Positions 1 through 64,000 of a DNA stretch of 64,000 nucleotides are shown here, one piece after another; the first letter of the stretch is position 1; each line of letters begins with the position of its first letter. The notes beneath the pieces are model-generated. The model was not told where the DNA came from and did not search any database. It saw nothing but the letters and a program-made list of their open reading frames with translations. The DNA is taken from the IMG/VR virus record IMGVR_UViG_3300037311_000293; one strand, 5' to 3'. Source of the DNA: a virus. The position numbers and the translations under genes are program-made.

Positions 1-433
1 ACTGCTTGCGGACGTCGTGGACCCCATGGACCCTGCGGTATGGTTGCTTGTCGTTGCGAGCAACAGACATCCGGTGACTGAGTAGCTTGATCACCTCGAT
101 GGTCTCTGGTGTCCGTGCCTTTTCCGTGGCGCGGAAGACGTCGTCGAAGCTGTCGAGCACCACAGCAGTGAGCTCGGGCTTCAGCGTGCCAACGGAGTAG
201 TCGATCATCCATGTTTCCGCGGCCAGGAAAAACCTCGCTGCTGCGGGATCGAGGATGGCCTTGTCACGGGAGATCTCGGTTTTGGCGTTCTCATCAGATT
301 CTAGCCCGAAGAACACCGACACGTTCTGGATGCGGAGCGCACCGTATTCGTTGACGACTTGAACCCAGAGCACAGAGACCGTGTGATCCTTGATCAAGTT
401 GCACAATGCCTGTGCGGCTTCTGAAAAGCTCAT
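1..433 (-). CDS. hypothetical protein, 3' end runs off the window
   Basis: Hand translation MSFSEAAQALCNLIKDHTVSVLW... stays open to base 1; ATGA overlap with the stop of the upstream gene at 430-433. Confidence 0.7.
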   Translation of the reverse strand, partial: MSFSEAAQALCNLIKDHTVSVLWVQVVNEYGALRIQNVSVFFGLESDENAKTEISRDKAILDPAAARFFLAAETWMIDYSVGTLKPELTAVVLDSFDDVFRATEKARTPETIEVIKLLSHRMSVARNDKQPYRRVHGVHDVRKQ

Positions 434-1578
434 GTGCTCTCCTTGACGATGTAGTTGTGGTGGGCGACCGGCGTCGGCAGCTCGGCGCCTCTGATGTGTG
501 GCTCGATCCAGATCTTCTTCCGCTCGGCCCGCGCTTTGCCATGGGCCTGATTGCGCCAGTGCCCTCGAACCAGAGTTCGGTACGTCAGCGCCTCGCCGAC
601 ACCACCCTTGGCCACGGCCTCGCGGAAGACGGCAGATACCTCGACGCTGGTGCCGACGAGGAAGACTCGGTCATTCTTGAGCCGAGCAATACGATCTCTA
701 GTGACCTGCCTGAGTTGCTTCGGCTTCTTGCCTTGCATCAGCCGAGCGATTTCTTGCTCGTGCTGGAACACGACGTCGGCCTTCTCGGATGACATGTAGA
801 GGCAGAGATTGCAGACGAAGCGAAGAAGCGCGGCTCGTGCGTCCTCACCGGCGAGCTCGGTGTTGACGAGGCGGATGCGCATCGTCTTCGACCGTGTCGC
901 CCACTCGTCCTGAAGCGTCGGCGTGTTGTAGTGCAGGTGCATCCCCGCCGACACCTCAGCCGTAGGATCAGACGTATTGTAGACGAAGAAGGACCAACTG
1001 TCGTCGAAAGGGTTCTTCGACCGCTCGTTGGGCATTCCCTCCATCATCACGAGAAGGCGCTTACCCGGAAGGACGGCGGTGACAGAAGGATCACCCTGTG
1101 CCGCCCCCAGATCCACCGTTTCCTGCGTGATCTCCCCAGAGGCAATCGCCAGACTGCGGACTTCGTGGTATCGCGTAGTGCGATCGTAAGTCCACAAGAT
1201 CCCCGGAGGAATCTCGACACGAAAGCCCTCCATGGGTAGCCGGACATCACCGACTACCACACCCTTCATCTCAGTGGCCAAGAACTTGTAGGTCAGGCCC
1301 TCGCTGATCACAAACCAGTTCGTGGTTGGTGTCCGCATCCGCATACGAGCAGTCACCCAGCCCATGAGTGCGCTGTCGAAGTCCAGGTTAGGCCGCTGCT
1401 TCTTGACTTCTTCGTCGTGATAGAGCGCGCTGAACCACGAGGGTCCGCCGTTGTCGAGAAGTTTCCCGAACGCTTTGATCGAGATCAGGTCTTTGAGCTC
1501 CACAAGATCTCGGTGGAATGCTTGCTTGCGCTTCCACTTGTCTTCGATCCTGCTCTGTAGCGTCTCGAAATCAGCCAT
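430..1578 (-). CDS. phage hypothetical protein with C-terminal VRGHWRNQ...IWIEPHIRG motif
   Basis: Long ORF; start moved to MADFE (GAGGAG RBS); this C-terminal motif is common in phage hypotheticals. Confidence 0.75.
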   Translation of the reverse strand: MADFETLQSRIEDKWKRKQAFHRDLVELKDLISIKAFGKLLDNGGPSWFSALYHDEEVKKQRPNLDFDSALMGWVTARMRMRTPTTNWFVISEGLTYKFLATEMKGVVVGDVRLPMEGFRVEIPPGILWTYDRTTRYHEVRSLAIASGEITQETVDLGAAQGDPSVTAVLPGKRLLVMMEGMPNERSKNPFDDSWSFFVYNTSDPTAEVSAGMHLHYNTPTLQDEWATRSKTMRIRLVNTELAGEDARAALLRFVCNLCLYMSSEKADVVFQHEQEIARLMQGKKPKQLRQVTRDRIARLKNDRVFLVGTSVEVSAVFREAVAKGGVGEALTYRTLVRGHWRNQAHGKARAERKKIWIEPHIRGAELPTPVAHHNYIVKEST

Positions 1579-1595
1579 GTATCTCTCCTCACAGG

Positions 1596-1602
1596 CTGAT
1601 AG
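1596..1602 (-). promoter_or_regulatory. CTATNAG promoter-like motif (CTATCAG)
   Basis: Intergenic, 17 nt upstream of ATG 1578, directly after a terminator U-tract. Confidence 0.6.
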
Positions 1603-1606
1603 GGGC

Positions 1607-1630
1607 AAAAGAGAGGCGTATTGCCTCTCT
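1607..1630 (-). terminator. intrinsic terminator
   Basis: AGAGAGGC/GCCTCTCT stem followed by TTTT on the minus strand. Confidence 0.65.
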
Positions 1631-1633
1631 GGA

Positions 1634-1870
1634 TCAGAGGATCTTGTAGATGACAAGACCGTGCGACACGCGCTTGGTGAGCTCCTCAACAAGAAGGTCC
1701 CGCTGATCACGCAAAGAACGCAGCATGAGGGATATGGTGTCTTGTGGTGTCAAGCCATCACGCACGGCGATCTCGAAGACGTTGCGTAATATGGCGTCTC
1801 GATTCAGATCGTTTTCCGTAATGCCGTACGCCATCAGTTCCGCGAAAAGGCGTTCTCGGCACTCTACCAC
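1634..1870 (-). CDS. hypothetical protein
   Basis: 78-aa ORF tightly packed between neighbours in a minus-strand operon. Confidence 0.6.
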   Translation of the reverse strand: MVECRERLFAELMAYGITENDLNRDAILRNVFEIAVRDGLTPQDTISLMLRSLRDQRDLLVEELTKRVSHGLVIYKIL

Positions 1871-2229
1871 AGATCCTCCGTGGTCAATCTTCCTGGTGAG
1901 AGCTCCTGAGACTGGCGTAGCTGACCGGCGACGCGTGCAAGACCGAGGGCTTCTTCACGAGACACCCAACGACCCCGTGACGTCATGAAGCCCTGCATGT
2001 TCAACCGAATGCCTGCGACCCATGACTGCCCGTGATGGGCCAATGCGTAGGCATGGATCAGAACGTGATGCCGTGCTGGGCGCGGAAGCGTCCAGATCAC
2101 ACCATCGACGAGCAACGCCGCCGTGGTGATCATCTCCGGTGTCTTTTGTTGAAGACAGTGGTTGCACAGTCGCTTGAGCGTCCTGCAATGGCACTTGTTG
2201 TAGATCAGACTTTCGTCCTCGAGATTCAT
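1864..2229 (-). CDS. conserved phage protein (RHH...QGF.TS.GR.V.R.EA...EDLW type)
   Basis: Motif pattern typical of a widespread small phage family; ATGA-coupled start at 2229. Confidence 0.7.
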   Translation of the reverse strand: MNLEDESLIYNKCHCRTLKRLCNHCLQQKTPEMITTAALLVDGVIWTLPRPARHHVLIHAYALAHHGQSWVAGIRLNMQGFMTSRGRWVSREEALGLARVAGQLRQSQELSPGRLTTEDLW

Positions 2230-2696
2230 CTGTAAGCCTCCAAAGCCCGTTTGTATGCACGAAGAAGCGGACGCACCCGACGCAGCGGCAACAACCCGAG
2301 ACGCGTGAGATCGGCGATGACACGCTGAGGCTCCGTTGTACCATCGAGCCAACTGTGATCCATGAAGACGCCGTTCACGGCATCAGGCGGAGATTCAACA
2401 CGGACCAAGAACTCGATGCCTAGCAGTGACGCGCGCTCTTCTTCGTCCAATGCCGTGCGTGCGGACACCTCGCCACCTTCGCCCGCGGGGCTGCCAAGAC
2501 CGAAGTGTTTCTTCATCCGACGAGACGGTGGCGCAGCGACCCAATGACCCATCTCATGGGCCAGGTCTTCTACGCGATCGGCGAGATGCCCGACTCCCGG
2601 AAGAAAGCCGGGCCAGGGACCATAAGCCCAGCGAACTCCAATACGCCTGGCCAGTTGCTGCAACCGAAGTCCATCTGCTCTGTTGAGATCGTCCAT
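2226..2696 (-). CDS. HExxH protein resembling the EF-P hydroxylase (EpmC/YfcM)-like family
   Basis: HEMGHWVAAPPSRR..FGLG and EEERASLLGI segments. Confidence 0.5.
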   Translation of the reverse strand: MDDLNRADGLRLQQLARRIGVRWAYGPWPGFLPGVGHLADRVEDLAHEMGHWVAAPPSRRMKKHFGLGSPAGEGGEVSARTALDEEERASLLGIEFLVRVESPPDAVNGVFMDHSWLDGTTEPQRVIADLTRLGLLPLRRVRPLLRAYKRALEAYR

Positions 2697-2697
2697 C

Positions 2698-3069
2698 CTA
2701 CACCGCGCGCAGCTTCGGTCGCTTCGGTTTATCTGGTTCCGTCTCGGCGAAGGTGATGATGAGCTTCGGCGCGTGATACGTGTTCTGATCGCCGGCGCTA
2801 GCGTACGCCATGAAGCGGATGACGCCCTCCCATTTCACCGTGACCGGACGAGCCACACCGCCGAACGACACGCCGTGAAGTACGAGAAGATCGTCAGTGA
2901 TCTGGATGTCGACGGGACGAACCATACCGTGACCGGTGTGAAGCGCGATCTCCTCGGCCGGGTTCTTGTTCTCCGGCAACCCCGTCGCTGCCGCAGTCTT
3001 GATGAGCAAGAGCCCAAAGGGTACGTCTTGACTAAAGGCTTGAAAGAAAGCCTTGGCGCTGATCTGCAT
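2698..3069 (-). CDS. SspB-like ClpXP adaptor protein
   Basis: DIQITDD...VSFGGVARPVTVKW core plus C-terminal RPKLRAV tail resembling the SspB ClpX-binding tail (LRVVK). Confidence 0.5.
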   Translation of the reverse strand: MQISAKAFFQAFSQDVPFGLLLIKTAAATGLPENKNPAEEIALHTGHGMVRPVDIQITDDLLVLHGVSFGGVARPVTVKWEGVIRFMAYASAGDQNTYHAPKLIITFAETEPDKPKRPKLRAV

Positions 3070-3461
3070 CACTCCTCCTCCCTGTCTTCTGCCCACTTCG
3101 TCACGAACATGTTCACCACCCCGCGCTGAGCGAAGAACAGAACCAGGCTGCTCTGTTCGGTGAACCACTTCATGAAGACTTCCTGCGATCTCAGGTCGTT
3201 CACCCACTGCGGTACTGTGACGTGATCGGTGACCCACGTGTTGTCTGCGCGAAGACACGCAACCTCAAGGAGCACTACAGGCATGTGGTAGAACGACGTG
3301 TTCTCACGCACCTGATCAAGCAAGTTGTCGACCTCTGCCAGCACACGCCGTGTCACGCGCGTAGACTGATTCGGTGTGATCGACAGACCGCGATACTTCT
3401 CTTTGTAGTGCTTCAACGAACGAGTGATATCGGAGATCATTTGCGTAGCTCGGCTAGCCAT
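3069..3461 (-). CDS. hypothetical protein
   Basis: 130-aa ORF with RBS, coupled to neighbours. Confidence 0.7.
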   Translation of the reverse strand: MASRATQMISDITRSLKHYKEKYRGLSITPNQSTRVTRRVLAEVDNLLDQVRENTSFYHMPVVLLEVACLRADNTWVTDHVTVPQWVNDLRSQEVFMKWFTEQSSLVLFFAQRGVVNMFVTKWAEDREEE

Positions 3462-3630
3462 CGTCCTCCTCGAGATCCAGTTGCTTGTTTTGTCGTATAA
3501 TGATCATCAACGGCTTACCGCAGCGCATCACAACGACGCGACCCCGCTTGGCAAGCCGGATTGCCGATACGGGGTCTGAGAGGAACTCTTCCTCAGTGAT
3601 CGTGATCTCAGAGCTTCCGTCGTCCGACAT
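3454..3630 (-). CDS. Phd/YefM-like small protein (orphan antitoxin-like)
   Basis: ITEEEFLSDPVSAIRLAKRGRVVVMRCGKP matches the Phd N-terminal pattern. Confidence 0.5.
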   Translation of the reverse strand: MSDDGSSEITITEEEFLSDPVSAIRLAKRGRVVVMRCGKPLMIIIRQNKQLDLEEDDG

Positions 3631-4732
3631 GAAAGGTCTTGACCTTGCCGAAACGAGGGATGCCATCCGGCGTGCGTTGGGCGAAGTACTTCACGGTGGC
3701 CTGCCCGCCGATGTACTCGGCGCGTCGGCGCAAGATGTCTTTGCGCTCGGCAACGGTGCCTGTGATGTCAGCCTTGAAGATGACATCGGGATTGGTGTCG
3801 AGCCGAAGATGAGCGATCTTGGCGCCCCCGGCGGCGTTACCGACCCCTTCTTCGATGTCGACCACAACGAACTCGGAGTCCACGAACTCCTTACGCTTCA
3901 GCAGTAGCGAACTTCGCTTCTGCTCGTAAGGCCCGCTGATCCTGATCATCTGACCCTCGTAACCCGCATCGAGGTAGCTGGCGTAGTAGGCGTCGAGCTC
4001 GTCTCGGTCGTGGACTACTGCGGTGCTCACCGCAACCATTCCGGTGAGGTTCGCGACCTCGTGTGCGGACTGGATACGCGCATGAGTGGATTCCTCCCCG
4101 GCGCTGCCGGCGACGTCGAAGATGTGGTATTCGATCATCTCCTCGGAGTTGCGGATGTCGAGATCTGTGAGCTTCGTCTTCTTCGTCAAGCTGACGATGG
4201 CGTTGAAGTCCTCGCGAAGATCGTGGTTGTAGAGCTCGCCGTCGATGATGAGTCCCGGCCGGCTGCGGAATACTGGACGCAGCGCCTCCATGATGTGGGG
4301 CGTCGCCACGATCGGGTTACCGAGACGACTGAACAGCCCCGATGACGTAGCGATGCAGCGAATGCCGTCGAGCTTGGGTTGAACCAGCACGTACGATCCC
4401 GAGCAATGCGCGACCCACACTTTGTCATGATAGTCGTCGTAGTTCTTGGCCAACATGGGCTTGAACTTAGTGGACGCCTCGGCTTCCCCGATGCTGGGGA
4501 GATAGCCTTCCTTGGTCTTCTTGGTGTAGTTGGAGTCGACCTCCAACGACGCCTGCTGGATCGGGGTGGTCTCGTTGCTGCGGCCGACGTTCTTGGCTTG
4601 AGCCTCCGTCCACGCCGAGGTCACGATCTGCCCGCCGACCTGTCCACTATGCGTGCGGTAGCGGTGGCCCTGTTGCTCTTGCCACCACACCTGAACCGCG
4701 CCTGTTGCCGTCTTCTTGTAGAGCTTGTGCAT
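3608..4732 (-). CDS. lig: ATP-dependent DNA ligase with N-terminal WGR-like domain
   Basis: QPKLDGIR motif I, DGELY, EGQMIR, LLKRK; start MHKLYKK with RBS. Confidence 0.92.
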   Translation of the reverse strand: MHKLYKKTATGAVQVWWQEQQGHRYRTHSGQVGGQIVTSAWTEAQAKNVGRSNETTPIQQASLEVDSNYTKKTKEGYLPSIGEAEASTKFKPMLAKNYDDYHDKVWVAHCSGSYVLVQPKLDGIRCIATSSGLFSRLGNPIVATPHIMEALRPVFRSRPGLIIDGELYNHDLREDFNAIVSLTKKTKLTDLDIRNSEEMIEYHIFDVAGSAGEESTHARIQSAHEVANLTGMVAVSTAVVHDRDELDAYYASYLDAGYEGQMIRISGPYEQKRSSLLLKRKEFVDSEFVVVDIEEGVGNAAGGAKIAHLRLDTNPDVIFKADITGTVAERKDILRRRAEYIGGQATVKYFAQRTPDGIPRFGKVKTFHVGRRKL

Positions 4733-4745
4733 GTGTCCTCGGGAT

Positions 4746-4752
4746 CTTATAG
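4746..4752 (-). promoter_or_regulatory. CTATNAG motif (GCCTATAAGAT)
   Basis: 13 nt upstream of the ligase ATG. Confidence 0.6.
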
Positions 4753-4755
4753 GCC

Positions 4756-4786
4756 AAAAGAAAAGGGCGGGATTTCTCCCGCCCTT
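4756..4786 (-). terminator. intrinsic terminator
   Basis: AAGGGCGGGA/TCCCGCCCTT stem plus TTTTCTTTT. Confidence 0.8.
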
Positions 4787-4805
4787 GTTCTCGAGCTCGC
4801 TGGAC

Positions 4806-5144
4806 TCAGCCCTCTTCGCCCTCGACCACCTGACGCTCGGCGCGCGCCTTCTTCGCCTTGGCCGGCTTGGTCTTCTTCGCCGGCTTCGACTTGGTCGCCG
4901 GCTTCGCCTTCTCGGCCTTCGCCTTGGCGGGCTTGGTGGCCTTCGCCTTGGCCGGCTTGGCCTTCTTCGCCGCGCGCTTGGACGCGCCACCGCTGGCCTT
5001 GCTCGAGTACTTCGTGCTCGCGAGATGACGCGAGACGCCCGTGGCGAGAAGGCGGCGCTTTGCCTCCGCCGGGGTGATCTCCCGCTCCTTCGCGTACTGC
5101 TCGACGAACTTCTCGACTTCGGCCGTGCTCAACTCTCGGGGCAT
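4806..5144 (-). CDS. histone H1-like basic protein
   Basis: Lys/Ala/Pro-rich KPAK repeats; strong AGGAGG RBS; own promoter and terminator. Confidence 0.75.
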   Translation of the reverse strand: MPRELSTAEVEKFVEQYAKEREITPAEAKRRLLATGVSRHLASTKYSSKASGGASKRAAKKAKPAKAKATKPAKAKAEKAKPATKSKPAKKTKPAKAKKARAERQVVEGEEG

Positions 5145-5186
5145 GTGCTTCCTCCTGTAGAAGGACAGCAGATCGCTGTCCCAGAT

Positions 5187-5193
5187 CTCATAG
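5187..5193 (-). promoter_or_regulatory. CTATNAG motif (CTATGAG) followed by a 5' hairpin
   Basis: Intergenic; GGACAGC/GCTGTCC stem lies just downstream. Confidence 0.55.
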
Positions 5194-5212
5194 ACGGATC
5201 AGAGGTCTTACT

Positions 5213-5446
5213 CTACACACCCCGGATCTGGGCGCAAGACCTTTTGTGCGGATCGGTCAAAAATCCTCCGGATCGTCTTCGTCCTCGTCCCCCAGCATCG
5301 TCGAGCTCTTCGGCATCCAGGTTGTCGTCGATGTGCTCGGCGACGTGAGACCAGAACTCTGCGAACGTCAGATCCTCCTCATCGAAGTCCTCGAGAACGG
5401 TATCGATGATCTGGTGCATCCGCTTGGTAAACACGTGTTTCTTCAT
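5213..5446 (-). CDS. acidic hypothetical protein
   Basis: 77-aa ORF, ATGA-coupled. Confidence 0.65.
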   Translation of the reverse strand: MKKHVFTKRMHQIIDTVLEDFDEEDLTFAEFWSHVAEHIDDNLDAEELDDAGGRGRRRSGGFLTDPHKRSCAQIRGV

Positions 5447-5787
5447 GATTGTCCCCGTAGTAGTTGTGATGCCCGCGCCAGCGTCTCGTACAGATCTGGG
5501 AGCGGCGGACCCGCTGATACTACAAGCGCAGCGAAGTCCACAACGGCGGCGCGACCCGTGCGGTAGAGGTCAAAGGAGGCGTGAAGAACAGCTACCGGCC
5601 GACCCTGCGCCGTAGACCTGGAGAACGCAGCGGCGTACGACTTCCCCGCCACGAGCTCGAGCGCTAGGTCTTGCTCAACCCAAAGCAGCGGGGCAGCAAC
5701 GATACGGTGGTCCTTGTAATCGACCCACCGTGCTTGATCTGCCCACGCCACCTTGTTCGGTCCGGCGAACAGCTCGAGCTCATTCAT
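5443..5787 (-). CDS. hypothetical protein
   Basis: ORF coupled to neighbours; start MNELELF. Confidence 0.65.
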   Translation of the reverse strand: MNELELFAGPNKVAWADQARWVDYKDHRIVAAPLLWVEQDLALELVAGKSYAAAFSRSTAQGRPVAVLHASFDLYRTGRAAVVDFAALVVSAGPPLPDLYETLARASQLLRGQS

Positions 5788-5983
5788 CGGAAACCCCAGA
5801 AGGCTCGTTCTGAATCTCAAGCCGGGCCGCCCCGCACCGGATGCAAGACGCTGTCTCTGCGCCGAACCCGCTAGTCACCAGAAGAAGCGTCCCCTTCCTG
5901 AACGCCGGATTCGGGTACGCCAAGATCTTCTTCTTGGCTCCGCATTTCTGGCACTTGAGCTCCATATGGTACCTGTAGTCCAT
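5780..5983 (-). CDS. small Zn-ribbon protein
   Basis: CQKC...CIRC. Confidence 0.6.
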   Translation of the reverse strand: MDYRYHMELKCQKCGAKKKILAYPNPAFRKGTLLLVTSGFGAETASCIRCGAARLEIQNEPSGVSDE

Positions 5984-6524
5984 AGATAGTCCCCGAGATC
6001 ACTTTCTGTTCGAGCCAGGTCAGTGATACTTCGAGTGCCTGCGCATGTCTACGTCGGAGCTCGACTTCTACGCTCGAGGCCTGTGCTGCGCATGTTGAGC
6101 ACAGCAAGACCTTTCTCCAGATCGTAGTGTTGGCCGCGGTCAGCGGTACCTTACAGCTCATGCAGTCCACGTCGAGGCCTCTCTCTTCCTTGATCTCGCC
6201 GACTGCGGCGAGAAGATAAGGATACGTCGAGACCCGATCGACCTTCATCGAGAAACGACCAGCATGGCCGATCAGATCTGCGCGCACTATACCCAAGACG
6301 TCAAAGACTTGCTGAGGAATGGCTGCAAGTGACGCATCTGGGCGCCCTTGTTCCGCCGCCTTCTGTAGAAGCGAGCGTCGAGGTATCTCTGGCAAGTTGA
6401 TCAGCAACCGATAATCAAACCCCTTCTTGTCCAGAGCGTGAAGAAGAAGGGCTTTGAACATCTTCACATGGAGATCGAAGGGATCGAAAGGCCCGGAGAG
6501 GTCACCACCAGTCGTAGCGCTCAT
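5871..6524 (-). CDS. hypothetical protein with Zn finger
   Basis: CMSC...CSTC; C-terminus overlaps the next ORF. Confidence 0.65.
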   Translation of the reverse strand: MSATTGGDLSGPFDPFDLHVKMFKALLLHALDKKGFDYRLLINLPEIPRRSLLQKAAEQGRPDASLAAIPQQVFDVLGIVRADLIGHAGRFSMKVDRVSTYPYLLAAVGEIKEERGLDVDCMSCKVPLTAANTTIWRKVLLCSTCAAQASSVEVELRRRHAQALEVSLTWLEQKVISGTIYGLQVPYGAQVPEMRSQEEDLGVPESGVQEGDASSGD

Positions 6525-6786
6525 ACGCCAGCCTCACTGCCGAGATGTGAATGAACGCCTGCTCTGCCGGCAACCCCTCTGGGTACTCCAGTCCTGCCCA
6601 CCGAAAGACCTGACGTGTTGTAGTGAACGGGTCATCCCAATCCGGAGAATGACCCACGCAGTCGTTCCAAACGACCCAGCTACCCCAGCGTTCCTTCAGG
6701 AGCTCGATGTACACCACAGCATGGGCGTAGAGAACAGCCGTGGCGCTGTCGTAGCTCAGCCCAGACTGCTCATCACCGAGTCGCAT
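6502..6786 (-). CDS. hypothetical protein
   Basis: 94-aa Trp-rich ORF filling the gap between operon genes. Confidence 0.55.
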   Translation of the reverse strand: MRLGDEQSGLSYDSATAVLYAHAVVYIELLKERWGSWVVWNDCVGHSPDWDDPFTTTRQVFRWAGLEYPEGLPAEQAFIHISAVRLAYERYDWW

Positions 6787-7316
6787 GTTGTCCGAAACCG
6801 CTCGATCAGGCGCTTCACTCTGTCGTCGGTCGTGTCCTCTGCCGCCATGACAACGCGGAAGGCGTCCCTGACGTAGCTCTTGCGAGCGTTCACGCCCCAG
6901 GACGGGGGCTCCGAGATCATGCCACCGACGTTCGACATCTTGTCTGCGATCTTCACCGCTCGCGCCGAGTCATTCATGTGACCCATCATCGTGATCTGAT
7001 GCTGAGCCTTTGCGGCGTAGTCGTTCTGCAATGCAGGCGGAAGAGTCAGCCACTCGACCTCAAGTGCCACCTCGCCACCAAATGACTCCTTGATGTGCGA
7101 CAACGGGACATGGGTGTCCTCGACGACGTCGTGGAGAAGAGCCACGATGACAGTGTGATCAGGAAACCCTTCTTCGGCAACGATCTGTCCGACCTCGAAA
7201 CAGTGCGAGACGTACGGAATCTTCCGCTTGGTGATCGGGTCGTAGTGATCCACGCTGCGGTACTGGCCCTGATGCGCGCGGGCCGCAAGACGCGCTGCCT
7301 TCATGACGTCTTTCAT
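6756..7316 (-). CDS. HD-domain small alarmone hydrolase ((p)ppGpp hydrolase, Mesh1/SpoT-HD-like)
   Basis: AARAHQGQYR, PYVSH, ALLHDVVEDT, VKIADKMSN motifs. Confidence 0.85.
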   Translation of the reverse strand: MKDVMKAARLAARAHQGQYRSVDHYDPITKRKIPYVSHCFEVGQIVAEEGFPDHTVIVALLHDVVEDTHVPLSHIKESFGGEVALEVEWLTLPPALQNDYAAKAQHQITMMGHMNDSARAVKIADKMSNVGGMISEPPSWGVNARKSYVRDAFRVVMAAEDTTDDRVKRLIERFRTTCDSVMSSLG

Positions 7317-7660
7317 GCGTCCTCCTTCTTGGTGGACAACAAAGCGTTGAGTAGGGTTCCTCCCATCGACTGTGTCGCCGTTCCCTTGAGCTTCTTCTTG
7401 CCGTTGGCGAATCGGACGTGGGTGTCCGACGACGCATGCCTGATGAGATCGAGAATCTCGACGATCCTGTCATCCGGAAGATGACTCATGGGCTGGAACC
7501 CATCTGCGGTCAGGCGCCCGATCCTGTAGCTGTAGATCGGCTTGTCCATTTTGGTTCGCTGATCGAACACGAATGCCACGCTCACGCGACACACTACCCG
7601 CCACTTCAGGTGCTCGGGTCCCGTGTAGTCCAAGAAATCTTTCCACTCCAACTTTCTCAT
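7313..7660 (-). CDS. hypothetical protein
   Basis: ATGA-coupled on both sides; start MRKLEW. Confidence 0.65.
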   Translation of the reverse strand: MRKLEWKDFLDYTGPEHLKWRVVCRVSVAFVFDQRTKMDKPIYSYRIGRLTADGFQPMSHLPDDRIVEILDLIRHASSDTHVRFANGKKKLKGTATQSMGGTLLNALLSTKKEDA

Positions 7661-8424
7661 CGCCTTGCTCCTCGGGGGTATCCCCACGCCCAGATGTTCC
7701 ATCCTGCCCGTCGCTTGGACTCCAGCTTCCAGTCCTCGCGTGCGGCAAAGAAGCCCTCCCAGATATCGAGGGCGAATCGACAACTACGCGGAAACTTCTC
7801 CATCTCCTCCCAGACATCACCACAGATCACGTCGGCACCGTACTTCTTGCAAAGGTCGTTGCCGAACCAATCCAAGAGCTCTCTATTCTTCTCGATGACT
7901 GTGATCTTCTTCACCACCGAGCGCTTCTGCACCTCGTGAAGAAACCACCCCATCCCGAGCCCACCAATCACTACGTGATCACGGGAGAAGCGGATACCAC
8001 TCTGTTGAGACAAGATCTCAGCAGGGGTGAGACTCATCCACGTACTGCCCCCAAGCTGAAGACACGGAAAGACAATGTCTTCGGTGAAGAAGACATAGGG
8101 ATGGTGATCTGTCCGATGATCGAGAGGCATCGACAATGCCACACCCCTGGGGAGCTTGAGGGTCCGTACAGTGATGTCGCCATAGTCCAGGTAAGTGCCT
8201 TCTCTGTGATCCATCGGATTCGATGATATCACCTCCGTCTTGAGCGGGAACTCGAAGTCCGAAACGTATGTCTCGGCACGTACCAGGATGTCCCCGCGTG
8301 GCGCCTTCATCTTAGGGTTCCAGTCGATCTCCTCCTTGTTCTTGATCAGCATCTCGAAGCGGCGTTGCAGCATCGTAGCGCGACGTTCGCCTGTAGGATC
8401 TGAGAGCCACGAGTACATCATCAT
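7657..8424 (-). CDS. SAM-dependent methyltransferase / spermidine-synthase-like fold protein
   Basis: WMSLTPAE, VVIGGLGMG motif I, ITVIEK, ICGD. Confidence 0.75.
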   Translation of the reverse strand: MMMYSWLSDPTGERRATMLQRRFEMLIKNKEEIDWNPKMKAPRGDILVRAETYVSDFEFPLKTEVISSNPMDHREGTYLDYGDITVRTLKLPRGVALSMPLDHRTDHHPYVFFTEDIVFPCLQLGGSTWMSLTPAEILSQQSGIRFSRDHVVIGGLGMGWFLHEVQKRSVVKKITVIEKNRELLDWFGNDLCKKYGADVICGDVWEEMEKFPRSCRFALDIWEGFFAAREDWKLESKRRAGWNIWAWGYPRGARR

Positions 8425-9173
8425 GTTCTGATAGGTCTTCTGCCTGTTTTCTCGCCACTAGCGGCCTGGACGCGCTCGAGTCGTATCTGCTGCGCCACAT
8501 CGGCGTACTTGATGTGCGGAGGCTTGGCCTCTTCGTTCAGTACGTACTCCCACGCCCGTCCTTGCTTCTTACCGTTGGCCTTGATCCATTTGTTCTGCAC
8601 CCACCGCGTCATGCTCATCCCGATGTTGCGGAAGTCTGAGCTGGTGAGAAAGCCACGCTCCAAGCAATCAAGGCACAGATTGATCGCCTTGACCTTCCAT
8701 GGAGTGATCTTCGTCGGACTGCGTACACCGGCTGGCGTCCAGAGCTCGATGTCGGGATACCACAGCGGTGTGCCGTAGTACTGCTTCATCCGGAGCGGAA
8801 GAGCATCGAGAATAGTTGGATCCTTTTTCCGTTTCGGGTGGGTTTCATAGACCTCTACCTGAAGCCGGCGAGCGAGCTCACGAAAGTCCGAGGTGGCCGT
8901 GGGTACGAGTGCGACGTGGAAATCTGGACCCGCATCGCCGTGCCACGCAGGCATCGCCTGCCTAAGAACCGTGACGTTGGCCTGCATCTTGGCCTCTACA
9001 GCTATCTGCATGCCGGGCGTCGCCTGACGCGTCGTCGTCTTGTTCGTGGCAACGAGCAGAAGATCGCAATCCGAGGTCTCGGGATACACAGACCATCCCC
9101 TGCCACGTGCGAGCTCGCTAAAGCGGTCGCAAAGGTCTTTCTCGTTCTTGAGATCGTGCTTCTTTCGTCCCAT
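8421..9173 (-). CDS. PD-(D/E)XK nuclease-like phage protein
   Basis: YPET...DLLLV...IAVEAK pattern. Confidence 0.55.
   Translation of the reverse strand: MGRKKHDLKNEKDLCDRFSELARGRGWSVYPETSDCDLLLVATNKTTTRQATPGMQIAVEAKMQANVTVLRQAMPAWHGDAGPDFHVALVPTATSDFRELARRLQVEVYETHPKRKKDPTILDALPLRMKQYYGTPLWYPDIELWTPAGVRSPTKITPWKVKAINLCLDCLERGFLTSSDFRNIGMSMTRWVQNKWIKANGKKQGRAWEYVLNEEAKPPHIKYADVAQQIRLERVQAASGEKTGRRPIRT
8428..8434 (-). promoter_or_regulatory. CTATNAG motif (CTATCAG)
   Basis: At the gene junction, oriented toward the methyltransferase-like gene. Confidence 0.4.
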
Positions 9174-9188
9174 GACCAACACCGTAGC

Positions 9189-9215
9189 AAAAAGGGCGGT
9201 GAGATCACCGCCCTT
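9189..9215 (-). terminator. intrinsic terminator
   Basis: AAGGGCGGTGA/TCACCGCCCTT stem plus TTTTT. Confidence 0.8.
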
Positions 9216-9219
9216 GAGT

Positions 9220-9885
9220 TCAACTTCTGATGATGTCCGCTGCGGCTACTGTTCCTCGCCGCTGCTCCTCTTCTTGCTGAGCAGCGCGTTGTAGGCGCTG
9301 TCTTCGTGCGGCTTCACGATCTACTCGGTAGAACCGGTTGTGTAGACGAAGCTGAGCACCATCTTCGATGCTGCGTACTGTTCGTGTCAGAAGAACACCT
9401 CCAGCAGGCGTTCGGTCCATGCTGCCTCCCCAGTGCTCGGCCTGGGGAAGGGGGTCCGTCAGTCTGCCTGCCTCGAACAACGCCACTGTTTCACGGACAT
9501 GATCCCACGCCGGAGCGTAGTTCCGCCAATCCACGACACTCGGCATTCCGGGGTCGGATACCAGAGGACCCCACGGCAGAGCTCGAACCCATGCTTGTCT
9601 CGACGACGGGCGGCGAACTCTGTGAACGGAACAGTACCTCCGGATCGTGGTCTCGAACCGATAGGCACCTCGAGTTTCTCGGATCGACTGCCATCGACGA
9701 AGAAGCACGTGACTGATTGCTGAGTGCTCGGTCCGGTTTCTCCAACCGGCCTCGGCCACCAAGCACTGAGCCAGCGCCAATCGAGTGGAGTCGTCCCACA
9801 CCGGTGTCGTTTCCGACGCCGATGCCTCCTGGGGGCCAAGAAGGAGCCCCAAGGTGGTCAGAATCAAGATGGTGTACGTACGCAT
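9220..9885 (-). CDS. secreted cell-wall hydrolase-like (SleB/Hydrolase_2-like) protein
   Basis: N-terminal signal peptide ending ASA; LALAQCLVAEAG resembles the catalytic helix LA..I..EA.G. Confidence 0.55.
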   Translation of the reverse strand: MRTYTILILTTLGLLLGPQEASASETTPVWDDSTRLALAQCLVAEAGWRNRTEHSAISHVLLRRWQSIRETRGAYRFETTIRRYCSVHRVRRPSSRQAWVRALPWGPLVSDPGMPSVVDWRNYAPAWDHVRETVALFEAGRLTDPLPQAEHWGGSMDRTPAGGVLLTRTVRSIEDGAQLRLHNRFYRVDREAARRQRLQRAAQQEEEQRRGTVAAADIIRS

Positions 9886-9900
9886 TTCTATCTCCCAGGA

Positions 9901-10485
9901 TCAAGTGGTGTACTTGATCTGTCTGTGCACCGGTGTTGTGCCGTGCTTCTTGATGGCACGCCGGTGTTCCTCGGTGCCGTAACCAAAGTTCCTCTCCCAG
10001 CCGTATGCAGGGTACTCCGCGTGAAGTTTGATCATCGCGTCGTTTCTGAGGGTCTTTGCTACGACACTGGCCGCACCCACGGCGACGATGCGATCGTCGG
10101 CCTTGGGCATGAACCGAACATGTAGATGTGGTCTAACACGAGACAGCGTCCTGGCGACTATAGAGTCGGGGAGGCCGTCGATCACGATTTTTGCTGTAGT
10201 GTCCTCCGTAGTGAGACGCTTGATCACTTCGATTACGGCGCGACGCCATGCCGTACCGTGTCCTTCTTGCTTCATCTGATCGGCACTGACGTACTCGCAT
10301 ACGGCATGTGCCGTGTCAGCTATCTCGACGAACATGCGCCGACGAGCCTGGTCGCTGAGCTTCTTGGAGTCCCGTACCCCAGCCGCCCTTAGATAGGCCG
10401 CTGTGGTTTCATCCATCGCAGCAGCAACAACCGTGAACGGACCAGCCCACGCCCCAGTACCAGACTCATCGACGCCGATGATCAT
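9901..10485 (-). CDS. rnhB: ribonuclease HII
   Basis: IIGVDESG.G..AGP, DSKKLS, IDG, AASVVAK, GYGT..H. Confidence 0.93.
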   Translation of the reverse strand: MIIGVDESGTGAWAGPFTVVAAAMDETTAAYLRAAGVRDSKKLSDQARRRMFVEIADTAHAVCEYVSADQMKQEGHGTAWRRAVIEVIKRLTTEDTTAKIVIDGLPDSIVARTLSRVRPHLHVRFMPKADDRIVAVGAASVVAKTLRNDAMIKLHAEYPAYGWERNFGYGTEEHRRAIKKHGTTPVHRQIKYTT

Positions 10486-11078
10486 GCTTGCTTGAGCTCC
10501 ATCATGATTTCCACGAAGGCGTAGCTCTGTCTCCGTGCATCCTCAAGCGCAACATGAGGCTGATCGCCCGAGATCCATTCGGGCTTCCAATGCCGACGCC
10601 TGGATTCCGGGTACGTCTTACCCAAGGCGACCATCGCGAGCGTCGGCAGATCGAGGCATCCGATGCCGCAGTGGTTCTCCGCAGCGAACGCTGCCCAACG
10701 CGGCTCGTAGGACTCCATGTAATCGCGTAGGAGCGGGAAATCGAACGCCGCTGGGTTGGCGACGAAGGCGATGCCCTCGCCCTCCTTCTTCAGGCCGAGG
10801 AGCCAGTTCATGAAGTACGGGATCGCCGTTTCGGGCTCCCACGGAGAGCTGGTTGACGCCGCCAATGCCTTCTCGTTCTCCGGCAATGCCCACCACGCCC
10901 GCGTGTCCGCGTCCCAGGAGCGCCACGGCGGCACCTCGAGGTTCATCGTGAAGTCGGAGACCGGCTCCAGCGTACTTCCAACGAGCTCCTGTCGATGTGC
11001 GACGGCACCGATGCTCAGAACCGCATGACGGCGGGGCACCCATCCAGTGGTCTCGAGGTCGAAGTTGATGTAGATCAC
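10482..11078 (-). CDS. DEDD 3'-5' exonuclease (oligoribonuclease/Rv2179c-like)
   Basis: FDLETTG, FDFP, HVALEDAR. Confidence 0.85.
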   Translation of the reverse strand: MIYINFDLETTGWVPRRHAVLSIGAVAHRQELVGSTLEPVSDFTMNLEVPPWRSWDADTRAWWALPENEKALAASTSSPWEPETAIPYFMNWLLGLKKEGEGIAFVANPAAFDFPLLRDYMESYEPRWAAFAAENHCGIGCLDLPTLAMVALGKTYPESRRRHWKPEWISGDQPHVALEDARRQSYAFVEIMMELKQA

Positions 11079-11563
11079 AGATTCCTCTTGTGCTTTCGGA
11101 TCACAGACATGATTCGGTCAACGGCGATTTGGTGCCGTTCTCGTGTTGGAAACTTCGTCAGTACAGGACGGATAGCCTCGCGTCCCGCAGGGGTCATGTT
11201 GAGCTCAGACATCATCCGCAGGAAAGCGACTCCTAGCGGCCGGCCGAATACCTCTTTTCCGGTAACGATCTCGAAGACTCGCATCACAATGGCTTGCGTA
11301 CGAATCTCATCGATGTCCTTGGCGAGATTCCTACGATCCTTCTGAATCTCCCAAAACGCTGCCGGCGCCTCGCCAATATCCTCGGTCAGCACCCCGGCCA
11401 GTTCGTAGTGCGCGAGCTCGTGAACGATGTACTCGAAGTACCCGTATTCCTTTGCCCCGAAGGCGTGTGCAACGTGGGTGAAGCCGAAGGATTCGTCGAT
11501 CTCTATGTCCAGGTCATAGCCGATCGACAAGGCTATGGCCTCGAGTTTAGAGGGGGTGTACAT
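11075..11563 (-). CDS. HExxH-motif protein
   Basis: HELAHYEL plus downstream EIRTQA; start moved to MYTPSK. Confidence 0.6.
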   Translation of the reverse strand: MYTPSKLEAIALSIGYDLDIEIDESFGFTHVAHAFGAKEYGYFEYIVHELAHYELAGVLTEDIGEAPAAFWEIQKDRRNLAKDIDEIRTQAIVMRVFEIVTGKEVFGRPLGVAFLRMMSELNMTPAGREAIRPVLTKFPTRERHQIAVDRIMSVIRKHKRNL

Positions 11564-11574
11564 GCTCTCTAACG

Positions 11575-11581
11575 CTGATAG
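11575..11581 (-). promoter_or_regulatory. CTATNAG motif (CTATCAG)
   Basis: 11 nt upstream of ATG 11563, after a terminator. Confidence 0.6.
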
Positions 11582-11585
11582 GCGC

Positions 11586-11612
11586 AAAAAGATGATCGTT
11601 ACCGACCATCTT
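11586..11612 (-). terminator. intrinsic terminator
   Basis: AAGATG.TCG/CGA.CATCTT stem plus TTTTT. Confidence 0.6.
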
Positions 11613-11618
11613 CTTCAA

Positions 11619-12755
11619 TCACCACTGCACCTGGACGACTCCTGTGGTGTGCGTGCGGTAGCACCACAACCCGAAGTCGGCATAGGCACAGAGATGCGCG
11701 TTCCCCTGGAGCAGCGTGACTTCATAGTCCACGAGGTCAGTGATCACAGTGGTCTGCCAGAACGAGTCGCGGCGCTGACAACGTACGCGGTCGGTCACCC
11801 AGGCGCAGTCGTTCTGCAACCACAACCGGCGATCGTTCTCGCCGGCACGGCCGATCTGATACGACCCACAATCCGTCGTAGCACCGGGCTTGGAGCGGCA
11901 CGTACCGTCGAACAAGTCGAAGGCCACACCACCGGTCCCGTCGAACGCCAACACGCCTTCCGGGCGCGCGCCTGCGACTGACTGACGAACCACGACATCG
12001 GCGCACTCTCGAGGAATGTCCGTCGTTGTCACCCGGCAGTCGTAGGAGTAGAGACCGCGGGTCGAGTGATAGCACCTGACCTCGCTGCCTCTCCATCCGC
12101 AGACCGACATCACACCGTACTCCGAAGATCGCGAGCTGAACCCGCTGCCCTTGGCCAGCCTGTCGAGGACGAGCCCTGGCGCCTCGTACATCACACCCGA
12201 GGGCACTGCACCGGATACCGGGCGCTCTGCGTTGGCACACCACGTCGACCCGTCCGCCCGAAGCGCACAGGTCCCTGCGGCACTGACAAACCCGCTGCCG
12301 AACCAGCGCGGGCGCAGGAGCGCGTCGGCCTCGGCCTCCCAGCCGTATCGACCCCAGCACCAGAAGTGTCCGGCGTCGTCGACGGCACAGTTGGCCTCGG
12401 TGATGTCGACCGCAGCCCCCACCGGGGTCTCCGGAGGACCAGGCGGCCCGGCATCGACGCCGGAGTCCACACCACCATCGGTACCGCCATCCATCCCGGC
12501 GTCGCTGGGCTCGATCCCGACGTCGGCGCCGGCGTCAGAGCCATCCATCCCGGCATCCGTACCATCGACCCCAGAATCGGGCCCGGCGTCCGTACCGCCA
12601 TCCCCGAAGCCACCATCACTGCCGGCGTCATCACTGCCGGCGTCGCCGAAGATACCAGTATCCGCGACACCAGCGTCCTGCATGCTTTGCGCATCGATCC
12701 CCGGCACGGGGCGAGCGCTACCACACGCGACCAGAAACACGAAGATCATGCGCAT
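11619..12755 (-). CDS. lipoprotein with DAG/DGG low-complexity linker and RCC1-like repeats
   Basis: Lipobox LVAC-G; many DAG/DGG/DSG units; CAVDDAGHFWCWG and CALRADGSTWC repeats. Confidence 0.85.
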   Translation of the reverse strand: MRMIFVFLVACGSARPVPGIDAQSMQDAGVADTGIFGDAGSDDAGSDGGFGDGGTDAGPDSGVDGTDAGMDGSDAGADVGIEPSDAGMDGGTDGGVDSGVDAGPPGPPETPVGAAVDITEANCAVDDAGHFWCWGRYGWEAEADALLRPRWFGSGFVSAAGTCALRADGSTWCANAERPVSGAVPSGVMYEAPGLVLDRLAKGSGFSSRSSEYGVMSVCGWRGSEVRCYHSTRGLYSYDCRVTTTDIPRECADVVVRQSVAGARPEGVLAFDGTGGVAFDLFDGTCRSKPGATTDCGSYQIGRAGENDRRLWLQNDCAWVTDRVRCQRRDSFWQTTVITDLVDYEVTLLQGNAHLCAYADFGLWCYRTHTTGVVQVQW

Positions 12756-12775
12756 AGTTACCTCCTCTTCGCTAT

Positions 12776-12782
12776 CTTATAG
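12776..12782 (-). promoter_or_regulatory. CTATNAG motif (GCCTATAAGAT)
   Basis: 20 nt upstream of the lipoprotein ATG, with GAGGAGG RBS in between. Confidence 0.6.
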
Positions 12783-12800
12783 GCGATTTTGAGGGGGTAT

Positions 12801-13325
12801 TCAGACCATCGAAACGGCCTCCATGAGCGTGACACCTGCCGGCAGAAACCTCGACGCCTTCCGGGACAGCGCTTCACGCACGCGCCTCTGCTGACGATTC
12901 GCTCGACCAGACATCAACTGCTTGATGTGAGACAGCGTACGAAGTTGCTGATCGTTGAGGCGGCTGAGCTCCCTCATCACCTCGTCCCGCCTCCCGATGA
13001 GATCCGGCTCCGTATTGATCTCGTCGGTCTTCGGCTTTTCGGCGATGTGCACCGCATCCGGGCTTACGCCCAACGACGCCGCAACGCGGACCTCGAGGGC
13101 CGAGTAGTCGACACCGAGAAGAGTGCCGTCCGCGGTGCCCTTGACCTCGGTCTCTTCGGTCTTCGCGATCTCTTCGGTCTTCTGCGTGTCGATGTGCGCG
13201 CGGTACAGCTCGATGAGCTGGTCTTTCTTTTCGCGGGAGCGACCCTTCGCGAGCTCAGGATGCTCCTGGCGCAGGAACTGGATCATCTCGTCTCGCGTGA
13301 GGGCCTTGAACTCTTCGATCTTCAT
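12801..13325 (-). CDS. hypothetical protein with N-terminal Rho-N/HeH-like domain
   Basis: FKALTRDEMIQFLR...KKDQLIELY; internal DYSALEVRVAA segment. Confidence 0.6.
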   Translation of the reverse strand: MKIEEFKALTRDEMIQFLRQEHPELAKGRSREKKDQLIELYRAHIDTQKTEEIAKTEETEVKGTADGTLLGVDYSALEVRVAASLGVSPDAVHIAEKPKTDEINTEPDLIGRRDEVMRELSRLNDQQLRTLSHIKQLMSGRANRQQRRVREALSRKASRFLPAGVTLMEAVSMV

Positions 13326-13741
13326 AGCGGACCTTCCCATACTGTAGACCCGTCTCGGTACACACCGAGGATTGGGGTCCCTATCTTCCTGGCAAACTCA
13401 ACGATCTCACGATCTGCTGTATCCAACCGATGAACAGCAGATTTATCGAACACGTTTCGAGGAAACCCAATGAGCAGATCTACCCCATCCAGCAGAGCTA
13501 CAGATCGCTGCTCAGAGTCGTCGTGGAGCGCGTATCCCGACCATGCACACACGCACCCCGTCACGTGATCGAAAGCCACACGACTGCCACGTACGAACAG
13601 CGCTTGCGGATTCACAGACACAACGATGCTCAGCACATCGTGAAGCATGAAGTAGTCGGTCCATGCCGTACGCGACACATCGCCCACGACGGCGACTACA
13701 GCCGAGCCACGGCGCCGAAGATGATTGATCGCGTTCTGCAT
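13322..13741 (-). CDS. divergent SLOG/YspA-like protein
   Basis: VAVVGD...DLLIGFP...IVEFARKIGTPI pattern; next to a clear SLOG gene. Confidence 0.45.
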   Translation of the reverse strand: MQNAINHLRRRGSAVVAVVGDVSRTAWTDYFMLHDVLSIVVSVNPQALFVRGSRVAFDHVTGCVCAWSGYALHDDSEQRSVALLDGVDLLIGFPRNVFDKSAVHRLDTADREIVEFARKIGTPILGVYRDGSTVWEGPL

Positions 13742-13742
13742 G

Positions 13743-14090
13743 TCAGAGCTCGTGTACGTATACGGGCTTACCCCTACTCTTCATCTTTGCGATCATGTCT
13801 GCGGTTCCCCCACTCTTGGAGAACCACACGGCGATCAGGGCATCAGCATAGTCGGCCATGCGGGTGTTGCGCAGTTTGCCGGCGGCCATGTTCTTGTCCC
13901 AGTCGGCGTCTTCGACGTAGAACGTCTTGATCGGCTTGCGATTGACCCCGGCCCACACTTCTCCAAAGGTATCAGCGCCCGCAGCACCACCGCTCACGAC
14001 TTCCGTGATCGAATAGCCGGACAACCGTATGGCGTCGAGCACGTCGGTATACTTCACGCCCTTCCTGCTACCCGCGATGATCACTTTCAT
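13743..14090 (-). CDS. SLOG family protein (YspA/DUF2493-like)
   Basis: IIAGSR, VVSGGAAGAD, AGKLRN..MA..ADALIAVW, SGGTADM. Confidence 0.85.
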   Translation of the reverse strand: MKVIIAGSRKGVKYTDVLDAIRLSGYSITEVVSGGAAGADTFGEVWAGVNRKPIKTFYVEDADWDKNMAAGKLRNTRMADYADALIAVWFSKSGGTADMIAKMKSRGKPVYVHEL

Positions 14091-15300
14091 GTTCGATGAT
14101 CCTGTTGTAGAGAGTAGTAGTTCTTGACCGCGGATCGTTGTTGGTCAACGCCGAAGCGAGACCGGTGTCGCTGTAGAACATGACCACACCCTTCTTAGCG
14201 CGCGTAACCGCGGTGTAGAGTAGCTGGCGGTTCCACATGTAGTGGTGGCTGCCGTGTACCACCACGACAACCCAGTCCCATTCCGATCCCTGCGACTTGT
14301 GGATGGTGAGAGCATAGGCGAGCCGTAGAGTCGCCGCTTCCTCACGGGTGAAGTCAACTACGTTGCCGTCGAAGTCGACTGACATCTTGTCGTCTTTGAT
14401 CTCTACGACCTCTCCAATCTCCCCGTTGAAGACGTTCTTGTCGTAGTTGTTCTCGGTGGCCATCACTTGATCACGCGCACGGATTGCGTACTTCCCGCCC
14501 TTCGACGTCTTGGCGTTGAAGTGTGGTTCGTCCTCACCGTTGATCCGTTGAATCGGATTGATTGCAGACTGCAAGTAGTTGTTCAGCTTCTCGATGCCGA
14601 TGTCGCCTGAGTTCTGCGGAGCCAAGACTTGGATATCCTTGATCCCGGCTTCGGGCATGGACTTTGTGACCATGGCCGTGAGGGTACGCGCCAGCTTTTC
14701 TGCATCCGACAGCTTGTACGCCCGAAAGTCCGGACATCCTGTCAGGATGTCGATGTCTCCTGACAGGATCAGCGGAGCGTTTCTGCACACCCAGGACTCC
14801 AGCGCAGAACGATGAACCTTCTCGAGACGGACCACGGGCAGAGCATTGGACAAGATGATGTCTTCGAAGACGCGCCCAGGACCCACTGAAGGCAACTGAT
14901 CGACGTCTCCCATGAAGAAGAGTCGGGTCTTCTGCGTGTTGACGGCGTCGAGGAGCGCTGCCGCCGTCTCCGTGTCGAGCATGGAAGACTCGTCGACGAT
15001 CAATACATCGTGAGTCAGCGGATTCTGTGCGTTGTATCCGTATTCCCAACGACCAGGGCCGCCCTTGGCATCCAGAAGCCGATGAACCGTGAACGCCGCG
15101 GTGTTGGTGACCTCTGTGATCCTCTTGGCTGCTTTGCCGGTTGGGGCTACGAGACCAACAAGCCGCCCACGCATTCGCGACAGCGCCTCCTTGAGGATCG
15201 TAGTCTTACCCGTACCAGGCCCACCGGTGACGACACCGCTACGACTGTTCACCAACATCTGAACTGCTGTCTCTTGCGTCGGATCCAGTACGATCGTCAT
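14068..15300 (-). CDS. recD: RecD2-like SF1B helicase, motor (C-terminal) part
   Basis: TGGPGTGKTT, IVDESSM, GDVDQLPSVGPG, YALTIHKSQGSE, LLYTAVTRA. Confidence 0.93.
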   Translation of the reverse strand: MTIVLDPTQETAVQMLVNSRSGVVTGGPGTGKTTILKEALSRMRGRLVGLVAPTGKAAKRITEVTNTAAFTVHRLLDAKGGPGRWEYGYNAQNPLTHDVLIVDESSMLDTETAAALLDAVNTQKTRLFFMGDVDQLPSVGPGRVFEDIILSNALPVVRLEKVHRSALESWVCRNAPLILSGDIDILTGCPDFRAYKLSDAEKLARTLTAMVTKSMPEAGIKDIQVLAPQNSGDIGIEKLNNYLQSAINPIQRINGEDEPHFNAKTSKGGKYAIRARDQVMATENNYDKNVFNGEIGEVVEIKDDKMSVDFDGNVVDFTREEAATLRLAYALTIHKSQGSEWDWVVVVVHGSHHYMWNRQLLYTAVTRAKKGVVMFYSDTGLASALTNNDPRSRTTTLYNRIIEHESDHRG

Positions 15301-16177
15301 TGTCGTCCCTCGAAAGATTGATCAGTTTGTCTGCGATCGATTGTTCTGCACGAGCCAAACCGGCAAGTTGAATGTGGTCGCGATACAGAATGACCTGTTG
15401 CAGTAGTATCGCTTGCTCCACCGCAGAGACCGCTTCTTGATACTTGATGTCCGCGAGCCCGAGTACCAGGTTCACGACCTCGAAGGGGTCCACTGCGGTG
15501 TCGCCCTCTTGAGCTCTGCGCCGCATTGCCTCCACGACGCTTGCTACAAGCCTGTTCTCACTTGTACGGCTCTGAGCCTTGGCGGCCCGAATAGCATCCA
15601 AGCGGTCGTAGGACAGGTTGACGCCCTCGACGAAGTACAGGGCGAAGACCTCGTTGATGAAGTCGTCGAGTACGATCCCGGAGCGTCGAAGCCTGTGGAC
15701 CTCAGTCGCGGTGAACCCGCAGTTGTAGCAAGTGACGTAGTACTCGCGCTCTTCCTTGAACTTGATGTACGCAGTACGGATCTCTTCCGCGCGTTCGAGA
15801 GTGATACCGCTGATCGCAGCAAGACGTACCGGCTCGAACTCGATGACATCCCAGAGCTCCTCACCGAAGGTCTCCACGAGAGCCTTCACGCGCTGCGGCC
15901 CGATCTGGGGAAGTCGATCGATCATCCACTTCTCGTTGGCCGCGTTGCCCGTGGGTGCACTTCTGATCACCGTAGATACAGCGAACTGCCGCCCATACTT
16001 CGGGTGCTCTTTCCATTGACCCGTGAGATCGACGACATCGCCTACGCGAAACTCTTCAAGATGACCGCTGATTTGGTAGAACCGCGGACCGCTCTGAAGC
16101 GTGCCGTATTTCCACCCATCCCACGACTTGCTCGAAAGCGCGGTGATCTCACCGCTCAGCCCTACGATTACGCTCAT
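15239..16177 (-). CDS. RecD2 N-terminal part (OB fold plus HhH)
   Basis: GQWKEHPKYGRQF, LPQIGPQR...FG, AEEI. Confidence 0.85.
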   Translation of the reverse strand: MSVIVGLSGEITALSSKSWDGWKYGTLQSGPRFYQISGHLEEFRVGDVVDLTGQWKEHPKYGRQFAVSTVIRSAPTGNAANEKWMIDRLPQIGPQRVKALVETFGEELWDVIEFEPVRLAAISGITLERAEEIRTAYIKFKEEREYYVTCYNCGFTATEVHRLRRSGIVLDDFINEVFALYFVEGVNLSYDRLDAIRAAKAQSRTSENRLVASVVEAMRRRAQEGDTAVDPFEVVNLVLGLADIKYQEAVSAVEQAILLQQVILYRDHIQLAGLARAEQSIADKLINLSRDDNDDRTGSDARDSSSDVGEQS

Positions 16178-16445
16178 CCAGCAACTCCCTGAGTTTCGCA
16201 GGAGGACTGACCTCGTATCCCGGCGGATCGGCCAGAAAGGGTACCCACTCCTGTACGTCGAACACGAAAAAGATCACCCATACCTCGGAGGTGTGGCGAT
16301 CTACATAACATCCGATGTCAGAGCCCGACAGCATGAACCCTGATCCATCAGCCGCCGTGAACCGTGCATCGTTCCCTTCTCTGATCACCGTACCATACCC
16401 AAACAGCGGGCAGTATGTGATACAGGGATCAGAAAGGGATGTCAT
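16149..16445 (-). CDS. hypothetical protein
   Basis: Fills the operon gap; start uncertain. Confidence 0.45.
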   Translation of the reverse strand: MTSLSDPCITYCPLFGYGTVIREGNDARFTAADGSGFMLSGSDIGCYVDRHTSEVWVIFFVFDVQEWVPFLADPPGYEVSPPAKLRELLDERNRRAER

Positions 16446-16707
16446 CTGACCCGAAATCATCTTCGGGGAAGTCGACCCCACGAGGCTGTGGTCTTCGTCC
16501 TTTTGTATCAGACCGCTTCCCAGTCCCGCGCGGCTTGACCACGAGCTTGGCCGTTTCCGGGAGCCTGGACAGATCCAGAAGCGGATTGAGGTGCAGCACC
16601 AACCCGCTGTCGTCCCCGCGCAGGGGCCAGGCAACACCACAGACGTGCCATCTGTTGTCGATGACCACGAGAATGTCGTGCGTCGGGGGTACGCGCTCGT
16701 TACTCAT
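16429..16707 (-). CDS. small ssDNA-binding-like protein with acidic DDIPF tail
   Basis: W..CGVAW....G..L.L core; C-terminal EDDFGSDDIPF. Confidence 0.6.
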   Translation of the reverse strand: MSNERVPPTHDILVVIDNRWHVCGVAWPLRGDDSGLVLHLNPLLDLSRLPETAKLVVKPRGTGKRSDTKGRRPQPRGVDFPEDDFGSDDIPF

Positions 16708-16876
16708 CGTGAACCTCGAGACGTCGGTGCATCTTGTTGATCTTCGCACACAGAGCCGGAAAGGCTTTGTTTCTGCGAAGGACACTGGTGTCTCCACCAC
16801 GAGCCAGAGCGTTGAACAGCGCGTTCAGGAGGATGATCTCCTCGTCACTGAACGACGTAGAAAGTCGCTTCTTCAT
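16700..16876 (-). CDS. 58-aa hypothetical protein (absent from the ORF track)
   Basis: Hand translation MKKRLSTSFSDEEIILLNALFNALARGG...; GAGG RBS; overlaps the next start. Confidence 0.6.
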   Translation of the reverse strand: MKKRLSTSFSDEEIILLNALFNALARGGDTSVLRRNKAFPALCAKINKMHRRLEVHDE

Positions 16877-16894
16877 GTGGCCTCAGTTAGTAAC

Positions 16895-16951
16895 GAGGAT
16901 CCGCGCTTCATTGGAGGAGAGAACGAGAGGAGGTACGAAGCGCGGATCCTC
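16895..16951 (-). ncRNA. candidate structured leader/small RNA: 15-bp stem with an anti-SD loop
   Basis: GAGGATCCGCGCTTC / GAAGCGCGGATCCTC perfect inverted repeat; 27-nt loop contains ACCUCCU and CUCCUCC in the sense direction. Confidence 0.45.
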
Positions 16952-16956
16952 AAATA

Positions 16957-16963
16957 CTGATAG
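16957..16963 (-). promoter_or_regulatory. CTATNAG motif (CTATCAG)
   Basis: Between the thyA terminator and the hairpin. Confidence 0.6.
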
Positions 16964-16965
16964 GC

Positions 16966-16996
16966 AAAAATGAAAGGGATCCGAAGATCCCCTTCA
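16966..16996 (-). terminator. intrinsic terminator after thyA
   Basis: TGAAAGGGATC/GATCCCCTTCA stem plus TTTTT. Confidence 0.75.
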
Positions 16997-16997
16997 T

Positions 16998-17849
16998 TCA
17001 CACGGCAACAGGTGCCTTGATGGCTGGGTGGTGATTGTAGTCCACAACCCGCACGTTCTCTGGCCGCACCTTGAACAGATCGGTGGGCCCGTCGATGCGA
17101 AGCGTAGGAGACGGAAAGACCTCACGCCGCAGTTGCTCCAACGCCTGATCGCGGTGGTTGGCGTAGAGATGAACATCCCCGAAGGTGTGGACGAACTCGC
17201 CGACCTCGTATCCAGTGCTCCGTGCAACCAGATGCGTCAGCAACGCATAGCTCGCGATGTTGAAGGGGACGCCGAGGAAGATGTCGGCGCTGCGCTGGTA
17301 CAGGTGGCAGCTCAGCTTCCCGGACTCGACGTAGAACTGGAACAGCGTGTGGCACGGCGGAAGAGCCACCTCGGTCGCTTCCTTTGGGTTCCAGCCGCTC
17401 ACAACAAGACGTCGACTTGTCGGGTTTTTCTTGATCTCGTTCACCACCCACGAGAGCTGGTCGAAGCCATCACTGGCGTACGTACCGTCAGCGAGCTTCG
17501 TGGCCCCGAAGTTGCGCCACTGGTGCCCGTATACCGGACCGAGCTCGCCTTCGGGTCTGCCAAACCGCGCACACTGCTGCTCGGTGGCCCACTCGTCCCA
17601 GATCGTAACACCAGCCTGTTTCAGCGGAGCCACGTTCGTCGATCCGCTGATCATCCAGAACAACTCGTGGACGATCGACTTCACGTGCATCTTCTTCGTG
17701 GTCAGAAGCGGAAAGTTTCTCTCCAGGTTGAACCGAAGCTGCTCACCGAAGAGCCCGTAGGTGCCCACTCCCGTTCGGTCGGAACGCTCTGCTCCTCGAA
17801 GCAAGAGCTTCTCAAGAAGAGTGAGGTACGCCATGTCGTGATACATCAT
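16998..17849 (-). CDS. thyA: thymidylate synthase ThyA
   Basis: [49 protein letters not shown]. Confidence 0.98.
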
Positions 17850-18049
17850 TCCACCACCTTCTGATCCTGAACAAAACGCAAGAGCCCTTCCATCCGTGCG
17901 GCGATTGCCGCCCATGCCGCGGCGTGCCCGATGGCCCATTGATCGTTGTCATCGTGTGCGCCGGCCCGTGTGTCTTTCACCATGGACTTGGCGTGATCGA
18001 CTTCGCGGGCAACCCGCTGTTCGAGAGCCTTGCGTTCGTCATGCGTCAT
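17846..18049 (-). CDS. hypothetical protein
   Basis: Short helical ORF coupled between dcd and thyA. Confidence 0.6.
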
Positions 18050-18578
18050 CGTCTTGCTCCAACTTGCTTGGTGTGACCGTCGTAGAGCCCTGGTACTTGG
18101 ACTTGCGCGTCGCGGCACCGTAGGGTCGACGAGCCGGTCGATCCATCTTGTGAAGACTGACCTGACACACTCTCATGCCGGGGCGCAAGTACAGAGGCTT
18201 GGAGCCTACGAGGTCGATCTCCAGAGTGATGATGCCCTCGAAGCCGGGATCAATAAACCCCGCGGTGCTGTGTACACGAAGGCCCATGCGCCCCAAGCTG
18301 CTTCGACCATCGACACGACCGACGATATGATGGGGCAGCCTGATGTACTCCATCGTCTCGCCAAGGATGAAGTTGTCGTGTCCCGGCTCGAGCAGCAGTC
18401 CGCTCTCCGGAATCTTCCCACGACCCATCGTAGATGGGTCGATCCACGAATCACCCAGGCGAAGATCGATACTCGCTGGCTGCACCTGCACCAACCGATC
18501 AATGGTCCTGTTGCCCGGATGGCTGACCGGGAACAAGTCTTCGAGGTTCTCTTCGATGAAGAAGTCGGAGTAGATCAT
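18039..18578 (-). CDS. dcd: dCTP deaminase (possibly the dUMP-forming bifunctional type)
   Basis: QPASIDLRLG, GRSSLGRMGL.VHSTAGFIDPGFEG.ITLE, SKYQG. Confidence 0.95.
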   Translation of the reverse strand: MIYSDFFIEENLEDLFPVSHPGNRTIDRLVQVQPASIDLRLGDSWIDPSTMGRGKIPESGLLLEPGHDNFILGETMEYIRLPHHIVGRVDGRSSLGRMGLRVHSTAGFIDPGFEGIITLEIDLVGSKPLYLRPGMRVCQVSLHKMDRPARRPYGAATRKSKYQGSTTVTPSKLEQDDDA

Positions 18579-19072
18579 GCTGTTCCTCTGCTTCCCTGAA
18601 TACCCAGGGGAATGATCGAGGGAAACTTGCATGTCCATCCCTCGAAGATCGTTTGCTCCTCACCCACCTTGACCCACGTCTTGTAACCGTTGAACACGTG
18701 CTCGACGTGGAACAAGAAGACGGTCTCTTCGGTCTCCACCGGCAAGTAGGTAGCGATCACAGCGCCCGGAACCCGAGCCAGGAGCCCTACAGCCTCCAGA
18801 CGCGCGATGTTCGGGGGCTGCATGGCCCGAAGACCCGCTGCCACTGTCTCGAGCCGTTCTGCGCTGTCGATGGTATCGTGTTGGTGCGCGCTCAATGCGT
18901 GTTGCCCGTCTCTGAGCCCTGTGATGAACCCGATGCTTTGGGGACGCAATAGAGCTTCCTGGAGTGCCTTCTCGATGTAGGCCTCCGCAATGTCTGTGAT
19001 CCTGGACCACGTGTAGAAGATGTCCATTGGTTCCTGGTGCAAAAGAGACACCGAAGTGTCTCCTGGGGTCAT
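18575..19072 (-). CDS. hypothetical protein
   Basis: ATGA-coupled ORF. Confidence 0.65.
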   Translation of the reverse strand: MTPGDTSVSLLHQEPMDIFYTWSRITDIAEAYIEKALQEALLRPQSIGFITGLRDGQHALSAHQHDTIDSAERLETVAAGLRAMQPPNIARLEAVGLLARVPGAVIATYLPVETEETVFLFHVEHVFNGYKTWVKVGEEQTIFEGWTCKFPSIIPLGIQGSRGTA

Positions 19073-19482
19073 AGACCGAGCAGCTTTCGAAGAGCGACCC
19101 GAAGATCGTCTTCTTCTTCTGGCTCTGGCTTTCGGATGTAGGGAGCGTACTCGCCCCGATACGGGCGCCGCCTGCCCTGGGCGGCCTCGTCTTCGACGAA
19201 CTGTTTCTGGATCCGCTCGTGTTCATCGAATGCGGCATCGACGAGCTCGTGAAACTCCTCGCGGTTCATCCCGCTCAGAGCCACAGCATTCCGGCGCATG
19301 TCGCCGAAGTACCGGGGCTTGAAGCCCTGGAGCTCACCATCCCGGAAGACCGCCTCCTTCTCGTAGAGCAGGAGATAGACCTCGGGTCCCGCGTCGTCAT
19401 GGGAGACGTAGAGTCTCCCAAATGTAAGATCGCCGACCGGTTTCTCTCCCAGCCAGCGCTTACCCTTTCGCTCCTCGTGCAT
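19069..19482 (-). CDS. hypothetical protein
   Basis: GGAGG RBS, start MHEE. Confidence 0.7.
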   Translation of the reverse strand: MHEERKGKRWLGEKPVGDLTFGRLYVSHDDAGPEVYLLLYEKEAVFRDGELQGFKPRYFGDMRRNAVALSGMNREEFHELVDAAFDEHERIQKQFVEDEAAQGRRRPYRGEYAPYIRKPEPEEEDDLRVALRKLLGL

Positions 19483-19497
19483 TAGCACCTCCAAGAT

Positions 19498-19504
19498 CTT
19501 ATAG
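19498..19504 (-). promoter_or_regulatory. CTATNAG motif (AACGCCTATAAGATC)
   Basis: 15-mer identical to the copy at about 29433-29447. Confidence 0.65.
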
Positions 19505-19513
19505 GCGTTACGC

Positions 19514-19978
19514 CTACTGTTTTGTGGTGCTTGAGCCGGCTGGTTTGGGGCCGTTCTTCAAGAGACCGCGAACACCCCACATGTCTTCGAACACGCGGAT
19601 CAACGATACCAAGTAGGATGACACCCGGACGCTAGTCGGCGTCTTACCCTTGTCACCGACCCCGTGTACATGATCTCCCCACCTGCCGTTGACAGCGACA
19701 AAGCCCACGAACGTGGCGAAAGCAGCCGTAGTAGGCTGCATGTCTGTAGGCTTTGGGGCATCTTCTGGAGGATCATGCTTTGATAGCATGACTTGGATGA
19801 GAGCTCGACACGCCTGAAGCCGCTGGCCGTCAGGAAGATCACGTACCAGCAGGCTGAGAGTGCTCGCGCGCTGACGGAACTTCGGGTCCTTCAGTATGGC
19901 TTGTATCACTTGGTAGGCATCACCCATGGTTCCCTGATCTCTCGAGATCAGAAGAAACGACGCCCCAAGATCTTGCAT
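19514..19978 (-). CDS. hypothetical protein
   Basis: 154-aa ORF in operon. Confidence 0.65.
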   Translation of the reverse strand: MQDLGASFLLISRDQGTMGDAYQVIQAILKDPKFRQRASTLSLLVRDLPDGQRLQACRALIQVMLSKHDPPEDAPKPTDMQPTTAAFATFVGFVAVNGRWGDHVHGVGDKGKTPTSVRVSSYLVSLIRVFEDMWGVRGLLKNGPKPAGSSTTKQ

Positions 19979-20262
19979 CAGTCCCTCAACTTGATGATGG
20001 GTGTGTGGTGGATGGGCTTCGTGTCGGCTTCGAAGGACAACTTCACGCTGTCCTCTACCTGGACGACTCGAATCTCGAAGTCGAAGAAGCCCTTGCGACG
20101 TCCGTACTCAGCCCAAGCCACACGGCCGGCGGCTTCGTCGAGAGAAGTCATGGCGACGATTAGATCAGCATCCTGCATGGACGCCAAGATGTTGTAGATC
20201 TGCTCCGGAGGATCCGGATTGTAGGTCCACTTGACGAGGTTGTTGATGATCTCTTTGTTCAT
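19978..20262 (-). CDS. hypothetical protein
   Basis: Coupled ORF. Confidence 0.7.
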   Translation of the reverse strand: MNKEIINNLVKWTYNPDPPEQIYNILASMQDADLIVAMTSLDEAAGRVAWAEYGRRKGFFDFEIRVVQVEDSVKLSFEADTKPIHHTPIIKLRD

Positions 20263-20612
20263 GTGAAGTCGTAGTCACCTAGCAGCGTCCAGCCGACGTT
20301 ACCCTGACGATCAGGCGTAACCATGACAGACACCGGGTTGGTTGCGTTGAGGTTGAGTACTGCATCGACGTCCTCGCGTGTGATGGGACGGTCGAGCTCG
20401 AGCTGGTAGGTAGCGTCCGTGGGCCATGCCACGAACTCGATACGCCGAGGCGCCTGACCCCCGATGTCCTGCCATCGGATGAACAGGAAGTAGCGTCGTA
20501 CGCCGTTGTTGTTGTCGATGATGTCCCTGATCCTGCGGACCTCGTCCGTGTTACCGGCCAAGGCCGCCGTGATCAAAGCATCGTACTGCGTGCGCTCAAG
20601 AGTGATGGGCAT
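20259..20612 (-). CDS. hypothetical protein
   Basis: Coupled ORF. Confidence 0.7.
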   Translation of the reverse strand: MPITLERTQYDALITAALAGNTDEVRRIRDIIDNNNGVRRYFLFIRWQDIGGQAPRRIEFVAWPTDATYQLELDRPITREDVDAVLNLNATNPVSVMVTPDRQGNVGWTLLGDYDFT

Positions 20613-20619
20613 AGGCCCA

Positions 20620-21084
20620 TCATACCGAAAACCGCAGAATCAGACCCGAACGGATGCAGGAGTCGACGTAGTGGATCTCCTTGGTCGCGTTCGCCTCGGT
20701 GTCCGACCCGTGAACAGCATTTCGCATCACCGGACCCTTGTGGTCGCCAAAGGTACAGCGAAGTGTGTGCATCGGAGCCTTCTTCGGGTCCGTGGGCCCG
20801 ATGAGGGCGCGCCAACGCGACACCGCATCGCGCCCGGACAGCACCACCGAGAAGATCATCCCCGACGACATGAAGTCGACGAGGTCTGGGAAGAAGTCGC
20901 GATCTGCGAGATCGATGTAGAACCCCTCGACCGCCGATCGTGTCCATTGCGCGGCATGGACAGCCTTGATGTCGAACTGGGAGCTCATGACACCCAGAAT
21001 GGTGGGAGCGTACCCGCTTTCGACGGCATCCGGTTTGATCAGCGCGAGAGTACGCTCGATCTTTACAGCGGCAGTGATATCCAT
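20620..21084 (-). CDS. ndk: nucleoside diphosphate kinase
   Basis: ERTLALIKPDAV, FMSSG, IGPTDP, RNAVHGSD. Confidence 0.96.
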   Translation of the reverse strand: MDITAAVKIERTLALIKPDAVESGYAPTILGVMSSQFDIKAVHAAQWTRSAVEGFYIDLADRDFFPDLVDFMSSGMIFSVVLSGRDAVSRWRALIGPTDPKKAPMHTLRCTFGDHKGPVMRNAVHGSDTEANATKEIHYVDSCIRSGLILRFSV

Positions 21085-21094
21085 GTCTGTCTCC

Positions 21095-21127
21095 AAAAGA
21101 AAAGGCACGCAGTCTCCCGCGTGCCTT
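21095..21127 (-). terminator. intrinsic terminator
   Basis: AAGGCACGC/GCGTGCCTT stem plus TTTTCTTTT. Confidence 0.7.
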
Positions 21128-21145
21128 ACTTGTTGTCGTCGTCGG

Positions 21146-21928
21146 TCAGGTGGTCTCGGGCTTGAGGGCTTGGATGTACTTGGCGTAGTACGCGACCTTC
21201 TCGGGCTCGGCGTAGAGATCGATCACTTCCGCGAGGTTGTCGAAGAAGTCCGCGATGCCCTTGCGATTGAGACCCGCCGGCATGTTCTCGATCTCGGCGG
21301 CGTCGAGTGCGGGAAGAGCATACTCGGTGGGGTTGTCGGGCACCGCAGCCGCGATGTCAGCGAGCGTCTCGAGGTAGCGCATCGCATGGGCCGACACGAA
21401 GTACACGATCTGACGCACGTTGTTGCCGACACGCTTGACGAGGTTCGGGATGCCATCGGTGTCGGAGTCGTTGAACTCGACACCAGAGGTGAAGCGGTTG
21501 GACAGGATGCCCGCCACTCGCAGATCGGTCATCGCTAGAGCGGCCTCTTTGTAGCCGTCGTCGCTTCCGGAAACCCCGAGGGCTTCCCGCATCTCGGCGA
21601 ACGTGAAGCCGACCGGGCTCTTTCCTTCGTCGACTTGCGCCAAGAACTTCTCGACCACCAGACGCTTCCAGTTCGGCGCCTCCGCCTTCTTCTTCTTCGA
21701 TGCCATGATCCAATCCTCTCTGTATGCCTTCAAGAAGGCCTTCTCCCCGATGGGGGTCAGGCACCACTTCTTACGGAACGGAACGAACCACGCCGACGAC
21801 CCTAGTGCCGCCTCGATCTGTAGCGGGTCCGTGCCGCTTGGTAATACACCCAAGACGCTGTGTGTATCTACCGCCTTCTCGGGGTCGCGGAAAGCAAGCG
21901 TTGCCGCCGCGACAAGCCACCTCTTCAC
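21146..21928 (-). CDS. hypothetical protein, possibly winged-helix; alternative in-frame start at 21706 (MASKK)
   Basis: GTG start overlaps the upstream stop; strong RBS before the internal ATG; FTFAEMREALG segment. Confidence 0.55.
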   Translation of the reverse strand: MKRWLVAAATLAFRDPEKAVDTHSVLGVLPSGTDPLQIEAALGSSAWFVPFRKKWCLTPIGEKAFLKAYREDWIMASKKKKAEAPNWKRLVVEKFLAQVDEGKSPVGFTFAEMREALGVSGSDDGYKEAALAMTDLRVAGILSNRFTSGVEFNDSDTDGIPNLVKRVGNNVRQIVYFVSAHAMRYLETLADIAAAVPDNPTEYALPALDAAEIENMPAGLNRKGIADFFDNLAEVIDLYAEPEKVAYYAKYIQALKPETT

Positions 21929-22230
21929 TCCTCGGTCACCCCGTACTTGCGTGCGTCTTCGACACTCCCGAGACGCAGCGGATTCTTGTCTCCAACGATG
22001 TAGTAGTGCTCGGCCTCGCACTCCGCGCAGAAGATCGGACCACGAAGAGGCTGGTCCGGTCCTTGTTCGTGCCCACCGATCTTGTCCCACGAGTTCTTGG
22101 CGTCGGCTTGCCCGACCTTGAGACCACCGAGCTTGATGGTGCCATTGCGATCCGCAAGAGGAACCATCTTCGTGATCACGACCTTGCACAACAGCGCTGC
22201 GGAACCGCAGCTCAAGCACTTCTTCTTCAT
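21925..22230 (-). CDS. Zn-finger protein
   Basis: CLSC...CAEC; GGAGG RBS. Confidence 0.7.
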   Translation of the reverse strand: MKKKCLSCGSAALLCKVVITKMVPLADRNGTIKLGGLKVGQADAKNSWDKIGGHEQGPDQPLRGPIFCAECEAEHYYIVGDKNPLRLGSVEDARKYGVTEE

Positions 22231-22281
22231 GTCTCGCGCCACAAACACCTCCTTCAACAACTGATACGCGATCTGATGCTC

Positions 22282-22288
22282 CTATAAG
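22282..22288 (+). promoter_or_regulatory. CTATNAG motif (CTATAAG); a divergent GTATCAG variant lies at 22261-22267 on the minus strand
   Basis: Divergent intergenic gap, 14 nt before ATG 22303. Confidence 0.6.
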
Positions 22289-22302
22289 CACGTGGAGGTG
22301 CT

Positions 22303-22965
22303 ATGTACGAGCTACCCATCCACATCCTCGATCAACGAAGCATGACACAAGCCGACGAAGAGATCTTGTCGGCGATGACTGAGTACCCGCCGGCAACCAA
22401 CCTGAAGAAAGGCGACCTCGTCTATCTGACCGAAACCACCCCCTACACCCGCATCAGCCGTATCGGTGTTCCTCGCCTCTGGCAAGTGCGTCTCGTGATT
22501 TCGGCCTGGACGTTCGAGCTCCACCGAATCGCTCAGGACCCATACCACAAACCCGCAGGGATCGACTACGCCATCGGCGTGCTCGAAGCACAGAACTTCC
22601 CGCGCAGCAAATGGCGCAAGCCCATCGTCTACGCCCACGGCTATCCCCACGGCAACTGGCCAGACACCGCATCGTGGTTTCCGGAACGCGTGCTGCGGAA
22701 GATCACCTTCCGAGAAGCCACCCAGCCGTGGGAACGAATCCTCGACGAAGCTCAAGCGCCGTTCCGTGGATACGACGCCTCTCAGCTCGTCGTTCCCTAC
22801 ACCTTCGACCTGGCGCCCGACATGTACAGCGCGGGCGAGAACTTGGGCCGCCCGTTCAGCTTCGAGCAGGACACAGCGCACACCATCGCGCTTCTCGGTG
22901 GCGAAGAGATCCTGTTCCGCCCGCTGAAGAAAGAGCTCGACCGTGAGCACGATATCTTCCGGTGA
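22303..22965 (+). CDS. hypothetical protein
   Basis: 220 aa, GGAGG RBS. Confidence 0.8.
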   Translation: MYELPIHILDQRSMTQADEEILSAMTEYPPATNLKKGDLVYLTETTPYTRISRIGVPRLWQVRLVISAWTFELHRIAQDPYHKPAGIDYAIGVLEAQNFPRSKWRKPIVYAHGYPHGNWPDTASWFPERVLRKITFREATQPWERILDEAQAPFRGYDASQLVVPYTFDLAPDMYSAGENLGRPFSFEQDTAHTIALLGGEEILFRPLKKELDREHDIFR

Positions 22966-23206
22966 AATCGATCCCGAAGTGCTGGAGATCATGAGGTCAC
23001 GGCACAGCGAAGGAAAGAAGTGGGCTGCGTATCGTAACAGCGATCTCAGCAGCCCGAACGCGGGTCATCTGACGTTTCTCCAGGTCGGCGAAGGCTGTAC
23101 GTATCCTACGGCCCCGCCAAAACACCCCGACACCCCGTCGCTCATCGGCTGGCGCTATCTCCTGATCGGATTCGTAGAGCTCGAGTCCGGAGACATCGTG
23201 GAGTAG
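22943..23206 (+). CDS. hypothetical protein
   Basis: 87-aa ORF ending at a terminator. Confidence 0.7.
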   Translation: MSTISSGEIDPEVLEIMRSRHSEGKKWAAYRNSDLSSPNAGHLTFLQVGEGCTYPTAPPKHPDTPSLIGWRYLLIGFVELESGDIVE

Positions 23207-23208
23207 CG

Positions 23209-23233
23209 AAGAAGAGGCCAGGCCTCTTCTTTT
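23209..23233. terminator. bidirectional terminator
   Basis: AAGAAGAGGCC/GGCCTCTTCTT between convergent genes. Confidence 0.75.
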
Positions 23234-23235
23234 GC

Positions 23236-23811
23236 CTACTTCAGCCACTGCTCGCTGTACTTGGTGTAGGTCAGCTCTACGGGGCGCGTCCCCATCAAGG
23301 CGGGCATGAGCTGCACCAGCAGGTTGGTGTCGTATTCGGCGTTATGAGTACCGCTGAGATCGTAGTCGAAACCGAGAGCACCAGCGATCTCGACCAGCTT
23401 GTGTCCCCTACGCGTACTCAGTATGGGGTGCTTCTTCTTTGCGAAGTCCATCGTGCACAGCGTAGGAATGCCGCGAGGCCATTCGTCACGTGGGATCGAG
23501 TAACTCAGCATCCGAGTGTCGAAGGACATGTTGTGTGCGACCCACGGCGCATCGAGACGAAGGAACTCGAGAACTTGCCCCTTGATGTCTTCGAAGCGTG
23601 GTGCGTCCTTCAACATATACTCACTGATCCCATGCACGGCCTCCGCACCGGGCTCGATGGAGACCCCTGGATTGATGAGGCTGTGGAACTTCTTGAGGAC
23701 ACGAGAGCCCTGAGCCAGGACGATACAGATCTCACAGATCCTGTCCTCCTTGCTGAAGCCAGTCGTTTCGGTGTCGAAGGCGACGTAGTACGCGTTGTCC
23801 CAGGTTTCCAT
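23236..23811 (-). CDS. DEDDh exonuclease (DnaQ/epsilon-like)
   Basis: FDTETTG, AHNMSFD, HNAEYD. Confidence 0.92.
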   Translation of the reverse strand: METWDNAYYVAFDTETTGFSKEDRICEICIVLAQGSRVLKKFHSLINPGVSIEPGAEAVHGISEYMLKDAPRFEDIKGQVLEFLRLDAPWVAHNMSFDTRMLSYSIPRDEWPRGIPTLCTMDFAKKKHPILSTRRGHKLVEIAGALGFDYDLSGTHNAEYDTNLLVQLMPALMGTRPVELTYTKYSEQWLK

Positions 23812-24407
23812 TACGTATCTCCGTGAACCCTTTTGTGGTGGGCGTCGTTGGGGTCGTCGAAGACCCGAAGCATCTGAAGGGCCCCGGAGCGGCACAGCCC
23901 TTCTACGCGTTCGACGGGAATCACCAGTGTCGCGCCTCCAGGATCGGATGTCGAGGCCTCCAGTAGAAGATCACGAAGCGCCATGGCGGTCAGTGACAAC
24001 CGATGATTCAGCTCTTCGGGATCAAACCTCGACAGTTTCTCCTTGTCCCGGATCGGAGGAGAAAACGAAGCCAGCCATTGCTTCGCCATCTCAGCGATGA
24101 GCTCGAGGGGCCTTGCGTATCCCTTGGCGAGTAGGACGCCGCCGTTGTCGTGGTAGTTCTTGACTGCCTCTTTGATGGCGGCTTCGGTGGTCTCCAACAG
24201 CTTATCCCGGATACCAGTGTTGTGAGGGATCCTTTGGTCCTGCATTCCTGTGCTCAGCAGAACTGCCGCTACGGCTTCGACAGCCGGCTGGATCCTACCG
24301 GCTTCGCATTGCTGACGAACTACGCCTTGTCCCTTGGCGGTCATCAACCCCTGGGCCTTCAGGACACCCAGTAGCGTCGACACCAAGTAAGCATCACCCA
24401 TGACCAC
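23811..24407 (-). CDS. hypothetical protein
   Basis: 198-aa ORF, first gene of the leftward unit. Confidence 0.7.
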   Translation of the reverse strand: MVMGDAYLVSTLLGVLKAQGLMTAKGQGVVRQQCEAGRIQPAVEAVAAVLLSTGMQDQRIPHNTGIRDKLLETTEAAIKEAVKNYHDNGGVLLAKGYARPLELIAEMAKQWLASFSPPIRDKEKLSRFDPEELNHRLSLTAMALRDLLLEASTSDPGGATLVIPVERVEGLCRSGALQMLRVFDDPNDAHHKRVHGDT

Positions 24408-24426
24408 CCGCCTTCCTTCGTTTTCT

Positions 24427-24634
24427 CTCTATACTCTATACTATTTGGATCGTCCAGGGTATTGTTGTGCTCTGATTGTCTTCTTGTTCCTAAACATGTG
24501 TAATATTGAGTATAGAATATAGAGACTTCTACAGATAGAACTTCTCTATACACTATACTGAACGATCAAAGAACACTGGACGGCAGGTATAAGACGGTGT
24601 ACCACTGCTTGCCAGAAAAGTATAGAGTATAGAG
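24427..24634. repeat. four 16-bp CTCTATACTCTATACT elements in alternating orientation
   Basis: Copies at 24427-24442 (+), 24509-24524 (-, 1 mismatch), 24544-24559 (+, 1 mismatch), 24619-24634 (-), in an AT-rich divergent gap. Confidence 0.85.
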
Positions 24635-24642
24635 GAAAGCAG

Positions 24643-25290
24643 ATGAAGAAGAGCCTACCCGGAGACATCAAGGCCCGGCTGTCGAGCATCGTCGATGCCG
24701 CAGAGCGGCAGGCTTCTGCGCCCCGTGTAGTTGACAACGGCACTGAAGCCGAGAAGCCACGACCCACTCGACCAAAGACCCGGGAGGAATCGTTCAAGGA
24801 TCTCGATGCCTGGCTCGAGGAAGCCAACGCCGGGATGCCAGATGAGAACCTTGCACGAGCGGCAAACGTCTCGATGACTGCTGTTCTGGAATGGCGACGA
24901 GCCAGAGGAGTCAAGCGGCTTCGTGGTCACCTGCGCCGTCGTGAGAAAGAGCTCTGGGCAGTGGATGCCTTCGGTGACCACTACGATGCCGAGCTCCATG
25001 CCGTTAGCAGTACGCTCCGTGGGATGTGGGATCTTCCAGAGTACATGCTTCGGCAACCCCTGAACTACGATCTGCTGTGTCGGTATCTGTACTTCCTGCA
25101 CATCGAGCTCGGATGTACGCCCGATGCCCTGGCAGAAGCCTTTGGTATCAAGGAACGCGACGTCGAGATGGCGATCGCTGTCGAAGTCTCACATCTGTCC
25201 CGCGTCAGCGTGCCCTGCAAGACCTGCGGACAGTCTACCGACCCGGCCTACGGGCCGTATTGTTCTGAGCGCTGTAAGGTGACAAAATGA
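24643..25290 (+). CDS. HTH plus C-terminal Zn-ribbon putative regulator
   Basis: DENLARAANVSMTAVLEWRR HTH; CKTC...YCSERC. Confidence 0.7.
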   Translation: MKKSLPGDIKARLSSIVDAAERQASAPRVVDNGTEAEKPRPTRPKTREESFKDLDAWLEEANAGMPDENLARAANVSMTAVLEWRRARGVKRLRGHLRRREKELWAVDAFGDHYDAELHAVSSTLRGMWDLPEYMLRQPLNYDLLCRYLYFLHIELGCTPDALAEAFGIKERDVEMAIAVEVSHLSRVSVPCKTCGQSTDPAYGPYCSERCKVTK

Positions 25291-25964
25291 TCACTACATG
25301 GGACTGGCTACTCGCTCCTGCCGACGTGCTACGCGGCAACGGGGTAGATCCTGCGCATAGGATCGCAAAGACCGGGCATGCCCGACCCCTGGCACTCCGG
25401 TGGGCGCGTACCCTTGGTATGTGGTGCGTTGCTTCCCCAAAGGAGATCGTCGAGGTCGCGGCGACTACACGGACGACCTACGACATGTTTCGCCAGCGCC
25501 ATGCTCTACGCGTTGGTCGCAACACCGATCAACAGATCTCAGAGCGCTACGGACTCGCCAAGGCGTCAGAGATGTACCGTCAGGTCTTCGTCGCCAATGC
25601 GTGTCATCGAATGATTGCAAGCCGCCGCGCACGAGACCCCGGTCTCAGCTTTGGCGCAGCGGCAAACCTGTCTACCGGACGTGAATCCTACGACCAAAAG
25701 ATCCCACTGCGTCAGCGTCCGCCGGTTGTCGGGAATCTGGGTCTTCTCCCAATCGAGGTGCTGCTCTACTACTACGCCGTGGAGCATGTTCGTATAGACA
25801 GCGCCATCGAGCTCAGGCAGTGGCTTGTGCTCTCGGCTTCGGCAGAGGCAGCAGACCTCAAGCACATGCGTCTTCTTTGGGCAGCTTCTGAGGGCAGCGC
25901 GCTGGTGCGGTTGCCAGACAGCGTGCTTCAGCAATACGATGGCAACGATGAAGATCAAGAATGA
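25287..25964 (+). CDS. hypothetical protein
   Basis: ATGA-coupled 225-aa ORF. Confidence 0.65.
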   Translation: MITTWDWLLAPADVLRGNGVDPAHRIAKTGHARPLALRWARTLGMWCVASPKEIVEVAATTRTTYDMFRQRHALRVGRNTDQQISERYGLAKASEMYRQVFVANACHRMIASRRARDPGLSFGAAANLSTGRESYDQKIPLRQRPPVVGNLGLLPIEVLLYYYAVEHVRIDSAIELRQWLVLSASAEAADLKHMRLLWAASEGSALVRLPDSVLQQYDGNDEDQE

Positions 25965-26421
25965 GTTCATCGAGCTCCATCGGCCGCGGCATGTTCACTT
26001 CGAGGCCTTCCGGGAAGCTGTGCAAAACAAAACGCACGTAGCCCTTGCGGAGGAAGAGGTCAGCAGAAAAGAGCCCAGCAATCTGTTGGACGTCTATCTC
26101 AAGGGCGACATGAGGCAGATCATCCAGGACTTCTGGATGCGTCCTGATCACTACAGCCCTCGTCAGCAAGACATCTTGATTGCCCTGAGTCAGTACCAAG
26201 ACCCAGATCCCGCCATCACTGATCCGGAGAAGACAGACCTGCTGCTGACGTGGATGCGAGACACGGCAACACAGCAGCGCTTCAGAGAGCTCAACAGAAA
26301 GACTACCGATCCTGATGAAGAGATTGTCCTCGAAGACGGCCGAACGCTGGACGAATCGGTAAAGGCAGAGAAGGAGCCTGACTTCGAGACCCAAGACTTT
26401 GGCGATAAAATCATCATCTGA
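25939..26421 (+). CDS. hypothetical protein
   Basis: Coding-like ORF with acidic tail. Confidence 0.7.
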   Translation: MATMKIKNEFIELHRPRHVHFEAFREAVQNKTHVALAEEEVSRKEPSNLLDVYLKGDMRQIIQDFWMRPDHYSPRQQDILIALSQYQDPDPAITDPEKTDLLLTWMRDTATQQRFRELNRKTTDPDEEIVLEDGRTLDESVKAEKEPDFETQDFGDKIII

Positions 26422-26426
26422 TCCTC

Positions 26427-26433
26427 CTATGAG
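26427..26433 (+). promoter_or_regulatory. CTATNAG motif (CTATGAG)
   Basis: 17 nt before ATG 26451; GAGGAGG RBS. Confidence 0.6.
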
Positions 26434-26450
26434 AAGGTGAGGAGGCAATA

Positions 26451-26732
26451 ATGATCACGATTCAGGAGTATGCAGAAACAGCAGAACTCGTCTACGGCGA
26501 AGAAGACGTCGCCGAAGTCGCCAACGAGCAGCTCAAGCTGTTCATGGATTTGGCGCATGTACTGCGCCGGCAAGAGGTGCTGCGCGCCAACGTGAAGAGC
26601 CGAGCGCTGTCAGACCTGGCAGCGTCGATCCTGATGGCGCAGAACACGTACATGATCAACAAGTTGCAGTACAGCATCACGTTGAATCGTGTCGTGCTTC
26701 AAGCCCTTCGGTTGCCGAGGGCAGAAGCATGA
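26451..26732 (+). CDS. hypothetical protein
   Basis: Strong RBS. Confidence 0.75.
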   Translation: MITIQEYAETAELVYGEEDVAEVANEQLKLFMDLAHVLRRQEVLRANVKSRALSDLAASILMAQNTYMINKLQYSITLNRVVLQALRLPRAEA

Positions 26733-27190
26733 TCGCCGCAGCGGCTCACGGCGCCTGTGCGGATTGCGGATGCGCCCATGAAGAGTGCGAGTGCACAGAG
26801 GTCCCGGTCGCCGAGACCTATGTCTACGAAGGCGGGTTCGAGTGCCACGGCACTTACCTGTCCGAGTACCGCGGCTTCCGTGTCGTCCGTAAGCTCGGTC
26901 TCTACGAGGCCTTCGTGCTTCTGCGCGACAGCAAGCATGTCAAGGGTCCGCATAACTGGCCCGGCGATCGCGTGTTTCTCAGCCATGCGGGCCTGGTGAA
27001 CCGCGGATGGGCTGCCGTCGACGTCGATCGTGAGCGCGGTCGGATCCGTGTGGTCTACAACTACGACGGCCGCTACACCCTCCAGGAAGCCGGGCTTCAC
27101 GGCTTTCTCGAGGCCACGCGGCAGGCCACGACGTGGTCGGCGAGTCTACGAGCTCTCCACGACTACGCCGAAGACGGAGTGGATCAATGA
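26729..27190 (+). CDS. hypothetical protein with Cys-rich N-terminus
   Basis: CADCGCAHEECEC; ATGA coupling. Confidence 0.7.
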   Translation: MIAAAAHGACADCGCAHEECECTEVPVAETYVYEGGFECHGTYLSEYRGFRVVRKLGLYEAFVLLRDSKHVKGPHNWPGDRVFLSHAGLVNRGWAAVDVDRERGRIRVVYNYDGRYTLQEAGLHGFLEATRQATTWSASLRALHDYAEDGVDQ

Positions 27191-27217
27191 AGAAGAGGGC
27201 TCGCGCCCTCTTCTTTT
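27190..27217. terminator. bidirectional terminator
   Basis: AAGAAGAGGGC/GCCCTCTTCTT between convergent genes. Confidence 0.8.
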
Positions 27218-27220
27218 GCT

Positions 27221-29377
27221 TCAGAACGTACGGCCGACGCCTGCATATCCCGGAGGGGCCAGGGGCGTCTCGTGGTGGTGTTGGAGCATGTTGCCTACGG
27301 TTTGGATCCCTTTGTAGGCACCATAGAGCCCGAGACCCCCGACTCCGATCACTCCGGCCTTCGCCAGGTTCCCTGGGGTGACGAGTAGCTTCTTGGCCGC
27401 CACTCCCGCTGCACCCGTTGCGCCAGGTGCGTTGGTCGGCGCCGGAACTCCCGCTGCGGCCGGTGCTGTCGTCGCGGCCACAGGAGCCATCTTGGCCTTC
27501 TGAGCCTTGTGGGCCTGGAGACGGTCCCCCAAAGACGGAGCCGGCGCCTGGGCGTTCTGTGCCGCCCTCTGGGCGCGCACGACGTCGCGCTGTGCGAGTT
27601 GCTGGCCCACGGTACCCGTGGTGACCTCGCCGCGTGCGATGGCGCGGTTCCGCATCGCCTTCTCGCTGGCCCGGCTCGCCGAGGCGTTCGCGACTTGTGT
27701 CGATTGCCCTTGAAGGCCGGCTCGGAACTGGGCCTTTCGAGCCGCCGAAGAACCGGCACGGAGGTCTCCGATGTTGTGGCCGAAACCCTTTACCGCACGG
27801 GTGCCTTCCTCGACGAAGTCACGACCGAGCTGTCGGGCGCCCTGACCCATGTGCTTTGCCGTCTGCACGGCTTTGCCGACGACACCTCTGGCAACTCGGC
27901 CCGCCATGTTGGCGAGCACGTTGGAGATCTTCTCTTGTTCCTCGGTCGTCATGTACTCCCAATCGGGGTACAGCAACTGCGCGATCTTCTCGAGCTGCGC
28001 CTTCTTGGTACGATCGTCGATCGCCTTGGCCGCGCGATGGGTCACCCCGGGAGCGACCATGGCGAGCCCGGCGATCTCTCTACCGTGGCTCTTGCCGAAC
28101 TTGCTGTCGGTCCCGAGGCCCTTCTCGAGCGCCAATCCGGCAGCACGGATCTTGGGGTTGCGGGCCTTGGACAACCGATGACCCGCTGCGCTCGCTGCAT
28201 ACGGCGCGGCAAGAACGGCGAGACCTGCGTCGTCGATGCGGTCTGAGATGTGCTGCGCCCGCTCGCTCAGGGCCGCTGCCTTGATTTCGGCCTCTGCGGC
28301 TTCGACATCTTCTGCGGTCTGCGTGGCGCGAGCAAACGCCGATGTACCCGGGAGCGCAGAGATGCCGGCGTGGTCCTCCCCGAGAACCGGACGCGAGCGC
28401 GTCAGCTCTTCGCCCTTCGAGGCTTTGGCCATGTTGAGCTCGGCGGTGAGGCGGGCTGCCTTCTCCATCTTGTCGAGCTTGGTGTAGTAGTCCGGGCGTT
28501 CGCGAAGGTGATCGATCGCGATCTGCTTTGCGATGCTGGGCTTGTCGGTGTGTTCCTTCTCCACGGCGATTCCCTTTCTGACCTGCGAACCGGGTAGGCC
28601 GCGAGCAGAGTCGTGAGGTGTCGTCAGATCTTTCTTGCTGATGCCGGCGGCCTTCATCCGCTCTGCACGTCCAGCAAGACGAAGGCCTTCGTTGAGAGCC
28701 CCGAGCTGAGCCACGCGTTTCGGTGACGTCTTGGCCTTTGCAGCAGCATCGAAGGCCGCGTCGTAGCGAGCTCGTGTCGCCTTGGCCGCTGAGCCAATAC
28801 CACTGGGGGCCTTGTCCAATAGGCGCTTGCGAATCCAATCGGCACTCACGGCTTCTTTGATGCCCACAGAGCTGTCGGCTGCGGCACCACCGAATACCGC
28901 ACCCTCGCGGGTGTGGAGGATCTTGGCAACCTTCTTGCCGTGGTTTGCTTTGTCCAGAACCTTGGACTTGAAGTCTTCCATCGCCATCTCCTTCATCGAT
29001 CCGAAGAAGCGAGGATCGTTGTATTGCTTCATGTACGCGGCTTTGGCTTCCTCAGCGGACTTGAAGCCCAGCATGACCTTCTGTTCATCGAAGAGCATCC
29101 AGTCCAGACCGTCTCCGGGGGACGAACCGCGGGGCTTCTTCATCTGATCGATGATGAAGACCTTCTCGCTGGTGGTATCCGGGCCGATGTAGACGTCGAC
29201 GTGATCACCATCGGTACCCTCGGTGTTCCAGATGTAGCCGTAGTGGTGATGCATCTTGGTCGATCCAGTCTCCTTGCCATGAGGATCGAACCATCGGCGC
29301 ACAGAACCCCGGGCGTTCTCGATGCTGATGTCGAGTCCCCACAGTTTCATGCGGCCCTGGAGCTTGTGAGCAGTCAT
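27221..29377 (-). CDS. polyvalent virion-type protein: inorganic-pyrophosphatase-like domain plus DUF5661-like domain
   Basis: GLDISIEN..GS.R...HYGYI..T.G.DGD.VDVYIGP...FDEQKVMLGF; GIAVEKEH...IAIDHL.E.PDYYTKL. Confidence 0.75.
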   Translation of the reverse strand: MTAHKLQGRMKLWGLDISIENARGSVRRWFDPHGKETGSTKMHHHYGYIWNTEGTDGDHVDVYIGPDTTSEKVFIIDQMKKPRGSSPGDGLDWMLFDEQKVMLGFKSAEEAKAAYMKQYNDPRFFGSMKEMAMEDFKSKVLDKANHGKKVAKILHTREGAVFGGAAADSSVGIKEAVSADWIRKRLLDKAPSGIGSAAKATRARYDAAFDAAAKAKTSPKRVAQLGALNEGLRLAGRAERMKAAGISKKDLTTPHDSARGLPGSQVRKGIAVEKEHTDKPSIAKQIAIDHLRERPDYYTKLDKMEKAARLTAELNMAKASKGEELTRSRPVLGEDHAGISALPGTSAFARATQTAEDVEAAEAEIKAAALSERAQHISDRIDDAGLAVLAAPYAASAAGHRLSKARNPKIRAAGLALEKGLGTDSKFGKSHGREIAGLAMVAPGVTHRAAKAIDDRTKKAQLEKIAQLLYPDWEYMTTEEQEKISNVLANMAGRVARGVVGKAVQTAKHMGQGARQLGRDFVEEGTRAVKGFGHNIGDLRAGSSAARKAQFRAGLQGQSTQVANASASRASEKAMRNRAIARGEVTTGTVGQQLAQRDVVRAQRAAQNAQAPAPSLGDRLQAHKAQKAKMAPVAATTAPAAAGVPAPTNAPGATGAAGVAAKKLLVTPGNLAKAGVIGVGGLGLYGAYKGIQTVGNMLQHHHETPLAPPGYAGVGRTF

Positions 29378-29437
29378 TGCGGGAGTATAGCGTGCCGATC
29401 TCCTGTAAGGGAACGACCAAAATACCCGAGAAAACGC

Positions 29438-29444
29438 CTATAAG
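29438..29444 (+). promoter_or_regulatory. CTATNAG motif (AACGCCTATAAGATC)
   Basis: Upstream of the MYG1 gene in a divergent gap. Confidence 0.65.
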
Positions 29445-29487
29445 ATCATGAAGAGAACAACTAGTGCCATTGGCACACGGAGGTATC

Positions 29488-30402
29488 ATGATCATTGCAA
29501 CTCACAACGGCGTGTTTCAAGCGGACGACGTCTTCGCTGTGGCAACGCTTCTTCTCATCCACCCCAAGGCGCGCGTCATCAGGACGCGTGACCCCAAGGA
29601 GCTCGCGTCCGCCGACATCGTGGTGGACGTCGGCGGGGTCTACGACCCCGACACGAAGAGGTACGACCACCACCAGCGCGGACGCGCTGGCGTGCGCCCG
29701 CTCTCGGGGATTCCGTACTCGGCCTTCGGGCTGGTGTGGAAGCATCATCAGCACTGGCTCGCCACCACGCTGAGCTCCATGGCCGTGGAGGATGCGACGG
29801 AGGCACTGAAGCGCGTCGAGGAGACCCTCGTCATCGGAATCGACGCCACCGACAACGGCTTCGATCTCCCGCACTCGCCGTACGCGCTGAGCATCAGCGC
29901 GGTCATCTCTCAGATGAACCCGACGTGGGTGGGGTCGCCGGAGATGCCGACGTTCGACAGCCGCTTCTTCGAAGCCGTCGAGTTCGCGACGCGGGTGCTT
30001 CGTGACCGCATCGCGTCGGAGTACGCCACGGTCAAGGCGCGGAACAAGGTCCGCGAGGCGATCGACTACTCCAAGCGCAACGATCCTCGGATCATCCTGC
30101 TGGACAACGGCGGAATGCCGTGGACCGATGTTGTCTGCGCAGAGGCGCCATACGCCCAGTACGTCGTGTTCCAGGCGCCCGACAGCACCTGGATGTGCCA
30201 GGCGGTCCCGGATGCACCGGGGTCGTTCGGCATGCGCCGCGCGCTGCCTGAAGAATGGGCGGGTCTGCGTGACCAGGAGTTCCGCTCGAAGACTGCGGTG
30301 GAATCCGCAGTCTTCTGTCACCCCGGGCGCTTCATCTGCGGCGCCGGTACCAAGCTGGACGCCCTCAAGCTGGCCAACCAGGCCATGATGGGAAAGCAGT
30401 GA
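29488..30402 (+). CDS. MYG1-family (DHH) hydrolase/exonuclease
   Basis: IATHNG.F.ADDV, DIVVDVGG.YD...YDHHQ, YSAFGLVW, FCHPGRFI. Confidence 0.92.
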   Translation: MIIATHNGVFQADDVFAVATLLLIHPKARVIRTRDPKELASADIVVDVGGVYDPDTKRYDHHQRGRAGVRPLSGIPYSAFGLVWKHHQHWLATTLSSMAVEDATEALKRVEETLVIGIDATDNGFDLPHSPYALSISAVISQMNPTWVGSPEMPTFDSRFFEAVEFATRVLRDRIASEYATVKARNKVREAIDYSKRNDPRIILLDNGGMPWTDVVCAEAPYAQYVVFQAPDSTWMCQAVPDAPGSFGMRRALPEEWAGLRDQEFRSKTAVESAVFCHPGRFICGAGTKLDALKLANQAMMGKQ

Positions 30403-30644
30403 TCTACATCGCTTTTCTGTGGGGCATGTTCTTGATCATCGCGAATGCACCACTGCGTGCGTTCGCTCGAGGAGCTGGTTGGGGTGTCGCCCTGAACCCC
30501 GGCACGATCCTCGTTCTGGGTGCTCTCCTCCCCTTCATCGCCTTCGCCAAGCTCCTCCTCCTCTTCGGTGGTGGCGATGACGGGATGTACGAGGACGAGA
30601 TGCACGCCGCCGGGGCTGGGCTCCGGTGTCGTGATCGGAGTTGA
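30399..30644 (+). CDS. small membrane protein
   Basis: Two hydrophobic segments and an acidic tail; probable GTG start overlapping the upstream stop. Confidence 0.55.
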   Translation: MIYIAFLWGMFLIIANAPLRAFARGAGWGVALNPGTILVLGALLPFIAFAKLLLLFGGGDDGMYEDEMHAAGAGLRCRDRS

Positions 30645-30645
30645 G

Positions 30646-30690
30646 CCCCGGGGTTCGCCCCGGGGTTCCTCCGAACCCTTTGCTTTTCTT
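30646..30690 (+). terminator. terminator with overlapping alternative hairpins
   Basis: CCCCGGGG-TTCG-CCCCGGGG overlaps GGGTTC-CTCC-GAACCC followed by TTTGCTTTTCTT. Confidence 0.6.
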
Positions 30691-30697
30691 CTATGAG
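30691..30697 (+). promoter_or_regulatory. CTATNAG motif (CTATGAG)
   Basis: 14 nt before ATG 30712. Confidence 0.6.
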
Positions 30698-30711
30698 TCA
30701 GTGAGGAGCCC

Positions 30712-31029
30712 ATGAATACCAAGACAGTGATTGCCTTCGCCGAGCACGGACGAAACACCCCATCAGCAGTAGTGCTCAAGGAAGCACTGGATACCCCGGG
30801 ATTCAAGGAGCTGACACTTCTTGATCTGGAGGAACCATACATTCTCGAAGAGTTCGAAGCGTGCTCTTGGGGACATGCACAGACCTATCTACAAGCCAAG
30901 TACTTCCAAACGATCTATTCACCGCCTGACCCGATCGTTTGGCTTCCGTGGGATGAGATGCACAAGGCGGCTCGAACTCCTGTGGGAAAAGCAGTGATCA
31001 ATAAACTTCGACTCAAAAAGCCAAAGTGA
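30712..31029 (+). CDS. hypothetical protein
   Basis: GAGGAG RBS. Confidence 0.7.
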   Translation: MNTKTVIAFAEHGRNTPSAVVLKEALDTPGFKELTLLDLEEPYILEEFEACSWGHAQTYLQAKYFQTIYSPPDPIVWLPWDEMHKAARTPVGKAVINKLRLKKPK

Positions 31030-31047
31030 TGATGCATCGGTTTTCTC

Positions 31048-31054
31048 CTATGAG
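31048..31054 (+). promoter_or_regulatory. CTATNAG motif (CTATGAG)
   Basis: Shares CTATGAGT.AGTGAGGAGC with the copy at 30691. Confidence 0.6.
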
Positions 31055-31085
31055 TTAGTGAGGAGCGTTCCTCAGAGGAGACAAC

Positions 31086-31538
31086 ATGAGCATTCATCAG
31101 CAACTGCGGGCCCTCATCGAAGACAACGAGCTCACCAACGGCGACGTCGCCGCGCGTTCCCTGGAGATCTTGGGACTGACGCTCGACCAACTCCCGCAGG
31201 TCGACGGCAACATCTGGTGGGTTCCCGTCGTGCCCGACGAAGGCATGACGCTGGCCATCGCGGTCTCGTCGTACGCATTGGAGCACAATCGTCAGTCGGC
31301 CAAGAAGGTGCCGGTCGTCGAGATCCACGAGTACAGAGATCGGGGTGCTGCCCATCCGGTGACGGACGCACGTCACGCCTACATCACGGGACCGTCGACA
31401 CTGCTGTACACCCCCGACGAGCCTCTCGGTGGTGCTCCGCGCCGAACCGCGGTGCTCGTCACCACATCCGTCGTCCTCGCCGCCATGGACAAGGATCTGA
31501 TCAAGCGATTCAACACCGGGTTCATTCTCGGCTGCTGA
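31086..31538 (+). CDS. phage hypothetical protein (GPS.L.Y.PD.PL motif)
   Basis: ITGPSTLLYTPDEPL resembles a common phage family. Confidence 0.7.
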   Translation: MSIHQQLRALIEDNELTNGDVAARSLEILGLTLDQLPQVDGNIWWVPVVPDEGMTLAIAVSSYALEHNRQSAKKVPVVEIHEYRDRGAAHPVTDARHAYITGPSTLLYTPDEPLGGAPRRTAVLVTTSVVLAAMDKDLIKRFNTGFILGC

Positions 31539-31635
31539 GTCAATGAATCGGGTTCCCCACCCGATTCTTTTGCATACAAAAACAGATCATAGATCACATA
31601 TAAGTCTGTGTAGGGCACATGCCCCTGGAGGAGAC

Positions 31636-32145
31636 ATGAACGCACAAGAAATCAATCAGAAGATCCGCGACATCAAGGCTGGCGAAGGCACGCACGGGGA
31701 CAAGATGGCGGAAGCCATCCGGTTCCTCGAGGAGAACGGCATCGCCGTCGTACTGCCCGAGACCGCGTTCAAGGTGTACTGGGACATCATCCCGGTCCCC
31801 GAGACCGCGCAGATGATCTGCATCGCCGTCAGCGGCAACGCCCTCGAGCGCAACCTCTACGAGGACCACGACAAGCACTGGAACGTGCTCGAGCTCTTCG
31901 CCACGTCCGAGATGATGAAGGAGGCGGGTTCCATCCACCCCGTCATCGCGCGGCACGTCGTCATGACGGGACCGGGGGAGATCATCCATCGTCCCGGTGA
32001 CCTGCTCGCCGGCCAGGCGCGGCGCATGGCCGTCATGACGACGCGGTACCCAGTGTTCGGCGCGTCCGACACCGTCGAGCAGTCCGACCTCATCGGGCGC
32101 ACCCCGACGGCGACGCGAAGGGAGCGTGGCGCCTACGGCTGCTGA
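31636..32145 (+). CDS. hypothetical protein
   Basis: GGAGGAG RBS, high GC3. Confidence 0.8.
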   Translation: MNAQEINQKIRDIKAGEGTHGDKMAEAIRFLEENGIAVVLPETAFKVYWDIIPVPETAQMICIAVSGNALERNLYEDHDKHWNVLELFATSEMMKEAGSIHPVIARHVVMTGPGEIIHRPGDLLAGQARRMAVMTTRYPVFGASDTVEQSDLIGRTPTATRRERGAYGC

Positions 32146-32162
32146 TCAGCCAGGGCCAAATC

Positions 32163-32194
32163 AAAAGAGCGGGGCAATGCCCCGCTCTTTCTTT
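32163..32194. terminator. bidirectional terminator
   Basis: AAAGAGCGGG/CCGCTCTTT between convergent units. Confidence 0.75.
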
Positions 32195-32212
32195 GCTTGT
32201 GTCGCGCAGAGC

Positions 32213-32920
32213 TCAGGTGATGAGCTCGATGGTGCGCGTCGCGATGGGTACGGCGAGCTCGAACTGCACAGCGACCGACTCCTGCACGATGACACCCTGT
32301 GCATCCGTGGCGAACGTGTGGTTCGGGATGTAGCAGGACTCGAGGTAGAAGGCGCCGTAGGTGTCGAGGTTGCTGTCCTTGACGACCACCAGAAGACCGA
32401 TGGGCTGCGAGAACAGGTCCGACGCCAGGTTGATGTAGAAGTTCTCGTAGCCCGGCGGGATGACGACGTCGTGGGGATTCGGCATCGCCCCGGCGCCGAC
32501 GTTGGGGAACACCGACGGCACGATTGTCGACGGCACCAGGTCTTGGTAGTAGGCGTACAGCACCCGGAGGATGCTGGGGCCGTGGTAGAGCACGCGGCTG
32601 AGCCCGAGCTGCCCGATGGTGCGGCCCGAGATGAAGTAGCTGCGCTCCGAGCCGAGCTCGAAGATGCGGCTGATCTGCCGGTTGTGGCTGATGTTCATGT
32701 TCTGGGTGATACCGACCGGGTACACGATCTGACTCGCCGTTGCCGGAGAGCTCAGAGCGGCACCCAGACTCAACGCACCACCCACCGTCGCGAGGCGCGA
32801 GGGCCCCGCGAAGATGCCCATGAAGGCGCCGGAGATGAACTGGCCGTCCACCATCCCGGGCCCTTCGCCTCCGCTCTGTACGTAGGACTCGTACGGCTTC
32901 CAGTTGCTGTAGCTGGCCAT
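32213..32920 (-). CDS. tail tube protein
   Basis: Downstream of the sheath; VGITQNMNISHNRQISRIFELGS and YLESCYI pattern typical of tube proteins. Confidence 0.75.
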   Translation of the reverse strand: MASYSNWKPYESYVQSGGEGPGMVDGQFISGAFMGIFAGPSRLATVGGALSLGAALSSPATASQIVYPVGITQNMNISHNRQISRIFELGSERSYFISGRTIGQLGLSRVLYHGPSILRVLYAYYQDLVPSTIVPSVFPNVGAGAMPNPHDVVIPPGYENFYINLASDLFSQPIGLLVVVKDSNLDTYGAFYLESCYIPNHTFATDAQGVIVQESVAVQFELAVPIATRTIELIT

Positions 32921-32921
32921 T

Positions 32922-33236
32922 TCACTTTCTCCTGGTTGCGGTGTCGGCAGCCGTCAGGAAGTCGTCGATCACCGAGGCGTCTGGGGTCTTGAGCGCCGCC
33001 AGCTTCTGCCGTACCCGGTACTCCCTGAGATCTTCTTCGGCAGACTTGGTCTTGGTGCTCTCGATGATCGCCTTGACTTCGTCGAGGGGCGACTTCTCGC
33101 GAGCGATGCGAAGAACAGCGTTGCCCTTGTCGGGCTCGGCAGCTTTCTCTGCGGCTTTGAGCGTCTCGAGCTCGACGAGATCCTCGGTGAGGGCCTCATC
33201 GAACTCGTGCGCTGCCTTGAGGTATCGGTGCGTCAT
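32922..33236 (-). CDS. small virion/assembly protein
   Basis: Between sheath and tube; helical; contains KLAA. Confidence 0.6.
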   Translation of the reverse strand: MTHRYLKAAHEFDEALTEDLVELETLKAAEKAAEPDKGNAVLRIAREKSPLDEVKAIIESTKTKSAEEDLREYRVRQKLAALKTPDASVIDDFLTAADTATRRK

Positions 33237-33237
33237 C

Positions 33238-36200
33238 TCAGACCACCAGCGTGATGCGGATGTAGTTCAGGGGGTAGAGCACCCCGACCGTGATGTCGAT
33301 CTCGAGCGTGTCCGGAGCCGTCGCCGACTGCCGGATGGCGTTGATGCGGAGCTCGGAGAGCACGCCCTGACGCACGAGGAACGCCGCCAGGCCGTCGAGC
33401 GTGATGCTGATGGCGTCCTGGACGTTGGTCGAGATGTTGAAGCGGCCGATGAAGTTGCGAAGACCGACGCGAAGGAACTTCGCCGTGAAGTCGAGCGCCC
33501 GCGTGATGCTGGCCTCGCGCTTCTCGATCGTCGACATGTCCGTCGTGAGCTGGTGCCGCGTCTTGACCGGCTGGCCCACGGCCTCTTGGTACAGGACCCA
33601 GAGACCACCACCACTCATCATCTTGAGCTGGAGCTCGGAGTACCGGTCGGTGGCTCCGATGACACCGCTGAAGCCCGCGATCGATTCCTCGGTCAGGGGC
33701 TGCTGCGGCGGTACCGCGCTCATCTTGCCGGCGAGCGCGGCGGAGAGGTAGTAGCCCGGGACGGCGGTCTCGAGCCCGTCGATGGTGGCCTTGGCCGTAT
33801 CCGGGGCCGTGGTGATGACGCGACGATCGAGGTAGCCGCGCGCGATGTCGGCGTACGCCGTGGCCTCATCCGTCCGATTCGCCAGAGCGCCACCGCGAAT
33901 CTTGATGGACACCGGGCGGTCGACGACAGCGGAGGTGAACACCGGGCTTCCTCCGCCATCGAGGAAGAAGTCGTTGCTCGCGCTCAGCGGACCGTCATTG
34001 ACGGTGACGAGGGCGCCGCTGACGCTCTCGACGAGGTACTTGTTGGTGTCGCCCTCGAACTCAAGGAAGACGCCATCGCTCTCGGTGTACGTCGGGCCCG
34101 GAAGGCCCAGCGCAGCCAGAAGGCTCTGGACGTTGGCGATCCCCGTGGCCACGACATTCGTCGGGGCTCCGGAGACGTTGGCGGTCGGCGCCGACGCCAC
34201 GAGGGTGTCGGACTTCCGCGTCGGCCGGCGCGGATTCAGGATGGCGATGCGCTCGAGGCCGTTCTCGGGCTTCGAGAGCTCGTCGACGTGGATCTGAGCG
34301 GCCTGGCCGACGTCGTTGCTGTGCGTCAGCGGTGCGATGGCGTAGACGTCCTTGGACTCCAGATACTCCAGCGCCCGGATGTAGGCCGCCAAGGCGCCCT
34401 CGGGCTCGGTGTCGCTGGTGGTGTCGACGCCGCAGCCCGTGACCTCGATGCCCGGGGCGTTGAGCAGGGCGAAGTACATCCCGAGCCCCAAGGGGTTCTG
34501 GGTGTCGAGCGGCCCGAGCTCGGCCTCGAGGTCCGTGGTGTTGCCGTAGCGAGCGAGGTTGAAGTCCGTACCCAGGGGACTGACGTCACGACGAAGCGCG
34601 GTGTACGCCAGGTACGTGCTGAGCGGCCCAGCCAGGGTGGCGTCACCGTTGGTCTGTCGGAACAACTCGTACTTGATCAGAACCGTCCCGCTCTCTTCAT
34701 CGACACGGAGCTCCGAAGCCGGACGCGTTGCCGAGGCCGCGTTGTTGTCGAGGCCCTTGGCCACGATCGACCACGTCGAGCCCGTGTAGCTCAGGAGCTG
34801 CTCGGCGCTGAGACGGAGACGATTGGTCGGGGTCACTGGGATTTCGGTAATGGTTCCGATGCGGAGACCGTTGACCCAGACTTCGTCACCGACCTGCGGA
34901 GAGAACGCCTTGCCGTAGATCACAGCGGTGTTCTCGAAGGGCTCACCCGCCCCGGTCAGGCCGAGGTTCGTGAGTAGCGTGGCGTCGGACGCCGTGGTGT
35001 CGATGCGAATCGAGCTCTCACGGCCGCCGAACGTCGACGGGCTGCGGAGCACGAGCTCGTTTGCGGCGTTGAGGCTGGCAACGCCGGCCCAGAGCCCGTT
35101 GATTGCCGACACGATGTTCGCAGCAGACGCGATGGTGTTGGGCATCACGAGCTGCTGGAACTGGTCGCCGTCGATGCTCATGCGGAGCACACGGCCGTGG
35201 ACATCGGCCGCGAAGGTCAGCAGCGAGAGGTTGGCGCCGCCCTGGGCCCGCGCACGCGACGGCTTGCCATCGGCGAAGGCGCCCACGGCGAGGCCGAGGT
35301 TGCCCGAAGTCGCCGTACCGCCAGTGCGCTCGAAGGACGAGGACACGCCGGTCAGCGTCGACGTCAGAACCAGGACGTTTCCGGAGCCCAGGCTTGCCAC
35401 CGTGGCACCGAAGGCCGTGTTGATCGCCGTCACGACATCGGCAGCCGAAGCCAGGCCAGCGAAGTTGACGGTGACCGGAGCGGCGCCGTTCATCGAGAAC
35501 ACCGCCGACGTCGTGTTGAGGGCGCCGAAGGTTCCGCTGAGATCGATGTTGCCGACGAGTCGCGCGGCGGCATCGGCGAAGACGCCACCACTGAAGTTGA
35601 GGTACGGCGACAGGTTGTCGCCATCACCGTCGTCCTGCACCGAGACCGCAGAGGTCGCGCCGTCGAGGAAGGCCTCGGTGCGCAGGACTTCGCGGATGTT
35701 GCCGGCACCATCGTTCAGGAAGACCCGCACGGTGTCGTAGTCGATGACAAGATCGTCGATGTTGCCCCGGGGGTCGGGGTAATCACCACCGGCCAGCCGA
35801 AGCTGGGTGTAGTTGGTGTAGCCCGTTGCACCGGTGTTGCGGTATCCCGTGGTGACGCCGAACGCCGTGAGGACATCGGAGGCGGTACCGCTCCCGATTT
35901 CGAGGCTGGCGTTCTCGCCAGTGGCCGTGGTTTGGATCACGACACGTTGCTGCGTGCCGCTGGTCTCGACGACGGCCTCGAGGCCCGGGATGGCCTCGGT
36001 GTTGATGGCGTCGGCCACTTCCGTTGCCGTCAGGTCCGGTCCCGTGGGGAACGTCACGGTCCGCGCCGCGCCGTTGTTGACCGCGACCTCGAGGGCGTCG
36101 GTTCCGATGCCGGTGTACTCGAAGGGGCTGCTGACCCATGCGAAGGGGATGCGCGCCGGGAGGGAGACCCGGGCGTCGCTGTTCAGGCTGCCGTCGTCTT

Positions 36201-36327
36201 GTACGGCCTCGATCACTTGGTTCGCAGGACCCACGATACAAGCCGGAAGGGTCGGAACCAGAGTCGTCGGGCTGACGGTCTGGAACTCCTGAATGACCTG
36301 GACGCTGGGCCTCTCGATGGTAGCCAT
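33238..36327 (-). CDS. contractile tail sheath protein with inserted beta domains
   Basis: N-terminal RPSVQVIQEF...CIVGP; C-terminal SITRALDF...IDITVGVLYPLNYIRITL. Confidence 0.88.
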   Translation of the reverse strand: MATIERPSVQVIQEFQTVSPTTLVPTLPACIVGPANQVIEAVQDDGSLNSDARVSLPARIPFAWVSSPFEYTGIGTDALEVAVNNGAARTVTFPTGPDLTATEVADAINTEAIPGLEAVVETSGTQQRVVIQTTATGENASLEIGSGTASDVLTAFGVTTGYRNTGATGYTNYTQLRLAGGDYPDPRGNIDDLVIDYDTVRVFLNDGAGNIREVLRTEAFLDGATSAVSVQDDGDGDNLSPYLNFSGGVFADAAARLVGNIDLSGTFGALNTTSAVFSMNGAAPVTVNFAGLASAADVVTAINTAFGATVASLGSGNVLVLTSTLTGVSSSFERTGGTATSGNLGLAVGAFADGKPSRARAQGGANLSLLTFAADVHGRVLRMSIDGDQFQQLVMPNTIASAANIVSAINGLWAGVASLNAANELVLRSPSTFGGRESSIRIDTTASDATLLTNLGLTGAGEPFENTAVIYGKAFSPQVGDEVWVNGLRIGTITEIPVTPTNRLRLSAEQLLSYTGSTWSIVAKGLDNNAASATRPASELRVDEESGTVLIKYELFRQTNGDATLAGPLSTYLAYTALRRDVSPLGTDFNLARYGNTTDLEAELGPLDTQNPLGLGMYFALLNAPGIEVTGCGVDTTSDTEPEGALAAYIRALEYLESKDVYAIAPLTHSNDVGQAAQIHVDELSKPENGLERIAILNPRRPTRKSDTLVASAPTANVSGAPTNVVATGIANVQSLLAALGLPGPTYTESDGVFLEFEGDTNKYLVESVSGALVTVNDGPLSASNDFFLDGGGSPVFTSAVVDRPVSIKIRGGALANRTDEATAYADIARGYLDRRVITTAPDTAKATIDGLETAVPGYYLSAALAGKMSAVPPQQPLTEESIAGFSGVIGATDRYSELQLKMMSGGGLWVLYQEAVGQPVKTRHQLTTDMSTIEKREASITRALDFTAKFLRVGLRNFIGRFNISTNVQDAISITLDGLAAFLVRQGVLSELRINAIRQSATAPDTLEIDITVGVLYPLNYIRITLVV

Positions 36328-36336
36328 GGTGTCTCC

Positions 36337-37158
36337 TTATCGCGTCTGAATCTTGACCGTCAGAGGCTCCGTAGATTGTGCCACGTCGGAGCCTTCCTGT
36401 GGAAGCTGGGCGGATCCATCGACGGCACCTTGCCGGTCGGCGTCGCTTTGCTCGGGCTGCATCACGGCAGTTCCCTGAAGAGGAACCAGGGGCTCCACCA
36501 CAGCAGGTTGCTCCTGAGTAGTGGCCGTGACCTCGATCGACTGAACGATCGGACGGTTGAGCGGTAGGGTGTGCATGCCGTGGTGGAGGAACGCGGGGAG
36601 CGACACCACAACCACACACCATTCGAAGTCAGTGCTGTCCCCCACCAACGATCCCGCAGGGGAAGGCGGTCCAATCATCGGACGAGCTCCGAGGTAGAGC
36701 AGGGAGGGCTCTTCCTTCACAATCTCTTCTCGGAACGCGAAGATCTGAGTTGCCGCAAACCACGCCAGATTCTCTGCCTCCACCGGAAGGCGGCTCAGCA
36801 CGTTGATCATGATGTTCGTCGGAATCATGTCCATCCGGGCCTTTGCTCCGGTAGACAGATCGACAAAAGCAAGATCTCCAATACCGACCCCAGAGAAGGC
36901 GGCCTGGCTGCGGGTGATGGTGATGGCGGGTCGCTTGCCGACAACGGAAGGGCGGATTGGTGTATCGGCAGACAGAAAGATCTCCGACTCCTTTTGCTCC
37001 GGTGAGCTCTCACTCTCCGCGGCCCAGCGGTACGTACCCTGGGGCAGAAGAGAGAACCGCCACTTCAGAAACGACAACACATGCCGCTGTACTTGGAACA
37101 GCGGGGAGTAGTTGCCGGTGAAGACGGATTCCGGAGTCGTAGGAGTCGAAGCGCTCAC
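36337..37158 (-). CDS. tail completion/terminator-like protein
   Basis: Immediately upstream of the sheath; RPAITITR pattern; mainly positional inference. Confidence 0.55.
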   Translation of the reverse strand: MSASTPTTPESVFTGNYSPLFQVQRHVLSFLKWRFSLLPQGTYRWAAESESSPEQKESEIFLSADTPIRPSVVGKRPAITITRSQAAFSGVGIGDLAFVDLSTGAKARMDMIPTNIMINVLSRLPVEAENLAWFAATQIFAFREEIVKEEPSLLYLGARPMIGPPSPAGSLVGDSTDFEWCVVVVSLPAFLHHGMHTLPLNRPIVQSIEVTATTQEQPAVVEPLVPLQGTAVMQPEQSDADRQGAVDGSAQLPQEGSDVAQSTEPLTVKIQTR

Positions 37159-37544
37159 GCCTTTTCTCTCCTGTTGGCCAGGGCCTCACGCGCCCGGCTC
37201 GAGGCATAGGCACCCACGGCACCGCCGACTGCGATACCGGCCGGAAGCGCCTTGAGCCAGCCCGGTCGCTCGCCAGTACGTGCGATGCGTTCACCGATGA
37301 TCTCGGCGAGCGTCTTTCCGATACCGTAGCCCAACCCACCGCCAAGCACGGCGATAGGAAGATCCTTGGCCGTTTGCTTCCACTTCGCCGACGACATCAC
37401 GGGGTACTCGGTGCCCTGCATCGCTGTCTTCGTCGAAATGCCAAAGGAGCCAGGACGCGGCACCGCCGGAACCGGCGGCTTCGGCGGCTTCATCAGTTTG
37501 GCTTGGGTGCGTTGAAGCAACCCGGGTTGAAGCATCGGCTTCAT
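37155..37544 (-). CDS. putative internal head protein with Gly-rich hydrophobic helices
   Basis: KTA motif; GGGLGYGIG and AVGGAVGAYA segments. Confidence 0.6.
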   Translation of the reverse strand: MKPMLQPGLLQRTQAKLMKPPKPPVPAVPRPGSFGISTKTAMQGTEYPVMSSAKWKQTAKDLPIAVLGGGLGYGIGKTLAEIIGERIARTGERPGWLKALPAGIAVGGAVGAYASSRAREALANRREKA

Positions 37545-37548
37545 GGCG

Positions 37549-37968
37549 TCACGTCAACGCCTTGTGCGCCGCCAGACCGGCGCCGCCGAGGGCAACACCA
37601 CCGGCGACCTGTCTCATGCGGGTGACGCCGGCTTTGCCGCCCCCGAGGGCTTTGGCGCCGGCAGAGAGGCCTTTGCGGTAGGTGTCGTTGACCCCGAGGG
37701 CCTTGGCGCCGCGGCCGACGCCGCCGAGCACGGCTTTGCCGACGGTACCGAAGAAGGCGTGCTTCTGGAGCTCGAGGGCGAACGCCTCTTGAGCCGCAGC
37801 GGCTTCATCAGCGCTGAGCTTCTTGAGCAACGAGGCCATCAGGCCAGGCTTCTTCGTAGTCATGCGAGTCACTCCTGGCGGGAGGGCGTCTCCCGCAGAA
37901 CGTACGCCCTTGGTCCAGGGATCTTTGCCCTTCATGTGGTCGGGCTGCGGTACTCGGTAGCTCATCAC
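37549..37968 (-). CDS. putative internal head protein
   Basis: KLSA and KHA motifs; C-terminal VAGGVALGGAGLAA. Confidence 0.6.
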   Translation of the reverse strand: MMSYRVPQPDHMKGKDPWTKGVRSAGDALPPGVTRMTTKKPGLMASLLKKLSADEAAAAQEAFALELQKHAFFGTVGKAVLGGVGRGAKALGVNDTYRKGLSAGAKALGGGKAGVTRMRQVAGGVALGGAGLAAHKALT

Positions 37969-38867
37969 TCCTCCGGGGCGTTACGGGGGTAGGTGGGGTA
38001 GTTGGCGAAGATGTCGGGGGTCTTCTCGTCGATGGCGGTGTTCAGATCTGTGGGGTTCGTGAACATCCGCGGGGGACTGGGTTGGATGTCCTTGAGCGCT
38101 TCATCGAGTCGAAGCGGCAAACGATACTCGATATCGGTATCTGTGATCTGCCGCATCACGAGCTCTTGCTTGATGGGCGCACGAAGCCGCTCAGACTGCG
38201 TGACCTGCGTGATGCGCCAGCGCTTGTTCTCGGCCTCGACCAGCAGATCCCCTGGAACGATGTTGGGGTAGAACGATGTCCGCCCAGACGTCATGACAGT
38301 CTGTTCGATCTGCTGTGCGTGGTTCTGCTGAGCCTTGGCCGGCGGGTCGATCTGCACCCAGATCTCGATGGGGTTGTGGTAGCCGCGAAGGAAGCCGGTG
38401 TCGTAGCAGCTCAGGCAGTTCGCTCGAGTCCGCTTGTGCGAAGTGGTGTCCCAGCAAGACGGACAACGAGGCCCAAACGTCCGCGCCTTGAACAACCAGC
38501 ACAGACGCCCAGTCGCCTGGGTGAACAAGACGAGCTCGTGTCGCCGGATGTAGTTGGCGATCAGGTCGGGCTCGGCTTGCCGTGTGACAGGGCCGTAGTC
38601 GTGGATCTCAGACGAGGCCTTGTGTGTGACACGCAGCTTGTACCAGATCTGACGAAACTTGTCGCCAGCAGGCATCCTGGAATCCACGAAGATGTAGCGG
38701 TCCTCGAACGTGCCAGTGATGGGATCGAACGGTCCTTCAGGAGACTCCGAGCGCAAAACCTGGAAAGTGTAGTCCAACGCGTCATCCGAGGAGTCAGTCT
38801 CCCAGGTGACTTCGTTGCGATCTACATCCAGGCTTCGCACCCGGAGATTCTGAATCCCGAGGATCAT
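37965..38867 (-). CDS. neck/head-closure-like protein with Zn-binding Cys cluster
   Basis: N-terminal FnIII-like segment; RCPSCWD...CLSCYDTGF..GY; PGDLLVE. Confidence 0.6.
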   Translation of the reverse strand: MILGIQNLRVRSLDVDRNEVTWETDSSDDALDYTFQVLRSESPEGPFDPITGTFEDRYIFVDSRMPAGDKFRQIWYKLRVTHKASSEIHDYGPVTRQAEPDLIANYIRRHELVLFTQATGRLCWLFKARTFGPRCPSCWDTTSHKRTRANCLSCYDTGFLRGYHNPIEIWVQIDPPAKAQQNHAQQIEQTVMTSGRTSFYPNIVPGDLLVEAENKRWRITQVTQSERLRAPIKQELVMRQITDTDIEYRLPLRLDEALKDIQPSPPRMFTNPTDLNTAIDEKTPDIFANYPTYPRNAPEE

Positions 38868-40210
38868 CGGCGGCTCGCCATCTTGTACTTCTTCAGGAAC
38901 TCGATGCTCTGCATGCTACCCGGAGGCAGCGGCGCCGCAGGAGCATGGCGCGTTGCGGTACCCGTACCATCGAACGGCGACTTCTTCGGAGCCGCAGAAC
39001 GGAAGACATCGGTGGGCGCCGGGGTCGCCTTCGACGCCTTTGCCGCGATGCCTTGGCGAACGGCACTGAGACCCGATGCCGTGGTCTCGCCCTTGATGGC
39101 AGAGATCGGAACCCGCTTGGCGCTGCTCGCGGCTGCGGCTCGGCGGGCAAGATCAGCAATGCTGGCCTTCTTGCTCCGCTCTTCCTTTTGCTTTGCTCGG
39201 ATACGGCGATCACGCGCCTTGATTGCTGCTCCGGTTGCGCCAAGGGCAATCGCCCCGCCGAGCACACTACCGGCGATGCCCCGTGCATCTAGACGCGGCG
39301 ACCGAACGCGGGACTCGCCCGCGTTCTTCTCCTCGATCTTGTCGAAAGCACCGGGACGCGGGACCGGAATACCGGGTAGCGCAGCCTTGGGCCAGGTTGG
39401 TGCCGCGGCCTCACCGTTGTTGACGTGCCCGGTGTACTCGACCTCGGCCTTCTTTTTCTTGCCGCGATCTCGGAGCTTCTTTGCTGCGACGGCGCCAAGG
39501 CCTGCGGCCGCACCGATACCGACACCAGCGAGGTAGGCACCAGATCTTCCCGGTTTGCTCTTGCCCTTGACCGAGGAGACCATCTTGTCGATGACCTCCT
39601 TGGACTTCCGGGTGCTCTCAGCGGGATCCTTGATGAGGTTGCGCGCGATGTGGCGCGTAGATGCGGCCGCCCCGGCTGCCATGCGCTTCTTCCTTTGCTC
39701 AGGAGTCAGCCCTTTCTTCATGGCGGCCACGAGATTCTTGTCGGCAAACCGACCAAGCCTCTCCTGACTGGCATTCGATCCGCCCACTACCCTACGGATC
39801 ATATCCTCGCTTATCGCGCGCTTCTCACCATCTTCGGGTTGCTGACTTCGGCTCTTGTGGAGCTCGAGCACCAGAAGGGACTTCTGAAGCCGGATCTGGT
39901 CCTGCTTGGTCCAGAGATCTTGATCCTTGGGCTCCGCAAGCCGGCGCTGGATACGTTCGGCTTCCACTGCGAGATCTTGTTCAGCCAGCGCAACGGCCTT
40001 GGCGTGCAGCGGGGTCCCCTCGAACTGGCGAAGCCACCCCACGGAGGGATCGCAGTACCCAGACGCCTCCATCACCATCGAGGCGATCTTGGTGGGGTCG
40101 TCTTCGCCAAGAAGGGCCTCGAGCTCGTCGAAGTTCAAGATACGAAGGTCGTCGGCGCTGAGCTTTTCCTGGCTCATCGCATCCATGAAGTCTTGAAGGC
40201 TCATGATCAC
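38864..40210 (-). CDS. putative internal head protein
   Basis: KLSA, KIAS, KRA, KKAS motifs; two Gly/Ala hydrophobic helices followed by basic runs. Confidence 0.65.
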   Translation of the reverse strand: MIMSLQDFMDAMSQEKLSADDLRILNFDELEALLGEDDPTKIASMVMEASGYCDPSVGWLRQFEGTPLHAKAVALAEQDLAVEAERIQRRLAEPKDQDLWTKQDQIRLQKSLLVLELHKSRSQQPEDGEKRAISEDMIRRVVGGSNASQERLGRFADKNLVAAMKKGLTPEQRKKRMAAGAAASTRHIARNLIKDPAESTRKSKEVIDKMVSSVKGKSKPGRSGAYLAGVGIGAAAGLGAVAAKKLRDRGKKKKAEVEYTGHVNNGEAAAPTWPKAALPGIPVPRPGAFDKIEEKNAGESRVRSPRLDARGIAGSVLGGAIALGATGAAIKARDRRIRAKQKEERSKKASIADLARRAAAASSAKRVPISAIKGETTASGLSAVRQGIAAKASKATPAPTDVFRSAAPKKSPFDGTGTATRHAPAAPLPPGSMQSIEFLKKYKMASRR

Positions 40211-41877
40211 TCCTTCTTGGCGATGCGCTCGAGCGCATCCGCGATTCGCTTCTGGTTCTTGTCACGCTTGTGCTGCTGGTAGGCCTTGGCCCCACCAATA
40301 GCCGCGGCCCCGACGATTGCGGCACGGCCTTTGTTGCTGCGGATCGCCGCTCGCATCTTCTCCGAGGCACCTTCGACGAGCCGGCCGCCGGCTTCGGCAC
40401 CGTATTCCGCGATACCGCGACCCATTCCGCGGCCAACTTCTGGGGCGTGTTCTGCGAGCGCCTTGCCGGCGGCGCCCCCAGCAGGCCCGGCCTGTGAGGC
40501 AGCACCACGTGCCGTAGCAGCACCAGCGGCCTCAAGGACTTGCGTGGCCTTGTCCTTGGCGCGGTCGAGGACGCTGGCCGACTTCGCCTGCTCGGCTTGC
40601 TGGGTCTGCTGTGCGGCTTCCTGTTGGGCGCGTTGGGCCTGCTCGGTTTCCTTCTTGGCCTTGGGACCGCCGGTCTGCGCTGCGGCGTTCTGTTCCTCGA
40701 CCGCAGCGGCCTCTTGTTCCTGGGCCTGTTGTTCCGGGGTCATGAGCGGCGTGGTGTCGACACCTTCTTCGGCGACTGGATCGGAGCTCACGGTGTCGGC
40801 AAGCATCTGCCGCATCTGATTGATCCTCATGCTCAGGCGCATCTTGGCGTCGGCCTCCGAAGCTGCTTGCGCCGTTGCCGAAGCCGCTTCCTGGGACGCC
40901 TGCTGGGCCTGCTGACCGAGAACCTGCGCTTGCTCCGCAGTTGCAGCGGCCTGCTGCTGCACGGCTTGGTTCTCGGCACCAAGACTTTCGATCTGCTGAC
41001 CCTGCTGCACCATCTGCTGTTGGGTCTGCTCGAGGTTCTGCTTCAGCGCTTGGTTCTCAGCAGTGGCCTGGGCGTGGCTGAGCATCAGATCTCGGGTGAG
41101 ATACTGCTCCACGGGTTCCGTACCGGCTTCGGGCACGACGACATCACCGGGTTGCTGTGTCGGGGCCTTGGGCGCCGCGAGCTTCCGCCGCGCCGCAGCG
41201 AGCTTGTCGGCCGACGACTTCTTGGTCGTCTTCTCCGGCATGTACTGCCACAGCTTGTCGAGGTGCTCCTGAGCATCGCTTTGGAACTGCTCGAGTGTGA
41301 ACTTCATCGGGTTGTCGCCCAGCATCGAATGCAGGGTCTTGAACAACACGATGGCCTGTTGCTCGCCGGCAATGAGGAAGTTCAAGGCGGCGATGGGATC
41401 TGCCGTGGGCTCTGGTGTCGGCGCAACGGGGATCGGAACACCACCGGGAATGAGAACGCCAAGGCGACGAAGGAAGTACTTCATCTCCTTGATCTCATCG
41501 CGGCCCTGGGCATCGAACAGCTCGGAGAGCTCGCCGCGCCCGAGACCGCGCATTACCTCGCCGTAGTAGGCGTAGGCACCGTGCTGGCGCATGGAGTTGC
41601 TGACGATCTGAGCAAGTTGCATCGCGACGTCTTCCGGAGACACTGCGAACTCGCCTTCGAGGTGACCCGTGGTATCGGGCTTCCCGGCTTGCGTGTGCGC
41701 CGCGGCTTCGTCGGGCGTCGGTTCCTGACCCGTGGCGACGCCTTCGGCGTGCTCGACCAGGTCGGGATCTGCCGCGAGCTTTCGAAGCGCGGTGAAGAAG
41801 AACGAGGCATCCGCGAGCTCGGGCTTGGCACCGAACTCGCTGCGCAGGCTGTCATCCAGCTCTTCGTAGTGGTTCAT
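40207..41877 (-). CDS. putative internal head protein with ferritin-like domain and Gln-rich coiled coil
   Basis: ELSELF...DE.KE...LRRL..L.PGG, LNFLIAGEQQAI, DAQEHL; three KLAA sites. Confidence 0.6.
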   Translation of the reverse strand: MNHYEELDDSLRSEFGAKPELADASFFFTALRKLAADPDLVEHAEGVATGQEPTPDEAAAHTQAGKPDTTGHLEGEFAVSPEDVAMQLAQIVSNSMRQHGAYAYYGEVMRGLGRGELSELFDAQGRDEIKEMKYFLRRLGVLIPGGVPIPVAPTPEPTADPIAALNFLIAGEQQAIVLFKTLHSMLGDNPMKFTLEQFQSDAQEHLDKLWQYMPEKTTKKSSADKLAAARRKLAAPKAPTQQPGDVVVPEAGTEPVEQYLTRDLMLSHAQATAENQALKQNLEQTQQQMVQQGQQIESLGAENQAVQQQAAATAEQAQVLGQQAQQASQEAASATAQAASEADAKMRLSMRINQMRQMLADTVSSDPVAEEGVDTTPLMTPEQQAQEQEAAAVEEQNAAAQTGGPKAKKETEQAQRAQQEAAQQTQQAEQAKSASVLDRAKDKATQVLEAAGAATARGAASQAGPAGGAAGKALAEHAPEVGRGMGRGIAEYGAEAGGRLVEGASEKMRAAIRSNKGRAAIVGAAAIGGAKAYQQHKRDKNQKRIADALERIAKKE

Positions 41878-41878
41878 G

Positions 41879-42334
41879 TCACACATCCAGGATGATGGCG
41901 TAGGTGTTGGTGTTCGATGCAGTGAAGCCGATGAGCTGCGCCGCTGTGACCGCTCCCGCAGAGGTGAACGCCCCAGAGATGAGAGCGTCGGCGCCCCCGG
42001 AACCGGAGATCGCAAAGCCAGCGCCACGCTCGAGGATGAGATGAACCATCACGATGGGACCGCCTCCATCCGGTTGCGCCGAATAGTCTGTTCCCCTGGA
42101 CTTGCGCAGAGAAGCCATCCCCGCGATGATCGCGTTGATCTCTGCGACGATCTGCCGCATCGGCAGAACAGCACCGGCGGCCCCAGAGAAGGTCACTGGC
42201 GTCGCCGGGGTCGTGAAGTCCAGCGTCAGACCGCCTACCGGCAAGCCCGTGCTGGGAAACGGGCCGAAGACACCGCGACCGTTCAGGCGATCCTCGATCT
42301 CTTCGATGTTCCCGGTGTAGATGCGGTGGGTCAT
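41879..42334 (-). CDS. small structural protein sharing a sheath-type repeat
   Basis: PVTFSG...IVAEIN resembles the sheath insertion repeats. Confidence 0.55.
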   Translation of the reverse strand: MTHRIYTGNIEEIEDRLNGRGVFGPFPSTGLPVGGLTLDFTTPATPVTFSGAAGAVLPMRQIVAEINAIIAGMASLRKSRGTDYSAQPDGGGPIVMVHLILERGAGFAISGSGGADALISGAFTSAGAVTAAQLIGFTASNTNTYAIILDV

Positions 42335-42342
42335 TGTGCCTC

Positions 42343-42849
42343 CTAGTAGAACCCGAGGGCCGTCAGCGCGGCGTAGTCCGAATGCACCCCAGAGGGTCCG
42401 GAATCCATGATTCCGTTGATGTTGATGGCTGTCTTGATCTGCCTCTTCTCTTGCTCGTACGCGGCTTGGAAGAGGCTGAGGATCGACTGGTACAGCGGGG
42501 CCTTGTCGTTGAGGTTGACGCTCAAGCCGCCGTCGGAGAACGGGAGATGGTTGCGGGCGTACAGCAACATGACGCTTTGCAGCAGGCCGATGACGGTCCC
42601 GCGCACCGCGAAGTACTGGAGGTTGTAGGACACCATGTCGTCGAGGGTGAACGACGTGAACGGCGGTGTGCCGTTGAAGTTGCTCAAGAAGTCCATGGTC
42701 GCCCAGGCAATCATGCGATCACTGCTTTCCTCGCCGCGGATCAGCAAGTTGAGCGGCGTGAAGTCACGCATGAAGAGCCGCACACTCTGGATGTGGGCGT
42801 CGAAGGTAATCTGCGACGGCGGCTGACCAAGACCTTGTAGCTGGGACAT
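42343..42849 (-). CDS. head-tail adaptor-like protein
   Basis: Position after the capsid genes; VRLFMRD...NGTPP pattern. Confidence 0.55.
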   Translation of the reverse strand: MSQLQGLGQPPSQITFDAHIQSVRLFMRDFTPLNLLIRGEESSDRMIAWATMDFLSNFNGTPPFTSFTLDDMVSYNLQYFAVRGTVIGLLQSVMLLYARNHLPFSDGGLSVNLNDKAPLYQSILSLFQAAYEQEKRQIKTAININGIMDSGPSGVHSDYAALTALGFY

Positions 42850-42866
42850 CGTTCACCCCCGACGCA

Positions 42867-43601
42867 TCAGAGCGCAGACAACAGCTCGATGATGCGGGCG
42901 TTCGACATCTTGTCGTTGGCCTCGACACCGAACTCGGCACAGAGCTGGAGGAGCTCCTTCTTCGTGCGCTTCTCCCAACCCTCGGGGAGCCGCTTCGCTT
43001 CGACAGGGGCCTCGGCGACTTCCGTCTCCGCTTCCACTGCCTCCGAGGACTCCACCGGCGTCTCTGCGGCTTCCACGGGCGCCACATCGGTGTCGGGGAC
43101 CCCCTCGGTCTCAGGCGGGCCCGCAGGAGGCTCTGCCGGCGGGGCCGGGGGTTCGGTGCGTAGACCCTCAAGCCAGGCGCCCGGCACGAAGCCGAGGCCC
43201 TCGGCGTCGACGACCAGAACACCGGCGGCGTGGGCGGTCTGTACCTCTTCCGTGGTGAGCTCGCCGGTCGACACCGGGTTCTCCGGAAGTACGATGGCCT
43301 CGACTTCGTCCGCCACCTGAAGCTCCTCTTCGGGTGCAGTGCGCCCGAGAAGACTGCGGAGCTCGTCGATGCTGACATCGGTGTCGGCGTTGTACTGGAC
43401 CAGAAGGGTACCGTTGGCGATGTGCGCCTCGATCTCCTTCTGATGCTTGGCGCAGAACGCCAGCGTGACCGGTACCCGAAGATTCGGACGAATCGTCAGC
43501 TCTCCGATCCGAAATGCGCGCCGCGAGAAACGATGCGCCCGCCGCATCATGCGGGTGTGGACGTTTCGGCCCCCGCCGACGAGATACAACTTGTCGCTCA
43601 T
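42867..43601 (-). CDS. hypothetical protein with acidic linker and C-terminal HeH/Rho-N-like domain
   Basis: WEKRTKKELLQLCAEFGVEANDKMSNARIIELL. Confidence 0.65.
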   Translation of the reverse strand: MSDKLYLVGGGRNVHTRMMRRAHRFSRRAFRIGELTIRPNLRVPVTLAFCAKHQKEIEAHIANGTLLVQYNADTDVSIDELRSLLGRTAPEEELQVADEVEAIVLPENPVSTGELTTEEVQTAHAAGVLVVDAEGLGFVPGAWLEGLRTEPPAPPAEPPAGPPETEGVPDTDVAPVEAAETPVESSEAVEAETEVAEAPVEAKRLPEGWEKRTKKELLQLCAEFGVEANDKMSNARIIELLSAL

Positions 43602-43615
43602 GACTGTCTCCTAGC

Positions 43616-43649
43616 AAAGAAGGGGCACCGGCAGTGCCGATGCCCCTCC
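43616..43649 (-). terminator. terminator after the major capsid gene
   Basis: AGGGGCA...TGCCCCT stem plus TTCTTT. Confidence 0.65.
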
Positions 43650-43674
43650 GGTCGCATCAGGGTTGGGGGCGTGA

Positions 43675-44778
43675 TCAGAAGCTCACGACCTGGGGGAAGA
43701 ACTGGCGATTGCCGGCGCGGTTGTTCTCGGCTCCGAGACTCTCCTCGCTGACGGGCGTGACGCGCGACAGGATCGCGTCGGCGTCGTTCGTGGTCGCATC
43801 GCCCGAGTAGAGCTCGAGCTTGCGGACGCTCGCGATGTTCACGATCGACATCCCGACGTCCTTCCAGGCCACGAACTTGATCATGTTGATGACCTTGTCG
43901 ATGTAGAACTTCACGTTGTTGAGAACGTAGAAGCGGCCGAGGAAGTCCGGGGAGGTGAAGCAGTAGACGTTGCCGGGACGGAGGATGTCCGTCTTGATCG
44001 TCTTCACGTACCGCTTGCCCACGAGCATGTTGTACTTGAAGCCGCTCACGGCGGTCTCGGACTGGAGCTTGTCGCCCTGGTCTTCGACGGTCCACTGAAG
44101 GATGTCGTCCCAGTCGACCGACGTGATCAGGATCATGTCGCTCTCGAGGCGGTTGCCGTCGAGGAGCTTGATGAGCCGGACGATGTCGGGGCGCTGGAGC
44201 GGGCGGACGATGGCGTCGTCGGTGCCGGCGACGCGGGCGAGCTCGCCCTTGACGACGCTGAACTCGACCGTGGTACCGACGCTCGACGCGTTCAGCGTGG
44301 TGACCGAGCCACCGTTGGCCTCGGCCTGGAGAGCCTGCACCGCGGCCTCGATGTGGATCATGAACTCACGATCCTGGACCTCGCCCAGATCCTTCACGGC
44401 GTTCTGCTCGATCACCTTCCCGATGGGGAAGTTGTAGGCGAGGAACTCCTGTTCCGGCTTCTGGAACATGTCCGACATCACGGTGATGAAGGGAACCTCC
44501 ACCTTCGTGCCGCGGATGAAGTTCGCGCGCGGCTCGCCACGGAACGTGACGACCATGGCGCGGCTCTTCGGCTCGAGGAACTCGATCTTCACGAGGCTGT
44601 CGTGGTTGGTCGAGACCTGGCACTGGCTGCGATCCACGTTCTCCGGAGGGAGAACCTGTTCCGCGAAGCTCGCCTCGCGGAGGCGGTCGCGGATGTAGCC
44701 GCCGAACCGAGCGGCGATCTTGGTCTTCGCCCCCGGGTCGGAGAGCTGGTTGAGAAGCATCTCCTTGCTGTTCGACAT
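43675..44778 (-). CDS. major capsid protein (HK97-like)
   Basis: About 367 aa, highest GC3, follows the scaffold/decoration genes, has its own terminator; YIRDRLRE..F...VLPP...KP..E...Y..PI...AVKDL...DREF pattern. Confidence 0.8.
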   Translation of the reverse strand: MSNSKEMLLNQLSDPGAKTKIAARFGGYIRDRLREASFAEQVLPPENVDRSQCQVSTNHDSLVKIEFLEPKSRAMVVTFRGEPRANFIRGTKVEVPFITVMSDMFQKPEQEFLAYNFPIGKVIEQNAVKDLGEVQDREFMIHIEAAVQALQAEANGGSVTTLNASSVGTTVEFSVVKGELARVAGTDDAIVRPLQRPDIVRLIKLLDGNRLESDMILITSVDWDDILQWTVEDQGDKLQSETAVSGFKYNMLVGKRYVKTIKTDILRPGNVYCFTSPDFLGRFYVLNNVKFYIDKVINMIKFVAWKDVGMSIVNIASVRKLELYSGDATTNDADAILSRVTPVSEESLGAENNRAGNRQFFPQVVSF

Positions 44779-44825
44779 CTTGACTCTCCTGGTTGCCTGT
44801 TGGTGATGGGGTCCGGCTTGGGGGC

Positions 44826-45302
44826 TCAGACCAGCGTCTGAAGGATGCGGAGACGCCCGCCGTTGTTCGCCGCCACCTTGGTGACGTAGCCGATGATGAG
44901 GCCACCCGCCGAGGCGACGAGGCCACTGCGGTTGACGCTGCCGCTGGCGGCGGTGTTGACGGTGCCCTGCTGGACTGCCGCACCGAGGGTCGTCAGACCC
45001 GTGGCGAAGACGATGGTGTCGGCCTCGAAGGCTCCGCCGCCCATGATGGCGGAGAGCTTGCGGCTGGCCTGCACGTTGGTGTCGCCGCGGTCCTCGATGG
45101 CGAAGAACGAGGGGTGCGCGGGGTTGGAGGCACGCGCCCACTTGTACGTGCTGTCCATGAAGACGAGCTCGCCATCGATCAGCGGCACCACCGCCGTGTT
45201 CGTGGGGTCGAGGAGACGGACATCCGCCACCTCCAGGGGCTTGCGCACGAGTCGGTCCAGGGTGGGCTGGACGACCTCGAACTTGCGATCGTAGCTGGCC
45301 AT
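44826..45302 (-). CDS. capsid decoration/cement-like protein
   Basis: 158-aa beta-rich, high-GC3 gene directly before the MCP. Confidence 0.55.
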   Translation of the reverse strand: MASYDRKFEVVQPTLDRLVRKPLEVADVRLLDPTNTAVVPLIDGELVFMDSTYKWARASNPAHPSFFAIEDRGDTNVQASRKLSAIMGGGAFEADTIVFATGLTTLGAAVQQGTVNTAASGSVNRSGLVASAGGLIIGYVTKVAANNGGRLRILQTLV

Positions 45303-45348
45303 TGATTCATTCCTCCGGTTGGATCCTCAAAACCAGGTCGTCCGGCCT

Positions 45349-45741
45349 TCAGTTGAAGGCCCCCTGGGTCGTCACGAAGTCTTCCAGCTCGTCGCTGGAC
45401 TGGCGCTCACCATGAGACGCACGCTTGGTGTTGGTGTTGTCGGCGTTGTCGAGGCTGCCGAGACGAGCACCGCCAGCAGCCATCTCGATGGCCTGGGCGA
45501 AGCTCGCGAGCTTCTCTTCGTCGAACTCACGAAGAGCAGCGACCTTCTCCTCGAAGTCCATCTCGGGCTCGAGTCCGCGCTGCTCCATGCGACGGGCGAG
45601 CTTCATCAGACGGAGCTCGTGCTCCGCCGCCGATGCGCGCTTCATCAAGCTCTGATTGCTGCTGGCGAGCTTGCGCATGTGCTGAGCCGCGGTCTGCATG
45701 ATCGCGGGAACCTCACTCGCCACCTTCTTCATGTTGGTCAT
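45349..45741 (-). CDS. scaffold-like head protein
   Basis: Helical; 7 of its 8 lysines sit in K-x-A motifs. Confidence 0.6.
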   Translation of the reverse strand: MTNMKKVASEVPAIMQTAAQHMRKLASSNQSLMKRASAAEHELRLMKLARRMEQRGLEPEMDFEEKVAALREFDEEKLASFAQAIEMAAGGARLGSLDNADNTNTKRASHGERQSSDELEDFVTTQGAFN

Positions 45742-45767
45742 GGGCTGTCTCCTCGTGAAATACCGAC

Positions 45768-46907
45768 TCAGCCGAGCAGCGTGGCGGGGTCGACCCCGAG
45801 CTTGGACTTGATCGACGTCAGAATCGACGCCGCCTTCTGGCGCTCTTCGACAGGCGCATCTTCGTCGTTGTAGACGTCGAAGGCGCGCTTGATGTAGGCG
45901 CGTGCGGCAGCGGACGTCTTCTCCTCGTCCTTGTCGTCCTTCTTGTCCTTCTTGGCCTCTGCCTTCTCGGTCTTCTCAGGCTTCGACTCCTCGTGCGAGG
46001 AAGCGCGCTTGCGAATCGCCGAGCTGAGCTTCTGGCCTTCGGTCGTGAGCGTGTGGGCGCCGACCGCCGGGTCCTTCTTCGGGGGCTCCGAGAAGTGCTT
46101 GGTGGTCTCTCGCGTCGTGGCGTCGCGGGCCTGAGAGCGCGTCATCGAGATCAGGCCGGCGTTGTCCGGGATGTGCGAGCTGGGCCCAGGCTCGGTGTCG
46201 AGCTTGAAGCTGTCGCTGTGCCCCGGCATCGAGGGCGGCGGGCTCGACGGATCCTGAGCCGCCTTGACCTGCTGCATGATGGCTTCGGCTTGATCGATCA
46301 GCCCGAGGCTCATCAGCGTCTCGGCCTGCGCCATCTTCGCCCGAAGAAGACGATTGGCCGCCGTCTTGTCCTTCGTCCAGCCCGCCGTCTTGCCGGGCTC
46401 GTTCTTCGGGGCACCGCTGTCGTCGCCGGGGGACGTGAACTCTTCCTTGTTCGTGTCCTGGCCGGCGGGATGGAGCTTGCCGCCGCTGAAGCGGTCCGTG
46501 ACCTTCGACGTCGCCTTGGGCGAGGCCGTGGCCGTGGTGATGAAGCCGGATTCCGACACCGCAGGACCCGGGGCATCGTGGACGGTGCCCTCGGCGATCT
46601 TGGTGACGATGCTGCTGCCGGCCTCGAGCGCTTCGGCGAGCTTGAAGGCGAAGTCGACGTCCGCCAGCGCGGATTCCTTCGTCTCTTCCTTCTCTTCCTT
46701 CTTCTCCTTGCGCTTCTCGCGGCTCTTCTCGTCGTCACCCTCGAACGGGGTGTCTTCGGAGGCGCGCTTGGTGATGGGCAGAAGGTCGCTGAGGAAGTCG
46801 CCGGGATCCCCGGCGGGCTCCGCGTCGCGGGCCGACGCCAACTTCAGGCCGCTCTCCGCCTTGGAGAGGGCGCTGCTGACGATATCGCTGAGGGTCAAAC
46901 CGGGCAT
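45768..46907 (-). CDS. scaffold/internal head protein
   Basis: Low-complexity charged sequence with many K-x-A/S motifs. Confidence 0.6.
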   Translation of the reverse strand: MPGLTLSDIVSSALSKAESGLKLASARDAEPAGDPGDFLSDLLPITKRASEDTPFEGDDEKSREKRKEKKEEKEETKESALADVDFAFKLAEALEAGSSIVTKIAEGTVHDAPGPAVSESGFITTATASPKATSKVTDRFSGGKLHPAGQDTNKEEFTSPGDDSGAPKNEPGKTAGWTKDKTAANRLLRAKMAQAETLMSLGLIDQAEAIMQQVKAAQDPSSPPPSMPGHSDSFKLDTEPGPSSHIPDNAGLISMTRSQARDATTRETTKHFSEPPKKDPAVGAHTLTTEGQKLSSAIRKRASSHEESKPEKTEKAEAKKDKKDDKDEEKTSAAARAYIKRAFDVYNDEDAPVEERQKAASILTSIKSKLGVDPATLLG

Positions 46908-46914
46908 GGGTTCC

Positions 46915-47133
46915 TCACGTAACTGGGGGTGGGGGAAGTGCTTTCTGGGAGGAGATCAGGTCGGGCCGGGTCTCAGCGGTCGGCGCAGCGGGCTGCGCGT
47001 ACTCCTGGCGGTCCTTGCCGACGTCACGCTGCTTCATCCGGCGACGTGCGTCGCCCATCCCAGCGGGACCCATGACCGTTTGGGCTTCCTTGAGGAAGCG
47101 CTCGATCAGGAGACTGGGATGGGCAGCACGCAT
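46915..47133 (-). CDS. small head-module protein
   Basis: Fills the gap exactly; KEA motif. Confidence 0.55.
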   Translation of the reverse strand: MRAAHPSLLIERFLKEAQTVMGPAGMGDARRRMKQRDVGKDRQEYAQPAAPTAETRPDLISSQKALPPPPVT

Positions 47134-47136
47134 CGA

Positions 47137-48204
47137 TCAACCCTCCAGGTAGCCGTTCTCCTGAAGGAGCTCCTCGGCGCGGGCGTACACCGCGGCGTAG
47201 TAGTCGTCGCCCGCGAACTCAGAGAACTCCGAGAACTCGGTCTGTTCGGCTGCGAGCTTGGTGGGCTCGACGATCCCGTTCTCGACGAGGATGTGGTTCG
47301 CGAACGCGACGGCATCTTGCTCGAAGGCCTCGTCGAACGACTGCTTCTTCCGCATCGCTGCCGCTCCGGCGCCCGCACCAGCGGTGGCCAGGGCCGCGCC
47401 ACCCAGCGCCGCGCGCCCCGTGCGCCGCGACTTCGCCGCATCCTCGAGGGCGTTACCCCCAGCAGCCATGCGCTTCTTGGCGCCTTCGGCTCCCCCACGC
47501 AGCTTGTAGCCGACGCGGGTGCTCACGGCGTGCTCCTTCTCCCGCACGGCACCCGCTGCGCCGCTTGCCGCGCTGCGTGCCTTGCTGGCGGCACCGCGGA
47601 CCTTGTCGGCCGCGCCGCTTGCCGCCCCACGGACCTTGCCGATCGCGCCACGAACGGCGTCCGTGGCGGCCGCCATGCGGGACGCTTCCTTCGTCGCTTC
47701 GTCCTCGCCGTCGCCGCCCTCGAGCTCGGCGAGCTTCTCGACGAAGCCCTCCGCCATCGCGCGACCGATCTCTCGGGCATCCGCGATCTTCTCCTCGGCG
47801 GCGATCTTCTGCTCGAAGTACGAGGGGTCGCTCATGTTCTGGGCGAGCTCCGCGAAGAGCTGGTGGTAGTCCTCACGGCTGAGCTCGTTGAGGTCGATGC
47901 CCTCGGCCTGGGCGATCTTGCCCAGCTCGACGGCCACATCGGCGTTGGTGATCTCGTTCGGGATCTGCGTCTCGTCGCTCATGGTCTGTTCCTTCTGGGG
48001 CTCCTGATGGGCGCTTGCGGTCTTCTCCGGAGGGAGCAACTCCGAAAGTAGACTCGCCACGTCTTCGTCGCTGAGGTCGTCGAGCTCGATGCCCTCTTGT
48101 TCAGCGATCTTCTGAAGGACGTGGCTCGCGTTCGCAAGATCGATGTCCAGGTCCTCGGAAGAGTCTTCCGTGTCCTGCTCGAAGATGTCGGTGACGCGTT
48201 CCAT
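47137..48204 (-). CDS. scaffold/internal head protein
   Basis: Two repeated acidic KIA..EGI.L..LS.ED units, 8 K-x-A motifs, Gly/Ala helix. Confidence 0.65.
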   Translation of the reverse strand: MERVTDIFEQDTEDSSEDLDIDLANASHVLQKIAEQEGIELDDLSDEDVASLLSELLPPEKTASAHQEPQKEQTMSDETQIPNEITNADVAVELGKIAQAEGIDLNELSREDYHQLFAELAQNMSDPSYFEQKIAAEEKIADAREIGRAMAEGFVEKLAELEGGDGEDEATKEASRMAAATDAVRGAIGKVRGAASGAADKVRGAASKARSAASGAAGAVREKEHAVSTRVGYKLRGGAEGAKKRMAAGGNALEDAAKSRRTGRAALGGAALATAGAGAGAAAMRKKQSFDEAFEQDAVAFANHILVENGIVEPTKLAAEQTEFSEFSEFAGDDYYAAVYARAEELLQENGYLEG

Positions 48205-48252
48205 GTTCTGTCCTTTGTGGGCGAACCTTCGTCGTTGGCTGCTCGGAGCTGC

Positions 48253-49965
48253 CTAGAAGGACTTCAGTGCACCCCGCGCCGCCGAAACGAGAGAGGTCGC
48301 AGCCTGACGAAGACCGCCGGCATTGTCCACAGCCATCGCTGCACGAAGAACCGCTCCGATCGTTGCCATCGAAGTGAAAGTCGGATTCTCGGCGACGAAC
48401 TGTGCCATGGCCCCTAGCTGCTCACCCTCTTCGTTCCTTCGACGAAGGTGCGATGAAACCAAATGTATCACGGGCGCTAGACCGAGGAGAAGCGCACTCA
48501 GGCCGATCCCTTTCAGGTCACGCGGAACCGAGAGCAGCGAAGCCGCCTTGGGCATCAGATTTTCAGCGTTCTCGAGTACGCTGATCCTATAGCCATTGTA
48601 CGCCGCCGCGATCTTCTCCAAACGGATGTAGTTGGGTTCCGAAGATCCGAGTTTGGGCTCGTCGGACGACAGCCGGGCATTCAGATACGGCGCATACGCC
48701 GAACGCTCCGGCACCAGCGGTACAAGGGCGCTTGCCAACTTGGCGTCGAACAACACGGGGTCGACGGCATAGCTGTCGTCGATGCCGCCTGTGGTATCGA
48801 ACACCGCATTCATCGAAGCCAGTGCTTGCTTCTCGGCAGCAGGAAGAACGATGGCCTGGAACTCCCGTGGAGTCGGGATGATGCCCAGCCCAGCAAGTAC
48901 GGTCAGCAGCGTGCGGGGCTCGGTACCTGCATCGACGATCGCGGACAGCGTCTCAGAAGCATCCGGAGCTGACTTCGCGTCGACCTCAACGGCCTGCGCG
49001 ATGCCATCTGGGATCTCCTTTTCCATCGACGACAGCTTCATCGACGACATCAAGGTATCGAGGATCTTGTCGATTCGACGTGTACCAGGAGCCGGTGCGG
49101 GGAGCTCGCTACCCGCCATGAACCACATGACGCGGGCGGTACGGTCGGCGCCGACCCAGACGAAGCTGATGTCAAAGAACCGCGGGAAGTCGTTGTAGAC
49201 GAACACCTTGCGGCCGTCGGGATAGATCTTCCCCGGCTCATTCCTCATGTGCTCGCAGTAGTCGACGCGCGTTACTGCGAGACCGCGGATCTTGGTGTGA
49301 AACCGATGGTAGGCCAGGATGGCAACACCGGGAGTGCGGTGTTTCTTGAGGTCGAAGAGCTTCCAAGCCTTCCGAATCGCATCCCAATCGGTGCAGATCG
49401 AGCACAAGTCGAAGGGCACTCGGCAACCCATCGAGACGTCGACGCGTTCACCCGCGGCGATTCGACTCAGGATGGATGTGTGGCCCTTCTTGGCGGCCTC
49501 TTCGTTGAACACGCGCTCGACGAGCTCGATGCGCTTCATCGTGGGGTTCAGCGCGACGTAGATGACGTCGCCGAAGCCGAGCTGCTGAGGATCAGTGTTC
49601 TTGTGATGGGCGTAGACCGTCGCGCCGTAGTACGTAGGGTAGCCGTAAGGCCAGTCCTTCCCCTGCATTTTGTCGGTCTCGTAATCCTGCCCAAAGGATT
49701 CTGGGGCGTTGAGGAGACCGTTGAAGTCGAGCGGCGCGTTGTACCCGTACCAGTCTCGGTTCGAGTTCGATCCGTAGAACTCGGAGTACCCCATCGCGTT
49801 TACGAGGGTGTAGGTGTACCGGGGATCAGGTTTCAACGAGTCGATGAAGCGCTGGACGGAGGGCACCAGGGGACTCGCCGTCTTCACCTGTTCACCAGGC
49901 GTGATGACGCGTACCAGGGGCTCTCCGTCAGGCTCACCTTGGAGATATGCGCGCTTGATCAGCAT
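48253..49965 (-). CDS. prohead (capsid maturation) protease
   Basis: VYAHH, DVSMGCRVPFDLCSIC, YCEHM, FFDISFV..ADRTA; start MLIKRAY. Confidence 0.75.
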   Translation of the reverse strand: MLIKRAYLQGEPDGEPLVRVITPGEQVKTASPLVPSVQRFIDSLKPDPRYTYTLVNAMGYSEFYGSNSNRDWYGYNAPLDFNGLLNAPESFGQDYETDKMQGKDWPYGYPTYYGATVYAHHKNTDPQQLGFGDVIYVALNPTMKRIELVERVFNEEAAKKGHTSILSRIAAGERVDVSMGCRVPFDLCSICTDWDAIRKAWKLFDLKKHRTPGVAILAYHRFHTKIRGLAVTRVDYCEHMRNEPGKIYPDGRKVFVYNDFPRFFDISFVWVGADRTARVMWFMAGSELPAPAPGTRRIDKILDTLMSSMKLSSMEKEIPDGIAQAVEVDAKSAPDASETLSAIVDAGTEPRTLLTVLAGLGIIPTPREFQAIVLPAAEKQALASMNAVFDTTGGIDDSYAVDPVLFDAKLASALVPLVPERSAYAPYLNARLSSDEPKLGSSEPNYIRLEKIAAAYNGYRISVLENAENLMPKAASLLSVPRDLKGIGLSALLLGLAPVIHLVSSHLRRRNEEGEQLGAMAQFVAENPTFTSMATIGAVLRAAMAVDNAGGLRQAATSLVSAARGALKSF

Positions 49966-50660
49966 CGCTTCCGGATCGCGGAGGACAGGCGCCGCGCCGC
50001 CGAGGTCTTGAAAGCACCCTGAGCCACGGCCTCGAGAAGTTGCTTCTGGTCCATCCCATACTGCTGGGCGGCGTGGCCGAGGTTCCGGGCCACCCGATCG
50101 GCGTACGCCGTGACCTTCTCCTGCGCCTGTCGCTCTTGTACGCCCTTGAGCTGGCCCTTCAGCGAGGCGATCTCGCCGTGCTCCTTGTCGACTTCGCGGT
50201 ACCGCGTGATGCCGCGGTCGACAAGACGCTCCACCGCGGCCCCAGGGCCGGGCCCGGCTTCGGAACGCGCGGCCGAGGCCATCTGGGAACGAATGCCGCT
50301 GAGATCCTTCACGGCGTCGAGGAGTGCGCGGCTCGATTGAACGGCGTCGAGCCCGCCGGACTCCACGATGGTGTCGACCCAAGCCCCAGCCACCATGGGG
50401 TCTTTCGCCATGGTGGGGTTGACGTTGTGGAGGCTGTTGTAGATCCGTCCCACCAGCACGGGATCACGGCCCTTGAGCTGTGGGTGGATGTTCAGCATCT
50501 CCTTGTACGCCACGGCCTTCCGCTTGGCTTCGCGCATGCGGCCGATCGCGCCGGCCGCAGCCGTCACACCGAGACCAGCACCCGCAGCGGCCATGGGGCC
50601 CCAGAATCCAGGATCTTTGATGAGGCTCTTGAAAACCCCGTGCTGAGAGTACTTCGGCAT
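49959..50660 (-). CDS. putative internal head protein
   Basis: N-terminal Gly/Ala hydrophobic helix; KTSA; start MPKYSQ. Confidence 0.6.
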   Translation of the reverse strand: MPKYSQHGVFKSLIKDPGFWGPMAAAGAGLGVTAAAGAIGRMREAKRKAVAYKEMLNIHPQLKGRDPVLVGRIYNSLHNVNPTMAKDPMVAGAWVDTIVESGGLDAVQSSRALLDAVKDLSGIRSQMASAARSEAGPGPGAAVERLVDRGITRYREVDKEHGEIASLKGQLKGVQERQAQEKVTAYADRVARNLGHAAQQYGMDQKQLLEAVAQGAFKTSAARRLSSAIRKRC

Positions 50661-50667
50661 GAACTCC

Positions 50668-50949
50668 TCACGTGTAGAGAAGGCGGTACTTCGCCTCGTC
50701 GTACTTCTGCTTGGCCTTCCGGCCGCCCAAGTAGGTACCACCAGCCAGCGCGGCGTACCCCGCCACACGACCGGCCTTCTCGTTGGTCCCGAGGCCGCGG
50801 GCCAGCCCGGCACCGGCCTCGCCGCTGCCCTTGGCCACCCGACGAAGGAAGGCGCCCGCGGCTTCTGCCTTTTCGGCCGCGGACGCCGTCTTCAAGAGAC
50901 CGATCGAAAGCGCGAGGGTCTTCGTCTTCATCGCTCTTCCTCCAGCCAC
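50668..50949 (-). CDS. small putative internal head protein
   Basis: KTAS; VAGYAALAGGTYLGG followed by a basic tail. Confidence 0.6.
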   Translation of the reverse strand: MAGGRAMKTKTLALSIGLLKTASAAEKAEAAGAFLRRVAKGSGEAGAGLARGLGTNEKAGRVAGYAALAGGTYLGGRKAKQKYDEAKYRLLYT

Positions 50950-51740
50950 GCCGTGACATCGGCGAGGTTCTTCTCCAGATCGCGGAGCGCGAGCTGGTGG
51001 GCCTGGTAGGTCTTGGCCTCCTTCACGAGTTCCGCGAAAGCAGACACGACCGGGGCGGCAGGATTGATGATCCGAGACGCCACCTTCTGATTGCTGGCCT
51101 TCATGAAAGGCGAGAACCGACGAAACGCGACCTTCGCGGATTCGGCGTCGACGAGACTCCAGGCCTCAAGAAGCTCGGAGGGCGAAGTACCCTGTGAAGT
51201 CGCAGAGACCACGGCCTCCGCCAGCTTCTCCACGGCCATCGACATCCGCTCCTTGGCAGCCTCAGAGCTCTGTACGAGCTCGTCGTGTCCCGCAGCCAGC
51301 TTGCTGCGGAGCGACATGACGTCGCCCAACACCCCGGCACGGGTACGCTCGGATTCAGTGAAGGACGCCGCAGAAGACTTCGAGAAGTCCGGCGGCATGG
51401 AGTATTCGAGGGCGTCGATGGTGACCTCCCGAGGCCGTGCCTCTTTGTGCAGAGCCTGTAGCACTTCCACGGGGTCTGCGGGTCCGCCGTCGATGTGGAC
51501 GTGGCGAAGATGCCCCGAGGTCGAGGCGTACTTGCGCTGGAACGCTTCGATGTTGGCGAACTCCACGACGCGACGAACCTGCTCGGAGTTCAGTTTCTCG
51601 TGACCCACCGTTTGGACGACGGCGTCGGTGAGGCTGATTCCTGCGGTGTCTGCGAGGTGCGCGGCCTGCTTTCCCAGGTGCTCGAAGAGCCCGGGGTCGA
51701 CTGACCGCCCGCGTACGTGGAGCGTGTCGTGGCGCGTCAT
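50928..51740 (-). CDS. head-module protein
   Basis: LNSEQVRRVVEFAN; KQAA, KLAA, KVAS motifs. Confidence 0.65.
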   Translation of the reverse strand: MTRHDTLHVRGRSVDPGLFEHLGKQAAHLADTAGISLTDAVVQTVGHEKLNSEQVRRVVEFANIEAFQRKYASTSGHLRHVHIDGGPADPVEVLQALHKEARPREVTIDALEYSMPPDFSKSSAASFTESERTRAGVLGDVMSLRSKLAAGHDELVQSSEAAKERMSMAVEKLAEAVVSATSQGTSPSELLEAWSLVDAESAKVAFRRFSPFMKASNQKVASRIINPAAPVVSAFAELVKEAKTYQAHQLALRDLEKNLADVTAWLEEER

Positions 51741-51811
51741 GGTATGGATCTCCAGCCGATCTGCCTGTGAGTAGGGTACCTTACGTGGCACCAGTAGGGG
51801 AATACATCGCA

Positions 51812-52324
51812 ATGATTCGTACACTGGATCGCGCGTTGCTACAAGCAAGAGTCGAAGACCTCGAGCGCCAGGTCGACGCCCTGAATGCTCAGATCGTCGG
51901 GCGAACCTCCGGGCTTTTCCGGCCTGAACAGCTTGTCACGCTCTACATGGACGCGGCGAAGACCCCGGCTTACGACGAGATGTCGGCGCGTCATTGGGCC
52001 CGGCAAATCTTCTGCCTCGATGTCCGCCAGTTCCTGTTCATGGCCCGGCTGTGCCGTGACCCCTTCCCCTGGCAGCCCTTTCTCCGCCTACTCGACCTCT
52101 ACGTAGTCGAGGGCTTCGACTACCTCGTCGACGACGCCCACAGCCATGTGTTGTCCGTGGCTCAGGGCCTGTTGAACATCCAGGGTCTCCGTAAGATCGG
52201 CCCACGAGATGTCATGGGCAACCCGCTGCGCATAAAAGCTGCGATCTCTACTATCAGAGATCGAGGAGGCTCTAGTGCAGCTAACCGTAAAGATCTCGGA
52301 TCTGTGGACGGCAACCGTCGATAA
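51812..52324 (+). CDS. hypothetical protein
   Basis: First gene of the plus-strand island. Confidence 0.6.
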   Translation: MIRTLDRALLQARVEDLERQVDALNAQIVGRTSGLFRPEQLVTLYMDAAKTPAYDEMSARHWARQIFCLDVRQFLFMARLCRDPFPWQPFLRLLDLYVVEGFDYLVDDAHSHVLSVAQGLLNIQGLRKIGPRDVMGNPLRIKAAISTIRDRGGSSAANRKDLGSVDGNRR

Positions 52325-52490
52325 CGTCAGCGTCATTCTGACGGCCGGAAAATCCGGACTACGGATCAAGATCACACCACAGGCCGTGACGCTGACCGCG
52401 ACGGGTGCGGACGACAGCGTCTTGGGCGAGCGTGTCTTCTCGATGGAAGAGGTTCTCAAGGCCGTCCCGGCCATCTTGGGGGTTCAATGA
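52275..52490 (+). CDS. small hypothetical protein
   Basis: GAGGAGG RBS, probable GTG start; ATGA overlap with gyrB. Confidence 0.6.
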   Translation: MQLTVKISDLWTATVDNVSVILTAGKSGLRIKITPQAVTLTATGADDSVLGERVFSMEEVLKAVPAILGVQ

Positions 52491-54409
52491 GTAAGGGCAA
52501 GGCATACAACGCCAGTGCGATTCGTCAGCTCAAGGGTCTCGAGGCCGTCCGAGAACGACCCGGCATGTATCTCGGCGACCCCACCAGCGGCGACGCCCTC
52601 CACCACCTCATCAAGGAGGTCGTCGACAACAGCGTCGACGAACATCTCGCCGGGTACTGCAATGAGATCGAGGTCGAGCTCTTCACCAACGGGTTGTGTT
52701 CCGTTCGAGACAATGGCCGTGGCATCCCCGTCGACATCCACCCCGAAGAAGGGGTCAGCGCCCTCCAGATGGTGATGTGCTCGTTGCACGCCGGAGGGAA
52801 GTTCGACCACGACAGCTACGAGAAGTCGGCCGGTCTTCACGGTGTCGGCGTCTCCGCCGTCAACGCCGTTAGCGAGGAATGCGCCGCCCACATCTGGCGC
52901 GACGGTACCTACTGGACGCAGACCTACACCCGCGGTGTACCTGACGGTCCGGTACAGAAGATGGGCCCGTGGCCCGGTCCCACCGGCACGATGATCGTAT
53001 GGAAGCGCGACCTCGAGATCTTCCGTGACGTCATCGAGTACGACAGGAAGATCGTCGCAGACCGCCTTCGTGAGCTCGCCTTCCTGAACCCCGGGCTCAA
53101 GATCACGCTCAAGGACCATCGGGAGAAGAAGCCGGTGGTGGAGGTCTACGACTATCGAAACGGGATCGTCGACTACCTCAAGGAGGTCGTGGGCAACAAA
53201 GGCGCGCTGTTCCCCGTTCTGTACTTCACGGACTCCGCAGCAGTCGAGATGGCGTTCACCTGGACCGGAAAGCACGACGAAGACATCCGCTGCTACGCCA
53301 ACAACACGCACAACAGAGACGGCGGAACCCACCTCACTGGGTTCAAGAACGGGCTCACACGCCTGATCACAAACTACGCCAAGGAGCACAACATGCTCCG
53401 AGATCTTCCCGGCGACGGCCTGACTGGTGGCGACATCCGAGAGGGCATCGTGGCCATCGTGAACACCCGGTTGAAGGAAGTGGCCTTCAGCTCGCAGACC
53501 AAAGACAAGTTGGTCACGCCCAGAGCAAAGACGGTGGTCGAGGAGCTCTTCGTCGACCAAGTCGCCCACTACTTCGAGAAGGAGCCTGGTCTGGCCAAGA
53601 AGATCGCCGAGAAAGCGATCATCAATGCGAAGGCCAGAGAGGCGGCGCGGAAGGCCCGAGATCAGGTCCAGCGCAAGGAATGGATGGACCCGTTGAGCCT
53701 TCCGGGCAAGCTGGCCGACTGCCAGAGCAAGCGCCCGGACGAATGTGAGCTCTTCATCGTCGAAGGCGATTCTGCCGGTGGCTCAGCCAAGGGCGGACGC
53801 GATCGCCGATTCCAAGCCATTCTCCCGCTGCGTGGCAAGGTGCTGAACGTCGAGCGCGCCGATGCCGAAAGCATCCTCGAGAACAAGGAGATCGGAACGC
53901 TCATCACCGCCATGGGTTGCGGTATCGAGCAGTCCAACACCTTCAACTCGAAGAAGCTGAGGTACGGCAAGATCATCATCATGACCGATGCAGATGTTGA
54001 TGGCGCCCACATCCGCACGCTGCTGCTGACCTTCTTCTACCGCTGCATGCCGCGGCTGCTCCACGACGGCCACATCTACATCGCGCAGCCCCCGCTTTAC
54101 GGGGTTCACATGGGGAAGACCACGAAGTACTTCACAGATCCCGAAAGTCTCGAGGCCTTCCGGGCCACCTTGGACGTAGGCTCGCGGAAGTCGTACCGCA
54201 TCACACGGTACAAGGGTCTAGGTGAGATGAACGCCGAGGATCTGTGGCACACCACACTGAACCCGGATAACCGCGTGCTGCGTCAGGTGACGGTTGCAGA
54301 TGCCGTCGAGGCCGAAGACTACTTCACGTTGCTCATGGGAGACGACGTCGACGATCGCAGGCGTTGGATCGACAACAACGCACAGTACGCCGGTGATCTG
54401 GATATCTGA
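52487..54409 (+). CDS. gyrB: DNA gyrase subunit B
   Basis: LKGLEAVRERPGMY, EVVDNS, GLHGVG, VEGDSAGG, PLRGK, MTDADVDGAHI, YKGLGEM, LMGDDV..RR. Confidence 0.95.
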   Translation: MSKGKAYNASAIRQLKGLEAVRERPGMYLGDPTSGDALHHLIKEVVDNSVDEHLAGYCNEIEVELFTNGLCSVRDNGRGIPVDIHPEEGVSALQMVMCSLHAGGKFDHDSYEKSAGLHGVGVSAVNAVSEECAAHIWRDGTYWTQTYTRGVPDGPVQKMGPWPGPTGTMIVWKRDLEIFRDVIEYDRKIVADRLRELAFLNPGLKITLKDHREKKPVVEVYDYRNGIVDYLKEVVGNKGALFPVLYFTDSAAVEMAFTWTGKHDEDIRCYANNTHNRDGGTHLTGFKNGLTRLITNYAKEHNMLRDLPGDGLTGGDIREGIVAIVNTRLKEVAFSSQTKDKLVTPRAKTVVEELFVDQVAHYFEKEPGLAKKIAEKAIINAKAREAARKARDQVQRKEWMDPLSLPGKLADCQSKRPDECELFIVEGDSAGGSAKGGRDRRFQAILPLRGKVLNVERADAESILENKEIGTLITAMGCGIEQSNTFNSKKLRYGKIIIMTDADVDGAHIRTLLLTFFYRCMPRLLHDGHIYIAQPPLYGVHMGKTTKYFTDPESLEAFRATLDVGSRKSYRITRYKGLGEMNAEDLWHTTLNPDNRVLRQVTVADAVEAEDYFTLLMGDDVDDRRRWIDNNAQYAGDLDI

Positions 54410-54433
54410 GTGCAAAAACCAGTCCGAAATCAC

Positions 54434-54440
54434 CTATTAG
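54434..54440 (+). promoter_or_regulatory. CTATNAG motif (CTATTAG)
   Basis: Intergenic after gyrB. Confidence 0.5.
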
Positions 54441-54476
54441 TAGATGAAGAGGAACTATCCCTTCACAACACAAACA

Positions 54477-54504
54477 CCCTGCATCAGTGATGCGGGTTTT
54501 TTTT
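54477..54504 (+). terminator. intrinsic terminator (possible attenuator)
   Basis: CCCTGCATCA/TGATGCGGG stem plus T8, located between the promoter motif and the next RBS. Confidence 0.7.
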
Positions 54505-54519
54505 CTGGAGGAGAGAACC

Positions 54520-55140
54520 ATGACGCAGACCACCGCCGCGAAGAAGACCGAGAAGAACAACGAGCAGCTCGACGCCGTCGTCGAGGCCGTCGAGAGCCGC
54601 ATCGCCTCCTCGGAGGCGAAGGTGGCCGCCCACGTGGCGTCCGAGATGGAGGCCACGAAGAGTCAGATCAAGTTCCTGGCCCGCGGGCTCCAGCAGATCA
54701 TCGACGGTGGGCCCGCGCCCACCGCCGGCCTGGTCATCCCGGCCTCGTCGCCGCGGCCGATCGAGGAGGGCCTCCTGGGCCTGCGCAAGCGGCCCGCCCC
54801 GGTGAAGGTGACGCTCACCGAGATGGAGGCGCTCGCTCGCGTGCCCAGCATCGCGGCGCACATGATGACCGGGGCCAGCGAGGACCCGGCGACGCAGGAG
54901 GTGCTCGACACCGCTGCCGCCGGCCTGCTGTCCGCCGCCGTCAAGGCCGCGTACGACGGCGGCCTCATCGAGGCGCCGAAGAAGCCGATGAGCACGGCCA
55001 TGAAGGTCGGGCTCGCGGTCGGTGGGGTCGCGGTCGTCGGCGGCCTCGGCTACCTCGGCTACCGCGCCTACAAGGCGGCGGAGGCCACGGAAGCCGAGGA
55101 CGAGCTGGTGGAGGCGGTGGACGCCGAGATCATCGTCTGA
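54520..55140 (+). CDS. C-terminally anchored membrane protein
   Basis: Very high GC3; GLAVGGVAVVGGLGYLGY transmembrane segment followed by an acidic tail. Confidence 0.75.
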   Translation: MTQTTAAKKTEKNNEQLDAVVEAVESRIASSEAKVAAHVASEMEATKSQIKFLARGLQQIIDGGPAPTAGLVIPASSPRPIEEGLLGLRKRPAPVKVTLTEMEALARVPSIAAHMMTGASEDPATQEVLDTAAAGLLSAAVKAAYDGGLIEAPKKPMSTAMKVGLAVGGVAVVGGLGYLGYRAYKAAEATEAEDELVEAVDAEIIV

Positions 55141-55154
55141 CCCCGACCAGGGGT

Positions 55155-55206
55155 AAAACAAAAGAATGGGGGACGGGCCGTAGGGCCTAGTCTCCCGCTC
55201 TTTTGC
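55155..55206. terminator. bidirectional terminator
   Basis: Hairpin flanked by A- and T-tracts between convergent genes. Confidence 0.6.
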
Positions 55207-57114
55207 TTACATCGCGTAGTCCTGCGAAATCTTTGCTTCGATCTCTTCCATCGCGAAGTCTTCACTCCGACTTCGAGCCGCGTCATCCGTACTGTGCTCC
55301 TGAATCGGCGCGATGATGTCAGGCCGCCGGTGCTGCAAGAAGCTCGCGAGCATACAGTAGATGATCGAATGGAAGGTGTCGTCCGGAATACCCCGTGGTT
55401 TGTCGTATTTGATCATCTTCATCGAATCCGAGTACTCGGAATGGATCGACAAGATGTCATCGGCAAACGGGGTCTTGTAGACGTCCCAGTCGGGTAGGCG
55501 GATCTTCTTGGTCTTCAGTGCCATGAAGATGTCCGCCATGATGGGGGTGCGGAACACGATGTAGCGGTTGAGCGCGCTCTTGTACGTCACCTTCCGAGGG
55601 GATCGTGCCGCGTACTGGAACTGGTGGATACGCTTCGGGCCGAACACCGAGGTCAGCTTCTTGTTGGGGTGGAAGCCCATACCGTAGTCGACGCCAACGA
55701 ACTTCAAGCGGAACTTCCGGATGAGCCGCATGATCTCTTCCATCTGCGGATCAGGATCTACAAGCTGACCATCGAAGCGCTTGGAATACAAGATCTGAAA
55801 GCTCGAGTCGTTTCGTACGTAACCGCCGACCGTGAGCACGGTGTAGGCGTGCTCACCAGTACCCCAGTCGATGCCGCCAAAGAGCTCGTGGCTCTGCGCC
55901 AACGTAGCCACGGCATCTTCGTCCATGGTGTAGGTACTGGTCTCGTCGCAGGACATGACGAGTTCGGCGCGAGTGATCGGTTTGGTGCCGGCGTCGAAGC
56001 TCAGCGCCATGACCTCGTTCATGAACTGCGCCGTGGGGTAGTTCTCCATGGCGTGGATGATCGAGCGCCACTTCGAATACGGATCTGGAGAGTCCATGTC
56101 GGGCTTCCAGAACCACGGCACCATGAGGCGGCAGATCCTATACCCCTCGAACTCTGCCCCTGGATTCATCTCAACCCAACGCGCCGCCGGATGCTCGGGG
56201 TTGATGGGGTGACCACAGCGGTCGCAGATCGGTCCTTTCTTGCCGATGTTCTTCGGACCCAACACGTTCCAGTGCCAGGTACCCGGCTGGTTCGGCGTAC
56301 CGTGCCTGTCGCAGGGGATGCACCACTCGGCTTGGGTCGACTGCTTTGACCAAATGCTCTCGATCGTGTTGTCGAAGGTCTTCGGGGTCCCGCTGTACAT
56401 GTAGAGCGGGTTCTTGAAGTGCGACGCCGTCTCCGCGATGACGGGCATGACGTCCTGCAAAAGATCCTGAACCTCATCGGCGAACACTGCGTTGTTCGAC
56501 AAGCCGCGAATACGGTCAGCGCTCAAGAAGGCATAGCGAAGGTAGATCTTCGACCGATTCAGGAACTCCTTCTCCAACAGGTTGTAAGTGAGGCTCTTGT
56601 GCGTAAGGGCCTTCACCATCGGCGACAGATCAATGATGTCGTCGATACGCGCAGTCGAAAACACCTTCGTCTGCATAGCGGACGGCGTGACGAACAACGC
56701 CGTGTACATCGGATTCATGCCGACCAAGCTCAGCAGCCGGTTGCCGATCGTCGTCGACTTCTCGGTCTGACGACTCGTCATGAACAAGATCTTGCGCGCC
56801 TGTGTGTCGTAGACCCGGCGAAGATACTCGCGCTCCGAGAACTCGATGGGCTTGACTGCACCACGATCTCCGTCTTTGATACGGACGAAATGCTCAACCC
56901 ATTGCGAGCTCTTGAGCTTGATCTTGGTTGTACGACGCCGAACCTTCTTCTTCGTGAACGGATCGTCGACCCGAGTGTTCGGCTCTCGACTGGCGTAAGC
57001 AGAGGGATCGATGTCTGAATCCGAAAAGATGGGCCTGCTCGGCATGACTGGCTTCTTCCTCGGCCTTCTAGGTTCTGCGGTCTCGGAGTCCCGTAGCGGC
57101 AGCGACGGTGCCAC
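55207..57114 (-). CDS. terL: terminase large subunit (GpA-type ATPase plus nuclease)
   Basis: TSRQTEKST Walker A, IRG...FADEVQD Walker B, SGTPKT, Zn-binding Cys pairs, GGIDWG; start uncertain. Confidence 0.9.
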   Translation of the reverse strand: MAPSLPLRDSETAEPRRPRKKPVMPSRPIFSDSDIDPSAYASREPNTRVDDPFTKKKVRRRTTKIKLKSSQWVEHFVRIKDGDRGAVKPIEFSEREYLRRVYDTQARKILFMTSRQTEKSTTIGNRLLSLVGMNPMYTALFVTPSAMQTKVFSTARIDDIIDLSPMVKALTHKSLTYNLLEKEFLNRSKIYLRYAFLSADRIRGLSNNAVFADEVQDLLQDVMPVIAETASHFKNPLYMYSGTPKTFDNTIESIWSKQSTQAEWCIPCDRHGTPNQPGTWHWNVLGPKNIGKKGPICDRCGHPINPEHPAARWVEMNPGAEFEGYRICRLMVPWFWKPDMDSPDPYSKWRSIIHAMENYPTAQFMNEVMALSFDAGTKPITRAELVMSCDETSTYTMDEDAVATLAQSHELFGGIDWGTGEHAYTVLTVGGYVRNDSSFQILYSKRFDGQLVDPDPQMEEIMRLIRKFRLKFVGVDYGMGFHPNKKLTSVFGPKRIHQFQYAARSPRKVTYKSALNRYIVFRTPIMADIFMALKTKKIRLPDWDVYKTPFADDILSIHSEYSDSMKMIKYDKPRGIPDDTFHSIIYCMLASFLQHRRPDIIAPIQEHSTDDAARSRSEDFAMEEIEAKISQDYAM

Positions 57115-57239
57115 ATGGTTCCGTTTCGGGATGGAACCGCTACCGCAGCTACGGGACTCAGCGAAGAAGTTCTTGAAAGCCTACAACGCAGAGCACGGCA
57201 CGAAGTTCACCGTCTCCTTTGCGCCGTACCGCATGGTAC

Positions 57240-57614
57240 TCAGAGAGGGGCGTCGATCACCGAAAAAAAGCGCTCGACGATCGGCCAAGGGTCAGGGGAC
57301 GCCCCGAGATTCTTGACGATGATGCAGAAGCTGTTGAGCTCTTCGGTGAACACGGCCTTGAGATTCTCGAGGCGAAAGCACTGAGGCATCGCCTTCTCCA
57401 AGCGCTCGGGCATCTTGAACGAAGGGTCCCAGGAGCCGTTGCTGTCCTTCGTCCGGTCCGGTGGGAAGAACTGGAACACCATCGCGCCGTCGTCGTACCG
57501 GACGCCGTACTCGGCGACGTAGTACGTTGTGACGCGTGCCAGGCGATTCGGAAGGGCTTCGCGCAGAGAGCTGCCTTCGACGGGCGCTCCTGCGAACTCG
57601 TTGATGTCAGTCAT
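57240..57614 (-). CDS. hypothetical protein
   Basis: ATGA-coupled, upstream of terL. Confidence 0.7.
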   Translation of the reverse strand: MTDINEFAGAPVEGSSLREALPNRLARVTTYYVAEYGVRYDDGAMVFQFFPPDRTKDSNGSWDPSFKMPERLEKAMPQCFRLENLKAVFTEELNSFCIIVKNLGASPDPWPIVERFFSVIDAPL

Positions 57615-58582
57615 GCGATCTCCTCGTCAGGTTCCTTGTCAGCAGGAACTTCAGCGTAATCGGTTGCTGGAAGATCCACCACATTACCCGGCCTAAGTGC
57701 CGGGAGGTCTTTGACCGTGTCGATCTTTGTGGCGTCGTACGTCGTCTCGATACGACGGAACTCGTCGATCAGCTCAGACGTACTGCCACGATGGCGCGTG
57801 AGCTCCTCATCGGCGCCGCGAACCATCTGAAAAGCCATGAAGGCTGCTTGTGTCCTCTGCAAGGACGGTCGCGTACTAAGCAACGCGTGCCCCATGAACA
57901 TGTTGAAGCCTTGATCTCGAATGGCGGTGTACATCGCCACCGAGCTCAACGAGTCGGCACTACGGTCTGTAAGGGCAAGAACCAATGCCGCCCCAGCCGC
58001 AGAGCGCGGGGCATTGAGCGCCGCGAGGTAGTCAGAGTTGAGCTCAGCCGTTTCCTTGGGATCTTCGCCGTCGGCTCCGAGCCAGGACACCGCGATGCGT
58101 CGCCACTCCGGGATCGAGAGCGCCCCGGGATCCCAGTAGTAATGGGCAAAGGCGCGGACAACGCGGACGTTCATCGAGCGCTCTGGAAGACCGAAGCGTC
58201 CAGCGATTCGCGTCGCAATGGCCGCAGGGGTCAGCGGTCCCAACAGAAGGGCTTGAAGCACGCGACGAATCATGGGCTCGAACAGAAGGTCGGTCGCAGC
58301 CCCCACGAACGGGTCGTTGGTCCACATGCCGTGGATGCCCATGCGCTCCAGGAACATCGAAGTCGCCTTCTCCATCGGCTTCTTCAACGGATCGAACTCC
58401 GGAGGCAGGAGTAGCTTGCGACGATAGCGGATGAGTTCTTCCGTGAACTTGATGAGCTCCTTCTCTTTTCGAGGCAGAGGCAAAGACAGATCATCGAGAT
58501 GCTCGATGATCTGTGCAGTGCTGTAGGCCCTCTTCGTGAGGAGGTAGTTGATGTAATGCCTACTGGGGTGCCGAAGCATCAC
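57611..58582 (-). CDS. hypothetical protein (terminase small subunit candidate by position only)
   Basis: Helical 323 aa; IATRIAGRFG helix-turn segment; position near terL. Confidence 0.55.
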   Translation of the reverse strand: MMLRHPSRHYINYLLTKRAYSTAQIIEHLDDLSLPLPRKEKELIKFTEELIRYRRKLLLPPEFDPLKKPMEKATSMFLERMGIHGMWTNDPFVGAATDLLFEPMIRRVLQALLLGPLTPAAIATRIAGRFGLPERSMNVRVVRAFAHYYWDPGALSIPEWRRIAVSWLGADGEDPKETAELNSDYLAALNAPRSAAGAALVLALTDRSADSLSSVAMYTAIRDQGFNMFMGHALLSTRPSLQRTQAAFMAFQMVRGADEELTRHRGSTSELIDEFRRIETTYDATKIDTVKDLPALRPGNVVDLPATDYAEVPADKEPDEEIA

Positions 58583-60603
58583 GTCCCCGAGAGATCGCGA
58601 AGCGAGAGCGCCTTGAGCCCCTGGATGACGTCGTCGAGTCCTCGAGCCGCGCGCGCCGCCGCGGCTTCCGGTACCTCACTGAGGCCCACACGAGAACCGA
58701 GAACGAGCTCGCACAGCATGGAAAGGCACTTCTCGAAGTACGGGATCCGGCTGATGTAGAGATGAACGTTCTCGGAGTTGATCAGCCCGAGGCTGAGGAC
58801 TGCGTCCACCGTCATCGACGACGGCATCGCCGCGGCTTCCTTCACGAGCTCTCGACGCAGACTCATGACCGCGGCGCTGTTCTCTGCTGCGATCTTCCGG
58901 GTACCGCTCGCGATGTCCCGGGCGAGCTTGACGTCGTTGAACCCCGTCACCGCTACGGGGTTGTCCATGGAAGCCGCGGCGATCTTGTTGGCGTGTGCTG
59001 CGTCGGCTCCGGCGAGGCAGAGGACGAACACCGCATCGTCGTAGCTCAGCGACTTCGACGTCACCGAGGCCAGCTTCGGAAGCCCGCGGAGCTCGAGCTG
59101 GAACGTTTCGCCATCCCATCCACCCAGGCGAATCGAGGCCCGACTCACCTCGGCCGCCGTCTTCGTAGCGGCTTCCGGTTCCTCGACCAAAGCAACGAGA
59201 CTTTCGTTCTCGAGCGGCAAGAACTTCGCCGATGCCGGGAGAAGGAACTCACCCTTCAGCACCTGCATGACCTTGAGGCCCGGAACCATGCGGACGCGGG
59301 TGTGCTCTCCGGTCAGCGAACGGCACAACCAGGAATCACCACCACCGAGCTCGGCCTCACCTCCCTGCACCAGAAGCGGCACAGTGGCTTCCACGCCGCC
59401 CTGGCCTGCCATGTAGAAGCACCCGGTGCCCTTGGGAGGCGCCGAAGGCAGGTCGACACCCTCGGCGACCCGGGCACCCGCAATCTGGCCCTGTACGACC
59501 GCTGCGGCGCCGTTGGTGAACACCGCCATGGGTACGCGGGAGCCATCGAGATCGACGAGGTTGGGAAGTACCCAGCCCGTCATCTCCTTGCCATGAACGG
59601 TCTTGACCTTGTAGATGCCTGGGGTATCGACGCGTACCCACTTCGAGCTGTCGGTGTCGATCTTCATCGCACCACCGGCAACGGTCACGGTACCTTCGGT
59701 GTCGACACGACGCGTCACGTCGTCACCAGCGAACTTGAGGAAGCGAGCTCGCGACATCAGAACAGGAGCCGTGTCGTGCAGCGCTGAGCGCGACGCCGCC
59801 TTGACCCAGTAGGATCCATCGGCGTAGCCGCACTGGACGACGTCTGCGGAGGCCGCAGACAGCGCGGTGTTGAAGACCTCATCGCTTCGGTGCGTCGCAG
59901 TCTTCTCGGCAGCGGAGAGCAGCAGCAACGCGTGAGTCATCACGGGATTGACGCCCTCGAGGATTGCCGGCTCCTTCTCCGCGATCTTGGCGAGGCCCGT
60001 GAGGTCGGGTCGCAGGAGCGTCGGAGCCACTGCCGAGAGCATGGGGTAGTCCGCAGCACTGAGCTTCATGCCGGGACCCTGGATCATCGTAACAGCGCCC
60101 TGGGTTCCACCGCCCATGCCCTGCGAGATGCCGGCACCGAAGTCATTGTCACTCCGCCCCGGCGGATAGAACATGTTGTAGAGGTTCGTGTCGCCCCAGT
60201 CGTCGGTGATCATCTCGAACGTCTCAGGGCGGAACAACGCCTCACGAAGACGCACGGCGTTAAGCGGGGCCATTTTGCCCGAGCGAGTCATCAGGATGTC
60301 GAGCGGGGACAACTCGTGGTTCTTGATGACGATGGGGATCACGACACGGCGGGCGTTGGCTCCAGGACGAGCCACCGACAAGGCGCTATCGGTCGAGTTC
60401 TCGACGATGATGACGCCGTAGCCGTACCCCTGTTCTTCGTCGACCTTCATCATCGCGACGCGGGGTGTGTAGTCCGATGCCTCCGGCAGCGTACGGAACA
60501 GCTCGACGAGAATCTGGCGCGGCCAGGCCTCGGGGTCCTCATCGAGGGTGACGGCTGCCGTCTTCTCGAACTTCAGGGAAGGCTTCTGGAGGAAAAGATC
60601 CAT
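58579..60603 (-). CDS. large head-module protein of unknown function
   Basis: About 674 aa, at least 10 K-x-A/S motifs, start MDLFLQK. Confidence 0.7.
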   Translation of the reverse strand: MDLFLQKPSLKFEKTAAVTLDEDPEAWPRQILVELFRTLPEASDYTPRVAMMKVDEEQGYGYGVIIVENSTDSALSVARPGANARRVVIPIVIKNHELSPLDILMTRSGKMAPLNAVRLREALFRPETFEMITDDWGDTNLYNMFYPPGRSDNDFGAGISQGMGGGTQGAVTMIQGPGMKLSAADYPMLSAVAPTLLRPDLTGLAKIAEKEPAILEGVNPVMTHALLLLSAAEKTATHRSDEVFNTALSAASADVVQCGYADGSYWVKAASRSALHDTAPVLMSRARFLKFAGDDVTRRVDTEGTVTVAGGAMKIDTDSSKWVRVDTPGIYKVKTVHGKEMTGWVLPNLVDLDGSRVPMAVFTNGAAAVVQGQIAGARVAEGVDLPSAPPKGTGCFYMAGQGGVEATVPLLVQGGEAELGGGDSWLCRSLTGEHTRVRMVPGLKVMQVLKGEFLLPASAKFLPLENESLVALVEEPEAATKTAAEVSRASIRLGGWDGETFQLELRGLPKLASVTSKSLSYDDAVFVLCLAGADAAHANKIAAASMDNPVAVTGFNDVKLARDIASGTRKIAAENSAAVMSLRRELVKEAAAMPSSMTVDAVLSLGLINSENVHLYISRIPYFEKCLSMLCELVLGSRVGLSEVPEAAAARAARGLDDVIQGLKALSLRDLSGT

Positions 60604-60614
60604 GTTGATCACCT

Positions 60615-61757
60615 TTACTCGAGTAGAACTTTCTGAGACAGGATTCGCTGTAGAGCCTGGATCCACGCCGGTGAGGGAGAGGCTACCATAGCACCCCCGA
60701 CTACGGTCACTGGCCATACGGCTGACGACAGCAGTTGCACGAGCTCGCGTCCCTTGACGGCTGGGTTCGACGCCGACTCGCTGGCCAGCTTGACCTGAGA
60801 GCCGCCGATTACGTGTACACGAGAGGCGATCTGTTTGATTCCACGATCAGATCGAAGCTCTACGTTACCTTTCACCCTTACGGTCTGATCCCCGTCGACA
60901 TCGAGCACGTCGTTACCGGTGACGGTAACGGTACGATCAGCGCCGATGACCTCGGTCTTTGTACCATCGGTAGTGATGATCAGAGAATAGACTTCGTTCT
61001 CGACCTCGCCGGTATCGCGGTCAATGCCCTTGGGGGCGATGTGTACTTGCCAAGCCGTCTTGGTACCTCCGGGCGCGGCAAGTGGGAAATGACTGACGCG
61101 GACAGAAGCCTTCGCGTCTTGAGCGAACTCGTTGACGTGGAACACGTAGGACGCCGGAGCGTCGCCGCTGGGATCGTCCTCCTGACGCGCCACGGTCCAG
61201 GAGACATCTCCGCCGAAAGTCGAGAGCTCGTAGTTCTCTGCGAAGTCCTTGATGTAGTTCAAGACCGGAATGTAGATCCGTTGCGACAACGGAGTGCTTC
61301 CGATCTGAAGAACACCACCGCGCTTGAGGATGAGGAAGTTCTCGTCTCGAGTCGTGATGGCGATGTCGCCCGGGTTCAACTGCGGGCGCCGAGAACGAAA
61401 GCTCACGTCCGTAGCAGAGCCCTCCGCGGCAGCCGTAGAGCGTTCCGGACCTTCTTCTTCGTTCAGCGTCTGCAACGTCGACGCAGCGCCGAGATACCCC
61501 ATGATGAACGGCGGAGTGTTGTCGCTGGGGAAAGCGATCAAACAGATCGCACCGACCTCGGGGAGATGGTGAATGCCCTCGCCGCTGGAGAAGTGATGGT
61601 AAGGCGACATCACTTGGATGTCTTCGACCGTCTTGCCGCTGTGTCTCGTATCCACGCGCACCGTGAAGGTCTTACGGTTCACGTCCGTGATCACGCCTTC
61701 TTCGCAGCGGAAGTAGGAGTAGCGGTTGTGCGACGGTGCGCCTTCTGTACGTGCCAT
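60615..61757 (-). CDS. baseplate spike/hub (Gp5/VgrG-like OB fold plus beta-helix)
   Basis: GVITDVN...LPEVGAICLIAF...PFIMGY; TVTGNDVLDVDGDQTVRVKGN repeats. Confidence 0.8.
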   Translation of the reverse strand: MARTEGAPSHNRYSYFRCEEGVITDVNRKTFTVRVDTRHSGKTVEDIQVMSPYHHFSSGEGIHHLPEVGAICLIAFPSDNTPPFIMGYLGAASTLQTLNEEEGPERSTAAAEGSATDVSFRSRRPQLNPGDIAITTRDENFLILKRGGVLQIGSTPLSQRIYIPVLNYIKDFAENYELSTFGGDVSWTVARQEDDPSGDAPASYVFHVNEFAQDAKASVRVSHFPLAAPGGTKTAWQVHIAPKGIDRDTGEVENEVYSLIITTDGTKTEVIGADRTVTVTGNDVLDVDGDQTVRVKGNVELRSDRGIKQIASRVHVIGGSQVKLASESASNPAVKGRELVQLLSSAVWPVTVVGGAMVASPSPAWIQALQRILSQKVLLE

Positions 61758-64000
61758 TACGACCTCTTCAGCGGAGCGGCCGTACCCCAAGGTTTGGCGT
61801 CCGGCCCGGCGCCGACTGTAACACCTACAGCCAGAGCTGGGATCGGGTGCGGACCGGCCACCGAGGAACGCTGACCCGTCTGTGCGGCAGTCATCAAGTT
61901 CTGGCCCAGGCGCTCGCCCTGAAGGCGCGCCATCCAGTCGGTCTGACGACGCAGTGGGTTCTCCTTGGTCGGCACCAGCATCGATTCGTAGCGGATGGGC
62001 TTCTTCCCGTGGAGCACCGTACGGTTGACCTCGTCGATGACGGACTTCTGTACGGTGTCGCCGCGGATGTAGCTACCGTGGTCACCGGGATCTGTGATGC
62101 GAACGATACCAGTGGCGCTGCGTACCGCGAGCTCGACGTGACGACGAAGCACGCCTTCGCGGCCGTAGATGGTTCCGACGCGATCGACCATGTGAGACTG
62201 GACTGCATCCAGACCCTTGGTCTTCAGAAGATCGTGGATGTTGGCCTCACCAGCCGTCAGCTTTTCGCCGCGCTCGACCATCACACCTGGGCGAATGTGA
62301 GGCATCGGCTTCTGCCGCGTCTTGATCGGCGTCGTCTTGCCCTCAAGCACGATGGCCCACCCGCCTTGCTGGAGCTCGCGGACTGAAACCACCTTTCCGG
62401 CCCGGGGCGCCAGAGCTGCGTCTTCGCGGCCGGGCTTTGCCGCGTCGAACAACCGCTGCACCTCTTCGAACTCAGATACCGACTGGCCTGCGGTGCTGAC
62501 GATGCCGCCGCCATGCGTTTGCTTCAGCATGATCTGAGCAGCGCGTTCACCAAGGGCTTGCGCCGCGATGAGACCGACATTCTCACCAGAGCGATACTCC
62601 GCACCGTTGGGGTGGATACCCATGCACTTCGAGCACACGCCCTGCGGCATGCGGCACTTCAATGGACTTCGGACCACGAAACGATCGATGCGGCTTTCCT
62701 TCGCCTTGGCCAGCATGTCGGGAGTCACGACGGCACCAGCGGGGTAGGTGTGCCCGCCGAGCGTGACAGGTTGAGCCAAGTGACGATCGACCACGTCCTT
62801 GTCGGCTACGGACAACGCCATCCCCTGCTGGGTGCCGCAATCGTCGCCAGAGATCGCCTGATCGATGTTGCTTTGCACCAGCAGCTTGGACATGTAGCCG
62901 GGCTTACGAACCGAATCCGTCTTCTGAATCACACCACGGCGAGCACCGGCGGCCTGTAGGAAGTAGCCGCCGAGATCGACACCCTCAGCAAAGCTCTTGG
63001 TCACCGGCACACGAGACGGCTTCCCCAGATGATCCTCTACCAGCATCGGAGCCATGATCAGGCCCTGGAACTGCTCACGCTTGGCCTTGATGCCAGAGCC
63101 CAAGGGAGCAGGGGCCATGTCGCTGACGTTCGTGGGCTTGGCCGCGAGCATCTTGTTGTAGACGTCGTGAATCCGACGCGTCGCCGCCAACCACTTGTCC
63201 GTCGCCTGATCGCTATTCAACGAGGCAACGTCCTTCTTCGTCTCCGAAATGATCTTGTCGCGCTCTCGACGAAGCGGCTCGATGTCCTGAAGCGACACCG
63301 TATGCCCAGACTCGTATGCCATCTGGAATCCCAGGCGGCTCATCCCATCGACTACCTCGACGAAGTGCTTGGGCTGCGTCTTGGCGACATCCTTGAGGAT
63401 CTTCTCCTGGTACTTACGGTCCAGCGGCTTGCTGAGATTCGTGAGGATGTCGGAGCGGTACTTCTCCGGAACGATGAAGGCCATGCGAAGCCGCCCGAGC
63501 GTCGTGTTGCCGACGTTCTTGACGTGGATCTCATCGTTCAGATTGATCCTGTTCTCTCGGAACGCCTTCTCGGCTTCGTCCTTGCTGGCGAAGGTCCCAC
63601 TGCGCTTCCCACGAGGAATCGACATCCGATACAGCGACAGCGCTGCTTCATTGGCCGGAGCGAAGATCACATCACCCGACGCTTCTGAGATGGTACGCGC
63701 GGACGGAAGAATCCGGTGTGCTTCGTCTACGGCCTCCCGAGTGAGAGGAACCATGAGGGCGACGGTGTCACCGTCGATGTCGCCGCCGATCGGAGGAAGA
63801 ATCAGGGGGCTCACCTTGATGGCGGGATCGTCGGTCAGTCGGATGCGCTGAGCCACCAAGCCGTATTGATGAAGCACGGGGTCACGCTTCATCAGCACCG
63901 GGCGCGTCTCCACTTCCTTCTCGAGGGCCTTGATGGCCATCGGGTGCTTCTCGGAGATCATACGTTGCGCCATGTCCGGTCGAACGCGCGCAGCGAGTAG
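61757..64000 (-). CDS. rpoC: multi-subunit RNA polymerase beta-prime-like subunit, C-terminal part (5' end beyond the window)
   Basis: KRDPVLH, GGDIDGD, bridge helix GARRG...GY, DCGT, RSPLKC...VCSKC, AAQALGE...HGGG; the frame stays open to base 64000. Confidence 0.92.
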   Translation of the reverse strand, partial: LLAARVRPDMAQRMISEKHPMAIKALEKEVETRPVLMKRDPVLHQYGLVAQRIRLTDDPAIKVSPLILPPIGGDIDGDTVALMVPLTREAVDEAHRILPSARTISEASGDVIFAPANEAALSLYRMSIPRGKRSGTFASKDEAEKAFRENRINLNDEIHVKNVGNTTLGRLRMAFIVPEKYRSDILTNLSKPLDRKYQEKILKDVAKTQPKHFVEVVDGMSRLGFQMAYESGHTVSLQDIEPLRRERDKIISETKKDVASLNSDQATDKWLAATRRIHDVYNKMLAAKPTNVSDMAPAPLGSGIKAKREQFQGLIMAPMLVEDHLGKPSRVPVTKSFAEGVDLGGYFLQAAGARRGVIQKTDSVRKPGYMSKLLVQSNIDQAISGDDCGTQQGMALSVADKDVVDRHLAQPVTLGGHTYPAGAVVTPDMLAKAKESRIDRFVVRSPLKCRMPQGVCSKCMGIHPNGAEYRSGENVGLIAAQALGERAAQIMLKQTHGGGIVSTAGQSVSEFEEVQRLFDAAKPGREDAALAPRAGKVVSVRELQQGGWAIVLEGKTTPIKTRQKPMPHIRPGVMVERGEKLTAGEANIHDLLKTKGLDAVQSHMVDRVGTIYGREGVLRRHVELAVRSATGIVRITDPGDHGSYIRGDTVQKSVIDEVNRTVLHGKKPIRYESMLVPTKENPLRRQTDWMARLQGERLGQNLMTAAQTGQRSSVAGPHPIPALAVGVTVGAGPDAKPWGTAAPLKRS

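What the first reader, a model, noticed from the sequence alone, without database searches (positions are those of the whole stretch)
41239..41637. Degenerate ferritin-like four-helix bundle inside a putative head protein, bracketed by KLAA sites
Seen: LAQIVSN...ELSELFDAQGRDEIKEMKYFLRRLGVLIPGG...LNFLIAGEQQAIVLF...DAQEHLDKL follows the bacterioferritin/Dps helix pattern. Several di-iron ligands are changed (ExxH reads DEIKE and DAQEH). KLAA occurs before the domain and twice after it. Established: myxobacterial encapsulins are HK97-fold shells loaded with ferritin-like cargo. Inference: processing releases a free ferritin-like domain inside the capsid, for DNA protection, metal binding or injected anti-stress function. 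This would be a phage parallel to encapsulin cargo.
Basis: partly seen in the sequence, partly recalled or inferred. Interest (0 to 1): 0.75.

Follow-up and report, generated by a model that had tools for sequence, protein, structure and literature searches.

The report
Ferritin-like domain in phage head-module protein
A 556-residue protein in the head-to-tail gene block of an uncultured 177-kb phage carries a true ferritin-type four-helix domain whose iron site is partly lost here but intact in most relatives, so it is a candidate iron-binding passenger carried with a virus capsid.

Summary
Window 41239-41637 (minus) encodes residues 81-213 of a 556-aa protein (40210-41877). The AlphaFold model of this stretch (pLDDT over 90) is a ferritin/bacterioferritin bundle: Z 18-20, rmsd 1.8-2.3 A over 132-139 residues.

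The six di-iron positions read S, E-x-x-E, E, A-x-x-H. Two ligands are lost and one His is now Glu. KLAA lies at residues 33-36, 225-228 and 232-235.

New here:
- The gene keeps its place (MCP, p168, p151, this gene, p448, p300, sheath) in all 21 related phage loci that carry it.
- At least 211 protein clusters share the architecture, and about two thirds of the best 150 keep the full E/ExxH/E/ExxH set.
- Positional orthologues in other relatives have the same N-terminal signature and coiled coil, but a glycine-zipper module or nothing where the domain sits. The domain is therefore an optional passenger.
- K-x-A-[AS] is about 19-fold denser in 11 head-module proteins than in the rest of the proteome.

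Best reading (about 0.5): an internal or ejected head protein, trimmed at K-x-A-[AS], whose domain is catalytically decayed in this phage. No protease was found and no virion data exist. First readers flagged the same kind of domain in windows of two other genomes.

The parts
40210..41877 (-). Gene for the 556-aa ferritin-like head-module protein (P0001). Its stop codon is at 40207-40209.
   Evidence: ORF list and translation. The ATG lies 1 nt after the stop of the upstream gene. A GTGA start/stop overlap joins it to the next gene (coordinates). 46 homologues, and at least 211 clusters at E<=1e-30 with the same architecture.
41770..41877 (-). N-terminal signature (residues 1-36) ending in the first KLAA (33-36, window 41770-41781). 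Candidate targeting propeptide.
   Evidence: F27, K33 and A35 are at 90% or more. The same signature, 'AAxxF(F/V)x(L/M)KxA(S/A/E)', is present in all 35 positional orthologues, with or without the ferritin domain.
41638..41769 (-). Acidic N-extension (residues 37-80) holding the conserved motif PDxTGxLEGxFAV just before helix A.
   Evidence: Mean conservation of residues 65-80 is 0.73. pLDDT is about 90 in the model. Net charge is -9.
41239..41637 (-). Ferritin-like four-helix bundle (residues 81-213). Ligand positions are S95, E128, E131, E172, A202 and H205.
   Evidence: PF00210. AlphaFold2 pLDDT above 90. Z 18-20 to Bfr, mini-Bfr and 2qqy. Ligand table.
41116..41238 (-). Flexible linker (residues 214-254) with the second KLAA (225-228, window 41194-41205) and the third (232-235, window 41173-41184).
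   Evidence: pLDDT is 49-56, and below 50 at residues 234-241. K225 is at 90% or more. Among the 150 best cluster representatives, 94 have K-x-A-[AS] within 70 residues after the domain.
40789..41112 (-). Single long Gln/Ala-rich helix (residues 256-363). It is a scaffold-like or coiled-coil-prone stalk, and its end overlaps the conserved motif MRLSMRINQMRQMLADTVSSDPV (residues 346-368).
   Evidence: The full-length AlphaFold2 model has a helix at 256-363. Composition is Q 26% and A 23%. The 'RQxLxDLxxQDP' motif is present in 34 of the 35 positional orthologues (blank in the L019 row). R356 and P367 are at 90% or more.
40210..40737 (-). Variable C-terminal part (residues 381-556): Q/E/A-rich helices, a Gly/Ala-rich stretch and a basic tail. 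A fourth K-x-A-S lies at residue 432.
   Evidence: Segment composition and charge. Orthologues hit the Pfam families Gly-zipper_Omp, Gly-zipper_YMGG and Rick_17kDa_Anti.
43675..44790 (-). Major head protein. A conserved K-I-A-A lies near residue 20.
   Evidence: PHROG 2522, major head protein, E 6.4e-9. K-(I/V/L/M)-A-(A/E) is kept in nearly all of the 80 related loci.
38864..40210 (-). Downstream partner gene p448. Its product has an N-terminal K-I-A-S, two glycine-zipper hydrophobic stretches and basic runs.
   Evidence: Motif list. Hydrophobic windows at residues 225-243 and 312-330. Syntenic in most relatives.
45349..50382 (-). Head-assembly genes upstream of the MCP that are rich in K-x-A-[AS]: p130 (6 of its 8 Lys), p379, p355 and the 709-aa portal candidate.
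   Evidence: Counts against composition and shuffles. The same enrichment is seen in the equivalent genes of L002 and L003.

Best explanation
P0001 is a conserved virion-module protein of an uncultured lineage of roughly 120-195-kb myophages. It is most likely an internal or ejected head protein. It is built from four parts:
1. A 33-residue N-terminal signature ending in K-L-A-A.
2. An optional passenger domain, which here is a ferritin-like four-helix bundle.
3. A flexible linker with two more K-L-A-A sites.
4. A 16-nm-class Gln-rich helix and a Gly/Ala-basic tail that would tie it into the prohead core.

Shown:
- The fold.
- Homology to the ferritin-like superfamily.
- The conserved gene position.
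- The modularity of the domain.
- An intact E/ExxH/E/ExxH site in most relatives, and loss of two ligands here.
- The enrichment and positional conservation of K-x-A-[AS].

Inferred:
- The protein is built into the prohead.
- A still unidentified prohead protease cuts at K-x-A-[AS]. This would remove the N-terminal signature and free a roughly 190-residue acidic fragment (about residues 37-224) containing the bundle.
- In relatives with the full ligand set, this fragment binds two irons and oxidises Fe(II), either inside the capsid or after ejection into the host.
- In this phage, di-iron chemistry is probably lost. At most one metal could bind, at E128/E172/H205. The domain would persist for a structural or oligomerisation role, or be decaying.
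For: Fold and homology.

Structural operon: a 1-nt gap upstream, then GTGA and ATGA overlaps downstream. The gene lies between the MCP and the sheath.

Synteny: portal, p158, MCP, p168, FTN, p448, p300, p273, sheath in all 21 related loci, with MCP identity 54-86%.

Not a cellular gene: no relative in one genome of each of 185,579 prokaryote species. No free-standing short form, only one truncated hit.

Family size and architecture: 211 clusters at E<=1e-30. In nearly all listed rows the domain starts at residue 16-90 of a 400-1340-aa protein.

Ligand sets:
- 95 of the best 150 representatives are EEHEEH.
- 12 of 19 IMG/VR relatives are canonical. The window's clade is [S/N]EEEAH or EEDEEH.
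- L033 holds only a decayed remnant (E 2.8e-8).

Modularity:
- All 35 positional orthologues share the N-terminal signature and all but one the 'RQxLxDLxxQDP' motif. The middle part is a ferritin domain, glycine zippers or nothing.
- On the MCP tree the domain lies on both sides of the deepest split and needs at least 5 changes.

K-x-A-[AS] motif:
- 46 copies in 11 head-module proteins, against a shuffle mean of 8.5 and maximum of 19 (0 of 2000 shuffles reach 46).
- Density is 0.97 per 100 aa, against 0.05 in the other 189 ORFs.
- Reversed or permuted motifs give 10-16 copies.
- The enrichment is repeated in L002 and L003 and the motif is kept at the MCP N-terminus in nearly all of the 80 loci.
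- The distal sites lie in a low-pLDDT linker.

Precedent (literature): the SPN3US prohead protease cuts head and ejection proteins after a three-residue motif, AXE, mostly removing N-terminal propeptides. T4 propeptides target proteins to the prohead core (PMC10052503).
Against: - No prohead protease family was detected in the 177-kb genome. PF03420, PF04586 and PF00574 give nothing. Pfam, PHROGs and the ESM Atlas give nothing for the candidate genes.
- Cleavage, and the side of the motif on which it would occur, are unproven.
- No virion proteome or cultured relative carries the gene. There is no match in 50,697 GenBank phage records. The only cultured relative by MCP or TerL, Salmonella phage Arash at 24-27% identity, shows no such gene near its MCP.
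- The gene lies among presumed neck genes, downstream of the MCP. It is not with the scaffold-like genes upstream.
- The set of 11 motif-rich proteins was picked after seeing the counts, although the genes are mostly clustered in the head module and the result repeats in relatives.
- One third of family representatives have degenerate sites. Selection may therefore act on something other than iron chemistry.
Confidence: 0.5

Rival explanations
1. A pure assembly role. The protein is a scaffold or core component and the ferritin-like bundle serves only as an oligomerisation hub, as ferritin-type dimers or 12-mers. Long helices would radiate from this hub to organise the prohead core. The protein is degraded and expelled at maturation, so nothing ferritin-like remains in the virion.
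For: - The architecture is all-alpha with a 108-residue helix.
- One orthologue hits Pfam Phage_scaffold weakly, E 1.6e-4.
- Conservation is highest in the C-D loop, helix D and the N-terminal extension, and helix B (Y134, L136, R138, L142) and the B-C loop (P150, P155, P157) hold several near-invariant residues. In ferritins, helix B and the B-C loop form the two-fold interface (the interface assignment is textbook knowledge).
- The fold is retained in the roughly one third of representatives that have lost ligands.
Against: - The domain is absent from many orthologues that keep the rest of the protein, so it cannot be an essential assembly hub.
- About two thirds of the best 150 representatives keep all six metal ligands. 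The canonical set persists in loci whose MCP is only 54-70% identical to the window's. That argues for selection on metal binding.
- Better scaffold candidates lie directly upstream of the MCP: p130, p355 and p379.
Confidence: 0.2
2. An external neck, collar or whisker protein, fibritin-like. The long helix forms a fibre attached at the head-tail junction, and the ferritin-like domain is displayed outside the virion, for example to bind iron or an iron-related receptor.
For: - The gene lies between presumed head-completion genes (p168, p151) and p300, p273 and the sheath.
- It has a long helical stalk.
Against: - It shares the K-x-A-[AS] motif and an N-terminal signature with proteins of the head-assembly block. 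The sheath has none among its 15 Lys, and most ORFs outside the head-module set, including the tail genes, have none.
- Orthologues carry glycine-zipper modules of a membrane-active kind instead of the domain. That fits ejected proteins better than fibres.
Confidence: 0.1
3. A late-expressed soluble auxiliary protein, a Dps- or ferritin-like AMG. It would manage iron and reactive oxygen in the infected cell, would not be part of the particle, and would sit in the structural operon only for timing.
For: Stand-alone Dps-like genes in Lactobacillus and gut phages have been read this way (PMC8008677). JGI annotated homologues as bacterioferritin or rubrerythrin.
Against: - It is never free-standing.
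- It is always the N-terminal module of a 400-1340-aa protein whose other parts are conserved even where the domain is absent.
- Its position is fixed and translationally coupled within the structural operon.
- It shares motifs with head proteins.
Confidence: 0.08
4. The protein is built into the head but is not cleaved. K-x-A-[AS] would then be a short docking or packing motif, for the shell interior, the portal or DNA, or a lysine-modification site, rather than a protease site.
For: No protease gene was found. The motif at the MCP N-terminus lies in a region that is conserved as a whole.
Against: - The pattern is that of known protease substrates. There are many copies in small scaffold-like proteins, such as 6 of 8 Lys in p130.
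- Copies lie near N-termini and in disordered linkers.
- This mirrors the T4 and SPN3US systems.
Confidence: 0.12

Closest known systems
Mini-bacterioferritin (Ca. Methanoperedens, PDB 9qq4/9qq5; PMC13168243) and the 139-aa ferritin-like di-iron carboxylate protein 2qqy of Bacillus anthracis
   Same: A compact four-helix bundle of about 135 residues with a long B-C loop and no aligned fifth helix. Z is 19.1-19.9 with rmsd 1.8-2.2 A. An intrasubunit E/ExxH/E/ExxH site is present in most family members. The conserved Tyr seven residues after the helix-A ligand is kept as Y102.
   Different: The domain is embedded at the N-terminus of a 556-aa phage protein. In the window two ligands are lost and one His is Glu. 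The haem-ligand Met position is Ile here, and Met in only 9 of 150 representatives. The oligomeric state is unknown, whereas mini-Bfr is a 12-mer with coprohaem (abstract).
DPS-like (DPSL) proteins: Sulfolobus solfataricus 2clb and Bacteroides fragilis 2vzb
   Same: 2clb is the best profile-to-PDB sequence hit (E 2.5e-4). 2vzb tops the Foldseek list. Both have a Bfr-type di-metal site inside the bundle.
   Different: The window's domain contains no cysteine at all (sequence), so the Cys pair recalled from memory as typical of 'thioferritins' cannot be present. DPSL proteins are free-standing cellular 12-mers.
Encapsulin ferritin-like cargo (Flp, EncFtn, IMEF, double-ferritin-fold ferroxidases)
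   Same: A ferritin-superfamily domain genetically tied to an HK97-fold shell gene. There is a plausible route into the shell interior through a short terminal signal.
   Different: The shell belongs to a real phage with a terminase, a portal candidate and a contractile tail. The candidate signal is N-terminal and ends in K-x-A-A; it is not a C-terminal targeting peptide. The domain is a full four-helix bundle, not the half-ferritin EncFtn. Loading is not shown.
Prohead-protease substrates of large myophages: T4 internal proteins with N-terminal capsid-targeting sequences, and the phiKZ/SPN3US inner-body and ejection proteins
   Same: A short three- or four-residue motif is concentrated in head proteins. 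It often lies 10-45 residues from the N-terminus, and occurs many times in scaffold-like proteins. The motif at the MCP N-terminus is conserved. SPN3US gp245 cuts after AXE and removes N-terminal propeptides (PMC10052503).
   Different: The motif here is K-x-A-[A/S], not (L/I)xE or (A/S/G)xE. No gp21-type, HK97-type or ClpP-type protease is detectable. No such substrate is known to carry a ferritin-like domain (literature searches).
Stand-alone Dps-like or ferritin-like genes of phages (Lactobacillus phages, 'Gratiaviridae')
   Same: Same superfamily. They appear among the BFVD structural matches, for example Lactobacillus phage Semele and LP65. They are described in PMC8008677.
   Different: Those are small free-standing proteins read as auxiliary metabolic genes. 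This one is a module of a long, syntenic head-module protein, and has no sequence match in 50,697 GenBank phage records.

Membership tests
Ferritin-like superfamily (four-helix di-iron carboxylate bundle) | Up-down-down-up four-helix bundle with a long crossover loop between helices B and C | tested here: met
   AlphaFold2 helices 81-111, 115-142, 161-185 and 191-211 with a loop at 143-160, pLDDT above 90. Z 18-20, rmsd 1.8-2.3 A over whole Bfr, mini-Bfr and 2qqy chains.
Ferritin-like superfamily (four-helix di-iron carboxylate bundle) | Detectable sequence homology to the family profile | tested here: met
   The window protein scores 19.5-21.2 bits against PF00210, below the curated 24.5. However, 32 of 46 homologues match, best E 1.7e-17, and the family profile hits 2clb and 9qq4.
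Ferritin-like superfamily (four-helix di-iron carboxylate bundle) | Six di-iron ligands: E (helix A), ExxH (B), E (C), ExxH (D) | tested here: not met
   The window reads S95, E128-x-x-E131, E172, A202-x-x-H205. The feature is met in 12 of 19 IMG/VR relatives and in 95 of the best 150 cluster representatives.
Bacterioferritin sensu stricto | Haem axial Met (E. coli Bfr M52, the residue after the helix-B Glu) | tested here: not met
   Position 129 is Ile in the window. Across 150 representatives it is L 70, T 19, R 14, A 12, I 9 and M 9.
Bacterioferritin sensu stricto | Short fifth (E) helix and a 24-mer cage | tested here: inconclusive
   Structural alignments stop at Bfr residue 145, and Pro214 follows helix D.
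Dps (mini-ferritin, DNA-binding) | Lys-rich N-terminal tail or a basic surface for DNA binding | tested here: not met
   The N-extension 37-80 has net charge -9 and the domain -6. The inter-subunit ferroxidase site of Dps was not examined.
Encapsulin cargo protein | Operon with an encapsulin shell gene that lacks portal and terminase, plus a C-terminal targeting peptide | tested here: not met
   The neighbours are a phage MCP, a large terminase and a sheath. The C-terminus is variable among homologues and absent from many. Physical loading is not testable here.
Prohead-protease-processed internal or ejection head proteins (T4 IP / phiKZ-SPN3US type) | Encoded with the head genes and carrying the phage's cleavage motif near the N-terminus | tested here: met
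   The gene is syntenic in the head-tail operon. K-x-A-[AS] at residues 33-36 is conserved. The motif is about 19-fold denser in head-module proteins.
Prohead-protease-processed internal or ejection head proteins (T4 IP / phiKZ-SPN3US type) | Actual cleavage by a phage prohead protease and presence of the product in virions | not testable with these tools
   No protease was identified. There is no cultured member and no proteome.

The most novel reading that the evidence does not exclude
A widespread lineage of uncultured large myophages loads an active ferroxidase domain into its capsid through an N-terminal signal and a coiled-coil carrier, and frees it with a K-x-A-[A/S]-specific prohead protease. 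The phage head, or the ejected protein bolus, would then carry iron-handling chemistry. That would be a natural viral counterpart of encapsulin iron compartments. It would also be an example of the 'procapsid with biochemical cargo' proposed in PMC13669383. The window's copy would be a decayed descendant of such a domain.
Probability: 0.25. Interest if true: 0.8.

Novelty: new variant of a known kind. Interest (0 to 1): 0.6.

Why it matters
Ferritin-like proteins of phages have so far been described as small free-standing auxiliary genes (PMC8008677). Ferritin-like cargo inside HK97-fold shells is known only for encapsulins.

Here a ferritin-type domain, with an intact di-iron site in most members, is a modular part of a conserved head-module protein. 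At least 211 protein clusters from uncultured large phages share this architecture.

If the domain is really packaged, three things follow:
- It would be a natural case of an enzyme-like passenger in a phage capsid.
- It would give a concrete test object for the recently raised idea that procapsids or scaffold-like proteins can carry biochemical functions (PMC13669383).
- It would define a new prohead-protease specificity, K-x-A-[A/S].

The presence, absence and decay series among close relatives also offers a natural experiment on what the domain contributes.

Tried and rejected
- **Oligomer test.** No oligomer test was made.
- **Prohead protease hunt.**
  - PF03420, PF04586 and PF00574 found nothing in the whole genome.
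  - Pfam and PHROGs found nothing for 58579-60717, 57611-58582, 50928-51848, 48253-50382, 47137-48204, 45768-46907, 45349-45741 or the 511-aa protein L005.
  - The ESM Atlas models of p355 and p379 are low-confidence and coiled-coil-like, with no usable neighbours.
- **PDB by single sequence.** A phmmer search of the domain gave only a chance antibody hit, E 1.7.
- **PHROGs on P0001.** No family.
- **GenBank phages.** No protein match for P0001 or for a canonical-site relative, and no DNA match.
- **Salmonella phage Arash.** It is the only cultured relative by MCP or TerL. No equivalent gene is annotated near its MCP, and no paper on it is in the library.
- **Free-standing short homologues.** Only one hit, truncated by a contig end.
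- **Cellular genomes.** No relative.
- **Chance resemblance to a generic helical bundle.** Rejected, because Z is 18-20 over whole chains and the family matches Pfam.
- **Bacterioferritin proper.** Rejected, because the haem Met is absent.
- **EncFtn.** Rejected, because this is a full bundle and not a half-ferritin.
- **Tape-measure role.** Rejected, because the gene lies upstream of the sheath.
Full report
**Setting**

The window is the minus strand of 49517-113516 of a 177,453-bp IMG/VR virus record that CheckV rates as complete. It encodes these phage proteins:
- a major head protein (PHROG 2522, E 6.4e-9)
- a large terminase
- a 1029-aa protein with a tail-sheath domain
- a topoisomerase II

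It is therefore a large contractile-tailed phage. The only cultured relative by MCP or TerL is Salmonella phage Arash, at 24-27% identity.

**The gene**

The finding lies in a minus-strand ORF. Homologues fix the start at MNHYEEL (41877), which gives the 556-aa protein P0001. Three signs of tight translational coupling place it in the operon that runs from the MCP to the sheath:
- its ATG is 1 nt after the stop of the upstream gene
- its stop overlaps the GTG of the next gene (GTGA)
- that next gene overlaps the one after it (ATGA)

**Observation check**

Coordinates 41239-41637 are exactly residues 81-213.

Sequence evidence:
- Pfam Ferritin (PF00210) matches residues 87-209 over nearly the whole profile, but below the curated threshold: 19.5-21.2 bits against 24.5.
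- Homology is secured through the family. 32 of 46 homologues match PF00210 (best E 1.7e-17) and 11 match Rubrerythrin.
- A family profile finds the Sulfolobus DPS-like protein and a mini-bacterioferritin in the PDB.

Structure evidence:
- AlphaFold2 on residues 1-240, with 46 sequences, gives mean pLDDT 90 and four long helices with a long B-C loop.
- Foldseek and VIA-align place the model squarely among bacterioferritins, mini-bacterioferritin, Dps-like proteins and 2qqy (Z 18-20, rmsd 1.8-2.3 A, 132-139 residues).

Ligands and motifs:
- Aligned to relatives with the canonical set, the six ligand positions read S95, E128, E131, E172, A202 and H205.
- The conserved Tyr seven residues after the helix-A ligand is kept as Y102.
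- KLAA occurs at residues 33-36, 225-228 and 232-235.

**The family**

A word-seeded search found 46 homologues of 393-851 aa. An exhaustive profile search with the domain alone found 211 clusters (at 50% identity) at E<=1e-30. In nearly all listed rows the domain starts at residue 16-90 of a 400-1340-aa protein.

Three searches for the domain elsewhere came back empty:
- no free-standing short form exists apart from one truncated hit
- no relative occurs in representative genomes of 185,579 prokaryote species
- none occurs in 50,697 GenBank phage records

Ligand sets among the best 150 representatives:

| Set | Count |
|---|---|
| EEHEEH (full) | 95 |
| KEAEDH | 17 |
| EEDEEH | 10 |
| KEGEDH | 6 |
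| SEEEAH (the window's type) | 6 |

Other degenerate sets make up the remainder.

Among 19 IMG/VR loci, 12 are canonical, and these include all but one of the distant loci (MCP 54-70% identical to the window's). The window's near clade is [S/N]EEEAH or EEDEEH. One close relative, L033, retains only a decayed remnant.

I infer, by parsimony and from the superfamily norm, that an intact di-iron site is the older state and that the window's copy is degenerate. This direction was not tested with a rooted model.

The haem-ligand Met of bacterioferritin is absent: Ile here, and Met in only 9 of 150 representatives.

**Context and modularity**

In all 21 related loci that carry the gene, the order is portal candidate, p158, MCP, (p244), p168, (p151), FTN, p448, p300, p273, sheath.

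I then selected relatives by their MCP instead. Only 16 of 44 loci with enough downstream sequence have a detectable ferritin-like domain. The same position nevertheless always holds an orthologue. It has the same N-terminal signature, 'AAxxF(F/V)x(L/M)KxA(S/A/E)', the same Gln-rich helix and, in all but one, the same 'RQxLxDLxxQDP' motif.

Between the signature and the helix these orthologues carry one of three things:
- the ferritin domain
- glycine-zipper modules (Pfam Gly-zipper_Omp, Gly-zipper_YMGG or Rick_17kDa_Anti)
- nothing, with only 22-70 residues in between (L061, L051, L087, L088, L090)

On an MCP tree the domain occurs on both sides of the deepest split. It needs at least 5 gains or losses, of which at least 2 are forced by well-supported branches.

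The domain is thus an optional passenger on a conserved carrier.

**The K-x-A-[A/S] motif**

| Measure | 11 head-module proteins | Other 189 ORFs |
|---|---|---|
| Copies of K-x-A-[AS] | 46 | 26 |
| Residues | 4,737 | 48,834 |
| Copies per 100 aa | 0.97 | 0.05 |

- Per-protein shuffles give a mean of 8.5 and a maximum of 19, and 0 of 2000 reach 46.
- Reversed or permuted motifs give 10-16 copies.
- The 130-aa protein upstream of the MCP has 6 of its 8 lysines in the motif.
- The sheath has none among 15 lysines.
- The enrichment repeats in the same genes of two relatives.
- The MCP keeps K-(I/V/L/M)-A-(A/E) near residue 20 in nearly all of the 80 loci.
- In P0001 the first site ends the conserved N-terminal signature. 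The other two lie in a linker of pLDDT 49-56.

The pattern resembles the short cleavage motifs of the T4 and SPN3US/phiKZ prohead proteases, which mostly remove N-terminal propeptides (PMC10052503).

Two caveats apply. The head set was defined after seeing the counts. No protease could be identified.

**Mechanism**

*Shown:* the fold, the homology, the operon position, the synteny, the modularity, the ligand states and the motif statistics.

*Inferred:* the protein enters the prohead and is cut at K-x-A-[A/S]. That would free a roughly 190-residue fragment, about net -14 summed from the segment charges, that holds the bundle.
- In relatives with the full ligand set this fragment should bind two irons and oxidise Fe(II). 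It could act inside the capsid, or after ejection. The glycine-zipper modules of orthologues and of the neighbour p448 hint at ejected, membrane-active proteins.
- In this phage the Fe1 site has lost E95 and the bridging E202, so di-iron chemistry is unlikely. E128, E172 and H205 could still hold one metal.
- Direct Dps-like DNA binding is unlikely given the acidity.

I put about 0.5 on this reading. The rivals and their weights are:

| Rival | Weight |
|---|---|
| Pure scaffold or oligomerisation role | 0.2 |
| Incorporation without cleavage | 0.12 |
| External neck fibre | 0.1 |
| Soluble late auxiliary protein | 0.08 |

**Comparison and novelty**

- Structurally the domain is closest to mini-bacterioferritins and DPSL proteins. 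It is not a bacterioferritin proper (no haem Met), not a Dps (acidic, Bfr-type site) and not EncFtn.
- Functionally the nearest analogies are encapsulin ferritin-like cargo and protease-processed internal head proteins of large myophages. Membership in either cannot be claimed.
- The literature held here describes only free-standing Dps-like phage genes (PMC8008677). It raises, without examples, the possibility of biochemical cargo in procapsids (PMC13669383). Searches for ferritin-like head proteins found nothing relevant.
- Automated pipelines have already labelled homologues 'bacterioferritin' or 'rubrerythrin', so the domain itself is not a new discovery.
- What is new is the architecture, the conserved structural context, the modularity and the motif bracket.
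- First readers flagged the same kind of domain in windows of two other genomes.

**Verdict**

This is a new variant of a known kind, with interest 0.6.

Noticed in passing
window 45349-45741 (-): A 130-aa protein directly upstream of p158 and the MCP has 6 of its 8 lysines inside K-x-A-S/A motifs. It looks like a scaffold meant to be chopped into small peptides, as T4 gp22 is.
   Followed up: partly
L033-L100 (positional orthologues), alignments A3 and A4: In many related phages the orthologue of P0001 has glycine-zipper modules (Pfam Gly-zipper_Omp, Gly-zipper_YMGG or Rick_17kDa_Anti), or nothing, where the ferritin-like domain sits. L033 keeps only a decayed remnant of the domain.
   Followed up: yes
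window 38864-40210 (-): The downstream gene p448 has an N-terminal K-I-A-S, two 19-residue Gly/Ala hydrophobic stretches each followed by basic runs, and a C-terminal K-M-A-S. It may be an ejected, membrane-active partner.
   Followed up: partly
BFVD matches of model m258ca9b54546: Several proteins of uncultured Caudovirales align to the ferritin-like domain. They are annotated 'Prohead protease' (333, 432 and 763 aa) or 'Dps' (498 and 622 aa). They may be independent fusions of ferritin-like domains to capsid-interior proteins. Their sequences could not be fetched.
   Followed up: no
window 42867-43601 (-): The 244-aa protein just after the MCP ends in a helix-extension-helix/SAP-like segment. 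That segment hits PHROG 3281 (endonuclease VII, E 8.4e-5) and PHROG 390 (Arc-like repressor).
   Followed up: no
window 37965-38867 (-): The 300-aa protein p300 is conserved in most related loci that extend far enough downstream (45-78% identity). It carries a CxxC...CxxC zinc-ribbon-like pair and matches PHROG 2806, of unknown function.
   Followed up: no
window 27221-29377 (-): Residues 7-145 of the 718-aa protein hit many PHROGs. These are annotated minor head protein, DarB-like antirestriction, endolysin or virion structural protein (E down to 1e-28).
   Followed up: no
window 52487-54409 (+): A topoisomerase II large-subunit gene (PHROG 543, E 3.5e-162) and small plus-strand genes interrupt the minus-strand head block, between the terminase and the portal candidate.
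   Followed up: no
window 58579-60717 (-) and genome 35255-36790 (L005): Two further proteins, of 712 and 511 aa, carry 7 K-x-A-[AS] motifs each. They lie outside the main head cluster and neither has any Pfam or PHROG match. They could be further packaged proteins, or the missing protease.
   Followed up: partly
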